Positions 1 to 64,000 of a DNA stretch of 64,000 nucleotides are shown in pieces (position 1 is the stretch's first letter; each line of letters begins with the position of its first letter). This stretch comes from Christensenellales bacterium (GTDB lineage: Bacteria; Bacillota; Clostridia; Christensenellales; UBA1431): contig JAXGXY010000001.1 in NCBI GenBank assembly GCA_040772545.1, positions 4,993-68,992 of the forward strand. The letters run 5' to 3'. The notes under the pieces were generated by a model. That model saw nothing but the letters and a program-made list of their open reading frames with translations. It did not search any database and was not told the DNA's origin. Made by a program: the position numbers and the translations under genes.

Positions 1-93
1 CTGTATTATTATAATCCGGCCAGGACCACCAACAGTTACATGCTCAGCAAGCCCGTGCTGCTGGTGATAGGCGAGCACCGTTTCTGCCGGTAA
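1..93 (+). CDS. sleB: C-terminal end of a SleB-type spore cortex-lytic enzyme (partial, runs off the left edge)
   Basis: Frame 1 is open from base 1 to TAA at 91-93. The tail LYYYNPARTTNSYMLSKPVLLVIGEHRFCR resembles the conserved YFYNP...IG.H.F end of Hydrolase_2/SleB proteins. It sits directly upstream of ypeB, as in Bacillus. Confidence 0.55.
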   Translation: MYYYNPARTTNSYMLSKPVLLVIGEHRFCR

Positions 94-109
94 GAGGGAG
101 GGTACGGCG

Positions 110-1462
110 TTGGACTGGAAGAAGCATAAAAACAAGATCGGCTATGCCGTGCTGGCGATCGCGCTAATCGGCGCGGTGGTCTGGGCGGGCGTGACCGGTT
201 CCAGGGCGCAAAGCCTGGAACAGCAGCTCAACAGCGGCTATTCGCGCGGGTACAACGACCTTATAGCGAACCTCGAGAACCTGGAGACGAGCCTGTCCAA
301 ACTGCAGGTGACGTCGACGCCCAGGCAATATACTTTGCAGCTTATGGATATTTGGCGGCAATGTGGGGAAACTAAAGGCATACTGAACACGCTGCCCGTT
401 TCCCAGGTGGTTATGGGCGACGTTTCCGCCTTCGTGACCAGGATGGGCGACTACTGCTACATGCTGGGGCAGAAAGTCACGTCGGGCGCGCCGGTGACGG
501 GAGAAGACCTCGAACAGATCGGCAAGCTGCACGAAACATGCGTGCAGGTCTACCTGGCGATCAGAGAAGAGTTCGAGGCCAACAAAGACCGGTACGCGCA
601 ACTCACCGCCGAGGGCTTCGTAAAGGTTCCGGGCGAGGGCGAGTCGATGGCGAAACTCTCCAAGGACAACACCGAGTACCCGCATCTCGTCTACGACGGG
701 CCCTACTCGGAGAGCCGCGACGAACAGACGCCCAAAAGCCTGAAAAACGAAGCGCCCGTGGACGAGGCGACCGCGGAAAAAACCGCGAAAGCCCATGTGG
801 GCGGCGGGCTGGCGGGCGGATTGGAGCGCATGGACGATCTGAAGGGGATGATCGAATGCTATGCGTTCCGGGGCACGGTGGAGGACAGCGGGAACGAGGT
901 CTATGTCTACGTGACCAAGCGGGGCGGGAAAGTGCTGCTGCTCTCGCAGACGCTCCCCCCGGCCGAGACGGTCGTCCCCGACGAGAAGACGCTTAACGTG
1001 CTCGAACAGGCCGGAGCGAACTATTTGGCCGCGCACGGCTACGGCAGGATGAAGGCGACGTACAGCCAGTACTATGACGGGCAGGCCGTCATCAACTTCG
1101 CGGCGGTGCAGGACGGCGTCATCCTGTATCCCGACCTGGTCAAGGTCGGAATAATGATGGACGGGAGCAAGCGCGTCGTGGGCGTGGACGCCCGCAACTA
1201 CATCATGGCGCATCAGGACCGGACGCTCAAGGCCGTCAACCTTTCGGCCGAAGAGGCGCGCGCCATTATCAACCCGTCGCTGGAGATCACGGGCGAGAGG
1301 CTTGCCCTTATCCCCGCTGAAGATATGACCGAACGGCTGTGCTACGAATTCGCCATCCGCAAGGACGAAACCGATTATCTCGTGTATATCGACGCCGTCA
1401 ACGGCGAAGAGGCCGAGATACTCAAGATCATCGACACGAACGAAGGCAGCCTGGTCATGTAA
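110..1462 (+). CDS. ypeB: germination protein YpeB
   Basis: 450-aa ORF with a TTG start and an N-terminal TM helix (IGYAVLAIALIGAVVWAGV). Size and PepSY-like C-terminal region fit YpeB, and it follows the SleB-like gene end. Confidence 0.7.
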   Translation: MDWKKHKNKIGYAVLAIALIGAVVWAGVTGSRAQSLEQQLNSGYSRGYNDLIANLENLETSLSKLQVTSTPRQYTLQLMDIWRQCGETKGILNTLPVSQVVMGDVSAFVTRMGDYCYMLGQKVTSGAPVTGEDLEQIGKLHETCVQVYLAIREEFEANKDRYAQLTAEGFVKVPGEGESMAKLSKDNTEYPHLVYDGPYSESRDEQTPKSLKNEAPVDEATAEKTAKAHVGGGLAGGLERMDDLKGMIECYAFRGTVEDSGNEVYVYVTKRGGKVLLLSQTLPPAETVVPDEKTLNVLEQAGANYLAAHGYGRMKATYSQYYDGQAVINFAAVQDGVILYPDLVKVGIMMDGSKRVVGVDARNYIMAHQDRTLKAVNLSAEEARAIINPSLEITGERLALIPAEDMTERLCYEFAIRKDETDYLVYIDAVNGEEAEILKIIDTNEGSLVM

Positions 1463-1526
1463 GCGCCCCCGTCACGTGCCGCCAAGGCGGTGCGTGTACC
1501 CATACAACACATACCTCCCAACAACG

Positions 1527-1565
1527 AAACAGCAAGCGCCGCTTTTGCGGCGCTTGCTGTTTTTG
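1527..1565 (+). terminator. rho-independent terminator after ypeB
   Basis: Perfect hairpin AAACAGCAAGCGCCGC-tttt-GCGGCGCTTGCTGTTT followed by a T run. Confidence 0.8.
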
Positions 1566-1972
1566 GGCAAGCAACCATAGCCAACGCAGATTTCGATTGC
1601 ATTGGCAATATTATGGCAGGCTGAAATGCCGCCGAAGCCGTCGTTGGTAGCGTATTGATGAGAGCGCAGTTACAGACAAAGCCGTAAGTGCCGGGGAGGC
1701 CTGCGGTTAAGGTATGGCTCCCCCGGGGCGATTTTTTTGCGGTCATGCTTTCATCGGCCGACAGAAAATATGTCCGCATGCCGGCGCGGGCTTGAGCAAA
1801 AGGCGGGTCGGCCAAACGTTTAGCGCCCGGCAGGCGTTTTCAGCGGCGGCGGTGCGTGACGCTATAAAGGCGCCGATCACCCGCAACAGATGGAGAAGCG
1901 GTTCTGCGCCGGCGGATGCCTCTATATAGAATATGGAAAGCATATTAACCAAGGCCGGCGCAGCAAGCAGGC

Positions 1973-2392
1973 TCACAGATCGTCCGGCGGCGGGCCGCTA
2001 CCTTTGGCCGGTGCTTCCAAAGAAGGGTTCTCGTGCGCGGGAGGCGCGGGCTCCGGCTCCGGCTCCGGAAAAGCGGCCTCGTGCGGAAGCGGGGCGATGG
2101 CCGGGCGTTCGTACAGTTTCAGGTAGGAAACCGAGGCCAGGTAGCCACAGAGTTTAAAGACGCCCCCCAGAATCAGGGAAAAGATACCGAGGGTCAGAAA
2201 CGGCGAGGCTGTGCTCGATATGACCAGAAGCAGATAATGGCCGCCCTTGAGGAGCGAGTCTATGTAATTTATCGCAAAGATGGCGAGAAACCCGAGGCCC
2301 AGTACGAAGAAGAGTATGGCGGGCAGAGTCCAGAGCAGGTTGCGCTGTTTTGCCGTCCTGGCGATGGCGTACCTGGTGCGTCCGTGTGACAT
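1973..2392 (-). CDS. hypothetical small membrane protein with a Pro/Glu-rich tail
   Basis: 139-aa ORF with a strong SD (AAGGAGGG) 7 nt upstream of the ATG. It has 2-3 hydrophobic helices and a PEPEPEPAPP tail. Confidence 0.5.
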   Translation of the reverse strand: MSHGRTRYAIARTAKQRNLLWTLPAILFFVLGLGFLAIFAINYIDSLLKGGHYLLLVISSTASPFLTLGIFSLILGGVFKLCGYLASVSYLKLYERPAIAPLPHEAAFPEPEPEPAPPAHENPSLEAPAKGSGPPPDDL

Positions 2393-2561
2393 GGCGAACC
2401 CTCCTTTTTCCGATATAGATAAAGTGTATCATTCCCGTTGCAGGAATACAATTAATAGGCAAATTTGGGCTATCTTTCACCTTTGTTGGACACGTATCGA
2501 TATGTTATAATGAATTGGCCCGGTGCTTTTCAATTCGCCCGATAGATTAGGAGTGAGGCGC

Positions 2562-2999
2562 ATGGAAAACAATGTCATCGTCTCCATAGTTGGGAACCAA
2601 TTGATGCCGGACGGACAGGAAGGAAAGATGGAACTCGTAACCGAAGGCAGTTTTTACCGGGATGACCAGTCGTATGTGCTCGAATACCAGGAATCCGAGC
2701 TGTCCGGGATGAAAGGGACGACCACGCGCATCCGGCTCAGAGGTCAGAGCATGAGCCTGGAACGCCACGGTACGTACAACGCGCATTTCGTTTTCGAAAA
2801 ATGGAAGACATACCGCGGCCAGTATATCACCCCGTTCGGGGAAATCAACATGGAACTGTTCGCGACGGATTTCGGGGCGGATGTGGACAGCGAGGCGCTG
2901 AAGGGAAAAGTGGACGTGGAATACGAGATGCAGGTAGGAGGAATGCGCACGAGCAACCAACTGCTGGTCAGCTTCAGGTCCAAGGGATTGCCCGTATGA
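2562..2999 (+). CDS. DUF1934 (YwiB-like) beta-barrel protein
   Basis: ATG at 2562 preceded by an AGGAGTGAGG SD. The sequence MENNVIVSIVG...GKMELVTEGSFY...YVLEYQESE and its ~145-aa size are typical of DUF1934. It lies upstream of rho, as in other Bacillota. Confidence 0.6.
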   Translation: MENNVIVSIVGNQLMPDGQEGKMELVTEGSFYRDDQSYVLEYQESELSGMKGTTTRIRLRGQSMSLERHGTYNAHFVFEKWKTYRGQYITPFGEINMELFATDFGADVDSEALKGKVDVEYEMQVGGMRTSNQLLVSFRSKGLPV

Positions 3000-3075
3000 C
3001 CCTGAAGCCGGGAGACAGGCCCTTGCGGCAACACTGATAGCGTGAATACGCTAAAGCCAATATAAAGGCTTTTTC

Positions 3076-3101
3076 GGACACGGGCGCTCTTGCCCGTGTC
3101 C
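3076..3101 (+). terminator. hairpin downstream of the DUF1934 gene
   Basis: 10-bp stem GGACACGGGC/GCCCGTGTCC with a 6-nt loop. The T run starts only 9 nt later. Confidence 0.45.
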
Positions 3102-3406
3102 CCGCCACGTTTTTCGGTTTGCCTGTGATTGTGGCTTGTTCAGCGGGAAGGGGCTCGGTGTATAGGAACTCCCCGATGGCTTATCCGGTCCGCCCGCATC
3201 ATTTCATCAACTCAAACCGTGTACGCCGTGATCGAACGGCCTGCGAAAATGCGTCAGATATTCGGAAAATCGCCGTATTGGTTCATTTTTCCGCCTTTTT
3301 TACCGATAAATAATCAGGTCTTGTTTCCTTTTGCATAATTTTGTAAAATGGTTTATTCGCGCGAAGCCCAGGGCATAATAGGGGTGAGGACGGTAGCGTG
3401 CCGCAG

Positions 3407-3436
3407 TTGACGCGTCGAACGAAAGGATGGTATAAT
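3407..3436 (+). promoter_or_regulatory. sigma-A-type promoter (TTGACG, 18-nt spacer, TGGTATAAT) upstream of the rho leader
   Basis: Near-consensus -35 and extended -10, about 210 nt upstream of the rho ATG. A second candidate is TTGACC 3489-3494 with TAGAAT 3511-3516. Confidence 0.4.
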
Positions 3437-3644
3437 ACCCGAAAGGTCCGAATGTATTCATATAGCCGATTCGCCATTTCATTATTCTTTGACCTTTATC
3501 GATTTACCCATAGAATAATATATACATCTATTACCGCTTGCGAGAGGAAAGTGTACGGTCGGTATTTTGCATGACGGTCTGCTATGGAAACTTTCAGTGC
3601 ACGCGGGTGTATATTGTTATAAGAGCGCATTTCAAGGAGGTACT

Positions 3645-5237
<1,593 letters not shown>

Positions 5238-5263
5238 CCAAATCCGAATTCCCTGACGCTGTG

Positions 5264-5482
5264 CCAACGCAAACTCCGTTTGCGTTGGTTAGGCCGTCGG
5301 CAAACCCTTCGGGATTTGTCGACGGCTTTCTGTGTGGTTAAAATGCCGCTTTTAGGCGGTTATTTTCGCCAATCTGACGCACATGTCGTCAGATTGGATT
5401 GAAAGTGGGGGATTGCATCCCCCACACCCCCTGCCAGTAGGCTTTTTTGACAGTCTGACAACGCAAACTCCGTTTGCGTTGG
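5264..5482. repeat. cluster of palindromic intergenic repeats (REP-like)
   Basis: An identical 24-nt palindromic unit CAACGCAAACTCCGTTTGCGTTGG occurs at 5265-5288 and 5459-5482. Further hairpins lie at 5293-5326 (GCCGTCG...CGACGGC) and 5369-5397 (CCAATCTGACG...CGTCAGATTGG). Confidence 0.7.
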
Positions 5483-5648
5483 TTTTATCTGGCGCAGCCG
5501 GTGAAGCGTGAATGGGGCCGGCGGCCCCAGACCCCCGGGAAGTATAGGGAGGCGCGACAGAGTATATAACATGAATATACATGTTGACTCAAATATTCGG
5601 GTGTAATATAGTTGAGGTGGAAGTATATCCACAAGGGAGGGAAAGAAT

Positions 5649-6368
5649 ATGGTGGATCTTACAAAGTACGATAAGAAGTCGATCGGGAAGCTGTTCGACC
5701 TCGCTGTGTTGCCCAAGAACATCACCGAGGACGATGTGCGAAAAGGCGCGAAGGATGCGGTGAAGTACAACTGCGCATCGTACTACACGAACTCCTACTT
5801 CTGGACGCCGGTTGTCAAGGAGGAACTGGCGGGTTCCGATGTGCTGATAGCGGCAGGGATCGATTTCCCATGGGGCGTATCGCCCAGCATCGTCAAGGCG
5901 TTCGAGACGGAGCAGGCGGTGAAAGCCGGGTGCCAGTCGCTGGACATCACCATCAACATGAGCGCGCTTCGTTCGAAGATGTACGATAAGGTGCTCCAGG
6001 AACTCAAGGATTTCAAGGCCGCGGCACAGGGCTGCCTGACCAAGGGCATCATCGAGTTTTGCCATGCCACGCTTGAAGAGATCGAAATCGCCTGCAAGAT
6101 GATCGCGGAAGCGGGGCTGGACTACGCGAAGACCGGTACGGGCCAGTTCGACGGCCTGGACATGACCCAGTTCATGAAAATGAAAGAGACGCTCAAGGGC
6201 ACCAGTGTCAAGCTCAAGGTTTCGGGTGTGAAATATCCGCGCCCCCAGAACGCATACATGTTCCTCCTCGCGGGCGCCGACCTCATCGGCACGCGGGCGG
6301 CCCCGGACATCATCGAGAATCTGGACCTGATGCGCGAGATCGGGATCGTGCCGCCGTATAAGCCATAA
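5649..6368 (+). CDS. DeoC/LacD-family class I aldolase (deoxyribose-phosphate aldolase-like)
   Basis: 239 aa. The DeoC-like layout includes LDITINMSAL and DYAKTGTG (Schiff-base lysine context). Confidence 0.6.
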   Translation: MVDLTKYDKKSIGKLFDLAVLPKNITEDDVRKGAKDAVKYNCASYYTNSYFWTPVVKEELAGSDVLIAAGIDFPWGVSPSIVKAFETEQAVKAGCQSLDITINMSALRSKMYDKVLQELKDFKAAAQGCLTKGIIEFCHATLEEIEIACKMIAEAGLDYAKTGTGQFDGLDMTQFMKMKETLKGTSVKLKVSGVKYPRPQNAYMFLLAGADLIGTRAAPDIIENLDLMREIGIVPPYKP

Positions 6369-6394
6369 GCCCAAGGCACAGTGCGGTCATGCAA

Positions 6395-6420
6395 AAGGGG
6401 ACGGCGTCGAAGCCGTCCCC
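6395..6420 (+). terminator. hairpin after the aldolase gene
   Basis: 10-bp stem AGGGGACGGC/GCCGTCCCCT with a 6-nt loop and a weak T tract. Confidence 0.4.
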
Positions 6421-6628
6421 TTCGGCCGCTATTCCCAAGTGACGCGATCCTGCGGCGCTCCCTTTTATGCCCGCGAAAAGCCTGGCGTCAGAGTCGTAAG
6501 AGATACGTGCCGGCGGCGTGCGGAACACGAACGTTTAAAAGCGGGGAATGGTCACGTTTTTTCTTGCTTTATGGACTTGTTGTGGTATAATAGTGTCTGC
6601 ATTGAAGAAATGGGAGTTGAAAAGACTG

Positions 6629-6826
6629 ATGAAAGAGGGAATTCACCCCGCGTACCAGAAATGTACGGTGCGCTGCGCCTGTGGCGAAACCTTTGAAACG
6701 GGGTCCACGAAAAAAGAGATTCGAGTGGAAATCTGTTCGAAATGTCATCCCTTTTTTACGGGGAAACAGAAGCTTGTGGATACAGGCGGGCGTGTGGACC
6801 GTTTCAAGCGCAGATACAGCCTATAG
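6629..6826 (+). CDS. rpmE: 50S ribosomal protein L31 (Zn-ribbon type)
   Basis: [11 protein letters not shown]...CACG...[26 protein letters not shown] is the canonical L31 sequence. The internal ATG at 6629 is the likely start. Confidence 0.95.
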
Positions 6827-6931
6827 TTTTCGTATAGGCCTTCGGGCCGGTATGGTTCCTAACACTATACCCGTGTGTTTCGTCCGCCGGGCATAGTGTT
6901 ATTTCTATAATAGGGAGAAAAGGGAGAGAAT

Positions 6932-7804
6932 TTGGGTAAGGTTTACATCGGCGGTCAGGCCGTCATAGAAGGCGTCTTGATGCAGTCCCCGACCGCCACC
7001 GCGCTGGCGGTGCGCGTGCCTGGCGGTTCTATCCACGTGGAGGATTTCGGGCACGAGGCGCCGCCGCCCGGGCGTAACTGGCGGAACTGGCCAGTCGTGC
7101 GCGGGATTTGGAGGATGTGGAAGATGTTCGTGATGGGCATGCGCTCCATCAACCGCTCGGCAGCCCTTGCATTTCCCGACGAGGCCGGCGGGGAAAACAG
7201 CGGCGCATTGACGACCGTGCTGGCCGTGGTCATAGCGCTTGCCGTCTTCATCGCGTTGCCGACGGTCGCGGCGGGTTATCTGGCGTCGTTTATCACGGAC
7301 CCATTTGTGCTGAACATCGCGGAAGGCCTTCTGCGCCTGGCGATATTCTTAGGATATCTATGGTCGGTTTCAAGGATCAAAGACATCCGCCGGGTGTTCA
7401 TGTACCACGGCGCCGAGCACAAGGTCGTGCACTGCTACGAACGGGACATGGAGCTGACCGTCGAGAACGCGTCCGGCTGCCCGCGCCTGCACCCGCGCTG
7501 CGGAACCAGCTTCCTGCTGCTGATCGTGATCCTGAGCATCGTGCTCTTTTCGCTTCTCGGGTGGAGCGGGGCTTGGTACGCGCGCATCGGCCTGCGCCTA
7601 GCCGCGCTGCCTGTCGTCGCAGGGCTGGCGTACGAACTGCTGCGATTCGCTGCGCGGCGCGAGTCCTTGTTCTGGCGCGTGGTCCGGTTTCCGGGCATTC
7701 AGCTTCAGCGGCTGACCACGCGCGAGCCGGACGATGGTATGATTGAGGTCGCTATCGCGGCGTTTAGGCGGGTGGCGTGCACGGAGGAACCGAGTATTGG
7801 ATGA
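6932..7804 (+). CDS. DUF1385 membrane protein (YqhQ-like)
   Basis: 290 aa with the hallmark YHGAEHKV motif and several TM segments. It holds the conserved position upstream of prmC-prfA. Confidence 0.7.
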   Translation: MGKVYIGGQAVIEGVLMQSPTATALAVRVPGGSIHVEDFGHEAPPPGRNWRNWPVVRGIWRMWKMFVMGMRSINRSAALAFPDEAGGENSGALTTVLAVVIALAVFIALPTVAAGYLASFITDPFVLNIAEGLLRLAIFLGYLWSVSRIKDIRRVFMYHGAEHKVVHCYERDMELTVENASGCPRLHPRCGTSFLLLIVILSIVLFSLLGWSGAWYARIGLRLAALPVVAGLAYELLRFAARRESLFWRVVRFPGIQLQRLTTREPDDGMIEVAIAAFRRVACTEEPSIG

Positions 7805-7805
7805 A

Positions 7806-8666
7806 ATGACCCCACTCAAGGCGCTTTCACAGGCAGGGCAGAAGCTGGAGAAGGCGCAAATACCCAACGCACAGAACGAAGCCCGATTCATACTCCTCGA
7901 CGTGATGGGCACGGATATGGCCGGGTTGTTACGCAATGGCACAAAGCCGATGGGGGAAGCGAAACTCAGCCTTTACCGTCAGAAGATCGAGCAGCGGGTT
8001 TCGGGCAGGCCGCTTGCGTATATTTTGGGCAAAGAGTGTTTCATGGGCCTGTGGTTCAGCGTTGACGAGCACGTGCTCATCCCGAGGCGGGACACCGAAA
8101 AGCTGGTCCACGAAGCGCTGGCCTGCCTGAGCCAATACGCGAAATGCCGGGTGTTGGACCTGTGCTGCGGTTCGGGCGCCGTCGGTATCGCCATCGCGCA
8201 CCTGAAGCGGGAAGCCCAGGTCATAGCGGCCGACATCTCGCCGAAATGCCTCGAGGTTGCGAAGAAGAACGCGAGGCAGAACAAGGTCATTTCGCGCATG
8301 CGTTTCGTGCAGTCCGACCTCTTTGCCGAACTTGAGGGCCAGCGCTTCGACGCGATCGTCTGCAACCCGCCCTACGTCAGCGACGAGCGGATGCGGGAAC
8401 TGTCCGTCGACGTGCGGGACTTCGAGCCCGGGCTCGCGCTCTTCGGCGGCAGGGACGGCAAGGACTATTACCGGGCGATCATCCCCAAGGCGCGGCATCA
8501 CCTGAACAAGGGCGGTTATCTGGTGCTGGAGACGGCGAACGACCAGGCGGCGACGGTGGCCGAAATGATGCTCAAGGCCGGTTTTCAGGCGGTTTGCGTT
8601 GTCCGCGACGACGGCGGCCGGCCCCGCGTCGTAAGCGGCAGGTACGAGATGCCGGGATTACGGTGA
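7806..8666 (+). CDS. prmC: release-factor glutamine N5-methyltransferase PrmC
   Basis: SAM motif [11 protein letters not shown] and catalytic NPPY (VCNPPYV). Adjacent to prfA. The start is taken at internal ATG 7806. Confidence 0.9.
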
Positions 8667-8671
8667 GAGAG

Positions 8672-9739
8672 ATGGAAATGCAGGAGAAACTCGAAGGCAT
8701 CAAAACAAGGTATGAGGAACTGAGCGGGCGCCTGGCGGACCCGGCGCTGATCGGCGACGTACCGAAATACACCGATACGCTGAAGAAACACGCGGCCCTG
8801 GAGGAGATCGTGCAGGAATACGAGACTTATCGGGGCCTTTTGGCGCAGGAGAAGGAACTGAGCGGCCTGATCGCCGGCGGGGACGAGGAATTGCAGCAGA
8901 TCGCCAGAGAGGAACTGCCAAAGGTGCAGTCCGCCCTGGAGGCTTCCGAGGCGGCGCTGAAGGCCATGCTCGTGCCCAGGGACCCGAGGGACGAAAGGAA
9001 CGTCATCATGGAGGTGCGCGCGGGCACGGGCGGCGACGAAGCCGCGCTGTTCGGCGCGGACCTGGTTCGGATGTATATGCGCTACGCCGAGCGCAGAGGA
9101 TATAAGACGGAGATGCTTTCGACTTCGCTCACCGACATAGGCGGCGTGAAAGAGGTCGTGATGAGCATATCCGGCCGTGGAGCGTTCTCCCGTTTGAAAT
9201 ACGAAAGCGGGGTGCACCGCGTGCAGCGCGTGCCCGAGACGGAGTCCCAGGGGCGCGTGCATACGTCGGCTGCGACGGTGGCCGTGCTGCCCGAAGCGGA
9301 GGACGTCGAGGTGGAGATCGACCCGGGCGACCTGCGCGTAGACGTTTACCGCAGCGGCGGCCACGGCGGGCAGAGCGTGAACACGACCGACTCGGCCGTG
9401 CGCATCACGCACCTGCCCAGCGGCCTGGTCGTGACCTGCCAGGACGAAAAATCGCAGCTAAAAAACAAGGAAAAGGCCATGCGCGTGCTCAAGAGCCGCC
9501 TGCTCGACCTCATGCGTTCGCAGCAGGACAGCGAGCTGGCCGCGCAGCGCAAGAGCCAGGTCGGCTCCGGCGACCGTTCGGAACGCATCCGGACCTACAA
9601 CTTCCCGCAGGGCCGCGTGACCGACCACCGTATCGGGCTAACGCTATACAGGCTCGAAGCGTTCATGCTGGGCGACCTGGACGGGATGATCGACGCGCTC
9701 GCCGTGCAGGAGCGCGCCAACGCGCTGAAGAACGACTGA
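8672..9739 (+). CDS. prfA: peptide chain release factor 1
   Basis: GGQ motif ([20 protein letters not shown]) and RF1-type PxT context ([17 protein letters not shown]). The start is taken at ATG 8672. Confidence 0.95.
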
Positions 9740-9796
9740 ATCGCGACGGATGAAAACCCCCGTTGCCCGCATAAGCATATAGCGTTAACGAAGAAT

Positions 9797-10561
9797 ATGA
9801 GGGCGGGGGTCATGACGGGGCTGGGATCATCCATCGCCGTGGGCACGCTCATAGGCGTTGCCGGAACGGGACTGGGCGGCGCGGTCTGCTACATCATCGC
9901 GCACCCCACCAAAACGACGCAGGCGGTCATGCTTTCGTATTCGGGCGGCGTGATGGCGGCGATGGTCGTGTTCAGCATGCTTCCCGAGGCGTTTGTCGGA
10001 AAGCCTTTCTGGCCGGGGGCCCTGAGCCTGCTGTTGAGCGGGGCGTTCGTGGGCGCGCTCTCGGCCGTGCTACGCCTCCCGGCCGACTGCCCGCAGACCG
10101 GGGAGGGCATGCGCCTGCGCCTGCAGCGTACTTCGCTGATGATAATAAGCGCCATCGCGCTGCATAACCTCCCGGAAGGCCTGGCGATAGGCACCGGGCT
10201 TTGTGTGCGCTCCGACTACACGTTCACGCTCATCCTGCTCATGCTCCTGCACGACATACCCGAGGGGATGGCGGCCGGCGTAGGCCTCAAGGCCGGCCGG
10301 ATGAGCGCCTTCAAGGGCATCGGCGCCTGCATGCTCGCCGGGGTGCCCACGGGGCTGGGCGCCGCGGTCGGATTCTTCGTGGGGGGAATCTCCCAGGCGT
10401 TCATATCGGCCAGCATAGCGTTTGCGGCCGGTGCCATGCTCCTGGTCACCTGCCTGGAACTCATTCCCAGCGCGCGCGGCCTGGACAGCAGGAAGTGCGT
10501 GCTGATCCCTGCTTTCGCTGCGGGCGTGCTGACCGGCGCGCTGGTCATTGCAGGGCTTTAA
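9797..10561 (+). CDS. ZIP-family metal (zinc) transporter
   Basis: Polytopic membrane protein with paired HNLPEGLAIG and HDIPEGMAAG motifs. Confidence 0.8.
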   Translation: MRAGVMTGLGSSIAVGTLIGVAGTGLGGAVCYIIAHPTKTTQAVMLSYSGGVMAAMVVFSMLPEAFVGKPFWPGALSLLLSGAFVGALSAVLRLPADCPQTGEGMRLRLQRTSLMIISAIALHNLPEGLAIGTGLCVRSDYTFTLILLMLLHDIPEGMAAGVGLKAGRMSAFKGIGACMLAGVPTGLGAAVGFFVGGISQAFISASIAFAAGAMLLVTCLELIPSARGLDSRKCVLIPAFAAGVLTGALVIAGL

Positions 10562-10571
10562 TATAGGAGGG

Positions 10572-11618
10572 ATGGCTATTCGCAGAGACCGAGAGATCGT
10601 GACCAGCCTGCGCGCGTGGGACGAGCCTGGCGCGCTGGAGGAGGCCGCGCGGCTCCTTCGGGCCGGAGACGTCGTGGCTTTCCCGACCGAGACGGTGTAC
10701 GGATTGGGGGCATTATGCTCCCTGGAATCAGCCGTGCGGCGCGTTTTCGAAGTGAAGGGGCGCCCGGCCGACAATCCGCTCATCGTCCACGTCGACGGCG
10801 TCCCCTGCGCCCGGTCGCTGGCGCGCGAATGGACGCCGGTTGCCCAGGCGCTAGCCGGTGCGTTCTGGCCCGGGCCGCTCACCCTGGTCCTGCCGCGCGC
10901 GCCGGGCCTGCCGTCCGCTATCAGCGCCGGGCTCGATACGGTGGCGCTGCGCATGCCGGCCCATCCCTGCGCGCTCGCGCTCGTTTCGCGCGCCGGCCCG
11001 GTCGCCGCGCCCAGCGCGAATCTGTCGGGACGTCCGAGCCCGACGCGGGCGGAACACGTCTTCGCCGACCTCGGCGGCAGGATCCCCCTCATACTCGACG
11101 GAGGACCGTGCGAGAAAGGGCTGGAATCCACCGTGCTGGACATCACGGGCGAAGTGCCCGTTATCCTGCGCCCGGGCCACGTGACCGCCGCGGACATCGC
11201 GGCTGTCGCCGGGGACGTGGGCCTTTCGCCGGGGGTGCTCGGCCCCCTGCCCGAAGGGTCGAAAGCGGTTTCGCCCGGCGTCATGCACCGCCACTACGCG
11301 CCGCTGAGCCGCGTGACGGTGTTTTTAGGGGAAGAGGAAGCCGTGCGCGCGAGCATGGCCGGGGAATACGAAAAGCTTGAGGAGGCGGGGTTCAGGCCGC
11401 TCATGGTGGGCATCGGCGCCTTTTTGGGCTATGAAAGCCGGACGGCGGCGGACATGGAAGCACTCGCGCGGGACTTCTACGCCATTCTCCTCGAAAGCGA
11501 GAAGGAGTATACGCACCTGCTTGTACAGGGGGTGGACGGGCAAGGCGTAGGGCTGGCGCTGATGAACCGCGCGCTGCGCGCGGCGGATTATTCGGTAAAG
11601 GTCGTGGACGGGACGTAG
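10572..11618 (+). CDS. tsaC: L-threonylcarbamoyladenylate synthase (Sua5/YwlC/TsaC family)
   Basis: FPTETVYGLG and RPxDNPLIVH motifs, plus a Sua5 C-terminal domain. The maximal ORF begins at TTG 10548; ATG 10572 follows a GGAGGG. Confidence 0.9.
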   Translation: MAIRRDREIVTSLRAWDEPGALEEAARLLRAGDVVAFPTETVYGLGALCSLESAVRRVFEVKGRPADNPLIVHVDGVPCARSLAREWTPVAQALAGAFWPGPLTLVLPRAPGLPSAISAGLDTVALRMPAHPCALALVSRAGPVAAPSANLSGRPSPTRAEHVFADLGGRIPLILDGGPCEKGLESTVLDITGEVPVILRPGHVTAADIAAVAGDVGLSPGVLGPLPEGSKAVSPGVMHRHYAPLSRVTVFLGEEEAVRASMAGEYEKLEEAGFRPLMVGIGAFLGYESRTAADMEALARDFYAILLESEKEYTHLLVQGVDGQGVGLALMNRALRAADYSVKVVDGT

Positions 11619-11641
11619 CCAAATTAAAGGGAGGGCGTCGC

Positions 11642-12145
11642 ATGAGCAAGACGGTGTGTATTGTGTGCACGGGGAACACCTGCCGGAGCCCCATGGCGGA
11701 GGGGCTGCTCAGGAAGCTGCTCAGGGAAGCGGGCGCGGAGGGCGTCAAGGTGTTTTCGGCCGGGACACGGGCTGCGGACGGGCTGAACGCAGCATATGAA
11801 AGCCGGCAGGCGATGCGCGGGTACGGCGTGTCCCTGCGGGGGCACAGATCGGCCCAGCTCACCCGGGAAGCCATAAAGAGGGCGGACGTGATCCTGACGA
11901 TGGAGGCAAGGCACATTGCCGAGGTGCTGGCCCTCGACAGGACCGCCGCGGGCAAGACGCACACGCTGAAGGGGTTCGCCGCCGGCGTGCGCGGCATCCC
12001 CGGGGCAGACTGCGACGTGCGCGACCCTTACTCCTTGCCGCTGGACGCCTACCTCGCCTGCGCAAAGGAGATACTAGAGCATCTTAAACGCGCCCTGCCC
12101 TTGCTGCTAAAGGAACTGGGGATACCAAAGAAACCGGAGAAATAG
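11642..12145 (+). CDS. ywlE: low-molecular-weight protein arginine/tyrosine phosphatase (YwlE-like)
   Basis: Active-site loop CTGNTCRSPMAEG near the N-terminus. Conserved neighbour of ywlC and rpiB. Confidence 0.85.
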   Translation: MSKTVCIVCTGNTCRSPMAEGLLRKLLREAGAEGVKVFSAGTRAADGLNAAYESRQAMRGYGVSLRGHRSAQLTREAIKRADVILTMEARHIAEVLALDRTAAGKTHTLKGFAAGVRGIPGADCDVRDPYSLPLDAYLACAKEILEHLKRALPLLLKELGIPKKPEK

Positions 12146-12346
12146 GGAAACGCCCAGAGAGCTCAATGGGTTGACGCCGGGAGAAAGAGTGGGTTAAACT
12201 AGATAAGTGCGGTTTTTGGGTGAAGGAGCACCAAGCATTGTGAAAATTATGTCATACAATGCTATTGCATTGCTTGTTGATGCGTTTATAATTAACTACA
12301 GGGCAAAAAGGGGATATACCCCGTTTTCTGATGAAAGGGGAATACT

Positions 12347-12787
12347 ATGCGAATCGCATTGGGATCAGACCACGGTGGATTCGAACTCAAGCAGAACGTA
12401 ATGGCTCATTTGGAGAAGAAGCAGATCGAGTTCAAGGATTTCGGCTGTTATTCTTCTGATTCGGTGGACTATCCGGATCTGGCCGTGCCTGTCGCGAACG
12501 CAGTGCTCAGCGGTGACTATGATTTGGGCATCCTGATCTGCGGCACGGGCATCGGCATTTCCATTTCGGCCAACAAGATCAGAGGCATCCGCTGCGCCCT
12601 GTGTTCGGACACGTTTTCCGCGCACGCGACCCGCGAGCATAACGACGCGAACATCCTGGCCATGGGCGGCCGGGTGGTCGGTACGGGCGTCGCGCTCGAT
12701 ATCGTGGACGCGTTCCTCGGCGCCGCATTCGAAGGCGGACGCCACCAGCGCCGCATCGAAAAGATGATGGCGCTCGAAAACCTGTAA
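12347..12787 (+). CDS. rpiB: ribose-5-phosphate isomerase B
   Basis: MRIALGSDHGGFELK...ILICGTGIGISISANK is the canonical RpiB/LacAB sequence. Confidence 0.92.
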   Translation: MRIALGSDHGGFELKQNVMAHLEKKQIEFKDFGCYSSDSVDYPDLAVPVANAVLSGDYDLGILICGTGIGISISANKIRGIRCALCSDTFSAHATREHNDANILAMGGRVVGTGVALDIVDAFLGAAFEGGRHQRRIEKMMALENL

Positions 12788-12852
12788 AGCAAGCCGACGG
12801 ACAGACGCGCGCCGCTTGGCGCGTATACGATAAGCGCAGGGGGGAAGCGAGG

Positions 12853-13164
12853 TTGAACAGCGAAGTCATCAAGGCAGTGCGCGAAGCCGAGGGCAAAGCG
12901 AACGAGATACTGAAGAACGCGCGCGTCCGCGCGAAGGAGATCAACGCCGAAGCGATCGCCGGGGCGGAAGCGGCCGCGGCAGCTGTCCATGCAGAGACGC
13001 GCCGGAAGGTGCAGGCCCTGTATGAAACGGCGCGCGCGCAGGCGCGGGAGGATGTGGCTCGTTTCTTGGAAGCGAACCGCCAAGAGGGCGAGGCGCTCAA
13101 AGACGGCGCGAGGGCGCATCTGAACGAAGCGCGGGATTATATCATCGGAAGGATCGTGAAATAA
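12853..13164 (+). CDS. V/A-type ATPase small peripheral-stalk subunit (G/H-like)
   Basis: 103-aa Ala/Glu/Arg-rich coiled-coil ORF (TTG start) at the head of the V-ATPase operon. Confidence 0.5.
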   Translation: MNSEVIKAVREAEGKANEILKNARVRAKEINAEAIAGAEAAAAAVHAETRRKVQALYETARAQAREDVARFLEANRQEGEALKDGARAHLNEARDYIIGRIVK

Positions 13165-13166
13165 AC

Positions 13167-15612
<2,446 letters not shown>

Positions 15613-15639
15613 AAATCTGAGGTTTGGAGTAGCGATATA

Positions 15640-16233
15640 ATGAGCGGAGCCGATAAGATCATAGAAAAAATTTTAAGCGACGCCCGCAAGGCATCCGAGG
15701 ACATCATCGCAAAAGCCCAGGCGAACGCGGAAGCGCTGGTCGCCAGGGCCAAAGCGGATGCAGAGAAGGAAGCGGCGGCGCAGTTGGAAAAAAGCGAGAA
15801 GGAAGCGCAGGACATCAAACGCCGCATGATGTCGGTGGCAGAGCTCGACGGGCGCAAACACCTCCTCTCCTGCAAGCAGCAGGTGATCGAAGAAGCGTTC
15901 GAAGCGGCGAAGCAGGCCCTTGAGTCGCTGGAAACGGAGCCCTACAGGGCCCTTGTGAAGCGGCTCATCCTCGAAAACGCGCAGGGCGGTGACGAGATCC
16001 TGTGCGCCGGGAAGGACGCCGCCGTGTTTTCCGGGGATTTTATCGCGGCGGTAAACGAAGAACTCGGCGCGGCCCAGAGGGGGAGCGTGCGCCTATCGGA
16101 CGAGCGCGTCAACATTTCGGGCGGGTTCGTGCTGCGCAGCGAGACGATGGAGCGCAACTGTTCGTTCGAGGCGCTCCTTCGCATGGTGCGCGAGGAGGCG
16201 GAGCCCCGGGTGGCCGCCATACTCTTTGGGTAA
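15640..16233 (+). CDS. ntpE: V-type ATP synthase subunit E
   Basis: 197 aa with a long N-terminal Ala/Glu/Lys helix followed by a globular C-terminus. Operon order supports the call. Confidence 0.8.
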   Translation: MSGADKIIEKILSDARKASEDIIAKAQANAEALVARAKADAEKEAAAQLEKSEKEAQDIKRRMMSVAELDGRKHLLSCKQQVIEEAFEAAKQALESLETEPYRALVKRLILENAQGGDEILCAGKDAAVFSGDFIAAVNEELGAAQRGSVRLSDERVNISGGFVLRSETMERNCSFEALLRMVREEAEPRVAAILFG

Positions 16234-16245
16234 CGGAGGTAACAT

Positions 16246-17268
16246 ATGCCACAGGCCAGCTACATATATGCGAATGCGCGCGTGGGCGTGGCGCAGACCC
16301 GGCTGCTGACACCCGAACGCGTCGAGAGGATGACGGAGGCCAAAGACGCATCAGAGGCGCTCAAGGTCCTGCAGGAAGCGGGTTACGGCGGGAACAGGGA
16401 AGTGAAAAGCGCGTTCGATTTTCAGCAGCTGATCGACGACGAGCTGAAGAAGGCCTACGATTTTATTTACGAGATCACGCCGGACAAGGACCTGACGGAC
16501 CTTTTCCTCGTGCCGTTCGATTTCCATAACGTCAAGGCGCTGGTCAAGGGCCGGCTGCTTAGCGAGGAAGACGACGATACGCTGCTGTATCCGGTGGGGA
16601 CCGTCCCTTATGACCGCCTGAAGGCAGGGGTGCGCGACCGCGACTATAGATCGCTCCCCGGGCACCTGGCCGAATTGCTCGAAGCGCTGGACCAGATGCT
16701 GGCCGGCAGGGTGGATCCGCAGGCCCTGGACACTTTCGTGGACCGGGCCATGTACCGCTATATCATCGGCGTGCTCGATTCCCCGGACTTCGGGAAGCAC
16801 CTGAAAAACGCGCCGTTCGTATCCGAATACTACCGCGCGCAGTGCGACCTGGCCAACGTGATAACGTTCCTCAGGGCAAAAAAAGCCGGTTTGTCCCGCG
16901 AAGAATTCGCGGCGCTAATGATGCCGGAGCAGGACATCGGCAAAGCGCGGCTCCTCGAAGCGTTCGAACAGCCCCTAGAAACGGCGGCCCGGCATATCGG
17001 CGCGGATTCCCTGAACCCTTTGATTTCCCAGGGAATAGAAGAATACGTGAAGACCGGGTCGACGGCGCGGATGGAACGCCTGCGCGACGATTATCTGTTC
17101 GGGCTGGTAATGACGGGCAGGCACGATATATTCAAGATCGGGCCGGTGATCGGCTACCTGCTCGCGAGGGAACAGGAAGCGCGGGCCGTACGCCTTATTA
17201 TGACCGCGAAGCTCAACCACATCCCGGGCGATGTGGTCCGGGAAAGGTTGCGTGAACTCTATGTCTAA
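16246..17268 (+). CDS. ntpC: V-type ATP synthase subunit C (d-type)
   Basis: 340 aa. Operon position and size fit. Confidence 0.75.
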   Translation: MPQASYIYANARVGVAQTRLLTPERVERMTEAKDASEALKVLQEAGYGGNREVKSAFDFQQLIDDELKKAYDFIYEITPDKDLTDLFLVPFDFHNVKALVKGRLLSEEDDDTLLYPVGTVPYDRLKAGVRDRDYRSLPGHLAELLEALDQMLAGRVDPQALDTFVDRAMYRYIIGVLDSPDFGKHLKNAPFVSEYYRAQCDLANVITFLRAKKAGLSREEFAALMMPEQDIGKARLLEAFEQPLETAARHIGADSLNPLISQGIEEYVKTGSTARMERLRDDYLFGLVMTGRHDIFKIGPVIGYLLAREQEARAVRLIMTAKLNHIPGDVVRERLRELYV

Positions 17269-17581
17269 AGTTGCTGTGATCGGAGACAGGGACTCCATAC
17301 TGGGATTCAAGGCGATAGGCCTTTCGGTATACCCCGTTACGGACCCCGACAAGGCGGTCGGCATCATACACCGGCTGGCCAGGGACGGCTGCAGCGTGAT
17401 CTTCATCACCGAGCAGGTGGCCGAACGGGTGAAGGAGACCATCGACAGATACAAGACGGCGCCGTACCCGGCGATCATCCCGATCCCCAACAACGAGGGG
17501 ACGACGGGCTTCGGCCTTCGGGGCGTGCGGGCCAACGTGGAAAAGGCCATCGGCGCCGACATCATATTCAGGGGACAGTAA
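17261..17581 (+). CDS. V-type ATP synthase subunit F
   Basis: MSKVAVIGDRDSILGFKAIGL is the typical subunit F N-terminus. The ATG at 17261 overlaps the end of the subunit C gene. Confidence 0.8.
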   Translation: MSKVAVIGDRDSILGFKAIGLSVYPVTDPDKAVGIIHRLARDGCSVIFITEQVAERVKETIDRYKTAPYPAIIPIPNNEGTTGFGLRGVRANVEKAIGADIIFRGQ

Positions 17582-17650
17582 CCGGTCCCGGCCGGACGTG
17601 CGGGCGGGAACGGACCAATAAGTTTGTGCAGGAAAGAGGTTAGATGCGTC

Positions 17651-19420
17651 ATGCAGGGTACGATAGTCAAGGTATCCGGGCCACTGATCGTAGCGAGCGG
17701 CATGAAGGAGAGCAAGATCTACGACGTGGTCAGGGTGAGCGATAAGCGCCTTATCGGCGAGATCATAGAATTGCGGGGCGACATGGCGTCCATCCAGGTA
17801 TACGAGGAAACGGCGGGCCTGGGCCCCGGTGAACCGGTCGAGACCACGGGTGTGCCGCTGTCGGTGGAACTGGCCCCCGGCCTGATCGAATCGATCTTCG
17901 ACGGCATCCAGCGCCCCCTGGACGTGATACGCGAACGGGTGGGCGACCGCATCACCCGCGGCGTCGAAGTCAGTGCGCTGGACCACGGGAAGAAGTGGGA
18001 CTTCAAGCCTGTCGCCAACATCGGCGCCGAGGTCGTGGGGGGAGACGTGCTGGGTACCGTGCAGGAATCGGTGGTCGTGGAGCACAGGGTCATGGTTCCG
18101 CCCGGCCTGTCGGGACGCCTGACCTGGATCCATGCCGGCGAAGCCACTATCGACGACCCCATAGCGAAGCTGGTGGACGGAAACGGCGAAGAGCACGTCA
18201 TCACGATGCTCCAGCGCTGGCCGGTGCGAATCGCCCGCCCGTACAAGGATAAGCTCGCCCCCACCGAACCGATGATTACCGGACAGCGCGTCATCGACAC
18301 GCTCTTCCCGGTGGCCAAAGGCGGCGTCGCGGCCGTGCCGGGGCCGTTCGGGTCGGGGAAGACGGTCGTGCAGCACCAGCTCGCGAAATGGGCGGACGCG
18401 GAAATCATCGTGTACGTCGGCTGCGGCGAACGCGGCAACGAGATGACCGACGTGCTCATGGAGTTCCCCGAACTTAGCGACCCGCGCACCGGAGAGCCGC
18501 TGATGAAGCGCACGGTGCTGATCGCAAACACGTCCGACATGCCGGTCGCGGCGCGCGAAGCCTCGATCTATACCGGGATCACCATCGCCGAATACTATCG
18601 CGACATGGGCTATAAGGTCGCTATCATGGCCGACTCCACTTCCCGCTGGGCCGAGGCCCTGCGCGAGATGTCCGGGCGCCTCGAGGAGATGCCGGGCGAG
18701 GAGGGTTACCCCGCCTATCTTTCCAGCCGCATGGCCGACTTCTACGAGCGCGCGGGGTGGGTCGTCTGCATGGGCGCCGACGACCGCCAGGGCGCGATCT
18801 CGGCGATCGGGGCCGTTTCACCGCCGGGCGGCGACATCTCCGAGCCGGTGTCGCAGGCTACGCTCAGGATCGTGAAGGTTTTCTGGGGCCTCAGCGCGCA
18901 GCTTGCCTACAGGCGGCATTTCCCCGCGATCGACTGGCTGTTGAGCTACTCCCTGTACACGCAGAGGCTGTCGGACTGGTTCGGGGAGAACGTGTCCGAC
19001 GACTGGAACGCGATGCGGGATGCGACGATGGCGCTTTTGCAGGAAGAGTCGGAGCTGGAGGAGATCGTACGCCTGGTAGGGCAGGACGCGCTGAGCGTCA
19101 GGGACAGGATGACGCTCGAAGCCGCGCGTTCGGTCCGCGAGGACTATCTGCACCAGAACGCCTTTCACGAGGTGGACACGTATTCGTCGCCGGCGAAGCA
19201 GCGCATGATGCTCAGGCTCATCCTGGATTACAGCAACAAGGCGCAGCAGGCCCTCGAGAACGGGGCGGAGTATTCGAAGGTCATCAGCCTTCCGGTGCGC
19301 GAAGCGATCGGCCGGATCAAGTACACGCCTGAGGAACAGATGGCGGACCGCTTCGACGAAGTGTCCCGGCAGCTCGAAAGCGAGATCAATTCGCTGATGG
19401 CGCAAGGAGGATTGGAATAA
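17651..19420 (+). CDS. ntpA: V-type ATP synthase catalytic subunit A
   Basis: Walker [10 protein letters not shown]. About 590 aa with the non-homologous insert typical of A subunits. Confidence 0.95.
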
Positions 19421-20805
19421 TGCTGAAGGAATACCGCACCATCAAGGAAAGCGTCGGGCCGCTGATGCTCGTGGAAAAGGTGGAAGGCGTCAAATACAAC
19501 GAACTGGTGGAGGTAGAACAGGAAGGCGGCGAGGTCCGCCTCGGCCGCGTGCTGGAGATTTCGGCCGACAAAGCGCTGGTCCAGCTCTTCCAGAGCGCCC
19601 AGGGCCTCAAGATCAGTTCGGCCAAGGCGAGGTTTCTGGGAAAGGGCCAGGAACTCGCCGTTTCGCTGGACATGCTCGGCCGCGTTTTCAATGGCATGGG
19701 CGAGCCCAGGGACGGCGGCGCGCCCATCATCCCCGAAAAAAGGCTGGACATCAACGGCGCGCCCATCAACCCGGCGGCGCGCGACTACCCTTCCGAGTTC
19801 ATACAGACCGGTATATCGGCGATCGACGGCCTGAACACGCTGGTACGCGGACAGAAACTGCCCGTGTTCTCCGGCTCCGGCCTGCCCCACGCGCAGCTCG
19901 CGGCGCAGATCGCGCGGCAGTCCAAGGTGCTGGGGTCCGACGAAAAATTCGCGGTCGTGTTTGCTGCGGTCGGGATCACGTTCGAGGAAGCGGATTTCTT
20001 CATCAGCGACTTCAGGCGCACGGGCGCGATCGAACGCACCGTCCTTTTCATCAACCTGGCCAACGAGCCGGCCGTCGAGCGTATCGCGACGCCGCGCATG
20101 GCGCTCACCGCGGCCGAGTATCTCGCGTACGAGAAAGACATGCACGTGCTGGTCATCATCACCGACATAACCAACTACGCCGAAGCGCTGCGCGAGGTTT
20201 CCGCCGCGCGCAAGGAAGTGCCGGGACGCAGGGGCTACCCGGGGTACCTCTACACCGACCTCGCGACGATGTACGAGCGGGCGGGCAGGATCAAGGGCCG
20301 TACGGGCTCGATCACGCAGATCCCTATTCTGACCATGCCCGAGGACGACAAGACCCACCCTATCCCCGACCTGACGGGGTACATCACAGAGGGGCAGATC
20401 ATTCTCTCGCGCGAACTCCACAGGAAGGCTGTCACGCCGCCTATCGACGTGCTCCCGTCGCTTTCGCGCCTCAAGGACAAGGGCATCGGCAAAGGCAAGA
20501 CCCGCGAAGACCACGCGGACACGATGAACCAGCTCTTCGCCGCGTACGCGCGCGGGAAGGAGGCCAAGGAACTCTCGGTAATCCTGGGCGAAGCGGCGCT
20601 TTCCGACGTGGACAAACTTTTTGCGAAGTTCTCGGACGCCTTCGAGGCCCGGTACGTTTCGCAGGGCTATGAAACCAACCGCACGATAGAGGAAACGCTC
20701 GACCTTGGCTGGGAACTGCTGGCGATCCTGCCCAAGGCTGAACTCAAGCGCATCCGCGACGAGTTCATCGACAAATACCTGCCCGAAGCCGAAGGGGATG
20801 AGTGA
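19420..20805 (+). CDS. ntpB: V-type ATP synthase subunit B
   Basis: 461 aa with conserved B-subunit blocks ([19 protein letters not shown]). Its ATG overlaps the stop of the A gene. Confidence 0.95.
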
Positions 20806-20807
20806 CG

Positions 20808-21449
20808 ATGCCCATTCAGGTCAACCCGACGCGCATGGAGCTCACCCGCGTCAAAAAACGCCGGAAGGTGGCGGTGCGCGGGCATAAGCTGCTCAAAGAC
20901 AAGCGCGACGAGATGGTCCGCCGGTTTATCACGCTGATCCGCAGGAACAAGGAACTGCGCGAAAAGATCGAGGACGAACTCGCGCGCGCGCTCAAAGGCT
21001 TCGTCGTGGCGCGGGCGGTGATGAGCGAACAGGGCCTTATTGAGGCGGTGCAGTACCCGGCGCGGGAAGTCCGGTTGAAGCTCGGGACGCGCAACATCAT
21101 GAGCGTGGACGTGCCGGTCATCAGCATCGGGGAAGAAGAGGAAGCCTCCGCGGCGAGCCGGTACCCCTACAGTTTCGCGACCACGTCGGGCGAACTGGAC
21201 GAGGCTATCGCGACGCTTGTGGACCTTCTCCCAAAACTGATTGAACTTGCCGAGATAGAGAAGACGTGCAACATGCTCGCCGACGAGATCGAGAAGACCC
21301 GCCGCCGCGTGAACGCGCTCGAGTACGTGATGATCCCGCAGTTCGAGGAGACGATACGCGACATCACGATGAAGCTCGAGGAAAACGAGCGCGGCAGCCT
21401 GACCCGGCTGATGAAGATGAAAGACATCCTCGCCGGGCGCGAAGCGTGA
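20808..21449 (+). CDS. ntpD: V-type ATP synthase subunit D
   Basis: VNPTRMELTRVKKR...RGHKLLKDKRDE is the typical D-subunit N-terminus. GTG 20802 is an alternative start. Confidence 0.85.
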   Translation: MPIQVNPTRMELTRVKKRRKVAVRGHKLLKDKRDEMVRRFITLIRRNKELREKIEDELARALKGFVVARAVMSEQGLIEAVQYPAREVRLKLGTRNIMSVDVPVISIGEEEEASAASRYPYSFATTSGELDEAIATLVDLLPKLIELAEIEKTCNMLADEIEKTRRRVNALEYVMIPQFEETIRDITMKLEENERGSLTRLMKMKDILAGREA

Positions 21450-21453
21450 CAGC

Positions 21454-21482
21454 TTGCAATTTCCCCCCAAAGAGTGTATAAT
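21454..21482 (+). promoter_or_regulatory. sigma-A-type promoter of the SRP RNA (TTGCAA, 17-nt spacer, TATAAT)
   Basis: Consensus-like hexamers end 6 nt before the first conserved SRP RNA nucleotides. Confidence 0.6.
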
Positions 21483-21488
21483 TTCGTT

Positions 21489-21758
21489 GCCGTGCTACAC
21501 GGGGAGTCAGCGGTGCCCTGTAACCCGCAATCCGCTATAGCGGGGTGGAAAGCCCGTACCTGAGGCCTGCCGAGGCAGCCGTGCGCCGGTGGAAGGCGTT
21601 GAAGGGCCGGGTCCCGTGCAACGTGAATCCGTGAACCATGTCAGGTCCTGACGGAAGCAGCATTAAGCGGGCGTTCGCGTGTGCCGCGGGGCAACCTGGC
21701 CCGAGCCGTTTCATCGGAATGCTGGCGGCCGGCCGGGGGACGAAGACGGGTGCACGGC
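21489..21758 (+). ncRNA. ffs: signal recognition particle RNA, long (Bacillus/Clostridium) form with Alu domain
   Basis: The 5' GCCGTGCTACACGGGGAGTCAGCGGTGCCCTGTAACCCGCAATCCGC stretch matches the B. subtilis scRNA Alu domain. Conserved domain IV is present (CCATGTCAGGTCCTGACGGAAGCAGCATTAAG...GTGCCGCGGGG). The 3' GCACGGC pairs with the 5' GCCGTGC. End positions are good to about +/-5 nt. Confidence 0.9.
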
Positions 21759-21765
21759 TTTTATG

Positions 21766-21796
21766 CGAAGACAAACCTTAAATGGGTTTGTCTTCG
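21766..21796. terminator. bidirectional terminator hairpin between the SRP RNA and the convergent queG-like gene
   Basis: 12-bp stem CGAAGACAAACC/GGTTTGTCTTCG with a 7-nt loop, followed by GTTTGTT. Confidence 0.7.
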
Positions 21797-21828
21797 GTTT
21801 GTTATACGGTGTTTCGTTGCGAGCCGTT

Positions 21829-22785
21829 TTAACCCAGCCGCTCAAGGGCCCAGGCGGCCAGTTCCGCCGTGACCGGGTCTTCGTCTTTCGTCAGGGCTTG
21901 TACCGCGCGCCGGTGTTCCGCAAGGCCCTGGTTGGCTGTTAGTATGAGCGCCTGGTTGGTCAGGCGGTTGGCGCGAAGAAGGTTGTTCCCCACCAGAGTC
22001 CCGATACGCTTTTTTTGCGCCGGATCGCGCTTCAATATGGCGCCGAGTTCGAAGGCGGACACGACGTCTGCGGAGGCCGGCACCGGCGAAACGAAAGCCC
22101 GGTTGAGGGGGCAGGCGTTCTGGCAGGCTTCGCAGCCCAGGAGCGAAGTCATCTTCCCGCGTGAATCCTCGGGGAACGCGTTGATTTGGTACTGGTGGCG
22201 CAGGCACCGCCGGTAATCCCACGTCCCATCCCCGGCGAGCGCTTTTGTCGGGCAGGCTCTCGCGCACGCGCCGCAGCCGGTGCAGAGCGCGGGTCCGGGA
22301 TCGGGCGCTTCGGCGTCGAACGCGTCGGTGAGGATCAGCGAAATGTGCGAATAACTCCCCAGCCCCGGCGTGACGAGCAGCTGGTGATAACCCCTCTGGC
22401 CGGCGCCGGCCAGGATGGCGGCGGCGCGGTGGGGGAGCCTGGCTGGGGCGAGCGCCTCTTGGCCGGTGGTTTCCTCTATGAACGAAGCGACGGCCCGTAC
22501 CTTCGCGCGGGCCTGCTGCGAGAGCAGGTAGTAGGCTGGTATATGGCCGTACCCGCGGGGGAAGGCGGAAAACGGGCGGTATCCCGAGATGAGCACGACA
22601 ACGGCCGTGACGGACGGCAGGAACAAGAAAGGGTCGGCCGAAAGCCTTTTCGCGCGGTGGTCCGCTCCTACGGCTTCCATTGCCGACTGCCAGCCGGTAA
22701 ACTGCCGGGGGGGCATTGCATAAACCCGGTCGAATCCCTGCCCAAGCGCATGCTCCCGTATTTCATCAAAGCGTATCCCGGCCAT
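21829..22785 (-). CDS. QueG-like 4Fe-4S protein (epoxyqueuosine reductase family)
   Basis: Two ferredoxin-type clusters (CTGCGACARACP and CEACQNACP) and a C-terminal HEAT-like repeat (DPVTAELAAWALERLG). Confidence 0.55.
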   Translation of the reverse strand: MAGIRFDEIREHALGQGFDRVYAMPPRQFTGWQSAMEAVGADHRAKRLSADPFLFLPSVTAVVVLISGYRPFSAFPRGYGHIPAYYLLSQQARAKVRAVASFIEETTGQEALAPARLPHRAAAILAGAGQRGYHQLLVTPGLGSYSHISLILTDAFDAEAPDPGPALCTGCGACARACPTKALAGDGTWDYRRCLRHQYQINAFPEDSRGKMTSLLGCEACQNACPLNRAFVSPVPASADVVSAFELGAILKRDPAQKKRIGTLVGNNLLRANRLTNQALILTANQGLAEHRRAVQALTKDEDPVTAELAAWALERLG

Positions 22786-22974
22786 TACGTCCCCCCGTTT
22801 CCAGATAACAATAGCATAGCCTAACAGGCAAACGTTAGCAACACCTTGGGCAAAGCCGAGGGACCCGGCGCATCAAATTGCCTTTATTTCGCAACGGCGC
22901 GGCGTTTACAAAGGCAATGGCGGCTGATAGAATATAGTAACGAGCAGGAAGAGGAGAGACTGAGCTTGCCGGGA

Positions 22975-23964
22975 ATGTACGCGCACCATGCTTTCGGGCT
23001 GCGTGCGCTGAAAGCTTCGGGCGCACAGGCGGAGCCGATGCCGGGCGCGCAGAGGGAGGCGTTTTTGCTGGGATGCCAGGGCCCTGACTTTTGCTATTAT
23101 CATTTGATACGCCCCGGTGCGAAAGCCGACTGGGTGGGCCTTGCAAGGACCCTGCACAGCCGGGAGATCGGGCAAATGATGCAAGAAGGCCTCACACTGG
23201 CCGGAAACGGAAACGACCGATCGGTGCGCGCGTATTTTCTCGGCTACCTTACCCACTATGCGCTGGACGCGTATGCACATCCCTACGTTTTTTACCACTG
23301 CTACAAGAAGAAATACCACCTGCGGTTCGAAGCGGCGATCGACGCGAAACTGATGGAGCGCGACGGATTCAATCCGTCTCGTTCGCCGCTCTACAGGCTT
23401 GTCGGCAAGGTGGATGCTAAGCAGAAAGAAGCGATAGCGGCGTTCTGGCAAGTACTGCTCAAAAAGGGGTACAATATAAATGTTGCCAAAAGCGACATTA
23501 AAAAAGTGCTTACCGCGATGCGCAGGGCTTTCAGGCTGACCGTCAGCCGTTTCGGGATCAAAAAGCGCGTGCTTGAGTTGGCCGCAGGCCACTGGGGCCT
23601 GAAAGACGATTTGCGGGCGCTGTTTTACACCGAATCACAGGTAACGGACGGTGATTGTCTGAACGAAGGAAGGCGGACGTGGTCGCTTCCCTGGGACAAG
23701 GACCAGAGGCGGGACCTTTCGTACCCGATGATCGAGGAGCAGGCGCTGCGCTTTGCCGCCGGGTGCCTAGAAGCCGCGATAGCGTACTGGGGAGGGACCG
23801 GGACGCTTGCGGGGGCGCTTGAGCGTATCGGGAGGATGTCGATGCTCACCGGGGAGGACTGGCGCATGGAACATGAAACCTATTTAAACGTGTCCCGAAG
23901 GTTCTTTGCGGGTGGGTCGCCCGGCCAGGACGGAGAGGAGACAAATGCGCTATGGCAGCAGTAA
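22975..23964 (+). CDS. zinc-dependent phospholipase C-like family protein
   Basis: MYAHHAFG..., GCQGPDFCYYH and HYALDAYAHPYV His/Asp-rich motifs. The maximal ORF starts at 22846; ATG 22975 is the likely start. Confidence 0.5.
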   Translation: MYAHHAFGLRALKASGAQAEPMPGAQREAFLLGCQGPDFCYYHLIRPGAKADWVGLARTLHSREIGQMMQEGLTLAGNGNDRSVRAYFLGYLTHYALDAYAHPYVFYHCYKKKYHLRFEAAIDAKLMERDGFNPSRSPLYRLVGKVDAKQKEAIAAFWQVLLKKGYNINVAKSDIKKVLTAMRRAFRLTVSRFGIKKRVLELAAGHWGLKDDLRALFYTESQVTDGDCLNEGRRTWSLPWDKDQRRDLSYPMIEEQALRFAAGCLEAAIAYWGGTGTLAGALERIGRMSMLTGEDWRMEHETYLNVSRRFFAGGSPGQDGEETNALWQQ

Positions 23965-25310
23965 AGGGCTTGAGGATCAACTCGACACAGAAGCTCGTGC
24001 TCGGCTACCTTGCGGTCATTTTCATCGGCGCAGCGCTTTTGAGCCTCCCTGTCGCCACGCGCGACGGAAACAGCGTCGGGATGATAAACGCCCTTTTCAC
24101 TTCGACTTCGGCCGTATGCGTCACCGGGCTCGTCACCGTAGATACAGGCACGACGTATTCGCTGTTCGGGCAGATCGTCATCCTGTTGCTCATCCAGACT
24201 GGCGGCCTGGGATTTATGACCATCGCCAGCCTCGCGTTTTTGCTGGTGAGGAAACGCATCACGCTGAGCGAGCGTTTGATCATCAAGGAATCGCTCAACC
24301 AGGACCGGACAGCGGGCTTGGTCCGGCTGGTCAGAAGGGTCCTGCTGTTGACCTTCATCCTCGAAGGGGCTGGCCTGATCCTGCTTTCGACACGGTTCAT
24401 CCCCTTTTACGGAGTGGAGAAGGGGCTGTATTTCAGTTTGTTCCACGCGGTTTCGGCTTTCTGCAACGCGGGGTTCGACCTGATCGGGAACTTTCAGTCG
24501 CTTGCGCCCTTCCGCAACGACGCGGTCGTGAACTTCACGGTCATGGGGCTCATCGTGCTGGGCGGGCTGGGGTTCGTGGTGATCACCGACATCTGGCGCA
24601 AGCGGTCGCTCAAGAAGCTGGACCTGCATAGTAAGGCCGTCCTGAAGATGACCGCGATCCTGGTCCTCGCCGGGGCCGCGCTGTTCTATATCATGGAGTC
24701 CGGCAACCCGGCGACGCTGGGTGCGGACGACGTGAACGGCGCTTCGAGGGTGATGGGCGCCTTCTTCCAGTCGGTAACCGTCCGCACAGCCGGCTTTAAC
24801 ACGGTCGCCCAGCCGTCGATGGCGCTGGCTTCCAAGCTCGGGGTCATGCTGCTCATGTTCATAGGCGCGTCGCCCGCTTCGACCGGCGGCGGCATCAAGA
24901 CGACTACGGCGTATGTGGTTTTCAAGACCGCGTTCGCGGTGATGCGGGGCCGCGACGAGGTGAACATGTTCGGCCGGCGCCTCGCGCGCGACGTCGTCAT
25001 GCGGTCGGTGGGGATACTTACCCTGGCGTTCGCGATCGTGTTCGGTTCCAGCCTGGTGGTGTTGATCGCGGAAGCGGGGACGAACAAGCCGTTTCAAAGC
25101 ATCGTATTCGAGGTGTTCTCGGCATTCGGCACCGTCGGCCTGTCCGACGGGATAACGCCGACGCTCGCGCCCCTGAGCAAGCTGATGATCATCATCACGA
25201 TGTTTGCCGGCAGGTTAGGGCCGCTCACGCTCACGATGGCTTTTGCGCGCCGCCTCCACTCTGCGGCCGGAAAGATACGTTATCCGGAAGACAGGCTCAT
25301 GGTGGGATGA
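23952..25310 (+). CDS. ktrB: TrkH/KtrB-family potassium uptake membrane subunit
   Basis: 452-aa polytopic protein with repeated pore-loop motifs (TGLVTVDTG, CNAGFDL, RTAGFNT, STGGGIKTTT). Confidence 0.9.
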   Translation: MAAVKGLRINSTQKLVLGYLAVIFIGAALLSLPVATRDGNSVGMINALFTSTSAVCVTGLVTVDTGTTYSLFGQIVILLLIQTGGLGFMTIASLAFLLVRKRITLSERLIIKESLNQDRTAGLVRLVRRVLLLTFILEGAGLILLSTRFIPFYGVEKGLYFSLFHAVSAFCNAGFDLIGNFQSLAPFRNDAVVNFTVMGLIVLGGLGFVVITDIWRKRSLKKLDLHSKAVLKMTAILVLAGAALFYIMESGNPATLGADDVNGASRVMGAFFQSVTVRTAGFNTVAQPSMALASKLGVMLLMFIGASPASTGGGIKTTTAYVVFKTAFAVMRGRDEVNMFGRRLARDVVMRSVGILTLAFAIVFGSSLVVLIAEAGTNKPFQSIVFEVFSAFGTVGLSDGITPTLAPLSKLMIIITMFAGRLGPLTLTMAFARRLHSAAGKIRYPEDRLMVG

Positions 25311-25328
25311 TTACTAAAAAGAGGGTTT

Positions 25329-25985
25329 ATGATGAAAAAACAGGTACTTGTGGTCGGTTTGGGAAGGTTCGGCACGAGCTTGGCAAAAACGCTTTCGATG
25401 CTGGGCTGCCAGGTGATGGCGATCGACTCGCGCCAGGAAAACGTCGAGGCGCTGGCAGACAACGTCACCCAGGCGCTGCAGATGGACGCCTCGGACGAAC
25501 AGGCTTTCAAGCAGATCGGCGCAGGCAACTTCGACGTGGCCGTCGTGGCGACGGGGGGTGACCAGAACGCCAGCGTCATCGTCACGCTGATGTGCAAGGA
25601 GGTCGGCATCCCGTTGGTGGTCGCGAAGGCCAACAGCGAGCTTCACGCGAAGATACTCTATAAGATCGGCGCCGACAAGGTCGTGTTCCCCGAACGCGAC
25701 ATGGGCGTCCGCGTCGCGCGGACGCTGTTTTCCCAGAGCGTGCTCGACCTGATCGAACTGACGGATGATTACTCCATCATCGAAATCAGGGCGCCGAAAA
25801 GCTGGGTGGGCAAATCGCTGGTCGACCTCGACCTGCGTTCGCGTTTCAACCTCAACGTCGTCGCGATCAAGACGAAAGAGGACGTGTTCACCGTCCCGGG
25901 CGGCACCGACGTTTTCCAAGAAGGCGACGTCGTGGTGCTCATCGGAAACACGAGAAGCATCGAGCGCGTGGAAAAGATGGGATGA
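25329..25985 (+). CDS. ktrA: TrkA/KtrA-family potassium uptake NAD-binding subunit
   Basis: The RCK N-domain starts with VVGLGRFG, and a TrkA_C domain follows. 218 aa, immediately after ktrB. Confidence 0.9.
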   Translation: MMKKQVLVVGLGRFGTSLAKTLSMLGCQVMAIDSRQENVEALADNVTQALQMDASDEQAFKQIGAGNFDVAVVATGGDQNASVIVTLMCKEVGIPLVVAKANSELHAKILYKIGADKVVFPERDMGVRVARTLFSQSVLDLIELTDDYSIIEIRAPKSWVGKSLVDLDLRSRFNLNVVAIKTKEDVFTVPGGTDVFQEGDVVVLIGNTRSIERVEKMG

Positions 25986-26341
25986 AACCCGAAAAATTTG
26001 CGCAAAAACGCCGCGATCAAAGACCGGGCGTTTTTGCATTAACAAGGAAACAATCCAGGGCGACGGGTAAATTGAACCTGCGTGGGACCTCTCCAGGAAA
26101 TCAATCGTTTGTTGAGATTGCCAACCGTGTCTCAACGTTGAATTCCCGATCCCCGGCCACTCCCTGGCCGATGATCTGTTCACCGATCAAACGCAGCATT
26201 TTACGTTGGCTGTCCGAAGCCCGTTCGACGGATTGGATCCTTTGTTACTGTTAGTATTACTGGATTGTTAAACAATTATGTGCCTGCCGGCAGGAAAATT
26301 CCGCCATTTTTTGGCGTCTGGCGGGCGAGAGTTAAAAATTT

Positions 26342-26370
26342 TTGATGCGCGGTCCGAACTGTGGTATAAT
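26342..26370 (+). promoter_or_regulatory. sigma-A-type promoter of tRNA-Ser (TTGATG, 17-nt spacer, TATAAT)
   Basis: Hexamers at 26342-26347 and 26365-26370, about 32 nt upstream of the tRNA 5' end. Confidence 0.55.
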
Positions 26371-26402
26371 AGTCGAGCATGCGAAAACCTTATACGATAT
26401 TT

Positions 26403-26494
26403 GGAGAGATGGCTGAGCTGGTCTAAGGCGCACGACTGGAAATCGTGTGTGCGTTAATAGCGCACCGAGGGTTCGAATCCCTCTCTCTCCGCCA
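26403..26494 (+). tRNA. tRNA-Ser (anticodon GGA), CCA encoded
   Basis: Folded by hand. Acceptor GGAGAGA/TCTCTCC, anticodon stem CACGA/TCGTG with loop CTGGAAA, long variable arm GTGCG...CGCAC, T-arm GAGGG-TTCGAAT-CCCTC, then discriminator G and CCA. Confidence 0.92.
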
Positions 26495-26496
26495 AA

Positions 26497-26536
26497 AACC
26501 CCCGTAAACAGTACGTTTACGGGGGTTCTTATTTTT
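26497..26536 (+). terminator. terminator after tRNA-Ser
   Basis: 13-bp stem AACCCCCGTAAAC/GTTTACGGGGGTT followed by CTTATTTTT. Confidence 0.8.
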
Positions 26537-26604
26537 GTTCGATGAATTCGAATACCGGCCTCAACGTCCGAAACGACACATTTTCGACACATCGGAAAAT
26601 TTAT

Positions 26605-27702
26605 TTAAGTAAGAAGCTTGGTGATTTCGGTGACAACGACCAGCTGCTGTTGGTCGCTCAGGTGGGTGTAGTGCTCGGTCATGGCTTCGGTGTTGTGGCC
26701 CACCCGCTGCATCACGTATTCCCGATCGACGCCAGCTTCCCGGAGAAGCGTCACGTGCGTGTGCCGGAGATCATGAAAGCGCATGTGCGGGAGGCCTGCG
26801 GCTTTTAATGCGTTCTTGAAAACATTTGAAAAACTGCCCGGTTGGTAAGGCTCTCCGTTCGCCCAGGTGCAGACGTACTGGGAATCCACATACGCGTCTC
26901 CCAGGTCCAACTTGTGCTCCATCTGGGCTTTCCGATGGGTCCGCAGCGCTTCCATGACGAAATCCGGGCAAAGGATGTCTGATACCCTGCGGTCCGATTT
27001 CAGGGTTGTTTCAACGGTCTCTCCACCGGCCGTCGTGCGGTTGGTGTGAAGATGAATGATCTTCTTCCGAAAACTGATGTCTTCCCAACGAAGCCCCAGG
27101 ACTTCCCCGCGGCGCATCCCAAGGCTCACGGCCAGCAGAACAGGAATGTATACTTCGCTGTCTTTCAGGGCTCCGAGCAGTTGCTTGACGCCGGCGGCGT
27201 TTAGGATCACGGGCTGGAAGGTTTTTTTGATCTTCGGGAGTTCCACATACTGGGCTGGGTTGTAGGGTATGATCCTCAGCCCGGCTGCTTTTTGCAGGGC
27301 GCTGTATAAGACCCGATGCACGTACTTGATGGAGTTATGCGAGAGGTTCTTTTCCGACGCCAGCTTCGAGTAAAGCTCGTCCACTTGCACGGGAGTGAGG
27401 AGCGACAGTTTGACATTGCCAAGCTCAGGGATAATATGGTTTTCGATGTTGTTCTTATATCCGGAGTAGGAGGTGGCTTTGATCTCCATGGACTTTGCAT
27501 CGAGCCAGTTGCGTAGCCAATCACGAAGCGCATAATCCTTCGCGGCGACACGTCCTTGGTCTTCGATGTGTTTGAGGTGTGCAGCCGCGTCCTTCTGCCG
27601 GTCGAACAGCCTTTTATGTTGTTTCCGCGTTCCGGATACCGGATCGGTGGTGTCGTACCTTAGTTCCCATTTGCCATTGTTCAGCTTTTTGATCGTGGCC
27701 AT
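26605..27702 (-). CDS. int: tyrosine recombinase / phage integrase
   Basis: N-terminal arm-binding-type MATIKKLNNGKWELRY. Catalytic RRGE...HDLRHTHVTLL...GHNTEAMTEHYTH (R-H-R-H/Y) in the C-terminus. Confidence 0.9.
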   Translation of the reverse strand: MATIKKLNNGKWELRYDTTDPVSGTRKQHKRLFDRQKDAAAHLKHIEDQGRVAAKDYALRDWLRNWLDAKSMEIKATSYSGYKNNIENHIIPELGNVKLSLLTPVQVDELYSKLASEKNLSHNSIKYVHRVLYSALQKAAGLRIIPYNPAQYVELPKIKKTFQPVILNAAGVKQLLGALKDSEVYIPVLLAVSLGMRRGEVLGLRWEDISFRKKIIHLHTNRTTAGGETVETTLKSDRRVSDILCPDFVMEALRTHRKAQMEHKLDLGDAYVDSQYVCTWANGEPYQPGSFSNVFKNALKAAGLPHMRFHDLRHTHVTLLREAGVDREYVMQRVGHNTEAMTEHYTHLSDQQQLVVVTEITKLLT

Positions 27703-27835
27703 CGAGGACTCCCCCCATAGTTTCATCTTCTATATCAAGGATAATCCCTGTAAATAATTTTTGCAGTAATGACTGACGCAATATAATCAACCGTTGCGTC
27801 ATGAAATGCGTTCTGATTTTTTGCAGATGAACTCC

Positions 27836-28435
27836 CTAAAACTTCCCCCTGAGTTCAACGACCTTCCCGTGTATGATAATGGGCAACTCCGCCATCTCTT
27901 TATATGTGAAGAATTTAGGTGAATAGGCCGTATTAAATGGAATAAGCGAAATGCCTTCTTCGTGTTTCGTTATTTTTTTGACTGTCGCATTGTAACCGTT
28001 CACATATACGACCGCGACATCGCCACTTTCGACATCAGGCTGCCGGCGAACGATCACGACGTCGCCTTCTTTGATTCGCGGCTCCATGCTGTCGCCCTGG
28101 ATCCTGAGAGCAAAGTATTCGCCACGGGCTGCAAGTTCTTCGGTGATCTCTTCGTAATCGATAATATCTTCAACAGCTTCGATAGGAACGCCGGCGGCAA
28201 TCACGCCGAGAACGGGTATTTTTACGCCTTTGCGTTTAGTGGTAGCATCATCACTTCCCAGAATATAATCAATAGACACTTCAAAATATTCAGACATTTT
28301 TTTAAGAACTGATATATCAGGTACAGTTCTATTTTTTTCCCATTGGCTTACAGCTGTCTGATGAACGTTTAATATTTCCGCTAGTTGTTTTTGGGATAAT
28401 TCTCGATTTTTTCTCAGTACCTTTATTTGATTCAA
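27836..28435 (-). CDS. CI/LexA-like repressor (XRE HTH plus S24 peptidase)
   Basis: HTH LSQKQLAEILNVHQTAVSQWEKN. The S24 domain has GDSMEPRI and a HGKVVEL-type Lys region. A TTG at 28435 preceded by GAAGGAAGG is the likely start; the maximal ORF reaches 28453. Confidence 0.85.
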   Translation of the reverse strand: MNQIKVLRKNRELSQKQLAEILNVHQTAVSQWEKNRTVPDISVLKKMSEYFEVSIDYILGSDDATTKRKGVKIPVLGVIAAGVPIEAVEDIIDYEEITEELAARGEYFALRIQGDSMEPRIKEGDVVIVRRQPDVESGDVAVVYVNGYNATVKKITKHEEGISLIPFNTAYSPKFFTYKEMAELPIIIHGKVVELRGKF

Positions 28436-28458
28436 AAAAACACCTTCCTTCAACCTCT

Positions 28459-28560
28459 AGTATAAGTATAGCTATTAATATATCAATAAAATTTATAAAA
28501 AGTAATAGAATAACTATTGACTTTCACGGATAGCCATATTATTATAATAGCGCAACTATT
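28459..28560. promoter_or_regulatory. divergent immunity-region promoters with three 42-bp-spaced operator-like dyads
   Basis: AATAG-N5-CTATT dyads lie at 28504-28518 and 28546-28560, with a degenerate copy (ATAAG-N5-CTATT) at 28462-28476. The rightward promoter is TTGACT 28517-28522 with TATTAT 28540-28545. The leftward promoter is TTGATA (complement of 28481-28486) with TATACT (complement of 28459-28464). Confidence 0.5.
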
Positions 28561-28587
28561 GATGCGTATGAAATGGAAGTGCTCAAT

Positions 28588-28779
28588 ATGATGGCTATTA
28601 AAAAATACAGGGACAAAATTGGAATGTCGCAGCAAACGCTTGCTGAAAAATTGCATGTTACACAGGGCGCCGTTTCTCAATGGGAAGCTGGTAGAACCGT
28701 ACCACAAATTAGTAAATTGCGTGAACTTGCAAAAATTTTCGATTGCACCGTCGATGATCTGCTCAAAGAGTCAGCGTAA
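28588..28779 (+). CDS. Cro-like XRE-family HTH regulator
   Basis: GMSQQTLAEKLHVTQGAVSQWEAGRTVP HTH motif. About 63 aa and divergent from the repressor gene. Confidence 0.8.
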   Translation: MMAIKKYRDKIGMSQQTLAEKLHVTQGAVSQWEAGRTVPQISKLRELAKIFDCTVDDLLKESA

Positions 28780-28847
28780 ATTTCTTACCCTTTTTCGTTT
28801 TCAGATACTGTGAACGCTTTCAAATTTACCAGAAAGGAGGCCCTAAA

Positions 28848-28985
28848 ATGCTCATCTTCGTATTTCTGTTCCTGCTTGGGATCATAGCGGTACTGGTGTT
28901 GTACCTGGCCTACGCAGTATCCCGGCTAGGAAGAAAGCTCGATGATACCCTCAGAATCACCTGGGTAGACGAAAGAAAGGAGTGA
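28848..28985 (+). CDS. hypothetical 45-aa single-pass membrane peptide
   Basis: Not in the ORF track (<60 aa). SD AAAGGAGG lies 8 nt upstream of the ATG. Sequence: MLIFVFLFLLGIIAVLVLYLAYAVSRLGRK... Confidence 0.35.
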   Translation: MLIFVFLFLLGIIAVLVLYLAYAVSRLGRKLDDTLRITWVDERKE

Positions 28986-28992
28986 TACCAAA

Positions 28993-29211
28993 GTGACTCA
29001 GGGCAAGACGATGAACCTGACACAAGCCGCAAAATACATTGGCCTGAGCACGACGGCATTGCGGGAGTACATGGAACAGGGCAAGCTCAGACACCTCCGA
29101 CACCACACCCGGAAGATCATCATCAAGGCAAAATGGTTAGACGAGCTGGTGGAACGCCTGGCTGACGAGACCATGGACAGGTTACATGCGGAGAAGGAGG
29201 TAAATAGGTGA
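28993..29211 (+). CDS. excisionase/MerR-like HTH DNA-binding protein
   Basis: MNLTQAAKYIGLSTTALREYMEQGKL is a typical Xis/AlpA-type HTH. GTG start with an upstream AAAGGAG. Confidence 0.55.
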   Translation: MTQGKTMNLTQAAKYIGLSTTALREYMEQGKLRHLRHHTRKIIIKAKWLDELVERLADETMDRLHAEKEVNR

Positions 29212-29375
29212 AAGCGAAATGCAGAACCTGCGGAAAATATTGGAATATCAGCTTATTTCAACAGTTCCCGCACAAGGGATATGAATGCCCGGTTTGTGAA
29301 CGGAAAAGAAAGTGGCGTGAATGGTACGGTCCTAGGAAGAGGATGCGTGATTCAGCAGGGGGCGTATTACTATGA
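29208..29375 (+). CDS. hypothetical 55-aa zinc-ribbon protein
   Basis: GTG overlaps the upstream stop (GTGA) and an SD GAAGGAGG lies upstream. Cysteine pairs CRTC...CPVC. Confidence 0.3.
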   Translation: MKAKCRTCGKYWNISLFQQFPHKGYECPVCERKRKWREWYGPRKRMRDSAGGVLL

Positions 29376-29757
29376 CGCAGCGGGAATTGCAGTCGGCGAT
29401 CCGCTGGGGCGTACTGTGGGCGATCGTGATGCCTGTAGCGTATTTCGTTGGATGGGTGGTAGTTTGCAGTGGTTGAATTGAATACGTGCCAGTTTTGCGT
29501 TGTATTGGTCCACCAAAAAGAGCAAAGGCCGCGGGGGTTGTATCGCGACCAATGCAGAAAATGGACCGGACCATTGAAAAACATTTTACAAATTTTAGCA
29601 CAAAAAGTCAATGACTTTTCCCAAAAATGCAAAGACTGCGGGGCAGCGCAGCCTTTGCAGATGTACGAAAACAATCGATGAAATAACCCTAACTAAGACT
29701 ATCAATAAAAACGGTGTATGTCAATCCGGCAGACACCAATAGAAAGGAGGACGATCT

Positions 29758-31023
29758 TTGAGCATCAAGATTAACAAGCTGGAAATCGAGAACGTGAAGC
29801 GTGTCAAGGCCGTAAAAATCGAGCCTGCTGCCAACGGATTGACAGTGATTGGCGGGAAGAACCGGCAGGGCAAAACCTCCGTGCTGGACTCCATCGCGTG
29901 GGCGCTGGGCGGCGACAGGTACCGCCCATCACAACCGCAGCGGGACGAGTCCGTTATCCCGCCGAATCTGCATGTCGTGATGTCAAACGGACTGGTTGTG
30001 GAGCGCAAGGGCAAGAACAGCGACTTAAAGGTTATTGACCCGAACGGCAGGAAAGGCGGCCAGCAGCTCCTCAACGAGTTCGTGGAGCAGCTTGCACTGG
30101 ACCTGCCGAAATTCATGCAGTACAGCTCCAAGGAAAAGGCAAATACCCTGCTGCAGATCATCGGCGTCGGGGACAGGCTCTGCGAACTGGAACAAAAGGA
30201 GCAGGAGCTATACAACCAGCGGCATGCCATCGGGCAAATCGCCGACCAGAAAAAGAAGTTCGCAAAGGAACAGCCATATTACCCCGACGCGCCGAAAGAA
30301 CCGGTCAGCGCGTCCGAACTCATCAAACAGCAGCAGGAGATACTGGCGCAAAACGGCGAGAACCAGCGCAAGCGGCAAAATCTAAAATGCTTGGAGAGCC
30401 AGGCCGCCGATATTCAGAAGCGCATCAGCGAGCTTCTGGAAAAGCAGAAGACGATTCTTGCCGACCTGGAGACCGCCCGGAAATCTGCGCTGGATCTTCA
30501 TGACGAATCTACCGCCGAGTTAGAGGAGAACATCGCCAACATCGAGGCGATCAACCAGAAGGTACGGGCGAACCTGGACAAGGACAAGGCGGAGGAAGAC
30601 GCGCTGGAATACAGCAACAAATACGCGGCACTCTCGAAACAACTCGAGGACGTACGTCAGGCCAAGGCCGACTTGCTCAAAGGCGCGAACCTTCCTCTGC
30701 CCGGTCTCTCGGTCGAGGACGGAGAACTGGTCTACGAGGGGAAAAAATGGGACAACATGGCTTCTTCCGACCAGCTCAAGGTGGCTGCGGCGATCGTCCG
30801 GCAGCTGAACCCCAAGTGTGGGTTCGTGTTGCTGGATAAGCTTGAACAAATGGATCTTGGCACCCTGAAAGAGTTTGGCGTGTGGCTGGAGGCGGAAGGC
30901 TTGCAGGCCATCGCGACCCGCGTCAGCACCGGAGACGAGTGTTCGATCATCATCGAGGACGGCATGGTTGCCGGGCAGGAACCCATATCTGAAACACCAA
31001 CATGGGAGGCAGGTAAGTTTTAA
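29758..31023 (+). CDS. SMC/RecF-like AAA ATPase (phage recombination/replication module)
   Basis: N-terminal LEIENVKRVKAV...VIGGKNRQGKTSVLDSI Walker A, a long central coiled coil, and a C-terminal LLDKLEQMD Walker B-like block. Confidence 0.65.
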   Translation: MSIKINKLEIENVKRVKAVKIEPAANGLTVIGGKNRQGKTSVLDSIAWALGGDRYRPSQPQRDESVIPPNLHVVMSNGLVVERKGKNSDLKVIDPNGRKGGQQLLNEFVEQLALDLPKFMQYSSKEKANTLLQIIGVGDRLCELEQKEQELYNQRHAIGQIADQKKKFAKEQPYYPDAPKEPVSASELIKQQQEILAQNGENQRKRQNLKCLESQAADIQKRISELLEKQKTILADLETARKSALDLHDESTAELEENIANIEAINQKVRANLDKDKAEEDALEYSNKYAALSKQLEDVRQAKADLLKGANLPLPGLSVEDGELVYEGKKWDNMASSDQLKVAAAIVRQLNPKCGFVLLDKLEQMDLGTLKEFGVWLEAEGLQAIATRVSTGDECSIIIEDGMVAGQEPISETPTWEAGKF

Positions 31024-32231
31024 TGGAAATCACAAGCGGAAAGATCGAAGGACCGCAGAAGATCGTAATCTACGGCCCGGAGGGGATCGGCAAATCCACG
31101 TTAGCGTCGAAGTTCCCCCGGCCTGTGTTCGTCGACACGGAAGGCAGCACAAAGCATCTGGACGTAGCCAGGACGCCACGGCCCAGCAGCTGGACCATGC
31201 TGATGGAGCAGGTAGCCTACGTCTGGGCGAAGCCCGACTTGTGCGACACGCTTGTCATCGATACGGCCGACTGGGCCGAGCAACTCTGCATTACAGAGAT
31301 ATGCGCGAAAGCGCAAAAGAACGGCATCGAGGATTTCGGCTATGGCAAAGGGTACGTCTACCTAGCGGAAGAATTCGGGCGATTGCTGAACATGCTGGAA
31401 CAGCTCATTGAAAAAGGCATTAACGTCGTAGTCGTCGCGCACGCCCAGATGCGCAAATTCGAACAGCCCGATGAAGCGGGAGCATACGACCGGTGGGAGC
31501 TGAAACTCCAGAAAAAAACGGCCCCGCTTCTGAAGGAATGGGCGGATATGGTGCTGTTCGCTAACTACAAAACCTATGTTGTCAACGTGGACGGGCAAGG
31601 CACGGAGAAGGGCAAGAACAAGGCCCAGGGCGGCAGCCGGGTCATGTATACGTCACATCACCCTTGCTGGGACGCAAAGAATCGGCATGATCTCCCGCCG
31701 GAAATCCGGCTCGACTTTGCGGAGATTGCCGCGCATATCGTAACGGGAACCAAAGTAGCCGCGCCGGTTACCACGAACGAACCGGAACCGACCGCTGCTC
31801 CCGAGCTTTCCGGAGAAGACCCGGCGGTGCCCACGGCAGCGACTGAGCCTACTGAACCCACGCCTACGCAACCGCCTGAAACCAAGGAAACACAAGCGGC
31901 GGCGAAGGAAGCCCCTGAACCTGACGCACGCCAAGTGCCTACGGAGCCTATCTCCGACGCTTCCGATAACGGGAACGAGGTAGATCCCGGAATTCCGAAA
32001 CCGCTGGCCGACCTGATGAAGGAAAACAAAGTAACGATTGCAGAAATTCAGGAGGCCGTGGCGGAAAGGGGCTATTACCCCAAGGACACGCCAATCGCCA
32101 ACTACGACCCGCAGTTCATATCGGGTGTGCTGGTGGGCGCCTGGGGACAGGTCTTCGAACTGATACGGCAACTCCGGGGAGTTCGTTTCCTCAGAGAAGA
32201 TGGGAAAAACAATTTACGGGAGGCAGTGTAA
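31023..32231 (+). CDS. Sak4-like RecA-fold ATPase with a long Pro/Thr/Glu linker and extra C-terminal domain
   Basis: KIVIYGPEGIGKSTLA Walker A and VIDTADW Walker B. Residues ~240-330 are a low-complexity P/T/E/A linker. Confidence 0.6.
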   Translation: MEITSGKIEGPQKIVIYGPEGIGKSTLASKFPRPVFVDTEGSTKHLDVARTPRPSSWTMLMEQVAYVWAKPDLCDTLVIDTADWAEQLCITEICAKAQKNGIEDFGYGKGYVYLAEEFGRLLNMLEQLIEKGINVVVVAHAQMRKFEQPDEAGAYDRWELKLQKKTAPLLKEWADMVLFANYKTYVVNVDGQGTEKGKNKAQGGSRVMYTSHHPCWDAKNRHDLPPEIRLDFAEIAAHIVTGTKVAAPVTTNEPEPTAAPELSGEDPAVPTAATEPTEPTPTQPPETKETQAAAKEAPEPDARQVPTEPISDASDNGNEVDPGIPKPLADLMKENKVTIAEIQEAVAERGYYPKDTPIANYDPQFISGVLVGAWGQVFELIRQLRGVRFLREDGKNNLREAV

Positions 32232-32702
32232 ATGAGCAGCAACACAGAAGGACATGAGCTTGGATGGGACTCGACGATTGAAAACGACAGCCCGGACTTT
32301 ATTATTCTGCCGGACGGCGACTACGATTTCGAAGTCATCGAATTCGAGCGCGCCCGGCACGCGGGCAGCGAGAAACTGCCCCCCTGCAACAAGGCCATCG
32401 TCCACATCAAGATCGTGACGGACGAAGGCATGAACATAATCCGGCACAACCTGTTCTTGCACTCGATCACCGAAGGCATGCTGTGCGCGTTCTTTACGGC
32501 CATCGGCCAGCGCCAGAAGGGCGAAAAGATAAGGATGAACTGGAACGCTGTAGTGGGCGCAAAAGGCCGGTGCAGAGTCGGGATCCGGAAATGGACGGCT
32601 GACAACGGCGAGGAGCGGACGTCCAACGAAATCAAGAAATTCTATGAACCCGCTGAAAAGGCGCCCGTTCAGCAGCAGGGCTTCGAGCCGGGTAAGTTCT
32701 GA
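32232..32702 (+). CDS. DUF669-family phage protein
   Basis: LPDGDYDFEVIEFE...KIVTDEG... pattern. It is the conserved partner downstream of Sak4-like ATPases. Confidence 0.5.
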   Translation: MSSNTEGHELGWDSTIENDSPDFIILPDGDYDFEVIEFERARHAGSEKLPPCNKAIVHIKIVTDEGMNIIRHNLFLHSITEGMLCAFFTAIGQRQKGEKIRMNWNAVVGAKGRCRVGIRKWTADNGEERTSNEIKKFYEPAEKAPVQQQGFEPGKF

Positions 32703-34324
32703 TGGAACTGCGGCCATACCAAATCGAGGCAAAGTCGGCGGTCCGGCAGCAATGGGCGAGCGGTAAAAAGAAAACGCTGCTGGTCTTGCCGACGGGCACC
32801 GGAAAGACGATCATCTTCTCCAAACTGACCGAGGACTGTGTCCGGGACGGCGAGCGGGTCCTGATCCTTGCCCACCGTGGCGAACTGCTAGACCAGGCGG
32901 CCGACAAGCTGAACCGGGCAACCGGTCTGGGCTGTGCCGTGGAAAAAGCGGAGGAATCCTGTCTAGGGAGCTGGTTCCGGGTGGTGGTCGGGTCCGTCCA
33001 GTCGCTCATGCGCGAAAAGCGGCTTAATCAGTTCCCGGACAACTTCTTCGATTCGATCATAGTAGACGAGGCGCACCATTGCATCAGCGACAGTTACCAG
33101 CGCGTGTTGCAGCATTTTGACGACGCAAAGGTGCTGGGCGTTACCGCTACCCCTGACCGCGGGGACATGCGGAACCTTGGTCAGTATTTCGAATCGCTGG
33201 CGTACGAGTACACTCTCCCGAAAGCGATCAAGGACGGGTATCTGTCGCCTATCAAGGCGCAGACCATACCGCTGAAGCTCGACCTGACCGGCGTCGGCCA
33301 GCAGGCCGGGGACTTTAAGGCAAGGGACCTGGGCACTGCTCTGGACCCGTACCTGTACCAGATCGCGGACGAGATGCAGAAGTACTGCATAGACCGCAAA
33401 ACCGTGGTGTTTCTGCCGCTTGTCAAGACCAGCCAGAAATTCAGGGACATCCTTCTTTCTCGGGGCTTTGACGCGGCTGAGGTGAACGGAAACAGCAAGG
33501 ACCGCGAGGAAGTACTGGCCGGCTTTAACGCCGACAGGTACAACGTGCTGTGCAACTCCATGCTGCTGACGGAGGGCTGGGACTGTCCGTCGGTGGACTG
33601 CATCGTTGTGCTTAGGCCCACAAAGATCCGCAGCCTCTACAGCCAGATGGTGGGGCGCGGCACACGGCTTCATCCCGGGAAGGACCACCTGCTTCTGCTG
33701 GACTTCCTGTGGCACACCGAAAGGCATGAGCTATGTCACCCGGCTCACCTGATTTGCGAGAACGAAGAAGTCGCGAAGCAGATGACCGCCAACATCGAGG
33801 CGGCCGGCTGCCCGGTGGACATCGAAGCGGCCGAGCAAAAGGCCACCGAGGACGTCGTAGCGGCCCGGGAGGAAGCCCTTGCGAAGAAGCTGCAGGAGAT
33901 GAAGAGCCGCAAGCGCAAGCTGGTGGATCCCCTGCAGTTCGAAATGAGCATCCAGGCGGAGGACCTTTCAAGCTATGTCCCGGCGTTCGGCTGGGAGATG
34001 GGCCCGCCAACAGAAAAGCAAGTCAGGACCCTTGAAAAACTGGGTATATTCCCGGACGAGATCGAGAGCGCGGGCAAGGCCGCAAAGCTCCTCGACCGGC
34101 TGGACAAACGCCGGATAGAAGGGCTCACAACCCCGAAACAAATCCGGTTCCTGGAGGGCAGGGGCTTCCAGCACGTAGGCAAGTGGGACTTCGAACACGC
34201 AAGGCGCCTGATCGACCGCATCGCTGCCAACGGATGGAAGGTCCCCCGGAACATCAACCCTGCAGAATACAAGCCCGCACAGCAAGAGGTGGTTGAATGG
34301 CAGAGAGATATAATCACGATCTGA
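32702..34324 (+). CDS. DEAD/DEAH-box (SF2) helicase
   Basis: Motif I LPTGTGKT, motif II VDEAHH, motif III TATP, motif VI QMVGRGTRL. Confidence 0.85.
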   Translation: MELRPYQIEAKSAVRQQWASGKKKTLLVLPTGTGKTIIFSKLTEDCVRDGERVLILAHRGELLDQAADKLNRATGLGCAVEKAEESCLGSWFRVVVGSVQSLMREKRLNQFPDNFFDSIIVDEAHHCISDSYQRVLQHFDDAKVLGVTATPDRGDMRNLGQYFESLAYEYTLPKAIKDGYLSPIKAQTIPLKLDLTGVGQQAGDFKARDLGTALDPYLYQIADEMQKYCIDRKTVVFLPLVKTSQKFRDILLSRGFDAAEVNGNSKDREEVLAGFNADRYNVLCNSMLLTEGWDCPSVDCIVVLRPTKIRSLYSQMVGRGTRLHPGKDHLLLLDFLWHTERHELCHPAHLICENEEVAKQMTANIEAAGCPVDIEAAEQKATEDVVAAREEALAKKLQEMKSRKRKLVDPLQFEMSIQAEDLSSYVPAFGWEMGPPTEKQVRTLEKLGIFPDEIESAGKAAKLLDRLDKRRIEGLTTPKQIRFLEGRGFQHVGKWDFEHARRLIDRIAANGWKVPRNINPAEYKPAQQEVVEWQRDIITI

Positions 34325-36519
34325 AAGAGATCCTTTCGTACATCGATCCGGCCTTGCTCGATTATCAGGAGTGGGTCAGCGTGGGCATGGCGCTTAAGGA
34401 AGCCGGGTATACAGCGGCGGACTGGGACGAATGGAGCCGCAGGGACACAGCGCGGTATCACAACGGCGAATGTTTTAAGAAGTGGGAGAGCTTTCGCGGA
34501 GCTTCTCCGCCGGTTACGGCGGGGACGATCGTGCAGATCGCAAAAGACCACGGTTGGATGTCTGCAGCCGGCGGCTATGAGCTGGACTGGAGCGATATCA
34601 TCGGTGCGAAGGACGAACTGGTGGTCATCGACAACAGCTGGTTGGAGGGAGAAGAGATTACCGAGCCGGAGAGATGGGACCCGGTCACGCATCTGGTGAA
34701 GTATCTGGAAACTCTTTTTGAAGCCTCCGAAAACGTCGGTTATGTATGCGACAGTTGGGAGAAGGACGGCAAATACTTCCCCACAAAAGGGTGCTGGGAC
34801 CGGACGGCCGGGGAGCTTATCCAGCAGCTGAACCAGTGCGGCGGTGACATAGGCGCCGTGTTGGGCGACTACAAGCCGGAGGTTGGGGCATGGATACGGT
34901 TCAACCCCCTGGACGGTAACGGCTGCAAGAACGAGAACGTAACAGACTTCCGGTATGCCCTTGTGGAGTCCGACACGATGGACATCGATAAACAGCACGC
35001 CATTATACGGGAGCTGGAGTTGCCTGTCGCTTGCCTGGTGCACAGCGGGAAGAAAAGCCTGCATGCGATCGTGAGGATCGATGCGGCCAACTACGACGAG
35101 TACCGCAAGCGGGTGGATTATCTCTACGCGGTGTGCCAGAAGAACGGGCTGAAGATCGACAGCCAGAACCGCAACCCGTCCCGGCTTTCCAGGATGCCGG
35201 GCGTTATGCGCGGCGGACACAAGCAGTTCCTGGTCGATACCAATATCGGCAAAGAATCGTGGAAAGAATGGCAGGAGTGGATCGAGAGCGTTAATGACGA
35301 CCTGCCCGAGCCGGAGACACTTATATCCGTATGGGACAACCTGCCGGATCTCTCGCCCCCGCTGATTGATAACGTACTGCGGCAAGGCCACAAAATGCTG
35401 CTTGCAGGGCCGTCCAAGGCCGGGAAATCGTACGCGCTCATCGAACTGTGCTGTGCCATTGCCGAGGGCAGGAAATGGCTGGACTGGGACTGCACTCAAG
35501 GCAAGGTGATGTACGTCAATCTGGAACTGGACCGGGCAAGCTGCCTGCACAGGTTCAAGGACGTATACGGCGCCTTGGGATGGGATGCAAAAACCCTCGG
35601 GAACATCGATATCTGGAACCTGCGGGGCAAGTCTGCGCCGATGGACAAGCTGGCCCCGAAACTGATTCGACGGGCGGCAAAGAAGAATTACATCGCCATC
35701 ATCATAGACCCGATCTATAAGGTCATAACAGGCGACGAGAACAGCGCGGACCAGATGGCGCATTTCTGCAACCAGTTCGATCGAGTGTGCTCCGAGCTAG
35801 GGGCGGCCGTGGTTTACTGCCACCACCACAGCAAAGGCATGCAAGGGCAGAAACGCAGCATGGACCGGGCATCCGGCTCGGGCGTTTTTGCCCGGGACCC
35901 GGACGTGCTTCTGGACCTGATCGAGCTGGAACTCAACGAAGACATCCTCAAGCAGGAGACCAACAAAGCGGTTTGCAGAGTATGCGAAGACTGGCTGAAG
36001 GAGCGTGTAAAGGACTGGGATGGCGAGGTTTCACAGGACGACCTGTGCAGCGAAAAGGCCATGCTGGGAGCCTGTAAGCGGCTCCTAAGCGAGGAAGCCT
36101 ACAAAGCCCTGCAGGGGGCCGTAGAAACCGCCAGAACTGCCTCACAGCGCCGCTCTGCGTGGCGTATCGAAGGGACGCTGCGCGAGTTCCCCAAGTTCTC
36201 GCCGGTTAATCTGTGGTTCGATTACCCGGTGCATTCCGTGGACAATGTGGGGGTGCTCAAGGATGTCGACGCCGAGGGCGAAAAGCCGCCTTGGCAACGC
36301 GGCATAGAAAAGCGCAAAGCAAACGCCAAGAAGGTCAAAAAGAGCAAGAAGGCCGAGTTTGAGAACGCGGTCAGCAATTGCAACTTCGGAGACCCTCCAT
36401 CTGTGGATATGCTGTGCGAGGCACTTAACCTCGCAAGGCGTACCGTAGAAGGCAGAATGAGAGAATTTGGCTACGAAGTGAAACAAGGCAAGGTAGTTAA
36501 GAAGGAGGAATCGGCATGA
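34297..36519 (+). CDS. phage primase/replicative ATPase (PriCT-like N-terminus, primase-like middle, RepA/AAA_25-like P-loop C-half)
   Basis: YQEWVSVGMALKEAGY...WDEWSRRD (PriCT-type). Walker A LLAGPSKAGKSY and IIIDPIYK Walker B-like block. 740 aa. Confidence 0.7.
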   Translation: MAERYNHDLKEILSYIDPALLDYQEWVSVGMALKEAGYTAADWDEWSRRDTARYHNGECFKKWESFRGASPPVTAGTIVQIAKDHGWMSAAGGYELDWSDIIGAKDELVVIDNSWLEGEEITEPERWDPVTHLVKYLETLFEASENVGYVCDSWEKDGKYFPTKGCWDRTAGELIQQLNQCGGDIGAVLGDYKPEVGAWIRFNPLDGNGCKNENVTDFRYALVESDTMDIDKQHAIIRELELPVACLVHSGKKSLHAIVRIDAANYDEYRKRVDYLYAVCQKNGLKIDSQNRNPSRLSRMPGVMRGGHKQFLVDTNIGKESWKEWQEWIESVNDDLPEPETLISVWDNLPDLSPPLIDNVLRQGHKMLLAGPSKAGKSYALIELCCAIAEGRKWLDWDCTQGKVMYVNLELDRASCLHRFKDVYGALGWDAKTLGNIDIWNLRGKSAPMDKLAPKLIRRAAKKNYIAIIIDPIYKVITGDENSADQMAHFCNQFDRVCSELGAAVVYCHHHSKGMQGQKRSMDRASGSGVFARDPDVLLDLIELELNEDILKQETNKAVCRVCEDWLKERVKDWDGEVSQDDLCSEKAMLGACKRLLSEEAYKALQGAVETARTASQRRSAWRIEGTLREFPKFSPVNLWFDYPVHSVDNVGVLKDVDAEGEKPPWQRGIEKRKANAKKVKKSKKAEFENAVSNCNFGDPPSVDMLCEALNLARRTVEGRMREFGYEVKQGKVVKKEESA

Positions 36520-36761
36520 GTAAATTTACCGCCGCAACCATAAAAACAAGGTCGATGCGGTTGAACCGTCGCAACCATAAATTGATGGTGCATGCGGTAA
36601 CCGTCGCAACCTTAAAATCATGGTTGCGGAAAATCTCCGGAAATTACCGCAGAAACCTTAAAAACATGGTTGCGGTAGCTTACCGCCGCAACCATATACT
36701 CCTTTCAGGAGTAAAAACTGCGGTGCGCTGCGCGACCGTCACGTATGGGTACGGTAGGTGA
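36516..36761 (+). CDS. questionable 81-aa basic ORF spanning the iteron array
   Basis: It has a strong SD (GAAGGAGGAA) and an ATGA overlap with the primase gene. Its sequence, however, is dictated by the DNA repeats (RRNH, VATLK recur). It may be real, since lambda ori lies inside gene O, or it may be spurious. Confidence 0.3.
   Translation: MSKFTAATIKTRSMRLNRRNHKLMVHAVTVATLKSWLRKISGNYRRNLKNMVAVAYRRNHILLSGVKTAVRCATVTYGYGR
36528..36701 (+). repeat. iteron array (candidate phage replication origin)
   Basis: Five direct ~20-bp units ACCGYCGCAACCWTAAAWNN start at 36528, 36565, 36600, 36646 (degenerate) and 36682. Two inverted cores ATGGTTGCGG lie at 36620-36629 and 36666-36675. Confidence 0.75.
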
Positions 36762-36796
36762 CCTCGTGAGGGGGCGAGGTCACCCCTACCCCATAC
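36743..36796. repeat. long imperfect inverted repeat flanking the iterons
   Basis: GTATGGGTACGGTAGGTGACCTCG / CGAGGTCACCCCTACCCCATAC, with a perfect 10-bp core at 36757-36766 / 36775-36784. Confidence 0.6.
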
Positions 36797-36840
36797 ATGA
36801 CGGGTGACAAAAGAGGTCAGAGTTGAAAAGAGGAAATGTG

Positions 36841-37068
36841 ATGAAAAGTGTAAAGATAAGTGCTAAGATTCAGGCTGCAAAAACTATGCCACCGTTGAGG
36901 CATAGTTTACCTGGACAAGAGTTTGATATTGCTAAAAGTGAAGTAGTTCAATGGTTAACTAATCAGCCTGAAATCTTGCAATGGCTTTTTGAGAGCGTTA
37001 AAGACAAAGCTCTGATAGCATATAATCCCTCGAATGGAACATGGCAAGGTGTCGATTATGCAGACTGA
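36841..37068 (+). CDS. hypothetical protein in an AT-rich moron-like segment
   Basis: ATG 36841 follows AAGAGGAAA. The local sequence is visibly AT-rich relative to its flanks. No recognisable motifs. Confidence 0.45.
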   Translation: MKSVKISAKIQAAKTMPPLRHSLPGQEFDIAKSEVVQWLTNQPEILQWLFESVKDKALIAYNPSNGTWQGVDYAD

Positions 37069-37459
37069 GTTCTTTATCCCGCTGGCTAAAGTCCCGACCA
37101 AAACGCATCAGGAGAAACAGGTCAGAGTGGTCAAGGGCAAACCGGTATTTTACGAGCCGGCTGAACTGCAGGCGGTGCGTTCGAAATTGGAAGCTCATCT
37201 GGCAAAGCATGTGCCGCCTCGAAAACACACCGGCGCTATCAGGTTGGTAACCAAGTGGTGTTTTCCGATCGCCGGCAAGCACCGGGACGGTGAATACAAA
37301 ACGACAAGGCCGGACACTGACAACCTGCAGAAAATGCTCAAGGACGTCATGACACACCTTGGATACTGGACGGATGACGCGCTGGTGGCATCGGAGATCA
37401 TCGAAAAATTCTGGGCACAAAAACCGGGAATCTATATCAGGATCACGGAGATAGCGTGA
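37058..37459 (+). CDS. rusA: RusA-family Holliday junction resolvase
   Basis: RPDTDNLQKMLKDVM...DDALV is the catalytic Asp-rich RusA signature. About 133 aa. Confidence 0.8.
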   Translation: MQTEFFIPLAKVPTKTHQEKQVRVVKGKPVFYEPAELQAVRSKLEAHLAKHVPPRKHTGAIRLVTKWCFPIAGKHRDGEYKTTRPDTDNLQKMLKDVMTHLGYWTDDALVASEIIEKFWAQKPGIYIRITEIA

Positions 37460-37478
37460 TTCGAAAGGAGTCAGAATT

Positions 37479-37811
37479 ATGCAGACGAAAGGCGAAGCAA
37501 TGATCCTGGGGATCGACAAAATCCGGGAAGGGCTGGAGTTGATATCTCAGCTCGGAGACAAGCAAGACCTGGTAAAAATGCTGGTCAGTTCGCCGGCGGC
37601 CGCGATTCGGCTAAAGGACCTCATGAGAAACAACAGGATCTTCCAAACCATGACGGTGTCGCTGGTCTCGGCTAAGAACAGCCGTCTCAGCCAGGAGACA
37701 GTCGACAAAGTCATCACAGACTTTTTAGACGTGCTTTTCGACCTATCGAGGCCCTACAAGGAAGACCCGGAAGATGGTCAAGATACGGATATCGTTGCGC
37801 ACAGAGAGTGA
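37479..37811 (+). CDS. hypothetical phage protein
   Basis: 110-aa ORF with coding-like composition and no recognisable motif. Confidence 0.4.
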   Translation: MQTKGEAMILGIDKIREGLELISQLGDKQDLVKMLVSSPAAAIRLKDLMRNNRIFQTMTVSLVSAKNSRLSQETVDKVITDFLDVLFDLSRPYKEDPEDGQDTDIVAHRE

Positions 37812-37897
37812 CAAGAAAAAAGGCGCCTTCCCGGCGCCAGCGTGTAATGAAACGATCTCAATGACATTATACCAGACGCCGGGGATGGAGGCAAGCC

Positions 37898-38293
37898 ATG
37901 GATCTGCAGACTCTGCGTGATCGGCATAACCGGATCGAGAACCTGAAAGAGCGTATCGAGCGCCTGCGTTCCGCTATGGAACTGGGTGCCCGGCAGCTTC
38001 GGGTAGCGCCGGCAAGGAACGCGGCGCGCAGCAAGCTCGAAGAGGACATGATAAAGCTGGACGAGCTGGAGCGCGAGCTGGTGGGGGAAGTGGCCGCTTT
38101 TGAGCAGGAGATACGGAAAGCCGAGCAGTTGCTTGAGGGGCTCCCGGTAAGGGAACAGCTCATCATACGGTTGCGGTACGTTGACGGACTAAGCTGGCGC
38201 CGGGTGGCGAGGAAGGCGCATTACAGCGAGCAGCATTGCAGACGTATCCATAAGGCTGCGCTGAAAAAGATGAGCGTAAATGCGCGCTTCTGA
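37898..38293 (+). CDS. sigma-70 region-4-like (DUF1492/RinA-type) late transcription regulator
   Basis: C-terminal LPVREQLIIRLRYVDGLSWRRVARKAHYSEQHCRRIHKAALKKM resembles the sigma region 4 HTH. It sits just before the packaging genes. Confidence 0.6.
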   Translation: MDLQTLRDRHNRIENLKERIERLRSAMELGARQLRVAPARNAARSKLEEDMIKLDELERELVGEVAAFEQEIRKAEQLLEGLPVREQLIIRLRYVDGLSWRRVARKAHYSEQHCRRIHKAALKKMSVNARF

Positions 38294-38436
38294 TATGGTA
38301 TTGTGATACTGTGAGAATCTGCGGAGCATTAATAGAATCCCGAAAATTTATTCTTCTCATATCATGCACGTTACATCCATGGTGAACGTACTATGAACAG
38401 TTCAGTAAAAAACGCTGAAGAAAAGGAGAAGAATAA

Positions 38437-38583
38437 ATGGGCGGATTTTTTGGTGGCAACAGTTCGTATGGCAACGGCGGCTGTTCGAGTATCCTTTGGA
38501 TAATCATTCTGCTGTGCTGCTGCGGCGGCTTTGGCGGAGACGGCTGCGGTTGCGGCGGCGGTAGCAGCTGCGGCTGTGGGTGA
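38437..38583 (+). CDS. 48-aa Gly/Cys-rich membrane peptide
   Basis: Not in the ORF track. SD AAAAGGAG lies ~8 nt upstream of the ATG. Sequence: MGGFFGGNSSYGNGGCSSILWIIILLCCCGGFGGDGCGCGGGSSCGCG. A hairpin with a T run follows near 38654-38688. Confidence 0.5.
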   Translation: MGGFFGGNSSYGNGGCSSILWIIILLCCCGGFGGDGCGCGGGSSCGCG

Positions 38584-39016
38584 AAATTAAGTTTGCAGCT
38601 ATCACCATACATCTACAGCGCACATAACATCAACTTTTTCTTATCAGGAGGATTAAAAGCCCTTGGCAATGCCCGGGGCTTTTTACGTGCAGGAGGAGCA
38701 AGTATCCATGAGGCATATTATCCGGTGGATCACGATGCCCAGGACGTGCAAAGAGTGCAGTCACTGGAGCAGTCTGCTTCTGCGTTGTACACTGTCCCGC
38801 TGCAAGTACAGGGCGAGGCGTTAAATCACCACATAACGGCGAATAACGAGAATAGCAATAATGTAAACCCCACATACGCGTAAAAATATATGCATTACGG
38901 GTCCTTTCAGGGGCCCCGGGGGGTAGCGGGGCTGGCGAAGCCCGAAACTTGTCTAGCTGCCGAAAAATTTTTGAGGCTGCTTCCTTCCGTTTTTGGGGCC
39001 GGTCTAAGGTGGTCAC

Positions 39017-39562
39017 ATGGAGAGCAAAAAGCACAGATCGATCGACGGCGTCGTCGTGACGACGGGCGTGATGGCCAGCCTTTTGGGCGTAAGCGATCGC
39101 CGCATACGGCAGATGGTCGAGGAAGGCATTATCCCCCGGAAAGCCAACGGTGCCTTCGAGTTGGTGCCGGTCGTCAAGCAGTACATCCTCTACCTGAAGA
39201 CGAAGAACGACACGGCGAGGGACAGGGACGAGCCGGAGGTGCTCCGGGCGCGGGAGCAGGCGCGGCTGGAGAAAGCGAAGCGCGAGACCGCGGAACTGAA
39301 GCTCGCGATCATGCGCGGCCAGTACCACCGCGCCGACGCGGTAAAAACCGTGATGACCGCTATGCTGGGCACTTTCAAGGGCCGGATACGGTCGCTGCCG
39401 GTGAAGATAGCCGCCCAGATCAGGCCGGGGATGGGCATGGCGGAGACAGCGGGCCTTATCGGCAGGGAGATCGACGAGTGTCTCCTGGAACTCAGCGACT
39501 ACGACCCGGGCGCTTTCAGCCCGGACGAGATCGAGGGGGAAGAAGGCGAAGACGAGAGCTGA
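39017..39562 (+). CDS. terminase small subunit (Nu1-like HTH)
   Basis: N-terminal HTH VVTTGVMASLLGVSDRRIRQMVEEGIIP, a coiled-coil middle and an acidic tail. Immediately upstream of the large subunit. Confidence 0.75.
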   Translation: MESKKHRSIDGVVVTTGVMASLLGVSDRRIRQMVEEGIIPRKANGAFELVPVVKQYILYLKTKNDTARDRDEPEVLRAREQARLEKAKRETAELKLAIMRGQYHRADAVKTVMTAMLGTFKGRIRSLPVKIAAQIRPGMGMAETAGLIGREIDECLLELSDYDPGAFSPDEIEGEEGEDES

Positions 39563-39567
39563 TTTGA

Positions 39568-41418
39568 ATGACCGACAGGAAGACTTGCGAGCTGTTCAGG
39601 GAGATCGCGCGCTCGATCGCGCCGCCTCCGAAGCTGACGGTCTCCGAGTGGGCGGACGCGTACAGGCGGCTGTCCACGGAGAGCTCGGCGGAGGCCGGGC
39701 AGTGGCGGACGGACCGCGCGCCCTACCAGCGGGAGATCATGGACGCGGTCTCGGACCCTGCCGTAGAAACGGTAGTAATCATGTCCTCCGCGCAGGTGGG
39801 GAAAACGGAAATCATCCTGAACTCGATCGGGTACTTCATCGACTACGACCCGGCGCCGATTCTCATGATCATGCCGACGGACGACATGGCGCAGTCGCTC
39901 TCGAAGGACAGGCTCCAGCCGATGCTGGAGACGTCGCCGACGCTGGCGTCGAAGACCGCCGAAGCGAAGTCGCGGGACACGGCCAACACCATCAAGCACA
40001 AAAAGTTTGCCGGCGGGCATATCACGCTGATCGGCGCGAACAGCCCGGCGCAGCTCGCGTCGCGGCCGATACGGATCGTTTTTGCCGATGAGATAGACAG
40101 GTTCCCCGTTACCGCGGGCAGGGAAGGGGACCCGCTCTCGCTCGCGATCAAGCGCACGACGACGTTCTGGAACCGCAAGCACGTGTTCACGAGCACGCCC
40201 ACGATCAAGGACGCGAGCCCGATCGAACGGGAATACAACTCGAGCACCATGGAAGAGTGGACGCTCCCCTGCCCGGAATGCGGGACGTACCAGCCGCTGC
40301 TGTGGGAGAACGTGAAATTCGAGCGCGACGACGAGAAAAGGGTCACGTCGGTGGGCATGGTCTGCACGTACTGCGGCGCTTTGTCGGACGAAATCGCCTG
40401 GAAATCGGGGACGGGGAAATGGCGGGCGGAGCACCCGGAGCGGCAGAGCAAACGGGGGTTCCACCTCAACGAACTCGCCTCGCCCTGGAAACCGTGGAAA
40501 AGGTTCGTCGAGGACTTCCTGGAAGCGAAGAAGAACCCGGAGACCCTGAAAACCTGGGTGAACACCTCGCTGGGGAACCCCTGGGAAGAGTTCGGGGAGC
40601 TGGACGCCGGCGAACTGATCGCAAAACGGCGAAAGATGTACAACTGCGAGGTCCCGGACGAGGCGCTTTGCCTGACCTGCGGCGTGGACGTCCAGGACAA
40701 CCGCCTCGAGTACGAGGTCGTGGGCTGGGGCCTAGGGCACAGGAGCTGGGGGATCCGCTACGGCGTGATCATGGGCGACCCGGGGCAGGACTTCGTGTGG
40801 GAACAGCTCGACGCTGTGCTAACGAGGAAATACACAAGGCGGGACGGGCAGCAGCTGGAAATCATGAGCGCCTGTGTGGACTCGGGCGGCCACTACACCA
40901 CGGAGGTGTACCGGTACTGCCGGGCGCGGGAAACGCGCCGGGTGTGGGCGATCAAAGGGCAGGGCGGCAGCGGCGTACCGTTCATCCAGAGGCCGAAGCA
41001 CCGGAACGCGGCGGGGGTCTGGCTGTTCAACATCGGCGTCGACGTGGGGAAGGACACGGTCACGAGCCGGCTGAAGGTGGAGTTCGAGGGCGACCCCGGG
41101 TACTGCAGCTTCCCGATGGAAGCTGAGCGCGGGTACGACGCGGACTACTTCGACGGCCTGACATCGGAGCGCCGCGTGACCCGGCACAACAAGGGACAGG
41201 CCGTCATCCGGTGGGAAAAACGCACGTCCGGCGCACGGAACGAGCCGTTCGACATCCGAAACTACGCCACGGCGGCGCTCGATATCCTCAACCCGGCGCT
41301 CGAAATGCTGGACAAACGTCTGAACGGAGACCGGAATCAGGGAGCAAAACCCGGCCTAGCCGGGGCGAACCCGGCGTTAAAACGCCGCGGGAACATCTCA
41401 AAAGGGGTGGTTTTGTAG
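39568..41418 (+). CDS. terminase large subunit, GpA (lambda) family
   Basis: 616 aa. Walker A-like SSAQVGKTE and the FADEIDRF block, plus a zinc-ribbon CPECG...CTYCG, as in GpA-type terminases. Confidence 0.85.
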   Translation: MTDRKTCELFREIARSIAPPPKLTVSEWADAYRRLSTESSAEAGQWRTDRAPYQREIMDAVSDPAVETVVIMSSAQVGKTEIILNSIGYFIDYDPAPILMIMPTDDMAQSLSKDRLQPMLETSPTLASKTAEAKSRDTANTIKHKKFAGGHITLIGANSPAQLASRPIRIVFADEIDRFPVTAGREGDPLSLAIKRTTTFWNRKHVFTSTPTIKDASPIEREYNSSTMEEWTLPCPECGTYQPLLWENVKFERDDEKRVTSVGMVCTYCGALSDEIAWKSGTGKWRAEHPERQSKRGFHLNELASPWKPWKRFVEDFLEAKKNPETLKTWVNTSLGNPWEEFGELDAGELIAKRRKMYNCEVPDEALCLTCGVDVQDNRLEYEVVGWGLGHRSWGIRYGVIMGDPGQDFVWEQLDAVLTRKYTRRDGQQLEIMSACVDSGGHYTTEVYRYCRARETRRVWAIKGQGGSGVPFIQRPKHRNAAGVWLFNIGVDVGKDTVTSRLKVEFEGDPGYCSFPMEAERGYDADYFDGLTSERRVTRHNKGQAVIRWEKRTSGARNEPFDIRNYATAALDILNPALEMLDKRLNGDRNQGAKPGLAGANPALKRRGNISKGVVL

Positions 41419-41449
41419 TGGAAAACCGGGGAAAAGCAGGTGAAAGACC

Positions 41450-41689
41450 GTGACGAACATACGTTCGGAGGCGCTGAAAACGCGCCTTCAGCAGTATCTG
41501 GACTGCGAAACGGCCATACTGAGCGGCGCGCAGAGCTACGCGATCGGGAGCCGCAACCTTACGCGGGCGAACCTTCGGGAGATCGCGGCGATGATCAGGT
41601 ACCTCGAGGCGGAAATCGCCAAAGAAGAAGCCGCCGCGGCCGGCAGGGGCAGGAACGCCTGCGCCGGCGTGATCCCCCGCGATCTTTGA
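41450..41689 (+). CDS. gpW-like head-tail joining protein
   Basis: 79 aa with a GTG start. It lies between terminase and portal, as lambda W does. Contains the SYAIGSRNLTRANLREI pattern. Confidence 0.55.
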   Translation: MTNIRSEALKTRLQQYLDCETAILSGAQSYAIGSRNLTRANLREIAAMIRYLEAEIAKEEAAAAGRGRNACAGVIPRDL

Positions 41690-41703
41690 GGCGGTGAGCG
41701 GTT

Positions 41704-43314
41704 ATGAACGTGTTTGACCGTCTGGCGATGATCATCAACCCGGAGAAAGGGCTGCGCCGGCTCGCCGCGAGGAAGATTGTCCGGGTGATGAACACCGGCT
41801 ACGGCGACGGCGGCGCGTCGACGGCAAAAAAGTCCATGCGCGGGTGGACGGCGCGGAGCATCTCGCCGGAAGAGGACATCGACGCGAACCTGCACACTCT
41901 CCGCGGCAGGTGCCGGGACCTCGACATGAACGCCCCGCTGGGCAGGGCGGCGCTCAGGACCACCAGAACGAACGTGATCGGCTCCGGCCTGCGGCTGAAG
42001 TCCCGCATCGACGCGGCGTTCCTGGGCCTTACGGAAGAGGAAGCGGACGCGTGGGAGCAGAACACGGAACGCGAGTTCGACCTCTGGGCGCGGTCGCTCC
42101 ACTGCGACGCGCTGAAGATGAACAACTTCTACGAACTCCAGCAGATCGCGCAGCTCGGCTGGATCATGAACGGCGACGCGTTCGTCCTGCTCAAGTTTGG
42201 GGACGTAAAGCCGTACATGCCCTACGGACTGCGGTTGCACCTGATTGAGGGAGACAGGGTCTGCAACCCGAACGTTTATGGTTCGCCTGTTGCGAGCGGC
42301 GTACTTTCGGTGGAAACGCGGAACCCGGACAACGGCAACCTGATCGTATCGGGTGTGGAGATCGACGGCAGCGGAGCGGCCGTCGCGTACCACGTCGCGT
42401 CGAAGTACCCGTACTCGTACACGAGACTGGACACGCCGCTCACGTGGACGCGGGTGCCCGCCTTCGGGGAACGGACCGGGCGCCCGAACATCCTGCACCT
42501 GATGGACTGCGAGCGGGCAGAGCAGCGCCGGGGCGTCCCGATGCTGGCGCCGGTGGTAGAGCAGCTGAAACAGGTGAGCAGGTATTCGGAGGCCGAACTG
42601 ATGGCGGCGGTCGTGTCCTCGATGTTCACCGTGTTCATCAAGACGGCGTCGCCGGCGGAAATGCCGCTTGGCAGCGCGATCCCGGTGGAACAGCAGGTGG
42701 CCCCGGAAGACCCCGCGGCGTACGAGATGGGCAGCGGCGCGATCAACGTACTGGGCCCGGACGAATCGATCGAGGTAGCGAACCCGCAGAGACCGAACAC
42801 GGCGTTCGACGGGTTCGTCAACGCGCTCTGCCGGCAGATCGGCGCGGCGCTGGAGATACCGCAGGAACTCCTCCAGAAGAGCTTCCAGTCGAGCTACTCG
42901 GCGTCGAGGGCGGCGCTGCTCGAAGCCTGGAAGATGTTTCGGATGCGAAGGACGTGGTTCGCAAACGATTTCTGTCAGCCGGTCTACGAGGAATGGCTGG
43001 CGGAGGCGATAGCCCGAGGGCGGATAACCGCTCCCGGGTTTTTTGACGACGCGGCAAAACGGAGCGCGTGGTCCGCGGCGGAATGGAACGGGCCAGCCCC
43101 CGGACAGGTCGACCCGCTGAAGGAAGCCAACGCCGCGGTCGTGCGTATCAACAACGGTCTCAGCACGCGCGAGCGCGAGACGATGGAACTCACCGGCGGC
43201 GATTTTGACCGAAACGTCACGCAGCTGAAGCGCGAACAGCAAATCATGCAGGAGGTGCAAGGCGATGGGCAGCTTATCCCGGACAGACCCGAACCGTTTG
43301 ACCCGGACGAATAG
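41704..43314 (+). CDS. portal protein (lambda gpB family)
   Basis: 536 aa. Position and size fit, with conserved-looking blocks (RGVPMLAPV, SYSASRAALLEAW). Confidence 0.8.
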   Translation: MNVFDRLAMIINPEKGLRRLAARKIVRVMNTGYGDGGASTAKKSMRGWTARSISPEEDIDANLHTLRGRCRDLDMNAPLGRAALRTTRTNVIGSGLRLKSRIDAAFLGLTEEEADAWEQNTEREFDLWARSLHCDALKMNNFYELQQIAQLGWIMNGDAFVLLKFGDVKPYMPYGLRLHLIEGDRVCNPNVYGSPVASGVLSVETRNPDNGNLIVSGVEIDGSGAAVAYHVASKYPYSYTRLDTPLTWTRVPAFGERTGRPNILHLMDCERAEQRRGVPMLAPVVEQLKQVSRYSEAELMAAVVSSMFTVFIKTASPAEMPLGSAIPVEQQVAPEDPAAYEMGSGAINVLGPDESIEVANPQRPNTAFDGFVNALCRQIGAALEIPQELLQKSFQSSYSASRAALLEAWKMFRMRRTWFANDFCQPVYEEWLAEAIARGRITAPGFFDDAAKRSAWSAAEWNGPAPGQVDPLKEANAAVVRINNGLSTRERETMELTGGDFDRNVTQLKREQQIMQEVQGDGQLIPDRPEPFDPDE

Positions 43315-44392
43315 GTTCTGGGATTTCGTGGACGACGGCGGCGACGAAGCGGAACTGCTCCTTTACGGCGTTCTGGCCAGCGAAAAGACGTGGTGGAGCG
43401 GGGAAGACGCCGTCACCCCCCGACAGTTCCTCGACGAACTGAAGGGGCTGGGGGAGAAACGCCGGATCACGGTCCGGATAAACAGCAGCGGCGGAGACGT
43501 GTTCGCGGCCAGCGCCATCCACACGGCGCTCAGGGAGCATGCGGCCGAGATCGTCGTGAAGGTGGACGGGATCGCGGCCAGCGCGGCGACGGTCGTGGTG
43601 ATGGCCGGGGACAGGGTCATGATCCCCGCCAGCGCGTACATGATGATCCACAACCCCATGAGCGTTTTGCTCGGGATGTTCGGCGCCGCCGAGCTGAAGA
43701 AGATGGCGGGGGACCTTGACGTGATAAAGGACGGGATGATCAGCGCGTACGCGGCCAGGACAGGGAAGGACAGAAAGGCCATTTCAAAGCTCATGGACGC
43801 GGAAACGTGGCTGACGGGCGAAGAAGCGGTCCGTGAAGGTTTCGCGGACGAGACGATGTTCGGCGAACAGGCGCCGGCGGCGGTCCTGAACGGGAACATG
43901 CTGATCGTCAACTCAATCGCGCACGACCTCTCGCGCTACAAAAACAGGCCGGCGCTGCAGGCGGGGAACGAGCCGGCCGCGCCTGCCGCTGCGGATAAAG
44001 AGAAAAACACAGAGTCGGAGGTAGAAACGATGGAACTGAAAAATGCTGAGGACCTGAGGTCGCAGGCCCCGGCCGTCTACGACGAAGTTTTCAACGCGGG
44101 CGTGGCGGCGGAAAGAGCGAGGCTGAAGGCGATCGAGGAGCTGGAGGGCAGCATAGACGCGGACTTCTTCAAAAAGGCGAAATACGAGGACGGTATGACC
44201 GCGGAGAAGCTTGCCTTCAGCGCCATGAAAGAAGGCAGGACGGTCACCGCGGCGTATCTGGACAGCGTCGCAAAGGACGCGCAGAAGGCGAACGAGGTGC
44301 CGGGCGCCGCGGCGCCCGGCGCGGACGGCGAACTGGCGGCCGTGCAGGCCCACGTCAAAGAAGTAGCCGAGAAAGCGGCTAAAGGGAGGTAA
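43265..44392 (+). CDS. head maturation protease (ClpP/S49-like) fused to a scaffold-like C-terminus
   Basis: RINSSGGDVFAASAIHTAL...VDGIAASAATVVVMAGD...MMIHNP are the Ser protease blocks. The C-terminus is Ala/Glu-rich. The start is uncertain. Confidence 0.8.
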   Translation: MGSLSRTDPNRLTRTNRFWDFVDDGGDEAELLLYGVLASEKTWWSGEDAVTPRQFLDELKGLGEKRRITVRINSSGGDVFAASAIHTALREHAAEIVVKVDGIAASAATVVVMAGDRVMIPASAYMMIHNPMSVLLGMFGAAELKKMAGDLDVIKDGMISAYAARTGKDRKAISKLMDAETWLTGEEAVREGFADETMFGEQAPAAVLNGNMLIVNSIAHDLSRYKNRPALQAGNEPAAPAAADKEKNTESEVETMELKNAEDLRSQAPAVYDEVFNAGVAAERARLKAIEELEGSIDADFFKKAKYEDGMTAEKLAFSAMKEGRTVTAAYLDSVAKDAQKANEVPGAAAPGADGELAAVQAHVKEVAEKAAKGR

Positions 44393-44397
44393 CGACA

Positions 44398-44790
44398 GTG
44401 AGCGAGATTCTGAACTACGACAACCTGGTCGCGGGGGCTTTCCCCATCATTACCGACGCGGTCGTCCTCGGCGCGTCGCAGACCGTAGCGCGCGGGGACC
44501 TGCTCCGGCTCGCTATGACGCCGGCTGCCGACACGGGCGACGGCTCGGTCGCAGTGATCCCCGGCGAGAACTGGGTCAGGGCGGACGCCGCGGCGGACAT
44601 CTTTTCTGTTTACGCCATCGCGGCGGAGGCAAAAACGACGGGCGCGGCAGAGACCGCGACTATCCTCGTCTACAGGACAGGCGAGTTCAACGAGAACAGG
44701 GTGGGCCTGGGCGGCGAATCTACGCCGGACCAGAACAGGGACGTCCTTGCGTGTAAGGGCATCTTCCTGAAGAAATCGCAGAAAGCGTAG
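44398..44790 (+). CDS. head decoration protein (gpD-like)
   Basis: 130 aa with a GTG start, directly upstream of the major capsid gene as in lambda. Confidence 0.5.
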   Translation: MSEILNYDNLVAGAFPIITDAVVLGASQTVARGDLLRLAMTPAADTGDGSVAVIPGENWVRADAAADIFSVYAIAAEAKTTGAAETATILVYRTGEFNENRVGLGGESTPDQNRDVLACKGIFLKKSQKA

Positions 44791-44803
44791 GAGGTAGGGA
44801 AAC

Positions 44804-45865
44804 ATGGCAATCAGCATATTTGATCCGAGGGTGATGGATCAAATGGTCCGGGTGATGCCGTCCACGGGCGGTTTCTTCCGGGACACGTTTTTCAAGCGCC
44901 GCGTCCCCGTTACCGGTACGAAGATCGACGTGGACTTCTACAAGGGCAAACGGCGCATCGCGCCGTTCATCAACCCGAGGGGCGCGGGGAAATCCGTGGA
45001 GAAGATCGGTTACAAGACCGATACGTTCGAAACCCCGGTGCTCCGGCCCCTCGACATACTCACGATCGAGGACCTGTCGGTCAGGGCGCCCGGGGAGAAC
45101 GTCTACGGCGGGCTGACCCGGGAAGATAGGGCGATCCAGATCATGACCGATAAGCTCCTCGAGTTCAACGACCAGATCATCCGCCGTGAGGAGTGGATGT
45201 GCTCGCGGGCCATGCTCACGGGCAGGATCCCGGTGGTGGGCGAGGGCGTGAACTACGAGATCGATTTCTCCTTTACGAACACGGATGCCCTCGAGGGCGC
45301 GGCGCTCTGGAGCGCGGAGACGTCCAAGCCCCTCGACGACCTCGAAAGATGGATACTGGCCTGTAAGCAGAACGGGTACCGTACGCCCAACGTCTGCCTG
45401 ATGGCGCGCGATGCGTACAGCGCGTTCATTAACCACGCCAAAGTGCAGAAACTGCTCGACATCCTCAACATGAACCTCGCCGTGATCGAGCCCAGGATGC
45501 TCTCGGAGAACGTGACCTACGGCGGCACGATCCCCCAGTGGAACCTGTCGATCTACATCTACGACGAGTGGTTCCTTGACGACTGGACGGATCCGGCGAA
45601 TCCGGCCGAGGAACCGATCGTGCCTTCCGGCACGGTGCTGCTCGGGTCGACCAACATGCGGGCGGACATCTACTACGGCGAGATAACCATCGCGGATCCC
45701 GCGTCGGCTTCCGGGTTCAGGTCGGTAATCGGAGAAAAGGTTGCGGATTCGTGGATCGAGAAGAACCCGGACCGCAGGATGCTTTCGCTCGAGTCCAGGC
45801 CCCTGCCCGTGCCGCACGAAGTGGACAGCTGGTTCGTGGCCACCGTGCTCGACGAAGCGGCATAA
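44804..45865 (+). CDS. major capsid protein, gpE family
   Basis: 353 aa. The N-terminus MAISIFDPRVMDQMVRVMPSTGGFFRDTFF is typical of the phage capsid E family. Confidence 0.8.
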   Translation: MAISIFDPRVMDQMVRVMPSTGGFFRDTFFKRRVPVTGTKIDVDFYKGKRRIAPFINPRGAGKSVEKIGYKTDTFETPVLRPLDILTIEDLSVRAPGENVYGGLTREDRAIQIMTDKLLEFNDQIIRREEWMCSRAMLTGRIPVVGEGVNYEIDFSFTNTDALEGAALWSAETSKPLDDLERWILACKQNGYRTPNVCLMARDAYSAFINHAKVQKLLDILNMNLAVIEPRMLSENVTYGGTIPQWNLSIYIYDEWFLDDWTDPANPAEEPIVPSGTVLLGSTNMRADIYYGEITIADPASASGFRSVIGEKVADSWIEKNPDRRMLSLESRPLPVPHEVDSWFVATVLDEAA

Positions 45866-45881
45866 CGACGAGATCAGGTGA

Positions 45882-45905
45882 AAGGCGGCTTACGGGAGCC
45901 GCCTT
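45882..45905 (+). terminator. hairpin after the capsid gene (attenuator or stabiliser)
   Basis: 8-bp stem AAGGCGGC/GCCGCCTT with an 8-nt loop and no T tract. Confidence 0.35.
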
Positions 45906-45929
45906 CCGGCTGTCAGGGGGTGTGAAGCG

Positions 45930-46256
45930 TTGGGGTTCAAGGACACTGTCAGGAGGGACGCGGCCGGCGTTTTCTTTAACGAAAACGAGTTCGCCGGGCG
46001 CAACAGCGGCGACCCGCACACCTGGGACGGCGAAGAGATCCCTGCGGTGCTGGATTCCAACGTCGTGCGCACGAGCAACAGTACGGAGTACCCGGCGTTC
46101 CCGTCGGGCACTCTGACGGTTTACGTGCCTGTAGGCGCGATCCCGAGGCCGAAAGAGGGCACGCCGCACCGGTTCGACGGCGCGCTGTTCACTGTCTGGG
46201 ACGTGCGGGAAGACATGGGCGTGTATGTGATCACACTGATTGCGGGGAGCCCGTGA
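45930..46256 (+). CDS. hypothetical head-tail connector-region protein
   Basis: 108-aa ORF with a TTG start, assigned by position only. Confidence 0.4.
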   Translation: MGFKDTVRRDAAGVFFNENEFAGRNSGDPHTWDGEEIPAVLDSNVVRTSNSTEYPAFPSGTLTVYVPVGAIPRPKEGTPHRFDGALFTVWDVREDMGVYVITLIAGSP

Positions 46257-46831
46257 TGCTGAACGTGGACATAAGGCTGGACCCCGGGTTCCAGAAGAGC
46301 ATGAAGAAGTTCATGACGAAGAAGCAGTACGAGAGCGCAATCAAACGGTCGGTGTCGCGGGCCGTGTCCTCGGCGTACACGGCGGGGAACCGGGCCATCA
46401 CGTCGCAGTACAGGATCAAAATGGGGGACGTGCGCAGCCTGTCCGAGAAACAGCCGCAGAAAGGGCTTATCCGTTACGGCGGCGGTGTGAAAGGCAGGAT
46501 GCTCACGACCACGCACTTTCGTGTGTCGCCGAAGGGCGCGACGAGCCAGAAAGGCGTGCCGGTGTCCCGCAGGCGCAGGTACACGCTGACCATCAGGAAC
46601 AAGAAACCGACGCGCTGGTTCATGCTGCCGGGACGGCCGGCGGGCATGCTCTGGGAGCGCACCGGACGCGGGCCGAAGGCCGTGCGCCCCGTCAAGGCGG
46701 TGTCCATCGCGCAGATGGCCAACAAGAAGGTACAGCAGACGGTACAGAAAACGATGCAGACCGAGTACGATAAGCGGTTCCGGCACGAGGTCGAGCAGAT
46801 CATCAAGCGCGCAGGAGGCAAACTGAAATGA
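46253..46831 (+). CDS. minor tail protein Z-like head-tail joining protein
   Basis: 192 aa. It occupies the lambda Z position, and the N-terminal pattern (KKQYESAIKRSVSRAV...) is reminiscent of the GPZ family. Confidence 0.45.
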   Translation: MMLNVDIRLDPGFQKSMKKFMTKKQYESAIKRSVSRAVSSAYTAGNRAITSQYRIKMGDVRSLSEKQPQKGLIRYGGGVKGRMLTTTHFRVSPKGATSQKGVPVSRRRRYTLTIRNKKPTRWFMLPGRPAGMLWERTGRGPKAVRPVKAVSIAQMANKKVQQTVQKTMQTEYDKRFRHEVEQIIKRAGGKLK

Positions 46832-47382
46832 CCCCGTACATGATCCTGAACCGGATCAGGGAGTACATCGAAGAGAAGCTGGAAGAACACAACTACAGGC
46901 TCCGGGCGACGCCGCCAAATGACGCGCAGGACCAGGAAGGCGCGGCCCCGCAGCCTGACGCGGACCGGTATACTGTTCCGGGGGTGTACGTAGGCGGGCT
47001 CCCGCACAGCAATTTCATGGCGGACCTGCCCGGCCAGTTCTTTCGCGCGCCGTACGTCCTCGTGGGTATGGAGGAGGCGGAGGAAGACTACGACGGCGGG
47101 GTCGTCGGGATCCTCGTCCAGGTCTGCGCATATTCGGAAATCGATTACGACAACAGCAGCGTACCCGACTACCAGGCGTTCCTGGACGCGCTCAACCTGC
47201 TGCAGTTCCTTAAAGACAAGCTCATCATGCAGTGGACGCTTGAGGGAACGGCATGGAAGAAACCGATTCGCATGGGGATGTACACGTCGCAGGCCATGAC
47301 CTGGCCGTTCGCGTTCGGGTACCTCGCCTTCGACGCGGAGCTTGTCAGCGAGGCTCCGAGCAATATTCTGTTTAAGGAGTGA
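46828..47382 (+). CDS. hypothetical neck/tail-completion protein
   Basis: 184-aa ORF translationally coupled on both sides. Confidence 0.4.
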   Translation: MTPYMILNRIREYIEEKLEEHNYRLRATPPNDAQDQEGAAPQPDADRYTVPGVYVGGLPHSNFMADLPGQFFRAPYVLVGMEEAEEDYDGGVVGILVQVCAYSEIDYDNSSVPDYQAFLDALNLLQFLKDKLIMQWTLEGTAWKKPIRMGMYTSQAMTWPFAFGYLAFDAELVSEAPSNILFKE

Positions 47383-48824
47383 TTGCCTTGTTAAGAGGCG
47401 TAACAGCTGTAAAGACTCCCAGCGTGCCGCTGCCGGTGGACACCAGCGCGATCGTGCCCTGTTACATCGGGATGGCGCCGTACTGGCAGACAGGTGCGGA
47501 CTGGGACAAAAAAGCCGGGCAGTCGTTTGCCTGCAGCAGCTTTGAAGAATTCAAAGCGCTACTGGGGTACTATGAGCCGGCTTCGGGGGCCTGGCCGATG
47601 TTCGCGTCGCTGTGCGAAGCGGCCGCGGCGCATTTCAGGTACGCAAGAGAACCGGTGGGGCCGATCATCTGTATCGTCAACGCGCTTGCGCTGGATACTG
47701 CGGCGGCCGACGCGGCGACGCTGACTTTCTCGGGCGGTACAGCGACGGTGAACGTGGCCGGTCTTGCCGTACTGAGCACGGCTGAAATTACCGGTAAGGT
47801 TCCGGGTACGGACTACACCGTGGCTTACGACGAAACCGGGCAGAAGCTGGTGTTCACCGACCTGACCGGGGCGATGGAGTCCGAGACCGCGACGTACGAC
47901 GTGGTCGTCATCCCGGACCCGCTGACGATGGCGGAAACGACGCTGGACGCGCTGGACACGATGGAACAGGATATCCGGCGGCATCCGGCGGTGATCGCGG
48001 CGCCCGGATGGGAAGCAGCGGGGATCGGGGACGGCACGGTGGGCGCGCGGCTGCAGGCCGTAGCAAACGGCAGGATCGGCGGGCACTGGTACGTGCAGGC
48101 GTACATACAGCTGGCTTCGGCTGCGTACTCGGGCGTTGCCCCGGACAAGACCTCGGCGGGGTACACGAGCGCCCAGGTGCGCGCGTGCTGGCCGTACGCG
48201 AGCAAAGGCGGGTTCGTCTACTCGCTGGTGACCGTGCTGCTTGCGGTGAAGATGCGCACCGACATCGCGCGCGGGGACATCCCCTACGAAAGCCCGAGTA
48301 ACAAGGACGCCGGGATCGATTACCCGTGCGCAGCCGACGGAACGAAGATCAAGCTGACCGAGACGCAGGCGGACGCGCTGAACGCCGTCGGCGTGACCAC
48401 GCTCAAGTGGGTGGCGGGCGCCTGGCGCACGTGGGGCAACCGCATGGCCAACTACTCCGAAGCGGGGGCCGCGGACATACCGCCCGAGGAGTACAACGAC
48501 GTGACCGTGCAGATGCTCGACTTCATCTGCAACGATTTCCAGGAACGCAACATCGAGCTGATAGACGCGCCGATGTCCGTGCGCACGGCCCGGGCGATCG
48601 TCGACGATTACCAGGTCATCCTGAACGGGTACAACGCGATCGAGGCGAGCCTGTACGGGCAGATATACCTCGACCCGACCGAGAACACGACGCGCCAGCT
48701 GATCGCCGGCGACCTGACGTACGGCATAAAGGTAACGCCGACGCCGCCGGTCAACAGCATCAGCGGCGAGGTCCAGTACACGGCGGAAGGCTTCGCCGCA
48801 TTCGGGCAGGGGGGTGAAGAATAA
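47379..48824 (+). CDS. tail sheath protein (contractile tail)
   Basis: 481 aa, followed by a ~175-aa tube-sized gene, a chaperone with a frameshift and the tape measure. The call rests on order and size. Confidence 0.55.
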   Translation: MIALLRGVTAVKTPSVPLPVDTSAIVPCYIGMAPYWQTGADWDKKAGQSFACSSFEEFKALLGYYEPASGAWPMFASLCEAAAAHFRYAREPVGPIICIVNALALDTAAADAATLTFSGGTATVNVAGLAVLSTAEITGKVPGTDYTVAYDETGQKLVFTDLTGAMESETATYDVVVIPDPLTMAETTLDALDTMEQDIRRHPAVIAAPGWEAAGIGDGTVGARLQAVANGRIGGHWYVQAYIQLASAAYSGVAPDKTSAGYTSAQVRACWPYASKGGFVYSLVTVLLAVKMRTDIARGDIPYESPSNKDAGIDYPCAADGTKIKLTETQADALNAVGVTTLKWVAGAWRTWGNRMANYSEAGAADIPPEEYNDVTVQMLDFICNDFQERNIELIDAPMSVRTARAIVDDYQVILNGYNAIEASLYGQIYLDPTENTTRQLIAGDLTYGIKVTPTPPVNSISGEVQYTAEGFAAFGQGGEE

Positions 48825-49354
48825 TGGCGCGCACTATCGCGAGTAAGACCGTGGACATGTCGGTCGACGTGAAGTACAAGGGCAAGTACGAGATGCTCGA
48901 AGACGTGACGGCGTTCAGGCTCCCCGGCGTGGAGTACGGCGAAGGCGAGATCACCGGCGCCGGCCTTGCAGGGGCGTTCAACAAGCCTGATGTGTTCAAC
49001 ATCGGGCCGCTTGAGGCGTCCATCACATCAAGGTCATTGCAGGGCAGGTACGCTTCCGTGTTCGCCGCCGACGGCGTGCAGTTCCGCATCACGTGGGCGG
49101 TCGACAAGATCTCGACGACGAGCGCGGGGGCGTACGACACGTACATGGCCATCGTAAAAGGCCAGGCGTCAAAACTCCCGGAGATCGAAGTGAAGAAAGG
49201 CGAGCAAATGGAACTGGAGACGTCGATAGCCGCGTGGTACTACAAGCTGACAAGGAACGGCACGACGCTTTTCGAGTTTGACGTGCTGAACCAGGTTGTG
49301 GTGATCAACGGCGTGAACTACTCGGCCAAACTGAAAGCCGCTATGGGGAAGTAA
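48824..49354 (+). CDS. tail tube protein
   Basis: 176 aa, between the sheath and chaperone genes. Confidence 0.55.
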   Translation: MARTIASKTVDMSVDVKYKGKYEMLEDVTAFRLPGVEYGEGEITGAGLAGAFNKPDVFNIGPLEASITSRSLQGRYASVFAADGVQFRITWAVDKISTTSAGAYDTYMAIVKGQASKLPEIEVKKGEQMELETSIAAWYYKLTRNGTTLFEFDVLNQVVVINGVNYSAKLKAAMGK

Positions 49355-49363
49355 GGAGGAATC

Positions 49364-49702
49364 ATGGAAAAACTCAGGCTCATGAAGCCGTTCATGTATA
49401 ACGGCGAAAAGCTAACGGAGATCGAGTACGACCTCGAGTCGGTGACGCCTGCGCAGTACAAGGCGATCATCAAACGGCTTCAGAGAAAGGGGCATGCGGT
49501 GAACGTGCCCGAACTGGACGGAAGCGTTCAGCAGGAGTATTTCGCGGCGGCGACCGCGCTGCAGATACCCGCGACGGAGCTTAACAACCTGCACATCAGG
49601 GATTACATGCGGATGGAGCAGCTGGTCCGCGCTTTTTTCTTGACCGATTCGGACGGGGAGACGGAGACGGAGGAAACAGAGACGGAGGATACCTCCGGAT
49701 AA
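49364..49702 (+). CDS. tail assembly chaperone (short, G/E-like product)
   Basis: 112 aa with an acidic tail (ETETEETETED), immediately upstream of the tape measure gene. Confidence 0.65.
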   Translation: MEKLRLMKPFMYNGEKLTEIEYDLESVTPAQYKAIIKRLQRKGHAVNVPELDGSVQQEYFAAATALQIPATELNNLHIRDYMRMEQLVRAFFLTDSDGETETEETETEDTSG

Positions 49703-49884
49703 TCGAGCGGATCTGCGTACAGATCACGATGGACACGTCGACAAGCTACCCGGAGACGCAGGCAATGACGATCGGGGCGCTTCTTGATTTCTGGGACGTG
49801 CTCGTGGAAGTCACCAATATCCGGAGAGACATGCAGGAAAAGGAACTCGAAAGGCTTAGAAAGGAAAGCAGGAAGGGGGTCTGA
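49633..49884 (+). other. -1 programmed frameshift site (T TTT TTC) and extension frame giving the long chaperone (GT/E+E'-like)
   Basis: The heptamer at 49633-49639 is in X XXY YYZ register with the chaperone frame. The -1 frame is open from 49585 to TGA 49882-49884, which ends 3 nt before the tape measure GTG. Confidence 0.65.
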
Positions 49885-49887
49885 CCT

Positions 49888-51606
49888 GTGGCCAAAACGC
49901 TGGAAACACTGCTCAAGCTTAAAGGCAAGGTCGACCCCTCGCTGCAGCGCGCGCTGAAGCAGGCCAACAGCAAAACGGTGAGAGAGGCGCAGAAGACGTC
50001 GCGGAAGGTACAGTCGACGTTTGCCGGCATGGCGAAGAAAGCCGCTGCGTACATAGGGGCGGCGTTCGCTGTGCGTTCTATGGTCGATTTCGGGAAAGCG
50101 TCGATAGAGGCGGCACAGGACGAGGTCCTGGCTCAGACCAAATTGGCCGAGGTCATGCGTCAGCGCATGGGCGCGACCGAAGACCAGACCCAAAAAATAC
50201 TTGATTTGGCTTCCGCACAACAGAAACTGGGCGTCATCGGCGATGAGGTCCAGGTTGCAGGGGGGCAGCAGCTGGCCACCTTCCTGAACCAGACGTCTTC
50301 CCTTGAAAGCCTCATACCGGCCATGAACAACCTGGCTGCGCAGCAGAAGGGCGTTAACGCGACGCAGGAGGACATGGTCAATATAGCCAACCTTATGGGC
50401 AAGGCGATGCACGGGCAGACGGGCGCCCTGCGGCGCGTCGGGATCGTGTTTTCGGAGGCGGAGGAAGAGGTCCTCAAATACGGGAACGAGACCGAGCGCG
50501 CGGCAACGCTTGCGCAGGTGGTCACCAACAACGTCGGGAACATGAACGAGGAGCTGGCGAAGACCGACTTTGGTAAGTTCACACAGGCCAAAAACATTGT
50601 CAGCGACTTGCAGGAAACCGTCGGTAAACAGCTGATGCCTATCGTAGGGAATATTGCACAGAAGTTCCTGCCGCTTATCGAAAAAGGGTTTGTCTGGATA
50701 GGTTCCCTTATCGAAAAGCTTTCGCCGCTGCTCGGGAAACTTGCGGACCTGATCATGCCCGTTCTGGATACCCTCGGACAGCTCCTCGCAGAGGTCATTG
50801 AACCGCTTATCGAGCCTCTGACGGAGATCGCTGAAGCGATACTCCCCGTCCTCAGCACGGTCCTGGGCGCGATCATGGACGCCGTGAAACCCCTGCTCAA
50901 GGCGGGAATGAAGATCATCAACAGGCTCCTGCCCCCGCTTCTCAAACTGCTTGAGCCGCTGAACGACATCCTGCGGCTGGTGGGCGAGGCGGTCGGATGG
51001 GTGGCGGAGATGATCGGCGGGGTGCTTACGGAGGCGCTTAACGCTATCATGCCGGTCATAGAGCCGCTCCTCGACGGCCTCAGAGGCGTGATAGATTTCC
51101 TGGTAGGCGTGTTCGCGCTCGACTGGGAGAGGGCCTGGGAAGGCATCAAGGCCATTTTCGAGGGCATCTGGAACTCGCTGATCGGGATAGTCAGAGGCGT
51201 CATCAACGCGATCATCGGCATCCTCAACGCCATGGTGGAAGCGTACAACGTAACGATCGGGGAAGTCGGTGGGGTGCTCGGTATCAACATCAAGATCACG
51301 CCGATAGGGTATCTTGCCGAAGGTGCGACGGTGACCCGGCCGGCGCTGGCCGTGATCGGCGAAGCGGGGGCCGAGACCGTGGTACCGCACAATAACAAGC
51401 CGCGCTCGAGGATGCTCCTGCGCGAGGCGGCCGCCGGAGTGGGCATGGCTCTTGGCGGCAATACGTTCGTTTACCAGCCGAGGATCACGCTCCCCCCCGG
51501 CGCGGACAAAAAGGACTTCCAGCAGGTGCTGGACGACGATTTCGAGCGCTTCAAAAAGTGGATGGACCGGTACGCCGAAGAAGAAGGGAGGCTGGCGTTC
51601 GCATGA
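49888..51606 (+). CDS. tail tape measure protein
   Basis: 572 aa, Ala/Leu/Gly-rich and helical with repeated LxPL/IxPL blocks. The position is canonical. Confidence 0.8.
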   Translation: MAKTLETLLKLKGKVDPSLQRALKQANSKTVREAQKTSRKVQSTFAGMAKKAAAYIGAAFAVRSMVDFGKASIEAAQDEVLAQTKLAEVMRQRMGATEDQTQKILDLASAQQKLGVIGDEVQVAGGQQLATFLNQTSSLESLIPAMNNLAAQQKGVNATQEDMVNIANLMGKAMHGQTGALRRVGIVFSEAEEEVLKYGNETERAATLAQVVTNNVGNMNEELAKTDFGKFTQAKNIVSDLQETVGKQLMPIVGNIAQKFLPLIEKGFVWIGSLIEKLSPLLGKLADLIMPVLDTLGQLLAEVIEPLIEPLTEIAEAILPVLSTVLGAIMDAVKPLLKAGMKIINRLLPPLLKLLEPLNDILRLVGEAVGWVAEMIGGVLTEALNAIMPVIEPLLDGLRGVIDFLVGVFALDWERAWEGIKAIFEGIWNSLIGIVRGVINAIIGILNAMVEAYNVTIGEVGGVLGINIKITPIGYLAEGATVTRPALAVIGEAGAETVVPHNNKPRSRMLLREAAAGVGMALGGNTFVYQPRITLPPGADKKDFQQVLDDDFERFKKWMDRYAEEEGRLAFA

Positions 51607-51803
51607 CCGGATACATCGCGCAGATGGGCGATACGTGGGACCTGCTCTCTCTCGCGTTCTACGGGAGCGAGAAGCATGTGCTCCCGTTGATGCTGGCGAA
51701 CCCGGCCTACTCTGACACCGTGGTGTTCGAAGGCGGGGAAGTGCTGGCGGTCCCTGAGATCGAAACGGAGACGCCGGCCACGCTCCCGCCGTGGAGGCGC
51801 TGA
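51603..51803 (+). CDS. LysM-like tail protein X / XkdP-like
   Basis: MTGYIAQMGDTWDLLSLAFYGSE...VLAVPE is a LysM-type fold signature. ATGA overlap with the tape measure stop. Confidence 0.6.
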   Translation: MTGYIAQMGDTWDLLSLAFYGSEKHVLPLMLANPAYSDTVVFEGGEVLAVPEIETETPATLPPWRR

Positions 51804-51804
51804 C

Positions 51805-52734
51805 ATGATCGAGCTGATCTATGAGGGGAAGGATATCAACCTGGAAGCGGATGTCGCCGTCACCGGGTGCGTGTACACGGACTGCGTGCACGGCCGGGCG
51901 GACAGCGTGCGGATCGCGTTCTCGGACGCGCAAAAGCTCTGGCGGCTGTGGGCGCCACAGAAGGGCGACGCTTTCGAGGTGCGGCAGGGCGCCATACGGA
52001 GCGGGAAGATGTATGTCTCCAAACTGGCTGCGCGGGAGAACACGTTCGTACTGGCCGGCAGCGCCACGCCGCTTTCGGCGCTGGGCGCAGCGTCGGAGAG
52101 CTGGGAAAACATCCGGTTATCGGAGCTCGTATCGCGTATGGCGGCGCAGGTCGGCATGCGCGCGGAGCTTTCAGGCGTCCCGGACCGCCTGTACGCCCGG
52201 TTCGACCGCGTACGCAAGACGGTCCCGGCAGCGATTCAGTTCCTCTGCAGGCGGGAGTCGGCCGCGCTCAAGGCCTTCGACGGGCGGTTTCTCCTGCTGA
52301 ACGAAAGGAAACTCGAAGAGGCGGACCCGGTGGCCTGCCTGAAACCGGAAGACATGACGGCGCCCGAGTTCGGCACGTCGGACGCCGGTTTGATGCGCGA
52401 GGTCACGGTGCAGTACGTAGGCGCAGACGGCCAGATCACGGGCAGGTGGGCGGACGGGAGGATCGCCGGCGGGACCCTGGCCGTGGAGACGCCGGTCTCG
52501 TCGCAGGGCGAAGCGGAGCGGTTTGCCAAAGGTTTCCTTCGGGCGGCGAACCGGCGGGAAACGGCCGGAGCGGTCACGGTCCTCTATGACGACGGGATCG
52601 CCGCGGGGAACGTGGTCGAGATACAAAACTACGGCAGTTTTTCCGGGCGGTACTGCGTCGACAGCGTGCGGCACGACATGCTGAACCTGCGCATGCGCCT
52701 GGGCCTGCGTAAACCTATTCAGGGGGATTACTGA
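51805..52734 (+). CDS. late control D / XkdQ-like baseplate hub protein
   Basis: 309 aa, following the LysM protein as in PBSX/P2-like tail modules. Confidence 0.5.
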   Translation: MIELIYEGKDINLEADVAVTGCVYTDCVHGRADSVRIAFSDAQKLWRLWAPQKGDAFEVRQGAIRSGKMYVSKLAARENTFVLAGSATPLSALGAASESWENIRLSELVSRMAAQVGMRAELSGVPDRLYARFDRVRKTVPAAIQFLCRRESAALKAFDGRFLLLNERKLEEADPVACLKPEDMTAPEFGTSDAGLMREVTVQYVGADGQITGRWADGRIAGGTLAVETPVSSQGEAERFAKGFLRAANRRETAGAVTVLYDDGIAAGNVVEIQNYGSFSGRYCVDSVRHDMLNLRMRLGLRKPIQGDY

Positions 52735-53411
52735 TGGAACGCGGGATAGTGTCGGCGGTAAACGGGCGCCGGGCGCGCGTGAAGCGCCCGGACGGGTACG
52801 TCACCGGCTGGCTGTTTCTTGCTGACGCCGTCCTGTCGGCAAACGCGGGCGACATCGTTTTCTACGAGCCGTTCGGGAACGACGGGCTTATCCTGCATGC
52901 TGTGGGAGCGCCGGGTTTAGCGGATGTTTTTGCGCTGGCCAATGAGGTGCTGCCTTTATCCGGCGGTTCGCTTGCAGGGGATTTAGACATCAACGGGAAT
53001 GCGGTATGGCACACGGGGAACCTGTACCACGTCGAGTGGACGCCGTACCTCAGGGGAGTAAATGCAAACCCGTCGGTAACATACATCCGCCAGCGCGGAA
53101 TGGCGACAAAGATCGGGCCGCTCGTGGTTGCGCCGTTTGAGATCCTCACCGACACGGTAAGCGGCGGGTCCGGTCATGCATATATTCACGGGACGCCTTT
53201 CCCGGTGTATTCAGGACAGGCGGGGCTGCCCTACAGCGCGCTTGTATACAACGACGACATAACGGGCGTTACGGTAAATCAGATGGGCATCCACTGGAAC
53301 GGGTCGTACTGGATACTGACCTGGGGGACGGCGAGCGAGCGTCTGCAAGCAGATAACCTGCTTAACGGGTTCCACGTTTTCGGAACGCTCATATACCATA
53401 CGAGCGCCTAG
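52734..53411 (+). CDS. baseplate spike/assembly protein V-like
   Basis: N-terminal GIVSAVNGRRARVKRPDGYVTGWL resembles the gpV OB-fold start. Confidence 0.45.
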   Translation: MERGIVSAVNGRRARVKRPDGYVTGWLFLADAVLSANAGDIVFYEPFGNDGLILHAVGAPGLADVFALANEVLPLSGGSLAGDLDINGNAVWHTGNLYHVEWTPYLRGVNANPSVTYIRQRGMATKIGPLVVAPFEILTDTVSGGSGHAYIHGTPFPVYSGQAGLPYSALVYNDDITGVTVNQMGIHWNGSYWILTWGTASERLQADNLLNGFHVFGTLIYHTSA

Positions 53412-53423
53412 GAGGGCACCGGC

Positions 53424-53660
53424 ATGGATGAAAGAATCATATTAAACAAGCTGACCGACGACGAGGTAATCATAGAGCGGCAGCGGTATGTGGTTGATGA
53501 AGGTACGGAATACACGGTAGGCCCGCCGCACCTGTGCTGGTACCGAAACAGCGTACGCGGGCGCGCTGAGATCGCGTCGGCCGTATCGGGGAAGGACCTT
53601 GACGCTGTCCTTGCTAAGTGGGGACCCGAACCGACGGTGACCGAAGAAGCGGAGGAATAG
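53424..53660 (+). CDS. hypothetical phage protein
   Basis: 78-aa ORF within the baseplate module. Confidence 0.35.
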   Translation: MDERIILNKLTDDEVIIERQRYVVDEGTEYTVGPPHLCWYRNSVRGRAEIASAVSGKDLDAVLAKWGPEPTVTEEAEE

Positions 53661-53673
53661 GGGGTATGGCGGG

Positions 53674-54870
53674 ATGAGCGTAGCGTCCTGGGGCTCCAAA
53701 AAGTTCGACGCGAGTTCGAAGAAGGTCTACACCTTCGACGGGTTCACCAACAGCGCGGCGCTGAACCTCGAGTTCCAGGAAAACGAGGGCGGCAAGACGT
53801 TCACGGCGATCAAGGGGATCGACACGGAAAAAGTGGGCTTTTTGCTGAAACTGCACCGGGACTATGTGGACGTGGCCGCGGAGATCAAGAGCTGGAAGGC
53901 CCTGCTGGCCGCGAAAAAGCCGTACCCTCTCTACATCGGCAAGAAGAAGTACGGCAGCCTCCCGTGGCTGCTGGCGTCCGTGGATGTGAGCGAGGTAAGG
54001 ATCGGCCCGCACGGCGCCATGGTCAGCGCGGCGGTCGAACTGGGCTTTGAGGAAATTTACCAGCTGAAGCCCCCGACAAAAAACGCGCTTGGCGTTTCGC
54101 CGGGCGCCGGTTCCGCGGCCGGCACGAGGACGGCGGCAGGCTCCTCCGGCTCGTCTTCGGTCGGCGGGTCGAAACCGCAGGCATTAGACGACAGCGCGGC
54201 GAAGAGGGCTGCCGTAAACGCCATAAACGCCACGATCAAGGCCTATGACTATCTGGGGAGCAAGGGCGCTTCGTACAAAGAGGTGCTGCGCCGGCTTAAA
54301 GAGCTGGCCGATCTGATCGTCGGCAAGAAGTCGTGGACCTGGACGGAGGCAAAAACGACGCTGGTCAGCACGCTCACCAAACTGATATCGCAGTACCTGC
54401 TGTTCGCGCCGACGATTATACCGGGGCTTAAGGACCTGCTGGACAAATTCAAAAGCGGGTTCGGCGGCGCGGGCAGTTCGAGGACGTGGGATACGTCATC
54501 GTCGTCAAAGGTCGCGACGTTCCTCGAGTACGCGAGGCTCCAGCTGGGAAAACCCTATGTCCTCGGCGGGAAGGGGCCGGACGTGTTCGACTGCTCCGGC
54601 CTGGTGTACTACTGCCTCAGATGCACCGGCGTGAAAATCAGTTACATGACGTCGAGCGCCTGGGCCGTGAGTTCGTTTCCCCGCGTGAACAGCATAAGCG
54701 CCCTGAAGGCGGGCGACGTCGTCTGTTTCAGGGGGCATGTCGGGATCTACCGGGGCGACGGCACGATGATCGACGCCTCGTCCAGCCAGGGCAAGGTCAG
54801 GATCTCGTCGCCGCTTAAATCGGTGGCGTACTGGCGTAACAACTTTATCTGCGGACGCAGGGTGTTTTAG
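53674..54870 (+). CDS. tail-associated NlpC/P60 (C40) peptidoglycan endopeptidase
   Basis: The C-terminal FDCSGLVYYCL...GHVGIY...IDAS triad context (Cys-His-polar) is typical of NlpC/P60. Confidence 0.75.
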   Translation: MSVASWGSKKFDASSKKVYTFDGFTNSAALNLEFQENEGGKTFTAIKGIDTEKVGFLLKLHRDYVDVAAEIKSWKALLAAKKPYPLYIGKKKYGSLPWLLASVDVSEVRIGPHGAMVSAAVELGFEEIYQLKPPTKNALGVSPGAGSAAGTRTAAGSSGSSSVGGSKPQALDDSAAKRAAVNAINATIKAYDYLGSKGASYKEVLRRLKELADLIVGKKSWTWTEAKTTLVSTLTKLISQYLLFAPTIIPGLKDLLDKFKSGFGGAGSSRTWDTSSSSKVATFLEYARLQLGKPYVLGGKGPDVFDCSGLVYYCLRCTGVKISYMTSSAWAVSSFPRVNSISALKAGDVVCFRGHVGIYRGDGTMIDASSSQGKVRISSPLKSVAYWRNNFICGRRVF

Positions 54871-54883
54871 GGGTGAAAATGCT

Positions 54884-55186
54884 ATGGCCTACACGGTAGC
54901 GTCTTCGGACGCTTTTTCTTATGGCGCGGGCTCCGAGAAAGAGCGCGTACTTAAAAACTGCGCAAACCTCCTCTCGCTGACGTGGGGGGAGGTAATGGGC
55001 GACAGGACGCTCGGGCTGGACCCGCGCCTGATCGACCGCCCGGCCGAACAGGTGCGCTCGGAGCTTACCTCGTACGTCACCGGGATGCTGCAGGAGCGCG
55101 AGCCGCGGGCAGAGGTGTCCGACGTCCTGATAGAGACCTCTGCAACGGGAGAGATGGAAGTAAAGGTGGTGCTGGAGGTTGCGTGA
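54884..55186 (+). CDS. baseplate wedge protein gp25/gpW-like
   Basis: 100 aa, upstream of the J-like gene. Contains the GEVMGDRTLGLD pattern. Confidence 0.55.
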   Translation: MAYTVASSDAFSYGAGSEKERVLKNCANLLSLTWGEVMGDRTLGLDPRLIDRPAEQVRSELTSYVTGMLQEREPRAEVSDVLIETSATGEMEVKVVLEVA

Positions 55187-56273
55187 TTTCCTCGAAACGG
55201 ACGCGGAAAAGCTGCAGGAGGACGCCGTCAGGGAGTTCGAAGCCGCTGCAGGGGAAGCACTTTACGCGGGCGACGAGCGGCGAATCCTCATCAATACGAT
55301 GGCGGGGCTGGCCGCGGTGGCGCTCGGCCACCTGAACAGGCTCCTGAACATGGACTTTCCGCAGCACGCCGAAGGCGAATACCTCGACGAACTCGGGGCC
55401 GCAAGGGGCGTCGAGCGGATGCAGGCGCAGTACGCCGCCGTGACGCTGGAATATACGCTGAGCGCGGCGCAGGCTTCGGACGTCACGATACCCGCGGGCA
55501 CGCGCGCCACGCCCGACGGAATGTGTTTCTTCGCGACGGTCCGGGACCTCGTGATCCCGGTAGGGGAGCTTTCCGATACCGTTACCGCGGAAGCTACTGT
55601 CGCGGGCAGCGCGTTCAACGGGTTCGATATCGGGACGATCAGCCAACAGGTGGACCTGGTGCCGTTCGTGGCGTCGGTGAGCAATACGGACGCGTCCCAG
55701 GGCGGCGCGGAGACGGAGGACGACGAATCGTACCGCAAGCGCATAACGCTCTCTCTTGCATCCTACAGCGCGGCGGGGTCCGAGCTGTCGTACATCTACT
55801 GGACGCATTCGGCCGACAGCACGATCGCCGACGTGGCGGTGCACAGCCCGCAGGCAGGCGAGGTCGTCGTCACTGTCTTGCTCGAAGACGGGCAGGCGCC
55901 CGGGCAGGCCGTCCTCGACCGCGTCGAAGACATGCTCTCGGCGCGCAGCGTGCGGCCCCTGACCGACCAGGTGACGGTGCAGGCGCCTGTGGAAGTGCCA
56001 TACACCATTGATGCCACGTACTACATCGACAGCGCCGCGCAGGCCGAGGAAGCGGATATCCGGCAGGCTGTCGAAGCCGCCGTCGACGAGTACGTGTCCT
56101 GGCAGAGAGCTGTGCTTGGCCGGCACCTCAACCCGGACGCACTGGTCCAGCGGATGCTCAACGCCGGCGCGTCCCGGGTCGTGGTCGCAGCGCCTGTTTT
56201 CGCTGAACTCGGCCCGGACGAGCTGGCGGTGTTGTCCGGAGATGCGTCGGTCACATACGGAGGGCTGGTGTAA
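55179..56273 (+). CDS. baseplate J-like protein
   Basis: 364 aa. Order and size fit the gp47/gpJ family. Confidence 0.6.
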   Translation: MRDFLETDAEKLQEDAVREFEAAAGEALYAGDERRILINTMAGLAAVALGHLNRLLNMDFPQHAEGEYLDELGAARGVERMQAQYAAVTLEYTLSAAQASDVTIPAGTRATPDGMCFFATVRDLVIPVGELSDTVTAEATVAGSAFNGFDIGTISQQVDLVPFVASVSNTDASQGGAETEDDESYRKRITLSLASYSAAGSELSYIYWTHSADSTIADVAVHSPQAGEVVVTVLLEDGQAPGQAVLDRVEDMLSARSVRPLTDQVTVQAPVEVPYTIDATYYIDSAAQAEEADIRQAVEAAVDEYVSWQRAVLGRHLNPDALVQRMLNAGASRVVVAAPVFAELGPDELAVLSGDASVTYGGLV

Positions 56274-56833
56274 TGACAATCTCGGAGGTCTCTTTCCTGG
56301 ACATGGTCCCCCGGCTGTTCCGCGGGGACCGCACGGTGCGGGGGACAGCCGCCGCCTGCGACACGCTGCTGCGGACGCTTCTCTCGAAGGGGGCGATGCT
56401 GCCGCTCTGGACGCGGATCGATGAGCAGCCGGAATACATACTGGACGAGATGGCCGCGGCGCTGAACCTTCTCTGGTATGACCGCGGCGCGACCCTTGCA
56501 CAGAAACGTGCCATAGTAAGCAGCGCGGAGAAGGTGTACCGCCAGCTGGGCACGCCGGCGGCCGTGCGGCAGGTGGCGGAGGACTACTTCGGGCCCGCTG
56601 CGGTGGAGGAATGGTGGGAATACGGCGGGGATCCGGGGCATTTCCGCATCAGAATACAGGCGCAGAGCCTGACGCAGGACCAGATCGACATGTTCACGAA
56701 AAAGGTCCGGTGGGTAAAACGCGCGTCCGCATGGCTTGATTCGATCACCGCGGAGGAGCCGCTTATGACCACGCTGCGCGCGGGCGGCGCCTACCACGAA
56801 GCAGGAACGGACAATCTTAGGGAAGGAGCCTGA
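56273..56833 (+). CDS. tail protein I-like (baseplate)
   Basis: 186 aa. The LDEMAAALNLLWYD pattern is typical of P2 gpI-like proteins. Confidence 0.55.
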   Translation: MTISEVSFLDMVPRLFRGDRTVRGTAAACDTLLRTLLSKGAMLPLWTRIDEQPEYILDEMAAALNLLWYDRGATLAQKRAIVSSAEKVYRQLGTPAAVRQVAEDYFGPAAVEEWWEYGGDPGHFRIRIQAQSLTQDQIDMFTKKVRWVKRASAWLDSITAEEPLMTTLRAGGAYHEAGTDNLREGA

Positions 56834-56836
56834 TCC

Positions 56837-57553
56837 ATGGCTACATTCGGACAGCTGACAATCACGAACGCAGGGCTTGCGCTGTTGGCCAAGGCACAGA
56901 CCGGGACGGCGGTGCAGTTCACGCGACTGGCCATAGGCGACGGGGAACCGGGGGCAACGGACCCCGCCACGCTCACGGCGCTGGTGAACCGCCTGCAGTG
57001 GGTGACGATCAGCTCGATCACCCGGGACGGGACGAACGTGACGGCCGCCGGGACGTTCAACAACCAGGGCGCGACAGAATCCTTTTACTTCCGCGAGATC
57101 GGGTTGTTTGCTCAGGATCCGCAGGAAGGCGAAATCCTCTACGCGTACGGCAACGCAGGGGAGACGGCCGACGAGATCCCTGCCGAGGGCAGCCAGGTCA
57201 TCGAGCGCACGGTCAGCATCACGACGGTGCTATCGACGGAGATCGCGCTGACTGTGGAACTGGTTTCCGGAGCGTACCTTCTGGCATCCGAGTACACGGC
57301 CGGGGATATTCTTGAAAAGCTCAAAACGGTGGACGGGAACGGCAGCGGCCTGGATGCGGATATGTTGGAAGGCTGTCACGGCGCGGATACCGGGAGCGCG
57401 AACAAGCACGTCGTGCTGTCGACGCCTGACGGAACGGTAAAGGTGTACAAGCTGCAGGTAGGCGGCTCGACAGTAATTCCACGTATCTATGTACAGACAA
57501 CGAACCCGGGTTCGGTACCTGAAGGCTCTCTCTGGATCAAACCGAAGGCGTAA
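56837..57553 (+). CDS. tail-collar/tail fibre protein
   Basis: The N-terminus ITNAGLALLAKAQTGTAVQFTRLAIGDGE is typical of the tail-collar fibre N-domain (DUF3751-like). Confidence 0.6.
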   Translation: MATFGQLTITNAGLALLAKAQTGTAVQFTRLAIGDGEPGATDPATLTALVNRLQWVTISSITRDGTNVTAAGTFNNQGATESFYFREIGLFAQDPQEGEILYAYGNAGETADEIPAEGSQVIERTVSITTVLSTEIALTVELVSGAYLLASEYTAGDILEKLKTVDGNGSGLDADMLEGCHGADTGSANKHVVLSTPDGTVKVYKLQVGGSTVIPRIYVQTTNPGSVPEGSLWIKPKA

Positions 57554-57566
57554 GGGGGTGTAACCT

Positions 57567-58979
57567 GTGGCGGACCTTGCCGGCACCTATGCCGCATTGA
57601 CGTCCCCGAGCGGCGCGACGTACATGGCGCTGAACTACACGCTGATTTCCCGCTCCCGTATCCGCGTCTACGGCAATATCCACCTGGGGAGCGCGACGTC
57701 ATGCGGTACGGCCGAGGAACGTACGATGCGGATTGTCATTAACGGAACAACTAAGAACTATGTTGTAAAACCGACCGGGACGAACTGGGGACCGAACTCC
57801 AACCATCCGTTTGATTACACGTTCGACTTCAACGATGCCACATCAGGCACGGAACCGGCCAGGGTTTATGTGCTGGCCACCGAGACGTACCACAGCAGCC
57901 CGAGCGTGACGTTTGATACAGGGAGCCGCACTATAACCGTTCCTTCGAGTATGCTTAGACCCGGACAGGGTTCCCAGCCTTCGGTCAGCCCGTCGAGTTA
58001 CCCTGAAGACGATATCACGATCTCCTGGGCCGCGACGCCCTATGCCACAGCGTACTACGTGGACTATTACGACGGCTCCTGGCACAGGCTCAGGGCGACG
58101 TCTGCGCGGTCAATATCAGCTTCCCTTGCGGCGATAGCTTCCCGCGGAGAGACGATCGGGTTTGCAATCAACCCGTACAACAGCTACGGCAGCGGGGGCA
58201 GGTCGCCTACAAGGTACGTCACGCGGAACCGGGCGCCCAACAAACTGGCGACCGCGCCGACGCCCAACCACACGCTGATAGAGCCTGGGACAACCATACG
58301 GCTGTCCTTCAATAACGCAGGTGACCCGGACGGCAACCTTGCCGGGTACGAGGCGGCCATGAAAGACGCCGCCGGGGAGTGGCACAAAAACGGGAAGATC
58401 GTTGGAAGCCGGTCAGGTTCCAGTATCACGTACCTGGATGTCGACACAACCGGCTGGATACGGGGAAATCGGTGGCGGTTCTATGTGCGCGGGTACGACA
58501 GCAGAGGGATCAGGGGGTCCTGGAGCTCAGCGTCCGCATATGTGAAAATCAACAGCGCACCGCCGGCGCCCTCGTCAATCACGGTCAGCCCCTCGCCGTT
58601 CGAGAAATCGCTGACGGTATCATGGCCGTCCGTGACGGACCCTGACGGGAACCTTGATTACTATCAACTGCAACGGCGGATCGCCAACGACGGCGTTAAC
58701 TGGGGCGACTGGGCGACCGTGCGCACGCAGACATCAAGGTCATGGACGGAGGAACCGCCGGTGAACGACGGCGGGCTGGTGCAGTACCGCGTGCGTGCTG
58801 TCGACAAGCTTGACCAGGTATCGTCGTACAAGACGTCCGCGCAGGTAAAGCGCGAGGACGGTTCCGGGCTGAAGGTCCGGCAGGGCGGGGCGTGGGTGAA
58901 GACAGACATTTTCGTGGGGGGCGTGAAACACGAAGTGTTTGTCAGACAGGGGGGTGGATGGGTCGAAGCAGAGAAATAA
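57567..58979 (+). CDS. distal tail fibre / receptor-binding protein with FN3-like repeats
   Basis: 470 aa with a GTG start. Repeated ~90-aa segments contain W...Y..Y/YRVRA patterns. Confidence 0.5.
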   Translation: MADLAGTYAALTSPSGATYMALNYTLISRSRIRVYGNIHLGSATSCGTAEERTMRIVINGTTKNYVVKPTGTNWGPNSNHPFDYTFDFNDATSGTEPARVYVLATETYHSSPSVTFDTGSRTITVPSSMLRPGQGSQPSVSPSSYPEDDITISWAATPYATAYYVDYYDGSWHRLRATSARSISASLAAIASRGETIGFAINPYNSYGSGGRSPTRYVTRNRAPNKLATAPTPNHTLIEPGTTIRLSFNNAGDPDGNLAGYEAAMKDAAGEWHKNGKIVGSRSGSSITYLDVDTTGWIRGNRWRFYVRGYDSRGIRGSWSSASAYVKINSAPPAPSSITVSPSPFEKSLTVSWPSVTDPDGNLDYYQLQRRIANDGVNWGDWATVRTQTSRSWTEEPPVNDGGLVQYRVRAVDKLDQVSSYKTSAQVKREDGSGLKVRQGGAWVKTDIFVGGVKHEVFVRQGGGWVEAEK

Positions 58980-58990
58980 ATATGGCACAC

Positions 58991-59016
58991 GGCCGCCTTC
59001 GGGCGGCTTTCGTTTT
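58991..59016 (+). terminator. rho-independent terminator after the tail fibre gene
   Basis: GCCGCC-TTCG-GGCGGC hairpin followed by TTTCGTTTT. Confidence 0.7.
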
Positions 59017-59033
59017 GCGGAAAGGAGAGGGAG

Positions 59034-59174
59034 ATGGCACCAACTATCGTTGATCTGAAACTGAGCTTCAGGGGCGCGCTGGTGAAGCGCGCGGCTACGC
59101 AGATGATCGTGCTGCACCATCTGGCCGGCAACGCCTCTGTGAAAGCCGTCCATGCGTACCATCTGGAACGATAG
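59034..59174 (+). pseudogene. 5' fragment (46 codons) of an N-acetylmuramoyl-L-alanine amidase (Amidase_2) endolysin
   Basis: SD AAAGGAGAGGGAG precedes the ATG. MAPTIVDLKLSFRGALVKRAATQMIVLHHLAGNASVKAVHAYHLER* matches amidase_2 N-termini up to the H..H..(R)GW.GIGYH block. It then hits TAG exactly where the composition changes. Confidence 0.75.
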
Positions 59175-59213
59175 GCTCACCTCGATGTCTGGTCTGTATT
59201 TTCCGTTTTGCTC

Positions 59214-59304
59214 GTTCGCGGGAATAGGTCAATAGTGGATTTAATGGGTACTATCGGTTCGCGGGAACAGTTCAACAGTTGTTATCCGTTCGCGGGAATA
59301 AGTC
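59214..59304 (+). repeat. three direct 17-bp repeats GTTCGCGGGAAYAGKTC at the island's left junction
   Basis: Copies at 59214-59230, 59257-59273 and 59288-59304. Each contains a TTC-N4-GAA dyad, and flanking bases are partly conserved (T..GTTCGCGGGAA.A..TCAA.AG). Confidence 0.8.
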
Positions 59305-59337
59305 GAGATATGGTTAAAAATACCTCAAAGCTTGGAT

Positions 59338-60672
59338 TCATAGGATCTTATTTTGTGCAAATGATTTTAACAAGTCAGCACTTGGATGATCTGCAAGAGA
59401 AACCAGTTTATTTGCTAAAACAATTGGCACAAGTGAGTTGTAATATAAATCACATTTTAATGCTGTAATATTGGACAGAATTACATGAATATTGATATAA
59501 TTTTCCATTTGCGGTTCTGCCAGTGCTTGGGTATTAGGGATTGTTGCTACATACACATTGCTATGTTCAGATTTAAAAATAAGCTTATGGCCATAATAGG
59601 AAGAGCTTGCATATGGTTCGTTGTTTCTCGCTTGTCCAGGAATAATATATTTGTAAATATATCTGTTCCCAAGTAACAAGATTTGTTTCGGGATCATTTT
59701 TTTCGACACTTGCTCAGCATGCTCAACAAACGAACCACCCTTTTCGAGACCAACAATATATATGGTATGATATCTATTCAAATAAGTGATTAGCTTTCGC
59801 ATAGGTTTGTGAATATTCGCAGTTTGACCAAAGAAGGCAAGTGGCCCGTCTTTTATAAATAAAGTCTCGGACAAAAGGCTTGGTTTTATAGAAAGCATTT
59901 GTTTTATTAGAAAAACAGCTATAATTTGCTCTACTGTTGTCGATAGGTAGCCTAGGATTCCTCCGGCACCAAGCTCATTATCAATAGCTTCATGAAGACG
60001 AAATATGTCGGTGAGATATATCTTTCCACTGCAATGCGGACATGTGATAGTGTATGTAGATGAAAGGTCTTTTGCCCGAATATCAACCCCTTCGTTGCAA
60101 GAAGGACAAGTTGCTAAATGCCAAATAACATTTTGAGATGAAGAATTGTACTCTTCAAAAATGAGCCACTTCAATGCATCAATAAACCCATTACGTTCTG
60201 GTTGGGTACAGAAGAAGTCATAAATGGATTTTCTAACCGAACTAATAAGATCAGCTTCACCGTCAAGAGTAATACCCTTCGTTGGTACAACCAACTTAAT
60301 CCGCTGAATGTTTTGAAGCTTTGAGAAATCGTCAGGGTCAATAAAGGGCTTGATTTTTAAATCAATTAAATCTTGATGTTTAAAAAATAGCGCGCCAAAT
60401 TGGAAAAATGCAATGGTGGATGATGGGAATTCTTCCTTTACAAAAACGTTGGTATAGCCACCATCAATAGCTATAATATTTTTAATCGGATTATGAACAA
60501 CCTCTTCAAGCATATGAATTTCTATGTCAGCATCATCGACATCATCCTGATAGGGAGGGACTTTACACTTTGAAAGAAAAGATTGCACCTCGGCGTCATT
60601 GATTATATTCGTATGTGCTGTTTTACTCGCTCTTTCAAATGGTTTGTTTGAATAGTCATTTCCATAGCTCAT
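59338..60672 (-). CDS. NurA-like nuclease with an inserted zinc ribbon
   Basis: ATG 60672 lies 4 nt after the HerA stop, with AAGGAG inside the HerA 3' end. NurA-type motifs are IIAIDGGYT and LFIKDGPLAFFG, and the GLEKGGSFVEH block is present. CPSC...CPHC forms an inserted Zn ribbon. Confidence 0.65.
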   Translation of the reverse strand: MSYGNDYSNKPFERASKTAHTNIINDAEVQSFLSKCKVPPYQDDVDDADIEIHMLEEVVHNPIKNIIAIDGGYTNVFVKEEFPSSTIAFFQFGALFFKHQDLIDLKIKPFIDPDDFSKLQNIQRIKLVVPTKGITLDGEADLISSVRKSIYDFFCTQPERNGFIDALKWLIFEEYNSSSQNVIWHLATCPSCNEGVDIRAKDLSSTYTITCPHCSGKIYLTDIFRLHEAIDNELGAGGILGYLSTTVEQIIAVFLIKQMLSIKPSLLSETLFIKDGPLAFFGQTANIHKPMRKLITYLNRYHTIYIVGLEKGGSFVEHAEQVSKKMIPKQILLLGNRYIYKYIIPGQARNNEPYASSSYYGHKLIFKSEHSNVYVATIPNTQALAEPQMENYINIHVILSNITALKCDLYYNSLVPIVLANKLVSLADHPSADLLKSFAQNKIL

Positions 60673-60676
60673 ATAA

Positions 60677-62680
60677 TCAATCTCCTTGTGCAGTAAATCT
60701 GTCAACTTGTACGGGAACAATAAAAGCATTAGAGTATGTTTTCATACGAATAAATCCTTTATCACTCCCGGAACTGTATCGGATTAAACTATCACAAAAG
60801 TCCTCAAAATCGTAAAACTTTTTGATTTCCTTTAATTCATCATCATTGTTTAGATGAGCGATAAACCAGTTTTGAGTGTTCTTTAATATATTAGATGAAA
60901 TGGAACTAACTTCTTGTGTAGCATAAATAAGTCCGATATTTAATTTTGCACCTTCTTTGGCTATACGATTATATACTCGGCTCAAATCCTTATCATCCTT
61001 TTGAGGAAACAAGTTATGTGCTTCTTCAAAGTAAAACTGAATAAAGTTATTCGGGCGATTGTTAACAAAATTATCCATAGAATTTCTAAAGACGCTTAAA
61101 CAGATTTTTTCTGCAAATGTTTTTTGAATGTTAGGATCACCCTGAGATAAATCAATAATTACGATATCTCCACGTCTAAGACAGTTGACGATATCAGTTT
61201 CAAAGGATGTATCAGATTGTATAGTATGATAATCTTTCAGTGGTACCAGCTTTCTAAAACCACTTAGACTAGCAACACCAGACAAATTACGCTTTCTAGT
61301 CAAGAACACCAAAAGAGCCTTCAAATCCTCATCTACCCAGTCATGGCCTTTTTGTGAGCGATAGTTTACAAAAAACGGATCATCTTGGTTATCCGCTACC
61401 CATGTCCAAAATGCAAGTGCATCATCGAGGCTTATTCCGCTAGAAGGATCAAGTGTCTTCCCTGACATTATTTTGCTATTAATATCTCTATGTCCAGAAA
61501 ACTTAACTTTGTGATTTTTCGGAACTATAAAGCCTGCGGCCTTTAAACAGCATTGATAAACTGCTACCTTACGTGCCCACCTAGTATACGCTGAACCGAA
61601 TTTATCTTCTGGTTCTTCAAAATCAACAGAAATAAAGCTCTTAATATAATCGCCGGTTTCGTCTGCAAGTAAACTGCTTATTAATTCATACCCAACAGCA
61701 ATATCCTTAAAAAAGTTTACCTTTAATACCTTGAAACCAGGTTTATCAAGAACACTGTATCGTGTTGTAATACTTGAGTATTTTTCAAATATAGCGGTTC
61801 CTTCATCTTGTAAATTCGCATTTGCGTATTCACCATTCATGTCAAAGATAATCTGCCCGACTTTATATTTTGGAATTCCTTCATCATTAAATTGCTTGAC
61901 ATTATCAATAGGAGAGGTTGTTGATGCATTAGTACATATCTCTTTAGCTTTATTGCTTATTTCTGTTGTAGCTTCAATAATCTTCTTTACAGTATTTGAT
62001 TTACCGGTTCTTGTCATTCCAAAAAGAGCTGTCCGCTTTCCAAGAAAGTCGCTGGGACTAACATAAACGGGGACATCTGTGTGTGCTTCTTGAAAACGAC
62101 GGCTTGAACTGTACCTTATCTTACCGATTCGATAATCAGTTGTACTTCCAACAGATGTATTTCCATCTCTAAAATTAACTATTTGTTCCAGTATTTCTCC
62201 TACTGGTTTGTAAGCAACATAATTATGCGCGCTATAGTAGTTTTCAACATCAGCTCCGAATTGAATTTTTCCATTGCTATCACGGAAAAATGTTCCCAAA
62301 ATACGGCATTCAAGTCCTGAGAAGCTGAATGTGTATTTTGTAAAGTCATCAAGTTGACTTTTTTTGCCCGATGTCTTCAAGTTGTCCTTATAGTACTCTA
62401 CCATAGAAGCAATAACATCGTTATCAGTTGGTAGTTTCGCTGGCTTAATTGCTCTTAGCAAAAGACATTCATCAACATCATCATTTTCGTTTTCATAGAA
62501 AGCAAGAATAAAGGTACCTTGAGGAATACCGCCTACCCTTTCTTTCCACGCGTCTGTTATCAGCAGATATGCTTTATCAAAATCGAGGTAAAATGGTCTT
62601 CCGACGAACAAATCGGGCTTTTTAGCTTCTTTAAAAATATCTACTATTGCCAGGTTTTGTACTTCTTGCATCAGTCCCAT
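60677..62680 (-). CDS. HerA/DUF87-type (FtsK-HerA superfamily) ATPase
   Basis: 667 aa. Walker A LFGMTRTGKSNT (aa 219-230), Walker B-like FYFEEAHNLFP, and the later blocks GLIYATQEVSSIS and NWFIAHLNN are typical of the DUF87/HerA core. Confidence 0.75.
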   Translation of the reverse strand: MGLMQEVQNLAIVDIFKEAKKPDLFVGRPFYLDFDKAYLLITDAWKERVGGIPQGTFILAFYENENDDVDECLLLRAIKPAKLPTDNDVIASMVEYYKDNLKTSGKKSQLDDFTKYTFSFSGLECRILGTFFRDSNGKIQFGADVENYYSAHNYVAYKPVGEILEQIVNFRDGNTSVGSTTDYRIGKIRYSSSRRFQEAHTDVPVYVSPSDFLGKRTALFGMTRTGKSNTVKKIIEATTEISNKAKEICTNASTTSPIDNVKQFNDEGIPKYKVGQIIFDMNGEYANANLQDEGTAIFEKYSSITTRYSVLDKPGFKVLKVNFFKDIAVGYELISSLLADETGDYIKSFISVDFEEPEDKFGSAYTRWARKVAVYQCCLKAAGFIVPKNHKVKFSGHRDINSKIMSGKTLDPSSGISLDDALAFWTWVADNQDDPFFVNYRSQKGHDWVDEDLKALLVFLTRKRNLSGVASLSGFRKLVPLKDYHTIQSDTSFETDIVNCLRRGDIVIIDLSQGDPNIQKTFAEKICLSVFRNSMDNFVNNRPNNFIQFYFEEAHNLFPQKDDKDLSRVYNRIAKEGAKLNIGLIYATQEVSSISSNILKNTQNWFIAHLNNDDELKEIKKFYDFEDFCDSLIRYSSGSDKGFIRMKTYSNAFIVPVQVDRFTAQGD

Positions 62681-62685
62681 ATTTA

Positions 62686-63693
62686 TTATTCCTCCGTTTT
62701 TATTTTTGCTTTTAATGAAGGCTCCTCAAAACGAATCATAGACTGCTTTCCGTAATCTTCGTTAGCCTCAATGCTAATCCATTTGCGTTTTGCTCTTTCG
62801 GCACAAAATCCGGTTGTGTTGCTTCCTCCAAATGGGTCAAGAACAATATCGCCTTCATCTGTAAGAAATTCAATAAAAAAACTCGCTAATTCAAGAGGCA
62901 TTCGTGCAGGATGCGGTGTTATTCCACGTTGCTTACATGTTTTTGTAAAAAAATCATTTGATTTGGTGTTTGAAATACTAAACATTGAATATGGAAGGCG
63001 TAATTCTTTATTTTCATCAATTTGTTCCAATTCTAGTACATTGTGCGATATACTTCCTTTGTTATCAGATAAAAATCCTTTTTCACTAATAACATGTTCA
63101 GACGGCCGCTTCCCAGAATTGAATTTTCCAGATTTCAAAAGCCGCTTCATGCTCTTGCTATACGGTCGTAAAACTCTGCGGTTATCTGCTTTGGGAAAAT
63201 CAGAATTTGCCATCCACCAAATGTGAGTAAAGCTGTCAATTGCACGTATTCGATTAATCGTAACCCATTGAGCAGGTGATGGTAACCTTGCTGGATTATA
63301 GCAAACAAATTCTTGACATAATCTCAAGCCAGCTCGTTCGTTATTAACGAAACTTAAAAGAGAATTAATAGTAAGAAGTGACTGCACAGGCCGGTTCTTT
63401 TCCCATGCATTCCCCATTTCTATTACAATCGATCCATCTGGAGTCAGCACACTGGATAATATTTCCGCGAGCCCGCTAAACCATTGCAAATAATCATCAC
63501 CAGTTAAATTTCCGTATTGCTTTTTATTGTTTAGAGGAAATGGGGGAGATGTCAAGATAAGCTGTACTTTACCTTTAAGGTTCAGACGGCCTATTGTTTC
63601 TTCGCATTTTCCTATGTAATATTTCCCGTAATCAGTGCTATAAAGCTGATTATACATACGCATCCATCCTTTACTGTTATCGTTTTTCCGCAA
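62686..63693 (-). CDS. beta-class N4-cytosine/N6-adenine DNA methyltransferase (SPPF catalytic motif)
   Basis: Motif IV LILTSPPFP is N-terminal and motif I VLDPFGGSNTTG is C-terminal, which is the beta permutation. SPPF favours m4C. The maximal ORF starts at TTG 63693; ATG 63663 or 63657 are likelier starts. Confidence 0.85.
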   Translation of the reverse strand: MRKNDNSKGWMRMYNQLYSTDYGKYYIGKCEETIGRLNLKGKVQLILTSPPFPLNNKKQYGNLTGDDYLQWFSGLAEILSSVLTPDGSIVIEMGNAWEKNRPVQSLLTINSLLSFVNNERAGLRLCQEFVCYNPARLPSPAQWVTINRIRAIDSFTHIWWMANSDFPKADNRRVLRPYSKSMKRLLKSGKFNSGKRPSEHVISEKGFLSDNKGSISHNVLELEQIDENKELRLPYSMFSISNTKSNDFFTKTCKQRGITPHPARMPLELASFFIEFLTDEGDIVLDPFGGSNTTGFCAERAKRKWISIEANEDYGKQSMIRFEEPSLKAKIKTEE

Positions 63694-63719
63694 ATACCAG
63701 CAGATGATCTAAACACCTA

Positions 63720-63743
63720 AAACTCGCACATTGGTGCGAGTTT
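63720..63743 (-). terminator. hairpin between the edge gene and the methyltransferase operon
   Basis: 10-bp stem AAACTCGCAC/GTGCGAGTTT with a 4-nt loop. On the minus strand it is followed by TAGGTGTTTAG, a weak U tract. Confidence 0.4.
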
Positions 63744-63751
63744 AGCATGTG

Positions 63752-64000
63752 TCAATCTAACAGCGAACCTTGCGGAGCAAGTGAGTTCGGCTTAAGAATA
63801 TGTGATTTCATTATTTGGCTTCCAGCATACATCTTGTATTCGATGCCGCTATGAACTGCCATGATAGTTGCGGCTTCCGCTTTTGCTTTTACGACTGCAT
63901 CGTCTATTTTATCGTCGCCCTTTACCTCAATAAGCTGATATGAGCCGTCAGCCATCTCTGCAAAGAAGTCGGGGTAGTAGAGGCGGATGCGCCGTGACTC
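63752..64000 (-). CDS. C-terminal PD-(D/E)xK nuclease domain of a larger protein (gene runs off the right edge)
   Basis: The frame stays open upstream of the listed Met to base 64000: ...ESRRIRLYYPDFFAEMADGSYQLIEVKGDDKIDDAVVKAKAEAA... The YxPDF...EVKG pattern is seen at the C-termini of Res-type helicase-nucleases and in TnsA-like endonucleases. Confidence 0.55.
   Translation of the reverse strand, partial: ESRRIRLYYPDFFAEMADGSYQLIEVKGDDKIDDAVVKAKAEAATIMAVHSGIEYKMYAGSQIMKSHILKPNSLAPQGSLLD

Follow-up and report, generated by a model that had tools for sequence, protein, structure and literature searches.

The window, the whole stretch of 64,000 nucleotides analysed here, carries a prophage (prophage 1) whose structural genes extend from the integrase and repressor side rightward as far as a tail-fibre-like gene, which is followed by a truncated endolysin ORF and a recombination junction. 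The features of this part of the locus are the following:

26403-26494, plus strand: tRNA-Ser(GGA), identified by ARAGORN, the left attachment site of prophage 1
26605-27726, minus strand: tyrosine integrase of prophage 1, adjoining the tRNA-Ser
27836-28453, minus strand: S24/HTH repressor of prophage 1
53674-54870: tail lysin with GpU-like and NLPC_P60 domains (Pfam), intact
57567-58979, plus strand: tail-fibre-like gene, the final intact gene of prophage 1 ahead of the lysis cassette
59034-59174, plus strand: truncated Amidase_2 endolysin ORF, with 44 native codons followed by E, R and TAG from the element
59164-59165: recombination junction (TG), where prophage and element share T 59164 and the intact gene is left at 59165

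The ORF at 59034-59174, to which a sequence-only reading of the window had ascribed a strong Shine-Dalgarno sequence, exists with the translation reported there and is preceded by a ribosome-binding region containing AAGGAG/GGGAG. Its assignment to the N-terminus of an Amidase_2-type endolysin was borne out by the nearest intact relative, a 258-kb metagenome contig (L120) that carries the same prophage with 92-94% nucleotide identity over window positions 47900-59164. Residues 1-44 of the L120 amidase (MAPTIVDLKLSFRGALVKRAATQMIVLHHLAGNASVKAVHAYHL) are identical to those of the window ORF, and past residue 44 the L120 protein continues with TRLHKGIDYNF to a total of 319 aa, comprising Amidase_2 at residues 21-145 and PG_binding_1 at 257-313. 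In the window the native part consists of residues 1-44 only, leaving both the catalytic and the cell-wall-binding domains incomplete, and a Pfam search with the 46-aa product detected neither Amidase_2 nor any other domain. The 3' side of the L120 amidase gene is occupied by a Phage_holin_4_1 protein and then a 107-aa membrane protein, and a more distant relative (L013) has an Amidase_2 protein of 275 aa together with two membrane proteins of small size. The tail-fibre protein of the window shares 90% amino acid identity with that of L120 and 68% with that of L013, the intact amidase gene being next in both, and by the gene order fibre, amidase, holin the truncated ORF holds the position expected of the endolysin after the tail-fibre gene.

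Alignment with a prophage lacking the AT-rich island, as proposed in the earlier reading, fixed the junction at 59164/59165. The DNA of the window and of L120 is identical through ...GCGTACCATCT, beyond which the window reads GGAACGATAG... and L120 reads AACCAGGCTGCAC..., the native amidase continuing from codon 45 on as ACCAGGCTGCACAAGGGC... / ACCAGGCTGCACAAGGGCATCGAC.... The last base belonging to the prophage only is 59163 and the first belonging to the element only is 59165. The proposed truncation of the endolysin is therefore real, but it falls after 44 rather than 46 codons, given that E45, R46 and the TAG stem from the element, R46 being equal to the native residue by chance. At the crossover L120 has TA, not TG, and the identity of the ancestral central dinucleotide is taken here as an assumption. 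Two other accounts, namely a short ORF conserved in related phages and a full amidase hidden by a sequencing or assembly error at 59170-59175, are ruled out because similarity to the intact gene stops completely at the junction, without a frame shift; both L120 and L013 carry a full-length amidase, followed in L120 by the holin.

The sharp compositional break noticed at this point was reproduced by sliding-window analysis, GC content falling from about 0.60 to about 0.31-0.40 just downstream. In 200-nt windows it is 0.54-0.71 over the 9 kb left of the ORF, 0.58 at 59000-59199, 0.515 at 59100-59299, 0.41 at 59200-59399 and 0.305 at 59300-59499; further right it stays at 0.31-0.44 up to 63899 and reaches 0.47 in the final 200 nt. 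As the outermost ~150 nt of the element are of intermediate GC content, the steep drop begins about 100 nt past the junction. Such an abrupt change could arise from an assembly chimera, in which a prophage contig of 60% GC and an element contig of 35-45% GC were joined artificially, and the exact 46-aa junction ORF is indeed absent from the public gene collection. However, the two partners share 1 nt only and hence offer no repeat to mislead an assembler, and the break falls on the biological crossover point of the element described below, which by chance would be expected with a probability of about 1 in thousands; we regard an artificial join as very unlikely.

As had been remarked from the sequence, neither a holin nor an attR copy is visible to the right of the ORF: a tblastn search of the whole window with the intact lysis proteins (amidase, holin and the 107-aa transmembrane protein) recovered only amidase residues 1-46, and no repeat of the tRNA-Ser 3' end was found at 58900-64000. 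The same reading was also right in describing the NlpC/P60 lysin at 53674-54870 as intact. In L120, no copy of the tRNA-Ser attR was found within 10 kb, and the region right after the holins (L120 13200-16500) is likewise AT-rich (GC 0.34-0.45) and codes for a mutator-type transposase as well as a DUF6575 protein. At its lysis end, this prophage lineage seems to take up foreign DNA again and again. A GC-rich hairpin (GGCCGCCTTCGGGCGGC) followed by TTTCGTTTT, also kept in L120, separates the fibre gene from the start of the amidase gene at 58990-59018 and looks like an intrinsic terminator directly 5' of the lysis cassette.

Attachment arm of the inserted element

Window positions 59164-64000 are 99.2-99.7% identical in at least eight independent metagenome contigs that encode the exact HerA protein of the window (the L016-L024 set), and all 8 of these lose identity at window position 59164, give or take a few nucleotides; therefore, the junction is where a discrete and widely spread unit genuinely ends. 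Its last ~150 bp consist of TGGAACGATAG... and three repeats, with the following features:

59165-59191, plus strand: P' half-site of the attachment site (GGAACGATAGGCTCACCTCGATGTCTG), whose GATGTC is matched in inverted form by the GACATC of the other arm
59214-59236, minus strand: repeat 1, reading IDLFPRT on the minus strand, a relic of rumA VDMFPxT, the attB body-side half-site
59257-59279, minus strand: repeat 2, reading VELFPRT on the minus strand
59288-59310, minus strand: repeat 3, reading LDLFPRT on the minus strand

These three direct repeats of about 23 nt lie right after the stop codon of the truncated ORF, and all of them encode xD/ELFPRT on the minus strand, matching the rumA half-site GGGAAACATATCCAC (VDMFP). 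The other arm of the family reads ...CCCTTGACATCAATAC(C/T)ACCGTCTCAAC(G/A)TG. GACATC and GATGTC lie at -24 to -19 and +19 to +24 around the TG, respectively, forming a dyad-symmetric site with the breakpoint at its centre. The same breakpoint is used in the window, in the L016-L024 set, and in three contigs (L129, L140 and L150) compared with the related locus L004.

A core pattern built on the window copy together with five viral ones matched 88 further stretches, from species-representative genomes (L032-L119) nearly all labelled Bacillota or Clostridia. The arm is also present in 5 viral contigs, the phage PV036457 and 4 plasmids; the whole terminal arm at 59164-59306 gave an nhmmer E-value of 9.7e-39. 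The exact 23-mer of the repeat had no match among viral contigs, but the degenerate pattern did match. Diverged copies of the arm share about 80-86% identity and have different neighbours, and the number, order and rough spacing of the rumA-relic repeats are kept in most of the ~100 diverged copies examined.

Past the third repeat, at about +150 to +190 from the crossover, many copies contain a T-arm/acceptor-like motif (GGGTTCAAGTCCTGTCATCTCCGG and variants; for instance at 8140-8175 of L001 and 6570-6605 of L004), which received no call from ARAGORN or Rfam; the window copy has lost it or has a degenerate form. In the 88 loci the genes flanking the arm show strong co-orientation: the strand opposite to the arm as written holds 109 of the 119 ORFs found towards the cargo and 89 of the 118 found on the side away from it.

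Strong conservation of a non-coding sequence, the T-arm-like motif that follows it in many copies, the co-orientation of flanking genes (109 of the 119 right-flank ORFs on one strand) and the location of the module between resistance or defence cassettes in plasmids could all be reconciled with a structured non-coding RNA or an integron-attC-like cassette site of about 150-200 bp instead of a serine-recombinase attachment arm. We find this reading very improbable, given that Rfam 15 produced no relevant match at window 58900-59500 and none in 9 loci with complete modules, that the sequence is explained by rumA coding relics, that the breakpoints are at the centre of the dyad and not at the base of a hairpin, and that only one tyrosine recombinase was found near 93 copies with a XerD seed of limited sensitivity. 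Three further candidates for the module were rejected. A tmRNA 3' half or another tRNA-like structure was negative in both Rfam and ARAGORN; a tyrosine-integrase attP with arm-type sites was discarded on that count, one tyrosine recombinase found near the 93 copies with the same seed; and an integron-like cassette or a resolvase res site, which had been considered in view of the co-orientation and of the arrangement of site I, spacer and direct repeats, was superseded by the recognition of the rumA tail and of the half-site relics.

The conservation of the three half-site relics in number, order and rough spacing leaves some room for the idea, which we hold to be doubtful, that they are not scars but act as accessory binding sites for the paired serine recombinases, in a res-like architecture that large serine integrases are not known to need. 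If the idea were true, the relics could govern the direction of recombination or turn the arm into a place where more elements may land, tandem modules being present in L038, L049 and L093, and, combined with reversible integration, they would render the lysis of prophage 1 conditional on excision of the nested element.

rumA target and paired serine recombinases of the element family

Two loci (L004 and L016) have a large serine recombinase (LSR) 1.4 kb from the attachment module, and it was from loci centred on that LSR that the rumA clue was obtained. From the recombinase, across a GGDEF cargo gene and as far as the left arm, L129, L140 and L150 match L004 at 99% identity, and they part from it at the same T/G step. 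The recombinase cassette encodes proteins of 519, 138 and 522 aa in L004 and of 440, 143 and 524 aa in PV036457, the two large proteins of each consisting of Resolvase, Recombinase and Zn_ribbon_recom domains with the gene of ~140 aa between them. An LSR was seen in 16 of 93 arm-containing loci, which are mostly 8-kb blocks, and its position varies.

Beyond the junction, L140 and L176 carry a rumA-type 3' region on the opposite strand, and reading through the junction gives VDMFPWTA/HVECVVLMSRV (the slash marking the crossover). In an automatic screen, 9 of 80 LSR-centred loci, L140 and L176 among them, had a rumA-type C-terminus (...VDMFPxTxHVETVVLMSRVEGK and stop) on the opposite strand just downstream of the LSR, and all three full-length ORFs tested (L173, L187 and L206) matched PF05958. 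The left arm, CCCTTGACATCAATACCACCGTCTCAACGTG, is the reverse complement of HVETVVLMSR plus a terminator and so is a replacement rumA tail carried by the element. Of the 98 evaluable right-arm junctions, 76 have a flank encoding H[VIL]E... on the minus strand. The family normally recombines with the 3' end of rumA/rlmCD, the gene of a 23S rRNA m5U methyltransferase, its other arm providing a replacement tail (HVETVVLMSRVEGK and stop).

These results bear on the possibility that the element is a DDE-type transposon, Tn7-like or Mu-like, whose left end with three transposase-binding repeats was transposed into the amidase gene. The left end of a Tn7-like element has repeats abutting a TGT terminus, such elements encode tnsA/B/C genes, and their insertion generates a 5-bp target duplication. 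In the window there are three ~23-nt direct repeats within 150 bp of an end that begins with TG, a weak TnsA-like N-domain match at 63752-63955 (E = 0.009), and defence cargo beside the end, an arrangement shared with Tn7-like elements; the insertion sites are also diverse. On the other hand, the TnsA-like domain belongs to an 884-aa ResIII protein of the defence operon and no tnsB/tnsC is present; the terminus is TGG rather than TGT, and the first repeat lies 50 nt from the tip. Moreover, the repeats are rumA coding relics, the 76 of 98 copies that abut a rumA tail indicate a site-specific target, the end forms a dyad with the other arm that has the breakpoint at its centre, and the site is accompanied by paired serine recombinases, not by DDE transposases. 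Transposition of this type is accordingly given very little credence here.

In Firmicutes, rumA-targeting elements with serine integrases have been documented among streptococcal ICEs and in C. difficile CTn5, as have insertions of such elements at secondary sites within protein-coding genes; CTn5 occupies rumA in 630 delta-erm but an adhesin gene in strain 630 (PMC4701971). The family described here agrees with these elements, which include the C. difficile CTn5/Tn1549 family, in the LSR, in the rumA 3' target, in the exchange of C-terminal coding sequence on integration and in occasional insertions at secondary sites in protein-coding genes (PMC4701971), but it differs from them in several respects: it has a pair of recombinases with a small gene between, its attachment site lies 1.4-12 kb from the recombinases with cargo in between and not inside the integrase gene, its P' arm bears three rumA half-site relics, and its backbone is phage-like (cI/Cro switch, polA, primase) rather than conjugative, PV036457 having full virion genes.

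By description, the family may also be likened to SCCmec/SCC, which has paired LSRs (CcrA/CcrB), integrates into rlmH, which encodes an rRNA methyltransferase, at the 3' end and with the frame kept, forms tandem arrays and carries resistance and defence cargo, although the target is rlmH instead of rumA, the attachment sequences are other ones and SCC elements are not phages. The phage IMGVR 15682261 (PV036457.1, Ca. Heliusvirales, from human faeces) shares the attachment module at ~82% identity, the LSR-small-LSR cassette, and defence cargo (Type I RM, TA and methyltransferase) on both sides of the module, whereas its other cargo differs and its backbone is weakly related to the inferred continuation of the window element. 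The Heliusvirales paper (PMC11283538) makes no statement on integrase or attachment sites. For a paired-LSR family that is widespread in Clostridia and includes a Ca. Heliusvirales gut phage, the analysis thus establishes rumA as the primary target and defines where attachment and crossover take place.

Proposed integration of the element into the amidase gene

No rumA gene is present in the window, where the arm abuts the amidase gene. The reading that we favour, with a probability of roughly 70%, is that an element of the rumA-targeting LSR family integrated at a secondary site within the amidase gene, the connection of this copy to an LSR being drawn from its relatives; the event is considered off-target because the normal target of the element is rumA. 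Prophage 1 is integrated at the tRNA-Ser via its tyrosine integrase and its endolysin gene is split at codon 44 by one end of a second element, the reaction being presumably catalysed by an LSR of the element. The junction in the window is of the attL type, containing the P' (attL-side) arm of the site used by the family, which is made up of a half-site (TG/GAACGATAGGCTCACCTCGATGTC), an A/T-rich spacer and the three relics of the rumA body-side half-site, and the same crossover nucleotide is joined here to the amidase gene in place of rumA. The 3' part of the amidase gene would be expected at the far end of the element, and prophage 1 would be unable to lyse and may be locked in. As a simple integration, the event would in principle be reversible, with precise excision restoring the amidase.

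The rival that deserves most attention is replacement instead of simple insertion, according to which the element first integrated nearby, for example in the host rumA, and a later deletion or rearrangement at the attachment crossover removed the 3' part of the amidase gene, the holins, attR and host DNA. This would agree with the lack of any amidase remainder, holin or attR in the visible 4.8 kb of the element, with the poor match of the amidase site to attB, and with the foreign AT-rich DNA and transposase found past the holins of L120, which imply that this prophage end is prone to rearrangement. Nevertheless, a junction at the crossover nucleotide that is used in about 100 other contexts is the product expected of integration between attP and a pseudo-attB, and the 59 kb left of the junction are devoid of rumA. 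For a deletion, moreover, attL and a pseudo-site would have to serve as substrates of the recombinase, which is mechanistically less natural and not what serine integrases normally do. Replacement is for these reasons judged unlikely.

Scored with a position weight matrix, the reconstructed amidase target showed a weak likeness to the natural attB, ranking 328 of 6908 TG sites (top 4.7%); in the right half, the distal ATCGAC agreed best. Targeting of the amidase gene in particular was rejected, as the other atypical insertion contexts hit unrelated genes (a GH38-like N-terminus in L018, a ferredoxin-like gene and other ORFs), and our view is that the element entered the lysis gene by accident, at a secondary site, and does not target lysis genes. 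Elements mobilized by serine recombinases are known to split genes that precise excision restores, as do phi10403S in comK of Listeria, SPbeta in spsM of B. subtilis and skin in sigK; in those cases, however, the split gene is a conserved, selected target, whereas the amidase is one of about 22 atypical contexts and bears poor likeness to attB, and a programmed switch is therefore unlikely here.

The locus provides a case, resolved at the base pair, in which one mobile element disables the lysis gene of another: an element laden with defence genes, >99% identical in many metagenomes, has cost the prophage its endolysin and, locally at least, the holin. Events of this kind are one route to the immobilisation of prophages and to the presence of defence islands 'inside' prophages. 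As a single off-target insertion, it is a fairly ordinary case of an element within an element, and the general picture is unchanged.

Cargo and continuation of the element

The genes that follow the arm in the window all lie on the minus strand:

59338-60729, minus strand: first cargo gene, an ORF of 463 aa (444 aa in other contigs) without a family match
60677-62680, minus strand: HerA/DUF87 ATPase, the exact protein being present in 157 blocks of the public assembly collection
62686-63693, minus strand: N6/N4 DNA methyltransferase
63752-64000, minus strand: 3' end of an 884-aa ResIII + TnsA-like-N nuclease/helicase, which runs off the window

Beyond the window the cargo was read from relatives that are 94-99% identical (L025), a different genome. 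Inward from the junction, the minus-strand order is the 444-aa protein, HerA, the N6/N4 methyltransferase, the ResIII/TnsA-like protein, a second methyltransferase, a UvrD/PD-(D/E)xK protein and a small HTH protein, after which come, divergently oriented, an AAA ATPase and S8 peptidase pair identified by PADLOC as IetA/IetS, and then an HTH_3 repressor and a Cro-like gene that face each other, with GGAACCTAnnGGTTCC palindromic operators between the two. Past this switch, L025 encodes a SNF2 helicase, a family-A DNA polymerase (polA) and a primase-polymerase. The ~17.3 kb from the junction to the immunity switch are the highly conserved part, and contigs tend to break at the switch.

The AT-rich DNA had initially been taken for an island of cargo, with a defence operon, gained by the prophage. 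This interpretation gives way to one in which the region is the attachment arm and left arm of an independent element of LSR type, since the arm is conserved and the near-identical copies contain an immunity switch of their own and phage replication genes. If the element continues in this genome as it does in its relatives, its defence-rich arm would lead through the IetAS pair and a cI/Cro-like switch to phage replication genes, and to judge from this gene content it is probably a second temperate phage or prophage, or a phage-like element, nested in the first.

Window positions 59338-64000 together with L025 1-13403 form a dense defence island, 94-99% conserved across many metagenomes, that includes two N6/N4 methyltransferases and a GajB-like UvrD/PD-(D/E)xK protein; the multi-gene set of methyltransferase, HerA and helicase matched no single PADLOC system. 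A partial island, 99.5% identical to window 59709-63815, occurs in a 23-Mb record (L015; GCA_900198705.1, FZPS01000029.1), where the methyltransferase, HerA and part of the 444-aa gene adjoin a Type I RM system, a group-II-intron-like RT and a DDE transposase. Exact-protein searches of the public collection found no match for the window methyltransferase, the tail fibre or a 238-aa protein; likewise, the tail fibre had no match in genome contigs and the AAA ATPase none in viral contigs.

Across the family, the cargo side of the arm is enriched in defence genes, including CBASS AGS_C/SLATT, JetD, BrxL, Type I RM, AbiEii and HNH. On an E. faecalis plasmid (L127; LR962441.1), an Enterococcus multiresistance plasmid, two copies of the attachment-arm family (at about 8915-9160 and 11430-11560) adjoin the aminoglycoside resistance genes apmA and spw, each copy consisting of a rumA-tail-like left half, the half-site GGCTCGAG...GATGTC and the GGGAACATATCCAC relics. 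Together with the attachment site, crossover point and target defined above, these relics help to delimit such elements in genome annotation. Similar relics lie on a P. acidaminophilum megaplasmid (L128, about 9001-9140), between a Type I RM system and a nucleotidyltransferase and HNH pair.

Two attachment modules are arranged in tandem, about 200 bp apart, in L038, L049 and L093, and in five other loci (L042, L082, L098, L101 and L109) the arm is joined to an inverted rumA-like half-site (GATATGTTCC-N11-TG) that is preceded by a conserved AATAATTAAAAAGTGTGGCAAAATTAAAAGG block. Judged by their layout, both arrangements suggest integration into attachment-like sites of other elements. Finally, two arms in the same orientation, 27-56 kb apart, occur on single contigs of A. 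elongatum (NZ_FNID01000010) and on JAEZYU010000061 and QKJV01000098.

Follow-up and report, generated by a model that had tools for sequence, protein, structure and literature searches.

The 64,000-nt stretch of DNA analysed here (the window) carries close to its end three genes on the minus strand, which encode, in the order of transcription, a putative m4C methyltransferase (62686..63657, 323 aa), a HerA/FtsK-class ring ATPase (60677..62680, 667 aa) and a NurA-fold, RNase H-like nuclease (59338..60672, 444 aa). A TTG at 63693 would lengthen the methyltransferase ORF (62686-63693); translation probably begins at the ATG at 63657, which gives the same length of 323 aa as called on other contigs. 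The methyltransferase stop codon (TAA, 62688-62686) is separated by 5 nt from the herA ATG at 62680, and the herA stop codon (TGA, 60679-60677) by 4 nt from the ATG of the nurA-like gene at 60672. Shine-Dalgarno sequences for herA (GGAGG, 62691..62695) and for the nurA-like gene (AAGGAG, 60682..60687), both on the minus strand, lie within the last codons of the preceding gene. The original prediction had reported these three genes, the two short gaps, the internal Shine-Dalgarno sites and a set of protein motifs, and all of them were found where it had placed them. All three genes are genuine, with the exact HerA protein recorded in 157 collection blocks, and the NurA-like family comprises >2,100 clusters. 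Between the stop codon of the upstream ResIII-like gene (63752) and the methyltransferase start there is a terminator-like hairpin on the minus strand (63720..63743; AAACUCGCAC-CAAU-GUGCGAGUUU), with a perfect 10-bp stem, a 4-nt loop and a following U-rich tract, which folds at -18.8 kcal/mol (z=-3.1 versus shuffles) and is absent from the output of a consensus terminator scan. The presence of this hairpin suggests that the trio is a unit of its own.

The first protein has the motif order of beta-class methyltransferases, with TSPPF (motif IV, residues 36-40, nt 63538-63552, minus strand) ahead of DPFGGSNTTG (motif I, residues 274-283, nt 62809-62838, minus strand), and it matched Pfam N6_N4_Mtase (E=3.4e-32) and the PADLOC model MTase_II PDLC03323 (7.3e-81). 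Its best PDB match was M.PvuII (1BOO, E=3.9e-68), with about 48% identity in an alignment that covers the whole protein. Both motifs are invariant across 52 orthologues, and across phyla the methyltransferase, including its target-recognition region, is the most conserved of the three proteins. On the basis of this close homology, the protein is predicted to be a PvuII-like beta-class DNA N4-cytosine methyltransferase.

The second protein contains, on the minus strand, a Walker A motif (GMTRTGKS, residues 221-228, nt 61997-62020), a Walker B motif (FYFEEAH, residues 549-555, nt 61016-61036) and the sequence ATQEVS (residues 587-592, nt 60905-60922), and its motifs, including Walker A and B, are invariant across 64 orthologues. 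The spacing of about 325 aa between Walker A and Walker B includes the poorly conserved, mostly helical residues ~330-480. The protein matched Pfam DUF87 (E=9.9e-14) and the PADLOC HerA models (best 7.6e-22), so that the Pfam searches bore out both the beta-class methyltransferase and the DUF87/HerA assignments made previously. Its scores against the NCBIfam models were 46 bits for HerA_antiphage (cut-off 800) and 36 bits for the HerA repair models (cut-off 970). When the PDB was searched by sequence, the best match was TdpA (8wet_A, 5.8e-16), with the phmmer alignment confined to HerA residues 503-659, and when the AF2 monomer (pLDDT 69, low confidence at the C-terminus) was searched with Foldseek, the top six matches were TdpA chains throughout (E 2.5e-20 to 1.1e-17).

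The third protein contains the motifs IAIDGG (residues 67-72), CPSC (189-192), CPHC (211-214) and IKDGPL (273-278), with conserved acidic, histidine and lysine positions at D70 (IAIDGG), D222, H227, D275 (IKDGPL), K311 and H318, and a CxxC...CxxC zinc ribbon insert at residues 189-214 (nt 60031-60108, minus strand). As a single sequence it matched Pfam NurA weakly (E=0.009), and the same model matched 16 of 41 diverse members of the NurA-like family, with a best value of 5.8e-6. Homologues are labelled "DNA double-strand break repair nuclease NurA" at NCBI. A Foldseek search of the PDB with the AF2 model (pLDDT 80.2, pTM 0.81) returned TdpB first (8wfd_G, E=1.2e-8, probability 1.0), followed by NurA structures 3taz, 2ygk, 9x1n_G, 3tai and 1zup; the Foldseek TM-scores for the models of the trio proteins were modest (0.40-0.54). 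The NurA assignment of the original prediction was thus upheld, and the modelled fold confirms the third protein as a predicted NurA fold with a zinc-ribbon insert.

The GC content of the trio is 36.2%, versus 59.5% for the remaining window, and the trio is the terminal section of a larger island of ~36-37% GC inside a prophage of 60% GC, whose genes for baseplate, tail and tail fibres occupy 55179-58979. Besides the trio, this island carries genes for an HTH protein, a UvrD-nuclease, a Mod-like methyltransferase and a ResIII-like helicase-nuclease, and it extends past the window end. Of the ResIII-like gene (63752..64000, minus strand) the window holds the C-terminal 82 of 884 aa, with the PD-(D/E)xK-like residues YYPDF...IEVKG, and this stretch is 99.3-99.7% identical to loci L002-L010, where a complete ResIII-like gene is called. 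At the other side, homology to independent island copies ends at 59164 in blastn alignments, which place the terminal, non-coding stretch of this AT-rich mobile element at 59164..59337; a repeat search of the window and the related loci located there three direct repeats of CGTTCGCGGGAA (59213-59224, 59256-59267 and 59287-59298). An amidase stub of 46 codons lies at 59034-59174, and the insertion site of the island is the endolysin gene of the prophage, which indicates that the trio is not native prophage cargo. The original prediction had held that the foreign composition of the operon and its location inside a prophage also fit a mobile defence cargo; its three coupled genes, its foreign GC content and its location inside the prophage stand, but the operon makes up no more than the end of the larger island, which was inserted into the endolysin gene. 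This island spreads at 99% identity through many metagenomes, and the module was also found on plasmids and in prophages of other genomes.

Co-occurrence of the three genes elsewhere had been set beforehand as a test, and it was borne out in a survey of species-representative genomes, in which 155 relatives were found and 73 loci were informative. In 63 of these 73 loci, which come from at least 18 phyla, archaea included, the genes lie in the identical order MTase-HerA-NurA on one strand (MTase linked in 86%), their median intergenic gaps are 2 and 3 nt, and the identities of the three proteins co-vary (r=0.95-0.97), which reveals co-divergence. Relatives at 24-33% identity retain the trio with other gene orders, orientations and methyltransferase classes. 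Non-orthologous methyltransferases are found in Deferribacter pDF308 (order MTase-HerA-NurA) and in a Halorarius plasmid (HerA-NurA-MTase), a Vibrio prophage has HerA-NurA and then a convergent Dam-like D12 methyltransferase, and Salirhabdus has D12 and N4/N6 methyltransferases downstream. At six species-level loci (five Nostocales, one Gemmataceae) intact HerA and NurA genes are present with no methyltransferase or remnant of it within ~4-10 kb, suggesting either that cells survive the pair when no methyltransferase is linked to it or that a methyltransferase works in trans. The most frequently broken gene of the trio is herA while the methyltransferase remains intact, a decay pattern that is weakly R-M-like. 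The Pfam families met most often in 206 flanking ORFs were ResIII (14), N6_N4_Mtase (8), DEAD, GmrSD_N (4) and RE_endonuc (4), further common families being PDDEXK_1, AbiEii, PLDc_2 and recombinases, and in Nostoc (locus L032) a CBASS system lies directly downstream of the module. As raw counts, the flanking genes are mostly restriction, Abi and CBASS genes and recombinases, in agreement with the defence-island setting that had been named beforehand as a check.

Taken together, these results suggest that the trio is probably a self-contained, R-M-like defence module, i.e., a putative methylation-marked, ATP-driven translocase-nuclease. The folds, the gene linkage and the exchange of methyltransferase classes all support the R-M-like HerA-NurA module with a methyltransferase that had originally been predicted, its function being putative. 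Judging from its close homology, the PvuII-like enzyme would place N4-methylcytosine at one short host sequence, and because it is the best conserved protein, including its target-recognition region, one specificity, possibly CAGCTG-like, is probably common to the whole family. By comparison of the folds with the TdpAB and HerA-NurA complexes of solved structure, HerA would assemble into a ring of six subunits that threads duplex DNA with ATP, and a dimer of the NurA-like protein would dock on this ring and cut the strands fed into it; in archaea, both strands of dsDNA are degraded by HerA-NurA (PMC12977600). By analogy with TdpAB, unmarked DNA would be degraded processively and methylated self DNA spared. 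Candidate readers of the methylation are the zinc ribbon of the nuclease, the additional helical segment in HerA and the methyltransferase itself as a recognition subunit. DNA ends or breaks might, more speculatively, be the probable entry point, which would explain the frequent siting of the trio beside helicase-nuclease restriction systems, as is the case here. The methyltransferase-first order and the translational coupling would ensure that the protective enzyme is made first and that subunit ratios are fixed. It counts against this interpretation, nevertheless, that a translocase ring holding DNA by its backbone has no obvious means to sense an N4-methyl group in the major groove, and that one fixed read-out is difficult to imagine for partner methyltransferases of differing classes (m4C-type, D12 m6A-type). 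The six loci without a linked methyltransferase, and the minor effects of methylase deletion in the Thermus ICETh1 operon, whose genes serve DNA donation, weigh against it as well.

A rather unlikely alternative is that the trio is an accessory exonuclease of a composite system with the UvrD-nuclease, the Mod-like methyltransferase and the ResIII-like protein, destroying DNA after cleavage in a RecBCD-like manner, with its own methylation serving to stop it or to signal self. In favour of this, loci whose NurA identity ranges from 99% to 49% (L002-L010, L015, L047 and L059) share the six-gene order UvrD-Mod-Res-MTase-HerA-NurA, ~13 of 70 loci, belonging to several phyla, have Mod- or Res-like genes close to the trio in differing arrangements, no Pfam family is commoner than ResIII among the flanking ORFs, and HerA-NurA complexes load at DNA ends (PMC12977600). 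However, most loci carry the trio on its own, the stable terminator-like hairpin parts it from the upstream gene, restriction systems group in islands anyway, and the central region of the Mod-like methyltransferase is swapped among 99%-identical islands in which the trio is unchanged, suggesting independent specificities. We also regard as unlikely that the trio is a DNA-export or donation machine, as in the "transjugation" of Thermus ICETh1, in which a HerA-like pump and NurA would process DNA at restriction breaks and export it with the methylase as an accessory. The ICETh1 operon combines the three matching components with an R-M enzyme, its NurA and TdtA are needed for donation whereas loss of the methylase has minor effects (PMC5365140, PMC7767461), and in the window the trio likewise lies downstream of a restriction-like helicase-nuclease gene within a mobile element, ResIII neighbours being common. 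Against this, gene order and protein sizes differ in ICETh1, ~75-80% of the trio loci are without an adjacent restriction enzyme, conjugation and competence genes are not among the commonest families of the 206 flanking ORFs, very small CPR genomes, methanogens and a Vibrio prophage, where it adjoins the integrase, also carry the trio, and its nearest solved relative, TdpAB, is a defence complex.

R-M systems can act as addiction modules, and the position of the trio at the extreme end of a mobile island that is 99% identical across many metagenomes, together with the compatible coupled methyltransferase-first order, could fit a module that mainly stabilises the island by post-segregational killing, phage defence being a side effect. 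We hold this to be distinctly unlikely as the main role, since the methyltransferase-less HerA-NurA pairs of Nostocales argue against strong toxicity, and such a role would not be exclusive of defence. Finally, a housekeeping repair function, with HerA-NurA as an end-resection pair as in Deinococcus and archaea and the methyltransferase as an unrelated orphan neighbour, agrees with the NCBI naming of the homologues and with the fold matches to archaeal NurA and HerA. This function is highly improbable in view of the patchy distribution, horizontal mobility and foreign GC content of the trio, its occurrence on plasmids, prophages and transposon-like islands, its linkage to a co-diverging methyltransferase in 86% of the loci and its score far below the cut-off of the NCBIfam HerA repair models; moreover, no Mre11/Rad50 linkage was seen, Metallophos and AAA_23 accounting for 2 of the 206 flanking ORFs each.

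The original prediction did not recognise the defence module proposed here as a named system, a view that holds in part: PADLOC is without a nuclease model, neither PADLOC 2023 nor NCBIfam 2026 has a specific model for the trio, and the trio was not found described as a system in the literature searched, but TdpAB and the Thermus ICETh1 operon are precedents. ICETh1, compared here by its published description, shares with the trio a NurA-like protein, a HerA/FtsK-class ATPase and a PF01555 methylase, and is the only genetically studied operon of this composition. In this "DNA secretion" operon of a mobile element, the genes for the NurA-like TTC1878, TdtA (TTC1879) and the methylase TTC1880 are transcribed together, next to that of the restriction enzyme TthHB27I, and have a role in DNA donation on which deletion of the methylase has only minor effects (PMC5365140, PMC7767461). 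Its order is NurA-HerA-MTase, with a NurA of 377 aa upstream and a methyltransferase of 410 aa downstream, in contrast to the MTase-HerA-NurA order of the trio. The archaeal and Deinococcus HerA-NurA pairs, whose folds match (2ygk, 3tai/3taz, 9x1n, 4d2i and 7wrx), would have in common with the trio a hexameric translocase and a dimeric RNase H-like nuclease; unlike them, the trio is a mobile module whose nuclease bears a zinc-ribbon insert, it is linked to a methyltransferase and not to Mre11-Rad50, and it is less similar to them than to TdpAB. The anti-phage systems SIR2-HerA (Nezha) and DUF4297-HerA, which provided PADLOC and PDB matches to the trio HerA, also pair a HerA-class ATPase with an effector, but the effector of the trio is NurA-like and a modification gene is added. 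Compared with the PvuII type II R-M system, whose methyltransferase has equal size and motif order, the trio is without an R.PvuII-type PD-(D/E)xK endonuclease and a C protein, the partner being an ATP-driven motor-nuclease pair.

The closest likeness is to TdpABC, in which a HerA-class ring ATPase and a NurA-fold nuclease likewise form the restriction half and are tied to a self-marking gene. TdpA, by sequence and fold, and TdpB, by fold, are the best solved matches of the trio HerA and NurA-like proteins (TdpAB cryo-EM structures 8wet and 8wfd), and, as An et al. (2025, Nat Chem Biol) are said to have found, TdpAB translocation and cleavage are blocked by the phosphorothioate mark. The tdpABC genes constitute a phosphorothioate-based R-M system whose mark is made by tdpC (PMC12914056; also listed as such in PMC13223576). 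In sequence the proteins are only remotely similar (14-16% identical when aligned by fold), the trio nuclease being ~70 aa longer than TdpB, with its zinc-ribbon insert, and HerA ~80 aa longer than TdpA, and TdpABC comes from thermophiles whereas the trio family is spread over mesophiles, gut bacteria, CPR and methanogens. The mark itself differs, backbone sulfur added by TdpC in one case and base methylation (predicted m4C) by a PvuII-like methyltransferase in the other, and the trio appears to be the counterpart, based on methylation and as yet unnamed, of TdpABC with its sulfur-based defence.

ORF calling recovered the three minus-strand genes of the original prediction, with one correction at the 5' end of the methyltransferase (MTase) gene: its end at position 62686 was maintained, but the start proposed at 63693 extends this ORF upstream to a TTG codon, and the likely start is the ATG at 63657, which yields a 323-aa product matching the length called on independent contigs. 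The MTase gene is followed by herA (62680 to 60677, minus strand, 667 aa) and the NurA-like gene (60672 to 59338, minus strand, 444 aa), with no further gene inside the operon, so that the complete three-gene system spans 4.3 kb. The tight layout that had been proposed was read directly from the sequence, i.e. intergenic gaps of 5 nt (MTase/herA) and 4 nt (herA/NurA-like) and Shine-Dalgarno sites inside the preceding coding sequences (GGAGG at 62695-62691 and AAGGAG at 60687-60682), and all of the quoted protein motifs were found at the expected residues. The trio is indeed AT-rich, with a GC content of 36% compared with 59.5% in the remaining window.

Assignment of the first gene product to the beta-class amino-MTases was confirmed by Pfam (N6_N4_Mtase, 3.4e-32) and by the PADLOC type II MTase model (7e-81). 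The protein aligns over its full length with the N4-cytosine MTase M.PvuII (1BOO, 3.9e-68, about 48% identity); its SPPF motif precedes FxGxG, both motifs are invariant among orthologues, and it is the best-conserved member of the trio across loci, central region included. The PvuII site CAGCTG does not occur in 4.8 kb, an uninformative count given that about 0.6 sites are expected (estimated from base composition). The second product is a HerA/FtsK-class P-loop ATPase, as claimed (Pfam DUF87, 9.9e-14), whose Walker A, Walker B and ATQE sensor Gln motifs are invariant in 64 orthologues. Its fold matches HerA hexamers in the PDB (Foldseek, E ≤ 1e-12), and TdpA is the nearest solved structure by sequence (5.8e-16) as well as by fold (2.5e-20, the top six matches).

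The third product proved to be NurA-like at the level of fold, with an RNase H-like architecture, whereas the Pfam NurA model reached only E = 0.009 on the single sequence, below the gathering score; the same model was matched by 16 of 41 diverse relatives. Because a search of the family profile against PDB sequences gave nothing significant, with TdpB touched only at E 1.7, a fold comparison was needed. In an AlphaFold (AF2) model built from 73 sequences (pLDDT 80, pTM 0.81), Foldseek found TdpB and then NurA structures of Pyrococcus, Sulfolobus, Thermococcus and Thermotoga in the PDB, with 3taz, 2ygk, 3tai and 1zup among them. The putative catalytic residues D70, D275 and H318 and the zinc-ribbon cysteines C189, C211 and C214 are invariant down to 26% identity; for C192 of the same ribbon, conservation in closer relatives is 90% or higher.

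The prediction that the trio would co-occur elsewhere was borne out in a scan of one genome per species, which gave 155 relatives of the nuclease, 80 of whose loci were fetched. Among the 73 loci with enough upstream DNA to judge MTase linkage, 63 carry MTase, HerA and NurA on one strand and in the same order (ORF-level phmmer). All three proteins are full length in 51 loci, where the gaps have medians of 2 and 3 nt and the proteins correlate at r = 0.95-0.97 in their identity to the window copies (means of 68% for MTase, 65% for HerA and 56% for NurA); the tight gaps and correlated identities therefore indicate that the trio is inherited as a unit. The family spans at least 18 bacterial and archaeal phyla and is carried by plasmids, prophages and transposon-like islands; it comprises more than 2,100 NurA-like and more than 3,400 HerA clusters at 90% identity. 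The fetched loci come from Bacillota, Bacteroidota, Ignavibacteriota, Cyanobacteria plus Melainabacteria, Chloroflexota, Deinococcota, Actinomycetota, Synergistota, Planctomycetota, Verrucomicrobiota, Omnitrophota, Bipolaricaulota, Thermotogota, Pseudomonadota, 'Deltaproteobacteria', Campylobacterota and several CPR phyla, and from the archaeal Methanosarcinales and Methanotrichaceae. Close relatives also occur in hosts that can be cultured (Acutalibacter muris, Alicyclobacillus tolerans, Pedobacter alluvionis, Ruegeria atlantica) and on Nostoc plasmids.

Relatives at 24-33% identity encode the same three functions in shuffled order and with different MTases. The order is MTase, herA, NurA on the Deferribacter desulfuricans megaplasmid pDF308 (L091 3126-6924) and HerA, NurA, MTase on a Halorarius plasmid; in Salirhabdus the MTases, D12 and N4/N6, lie on the other side, and Vibrio phage 10N.286.54.E5_PE002 (L093 1-5751) carries an integrase, a HerA split in two ORFs, NurA and a convergent Dam-like D12 MTase. 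This swap for non-orthologous MTases is the strongest argument that the module functionally needs a DNA methyltransferase. The distant Vibrio module lies between the integrase and excisionase of a temperate phage, a second and independent case of prophage carriage.

Degraded and incomplete loci were also found. Intact HerA and NurA genes with no MTase or MTase remnant nearby are present in five Nostocales loci and one Gemmataceae locus. Directly after an MTase-less HerA-NurA pair in Nostoc sp. ATCC 43529 comes a CBASS pair (L032 8268-10397), which encodes a DncV-like CD-NTase and an effector with a SAVED domain. In one locus (L030) a deletion has joined residues 1-200 of the MTase to residues 120-444 of NurA; another (L082) retains a truncated HerA and no MTase. 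The gene most often split is herA, with the MTase staying intact, a pattern that fits R-M decay weakly, but herA is the longest gene. On pDF308, an IS200/IS605 element with tnpA and a TnpB-family gene interrupts herA, and MTase and NurA are intact. A further copy (L001 8866-12972; GCA_900198705.1, a 23-Mb record) lies in another neighbourhood, close to type I hsdM/hsdS and an RT resembling those of group II introns; it retains the MTase and HerA genes and, from the 5' end, two-thirds of the NurA gene, at 99.5% identity. Homology breaks off within the NurA gene, at window position 59709, suggesting that this copy is recombinant or rearranged.

The proposal that the trio is mobile cargo located inside a prophage held in part: it is cargo of a mobile island that has inserted into a prophage lysis gene. 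Independent metagenomic contigs match the region 59164-64000 at 99.3-99.7% identity, and on them the island order is HTH_26, a GajB-like UvrD-type helicase with a PD-(D/E)xK nuclease (954 aa), a Mod-like N6_N4 MTase (614-669 aa), a ResIII-like helicase-nuclease (884 aa) and the trio. The window contains only the last 82 codons of the ResIII-like gene (63752-64000, minus strand), and the upstream genes are full length in one island copy (L002 379-7930). Homology to every island copy, an 87%-identical one (L011) included, ends at 59164, inside a phage amidase/endolysin gene that is cut after 46 codons (phrog_35436; 59034-59174, plus strand) and has baseplate, tail and fibre genes just upstream. 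Since the amidase stub ends where the AT-rich island starts, the island was inserted in the lysis gene, whose remainder would lie beyond the window, and the prophage may consequently be unable to lyse. In the terminal 135 bp of the island, CGTTCGCGGGAA is directly repeated three times (59213-59224, 59256-59267 and 59287-59298, plus strand; one repeat has a mismatch), and the repeats are kept in all fetched island copies, including the 87%-identical one; the array looks like transposase or recombinase binding sites. In L004-L008, the opposite end of the island carries an AAA ATPase gene.

The UvrD, Mod and ResIII-like genes upstream of the trio may form a second, atypical restriction-like system, of which the 884-aa protein has no PADLOC model. 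The six-gene order from UvrD to NurA recurs down to 49% NurA identity (L015, L047 and L059). Copies of the Mod-like MTase vary in length (614, 641/642 or 669 aa) among otherwise 99%-identical islands (L002 3267-5276; L004 4350-6275; L005 4347-6275; L008 4431-6275; L010 3509-5353), owing to a hypervariable central block (alignment columns about 140-320). A tandem repeat was rejected as the cause; the central region has been swapped instead, which points to an exchange of target-recognition regions. Between the 884-aa gene and the trio MTase lies a stable hairpin (-18.8 kcal/mol, z = -3.1); a consensus scan for promoters and terminators gave no excess over shuffles.

The best-supported mechanism, which we consider fairly probable, is that the trio is a defence module carrying out methylation-marked, ATP-driven restriction. 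Judging from homology, the MTase would mark the cell's own DNA, and a HerA hexamer together with a NurA dimer would translocate on DNA and degrade it; by analogy with TdpAB, gating by the mark would restrict degradation to unmarked DNA. Adjacency, coupling and co-divergence of the two genes suggest a 6:2 HerA-NurA complex with ATP-dependent nuclease activity. That restriction would be lethal without the cognate modification is argued indirectly by the linkage and the MTase replacement, but the Nostocales and Gemmataceae pairs argue against it. These MTase-less pairs count against methylation-gated defence, as do the DNA-donation role of a similar Thermus operon and the unclear way in which a backbone-gripping ring would sense N4-methylcytosine.

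That Thermus operon, on the mobile element ICETh1, encodes, next to a restriction enzyme, a NurA-like protein, TdtA, which is HerA-like, and a PF01555 methylase; it is required for DNA donation and its methylase is nearly dispensable (PMC5365140, PMC7767461). It thus favours a DNA-donation machine, although its likeness to the trio is at the component level, from published descriptions; the trio may in turn account for this puzzling operon. Among 206 flanking ORFs, the families most often seen are ResIII, N6_N4_Mtase, DEAD/Helicase_C, GmrSD_N, RE_endonuc, PDDEXK_1, AbiEii, PLDc_2 and recombinases. The trio could also supply an accessory exonuclease to adjacent restriction-like genes; the UvrD, Mod and Res genes, however, accompany the trio in a minority of loci only. 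An addiction module is a further rival reading. Assignment of the trio MTase to the upstream Mod/Res pair was rejected, since the pair has its own MTase, the hairpin separates them and most loci have the trio without the pair. Plain repair would be in line with the archaeal HerA-NurA of double-strand break repair, but the mre11/rad50 neighbourhood of the latter was not found in the window island, and Metallophos, AAA_23 and SMC_N each occur in only 2 of the 206 flanking ORFs.

The claim that the trio fits no named system stood as regards annotation, but not as regards the chassis, which is known from TdpAB. PADLOC-DB 2.0 has no nuclease model for the window protein or its distant relatives, NCBIfam (June 2026) has no specific model for the trio proteins, and the NurA-like protein has no PADLOC, NCBIfam or PHROGs match; database names are 'ATP-binding', 'DUF87' or 'NurA' only, and the Vibrio phage record bears a defence-type note on the MTase alone. 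A literature search covering few subscription journals found no description of an MTase-HerA-NurA defence system, an earlier in silico mention being possible; papers on the SXT/R391 HerA hotspot, CglI and Dnd/HerA capture and the Aravind 2012 review contained nothing relevant to the trio. A defence role of archaeal HerA-NurA is raised in a February 2026 paper, as speculation only (PMC12977600). Already known are the TdpAB chassis and the principle of gating restriction by a modification; the trio itself is widespread and unannotated.

We see an even balance for and against the broader view of a widespread methylation-based restriction by a HerA ring and NurA, with no classical endonuclease, as an R-M class with a mechanism of its own beside types I-IV, whose chassis was coupled repeatedly to m4C, m6A and phosphorothioate. 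If so, a very common module is misannotated as 'ATP-binding protein', 'DUF87', 'DSB repair nuclease NurA' and 'orphan' type II methylase, many 'orphan' PvuII-like methyltransferases would be reclassified, and defence finders such as PADLOC, which misses the nuclease, would need a new model. It would also imply that a processive ring motor can read base methylation in a still unrecognised way, raising the question of how it senses a methyl group in the major groove. The compact size, the near-identical natural copies and the culturable relatives make the system directly testable.

Compared with known systems, the trio shares with PvuII-like type II R-M a beta-class N4-cytosine MTase with SPPF and FxGxG, but lacks the stand-alone sequence-specific endonuclease that adjoins the MTase there: no REase family was matched beside the MTase (Pfam, PADLOC), and only the HerA and NurA-like genes follow. 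The effectors of SIR2-HerA and DUF4297-HerA are absent from the operon (Pfam, PADLOC), and NCBIfam models of this type score far below their cut-offs. MADS was rejected, since HerA matches mad8 (6.9e-13) at the P-loop level only and more weakly than HerA models, and MADS is a multi-gene mad1-mad8 set whereas the trio has three genes and a NurA-like protein with no PADLOC match. With TdpABC, described as the third phosphorothioate R-M system, with the mark made by tdpC (PMC12914056), the trio shares an adjacent TdpA-like ATPase and TdpB-like nuclease. TdpA and TdpB are the best PDB matches of HerA and NurA, respectively, so both subunits point to the TdpAB complex, a kinship that, the similarity being remote, is at the superfamily level rather than orthology. 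The two differ in the linked gene, which is tdpC in TdpABC and a PF01555 MTase in 63 of 73 loci of the trio. If the proposed restriction is correct, the TdpAB principle of a mark-gated translocating nuclease would extend from an exotic backbone mark of thermophiles to ordinary methylated bases throughout the prokaryotic tree.
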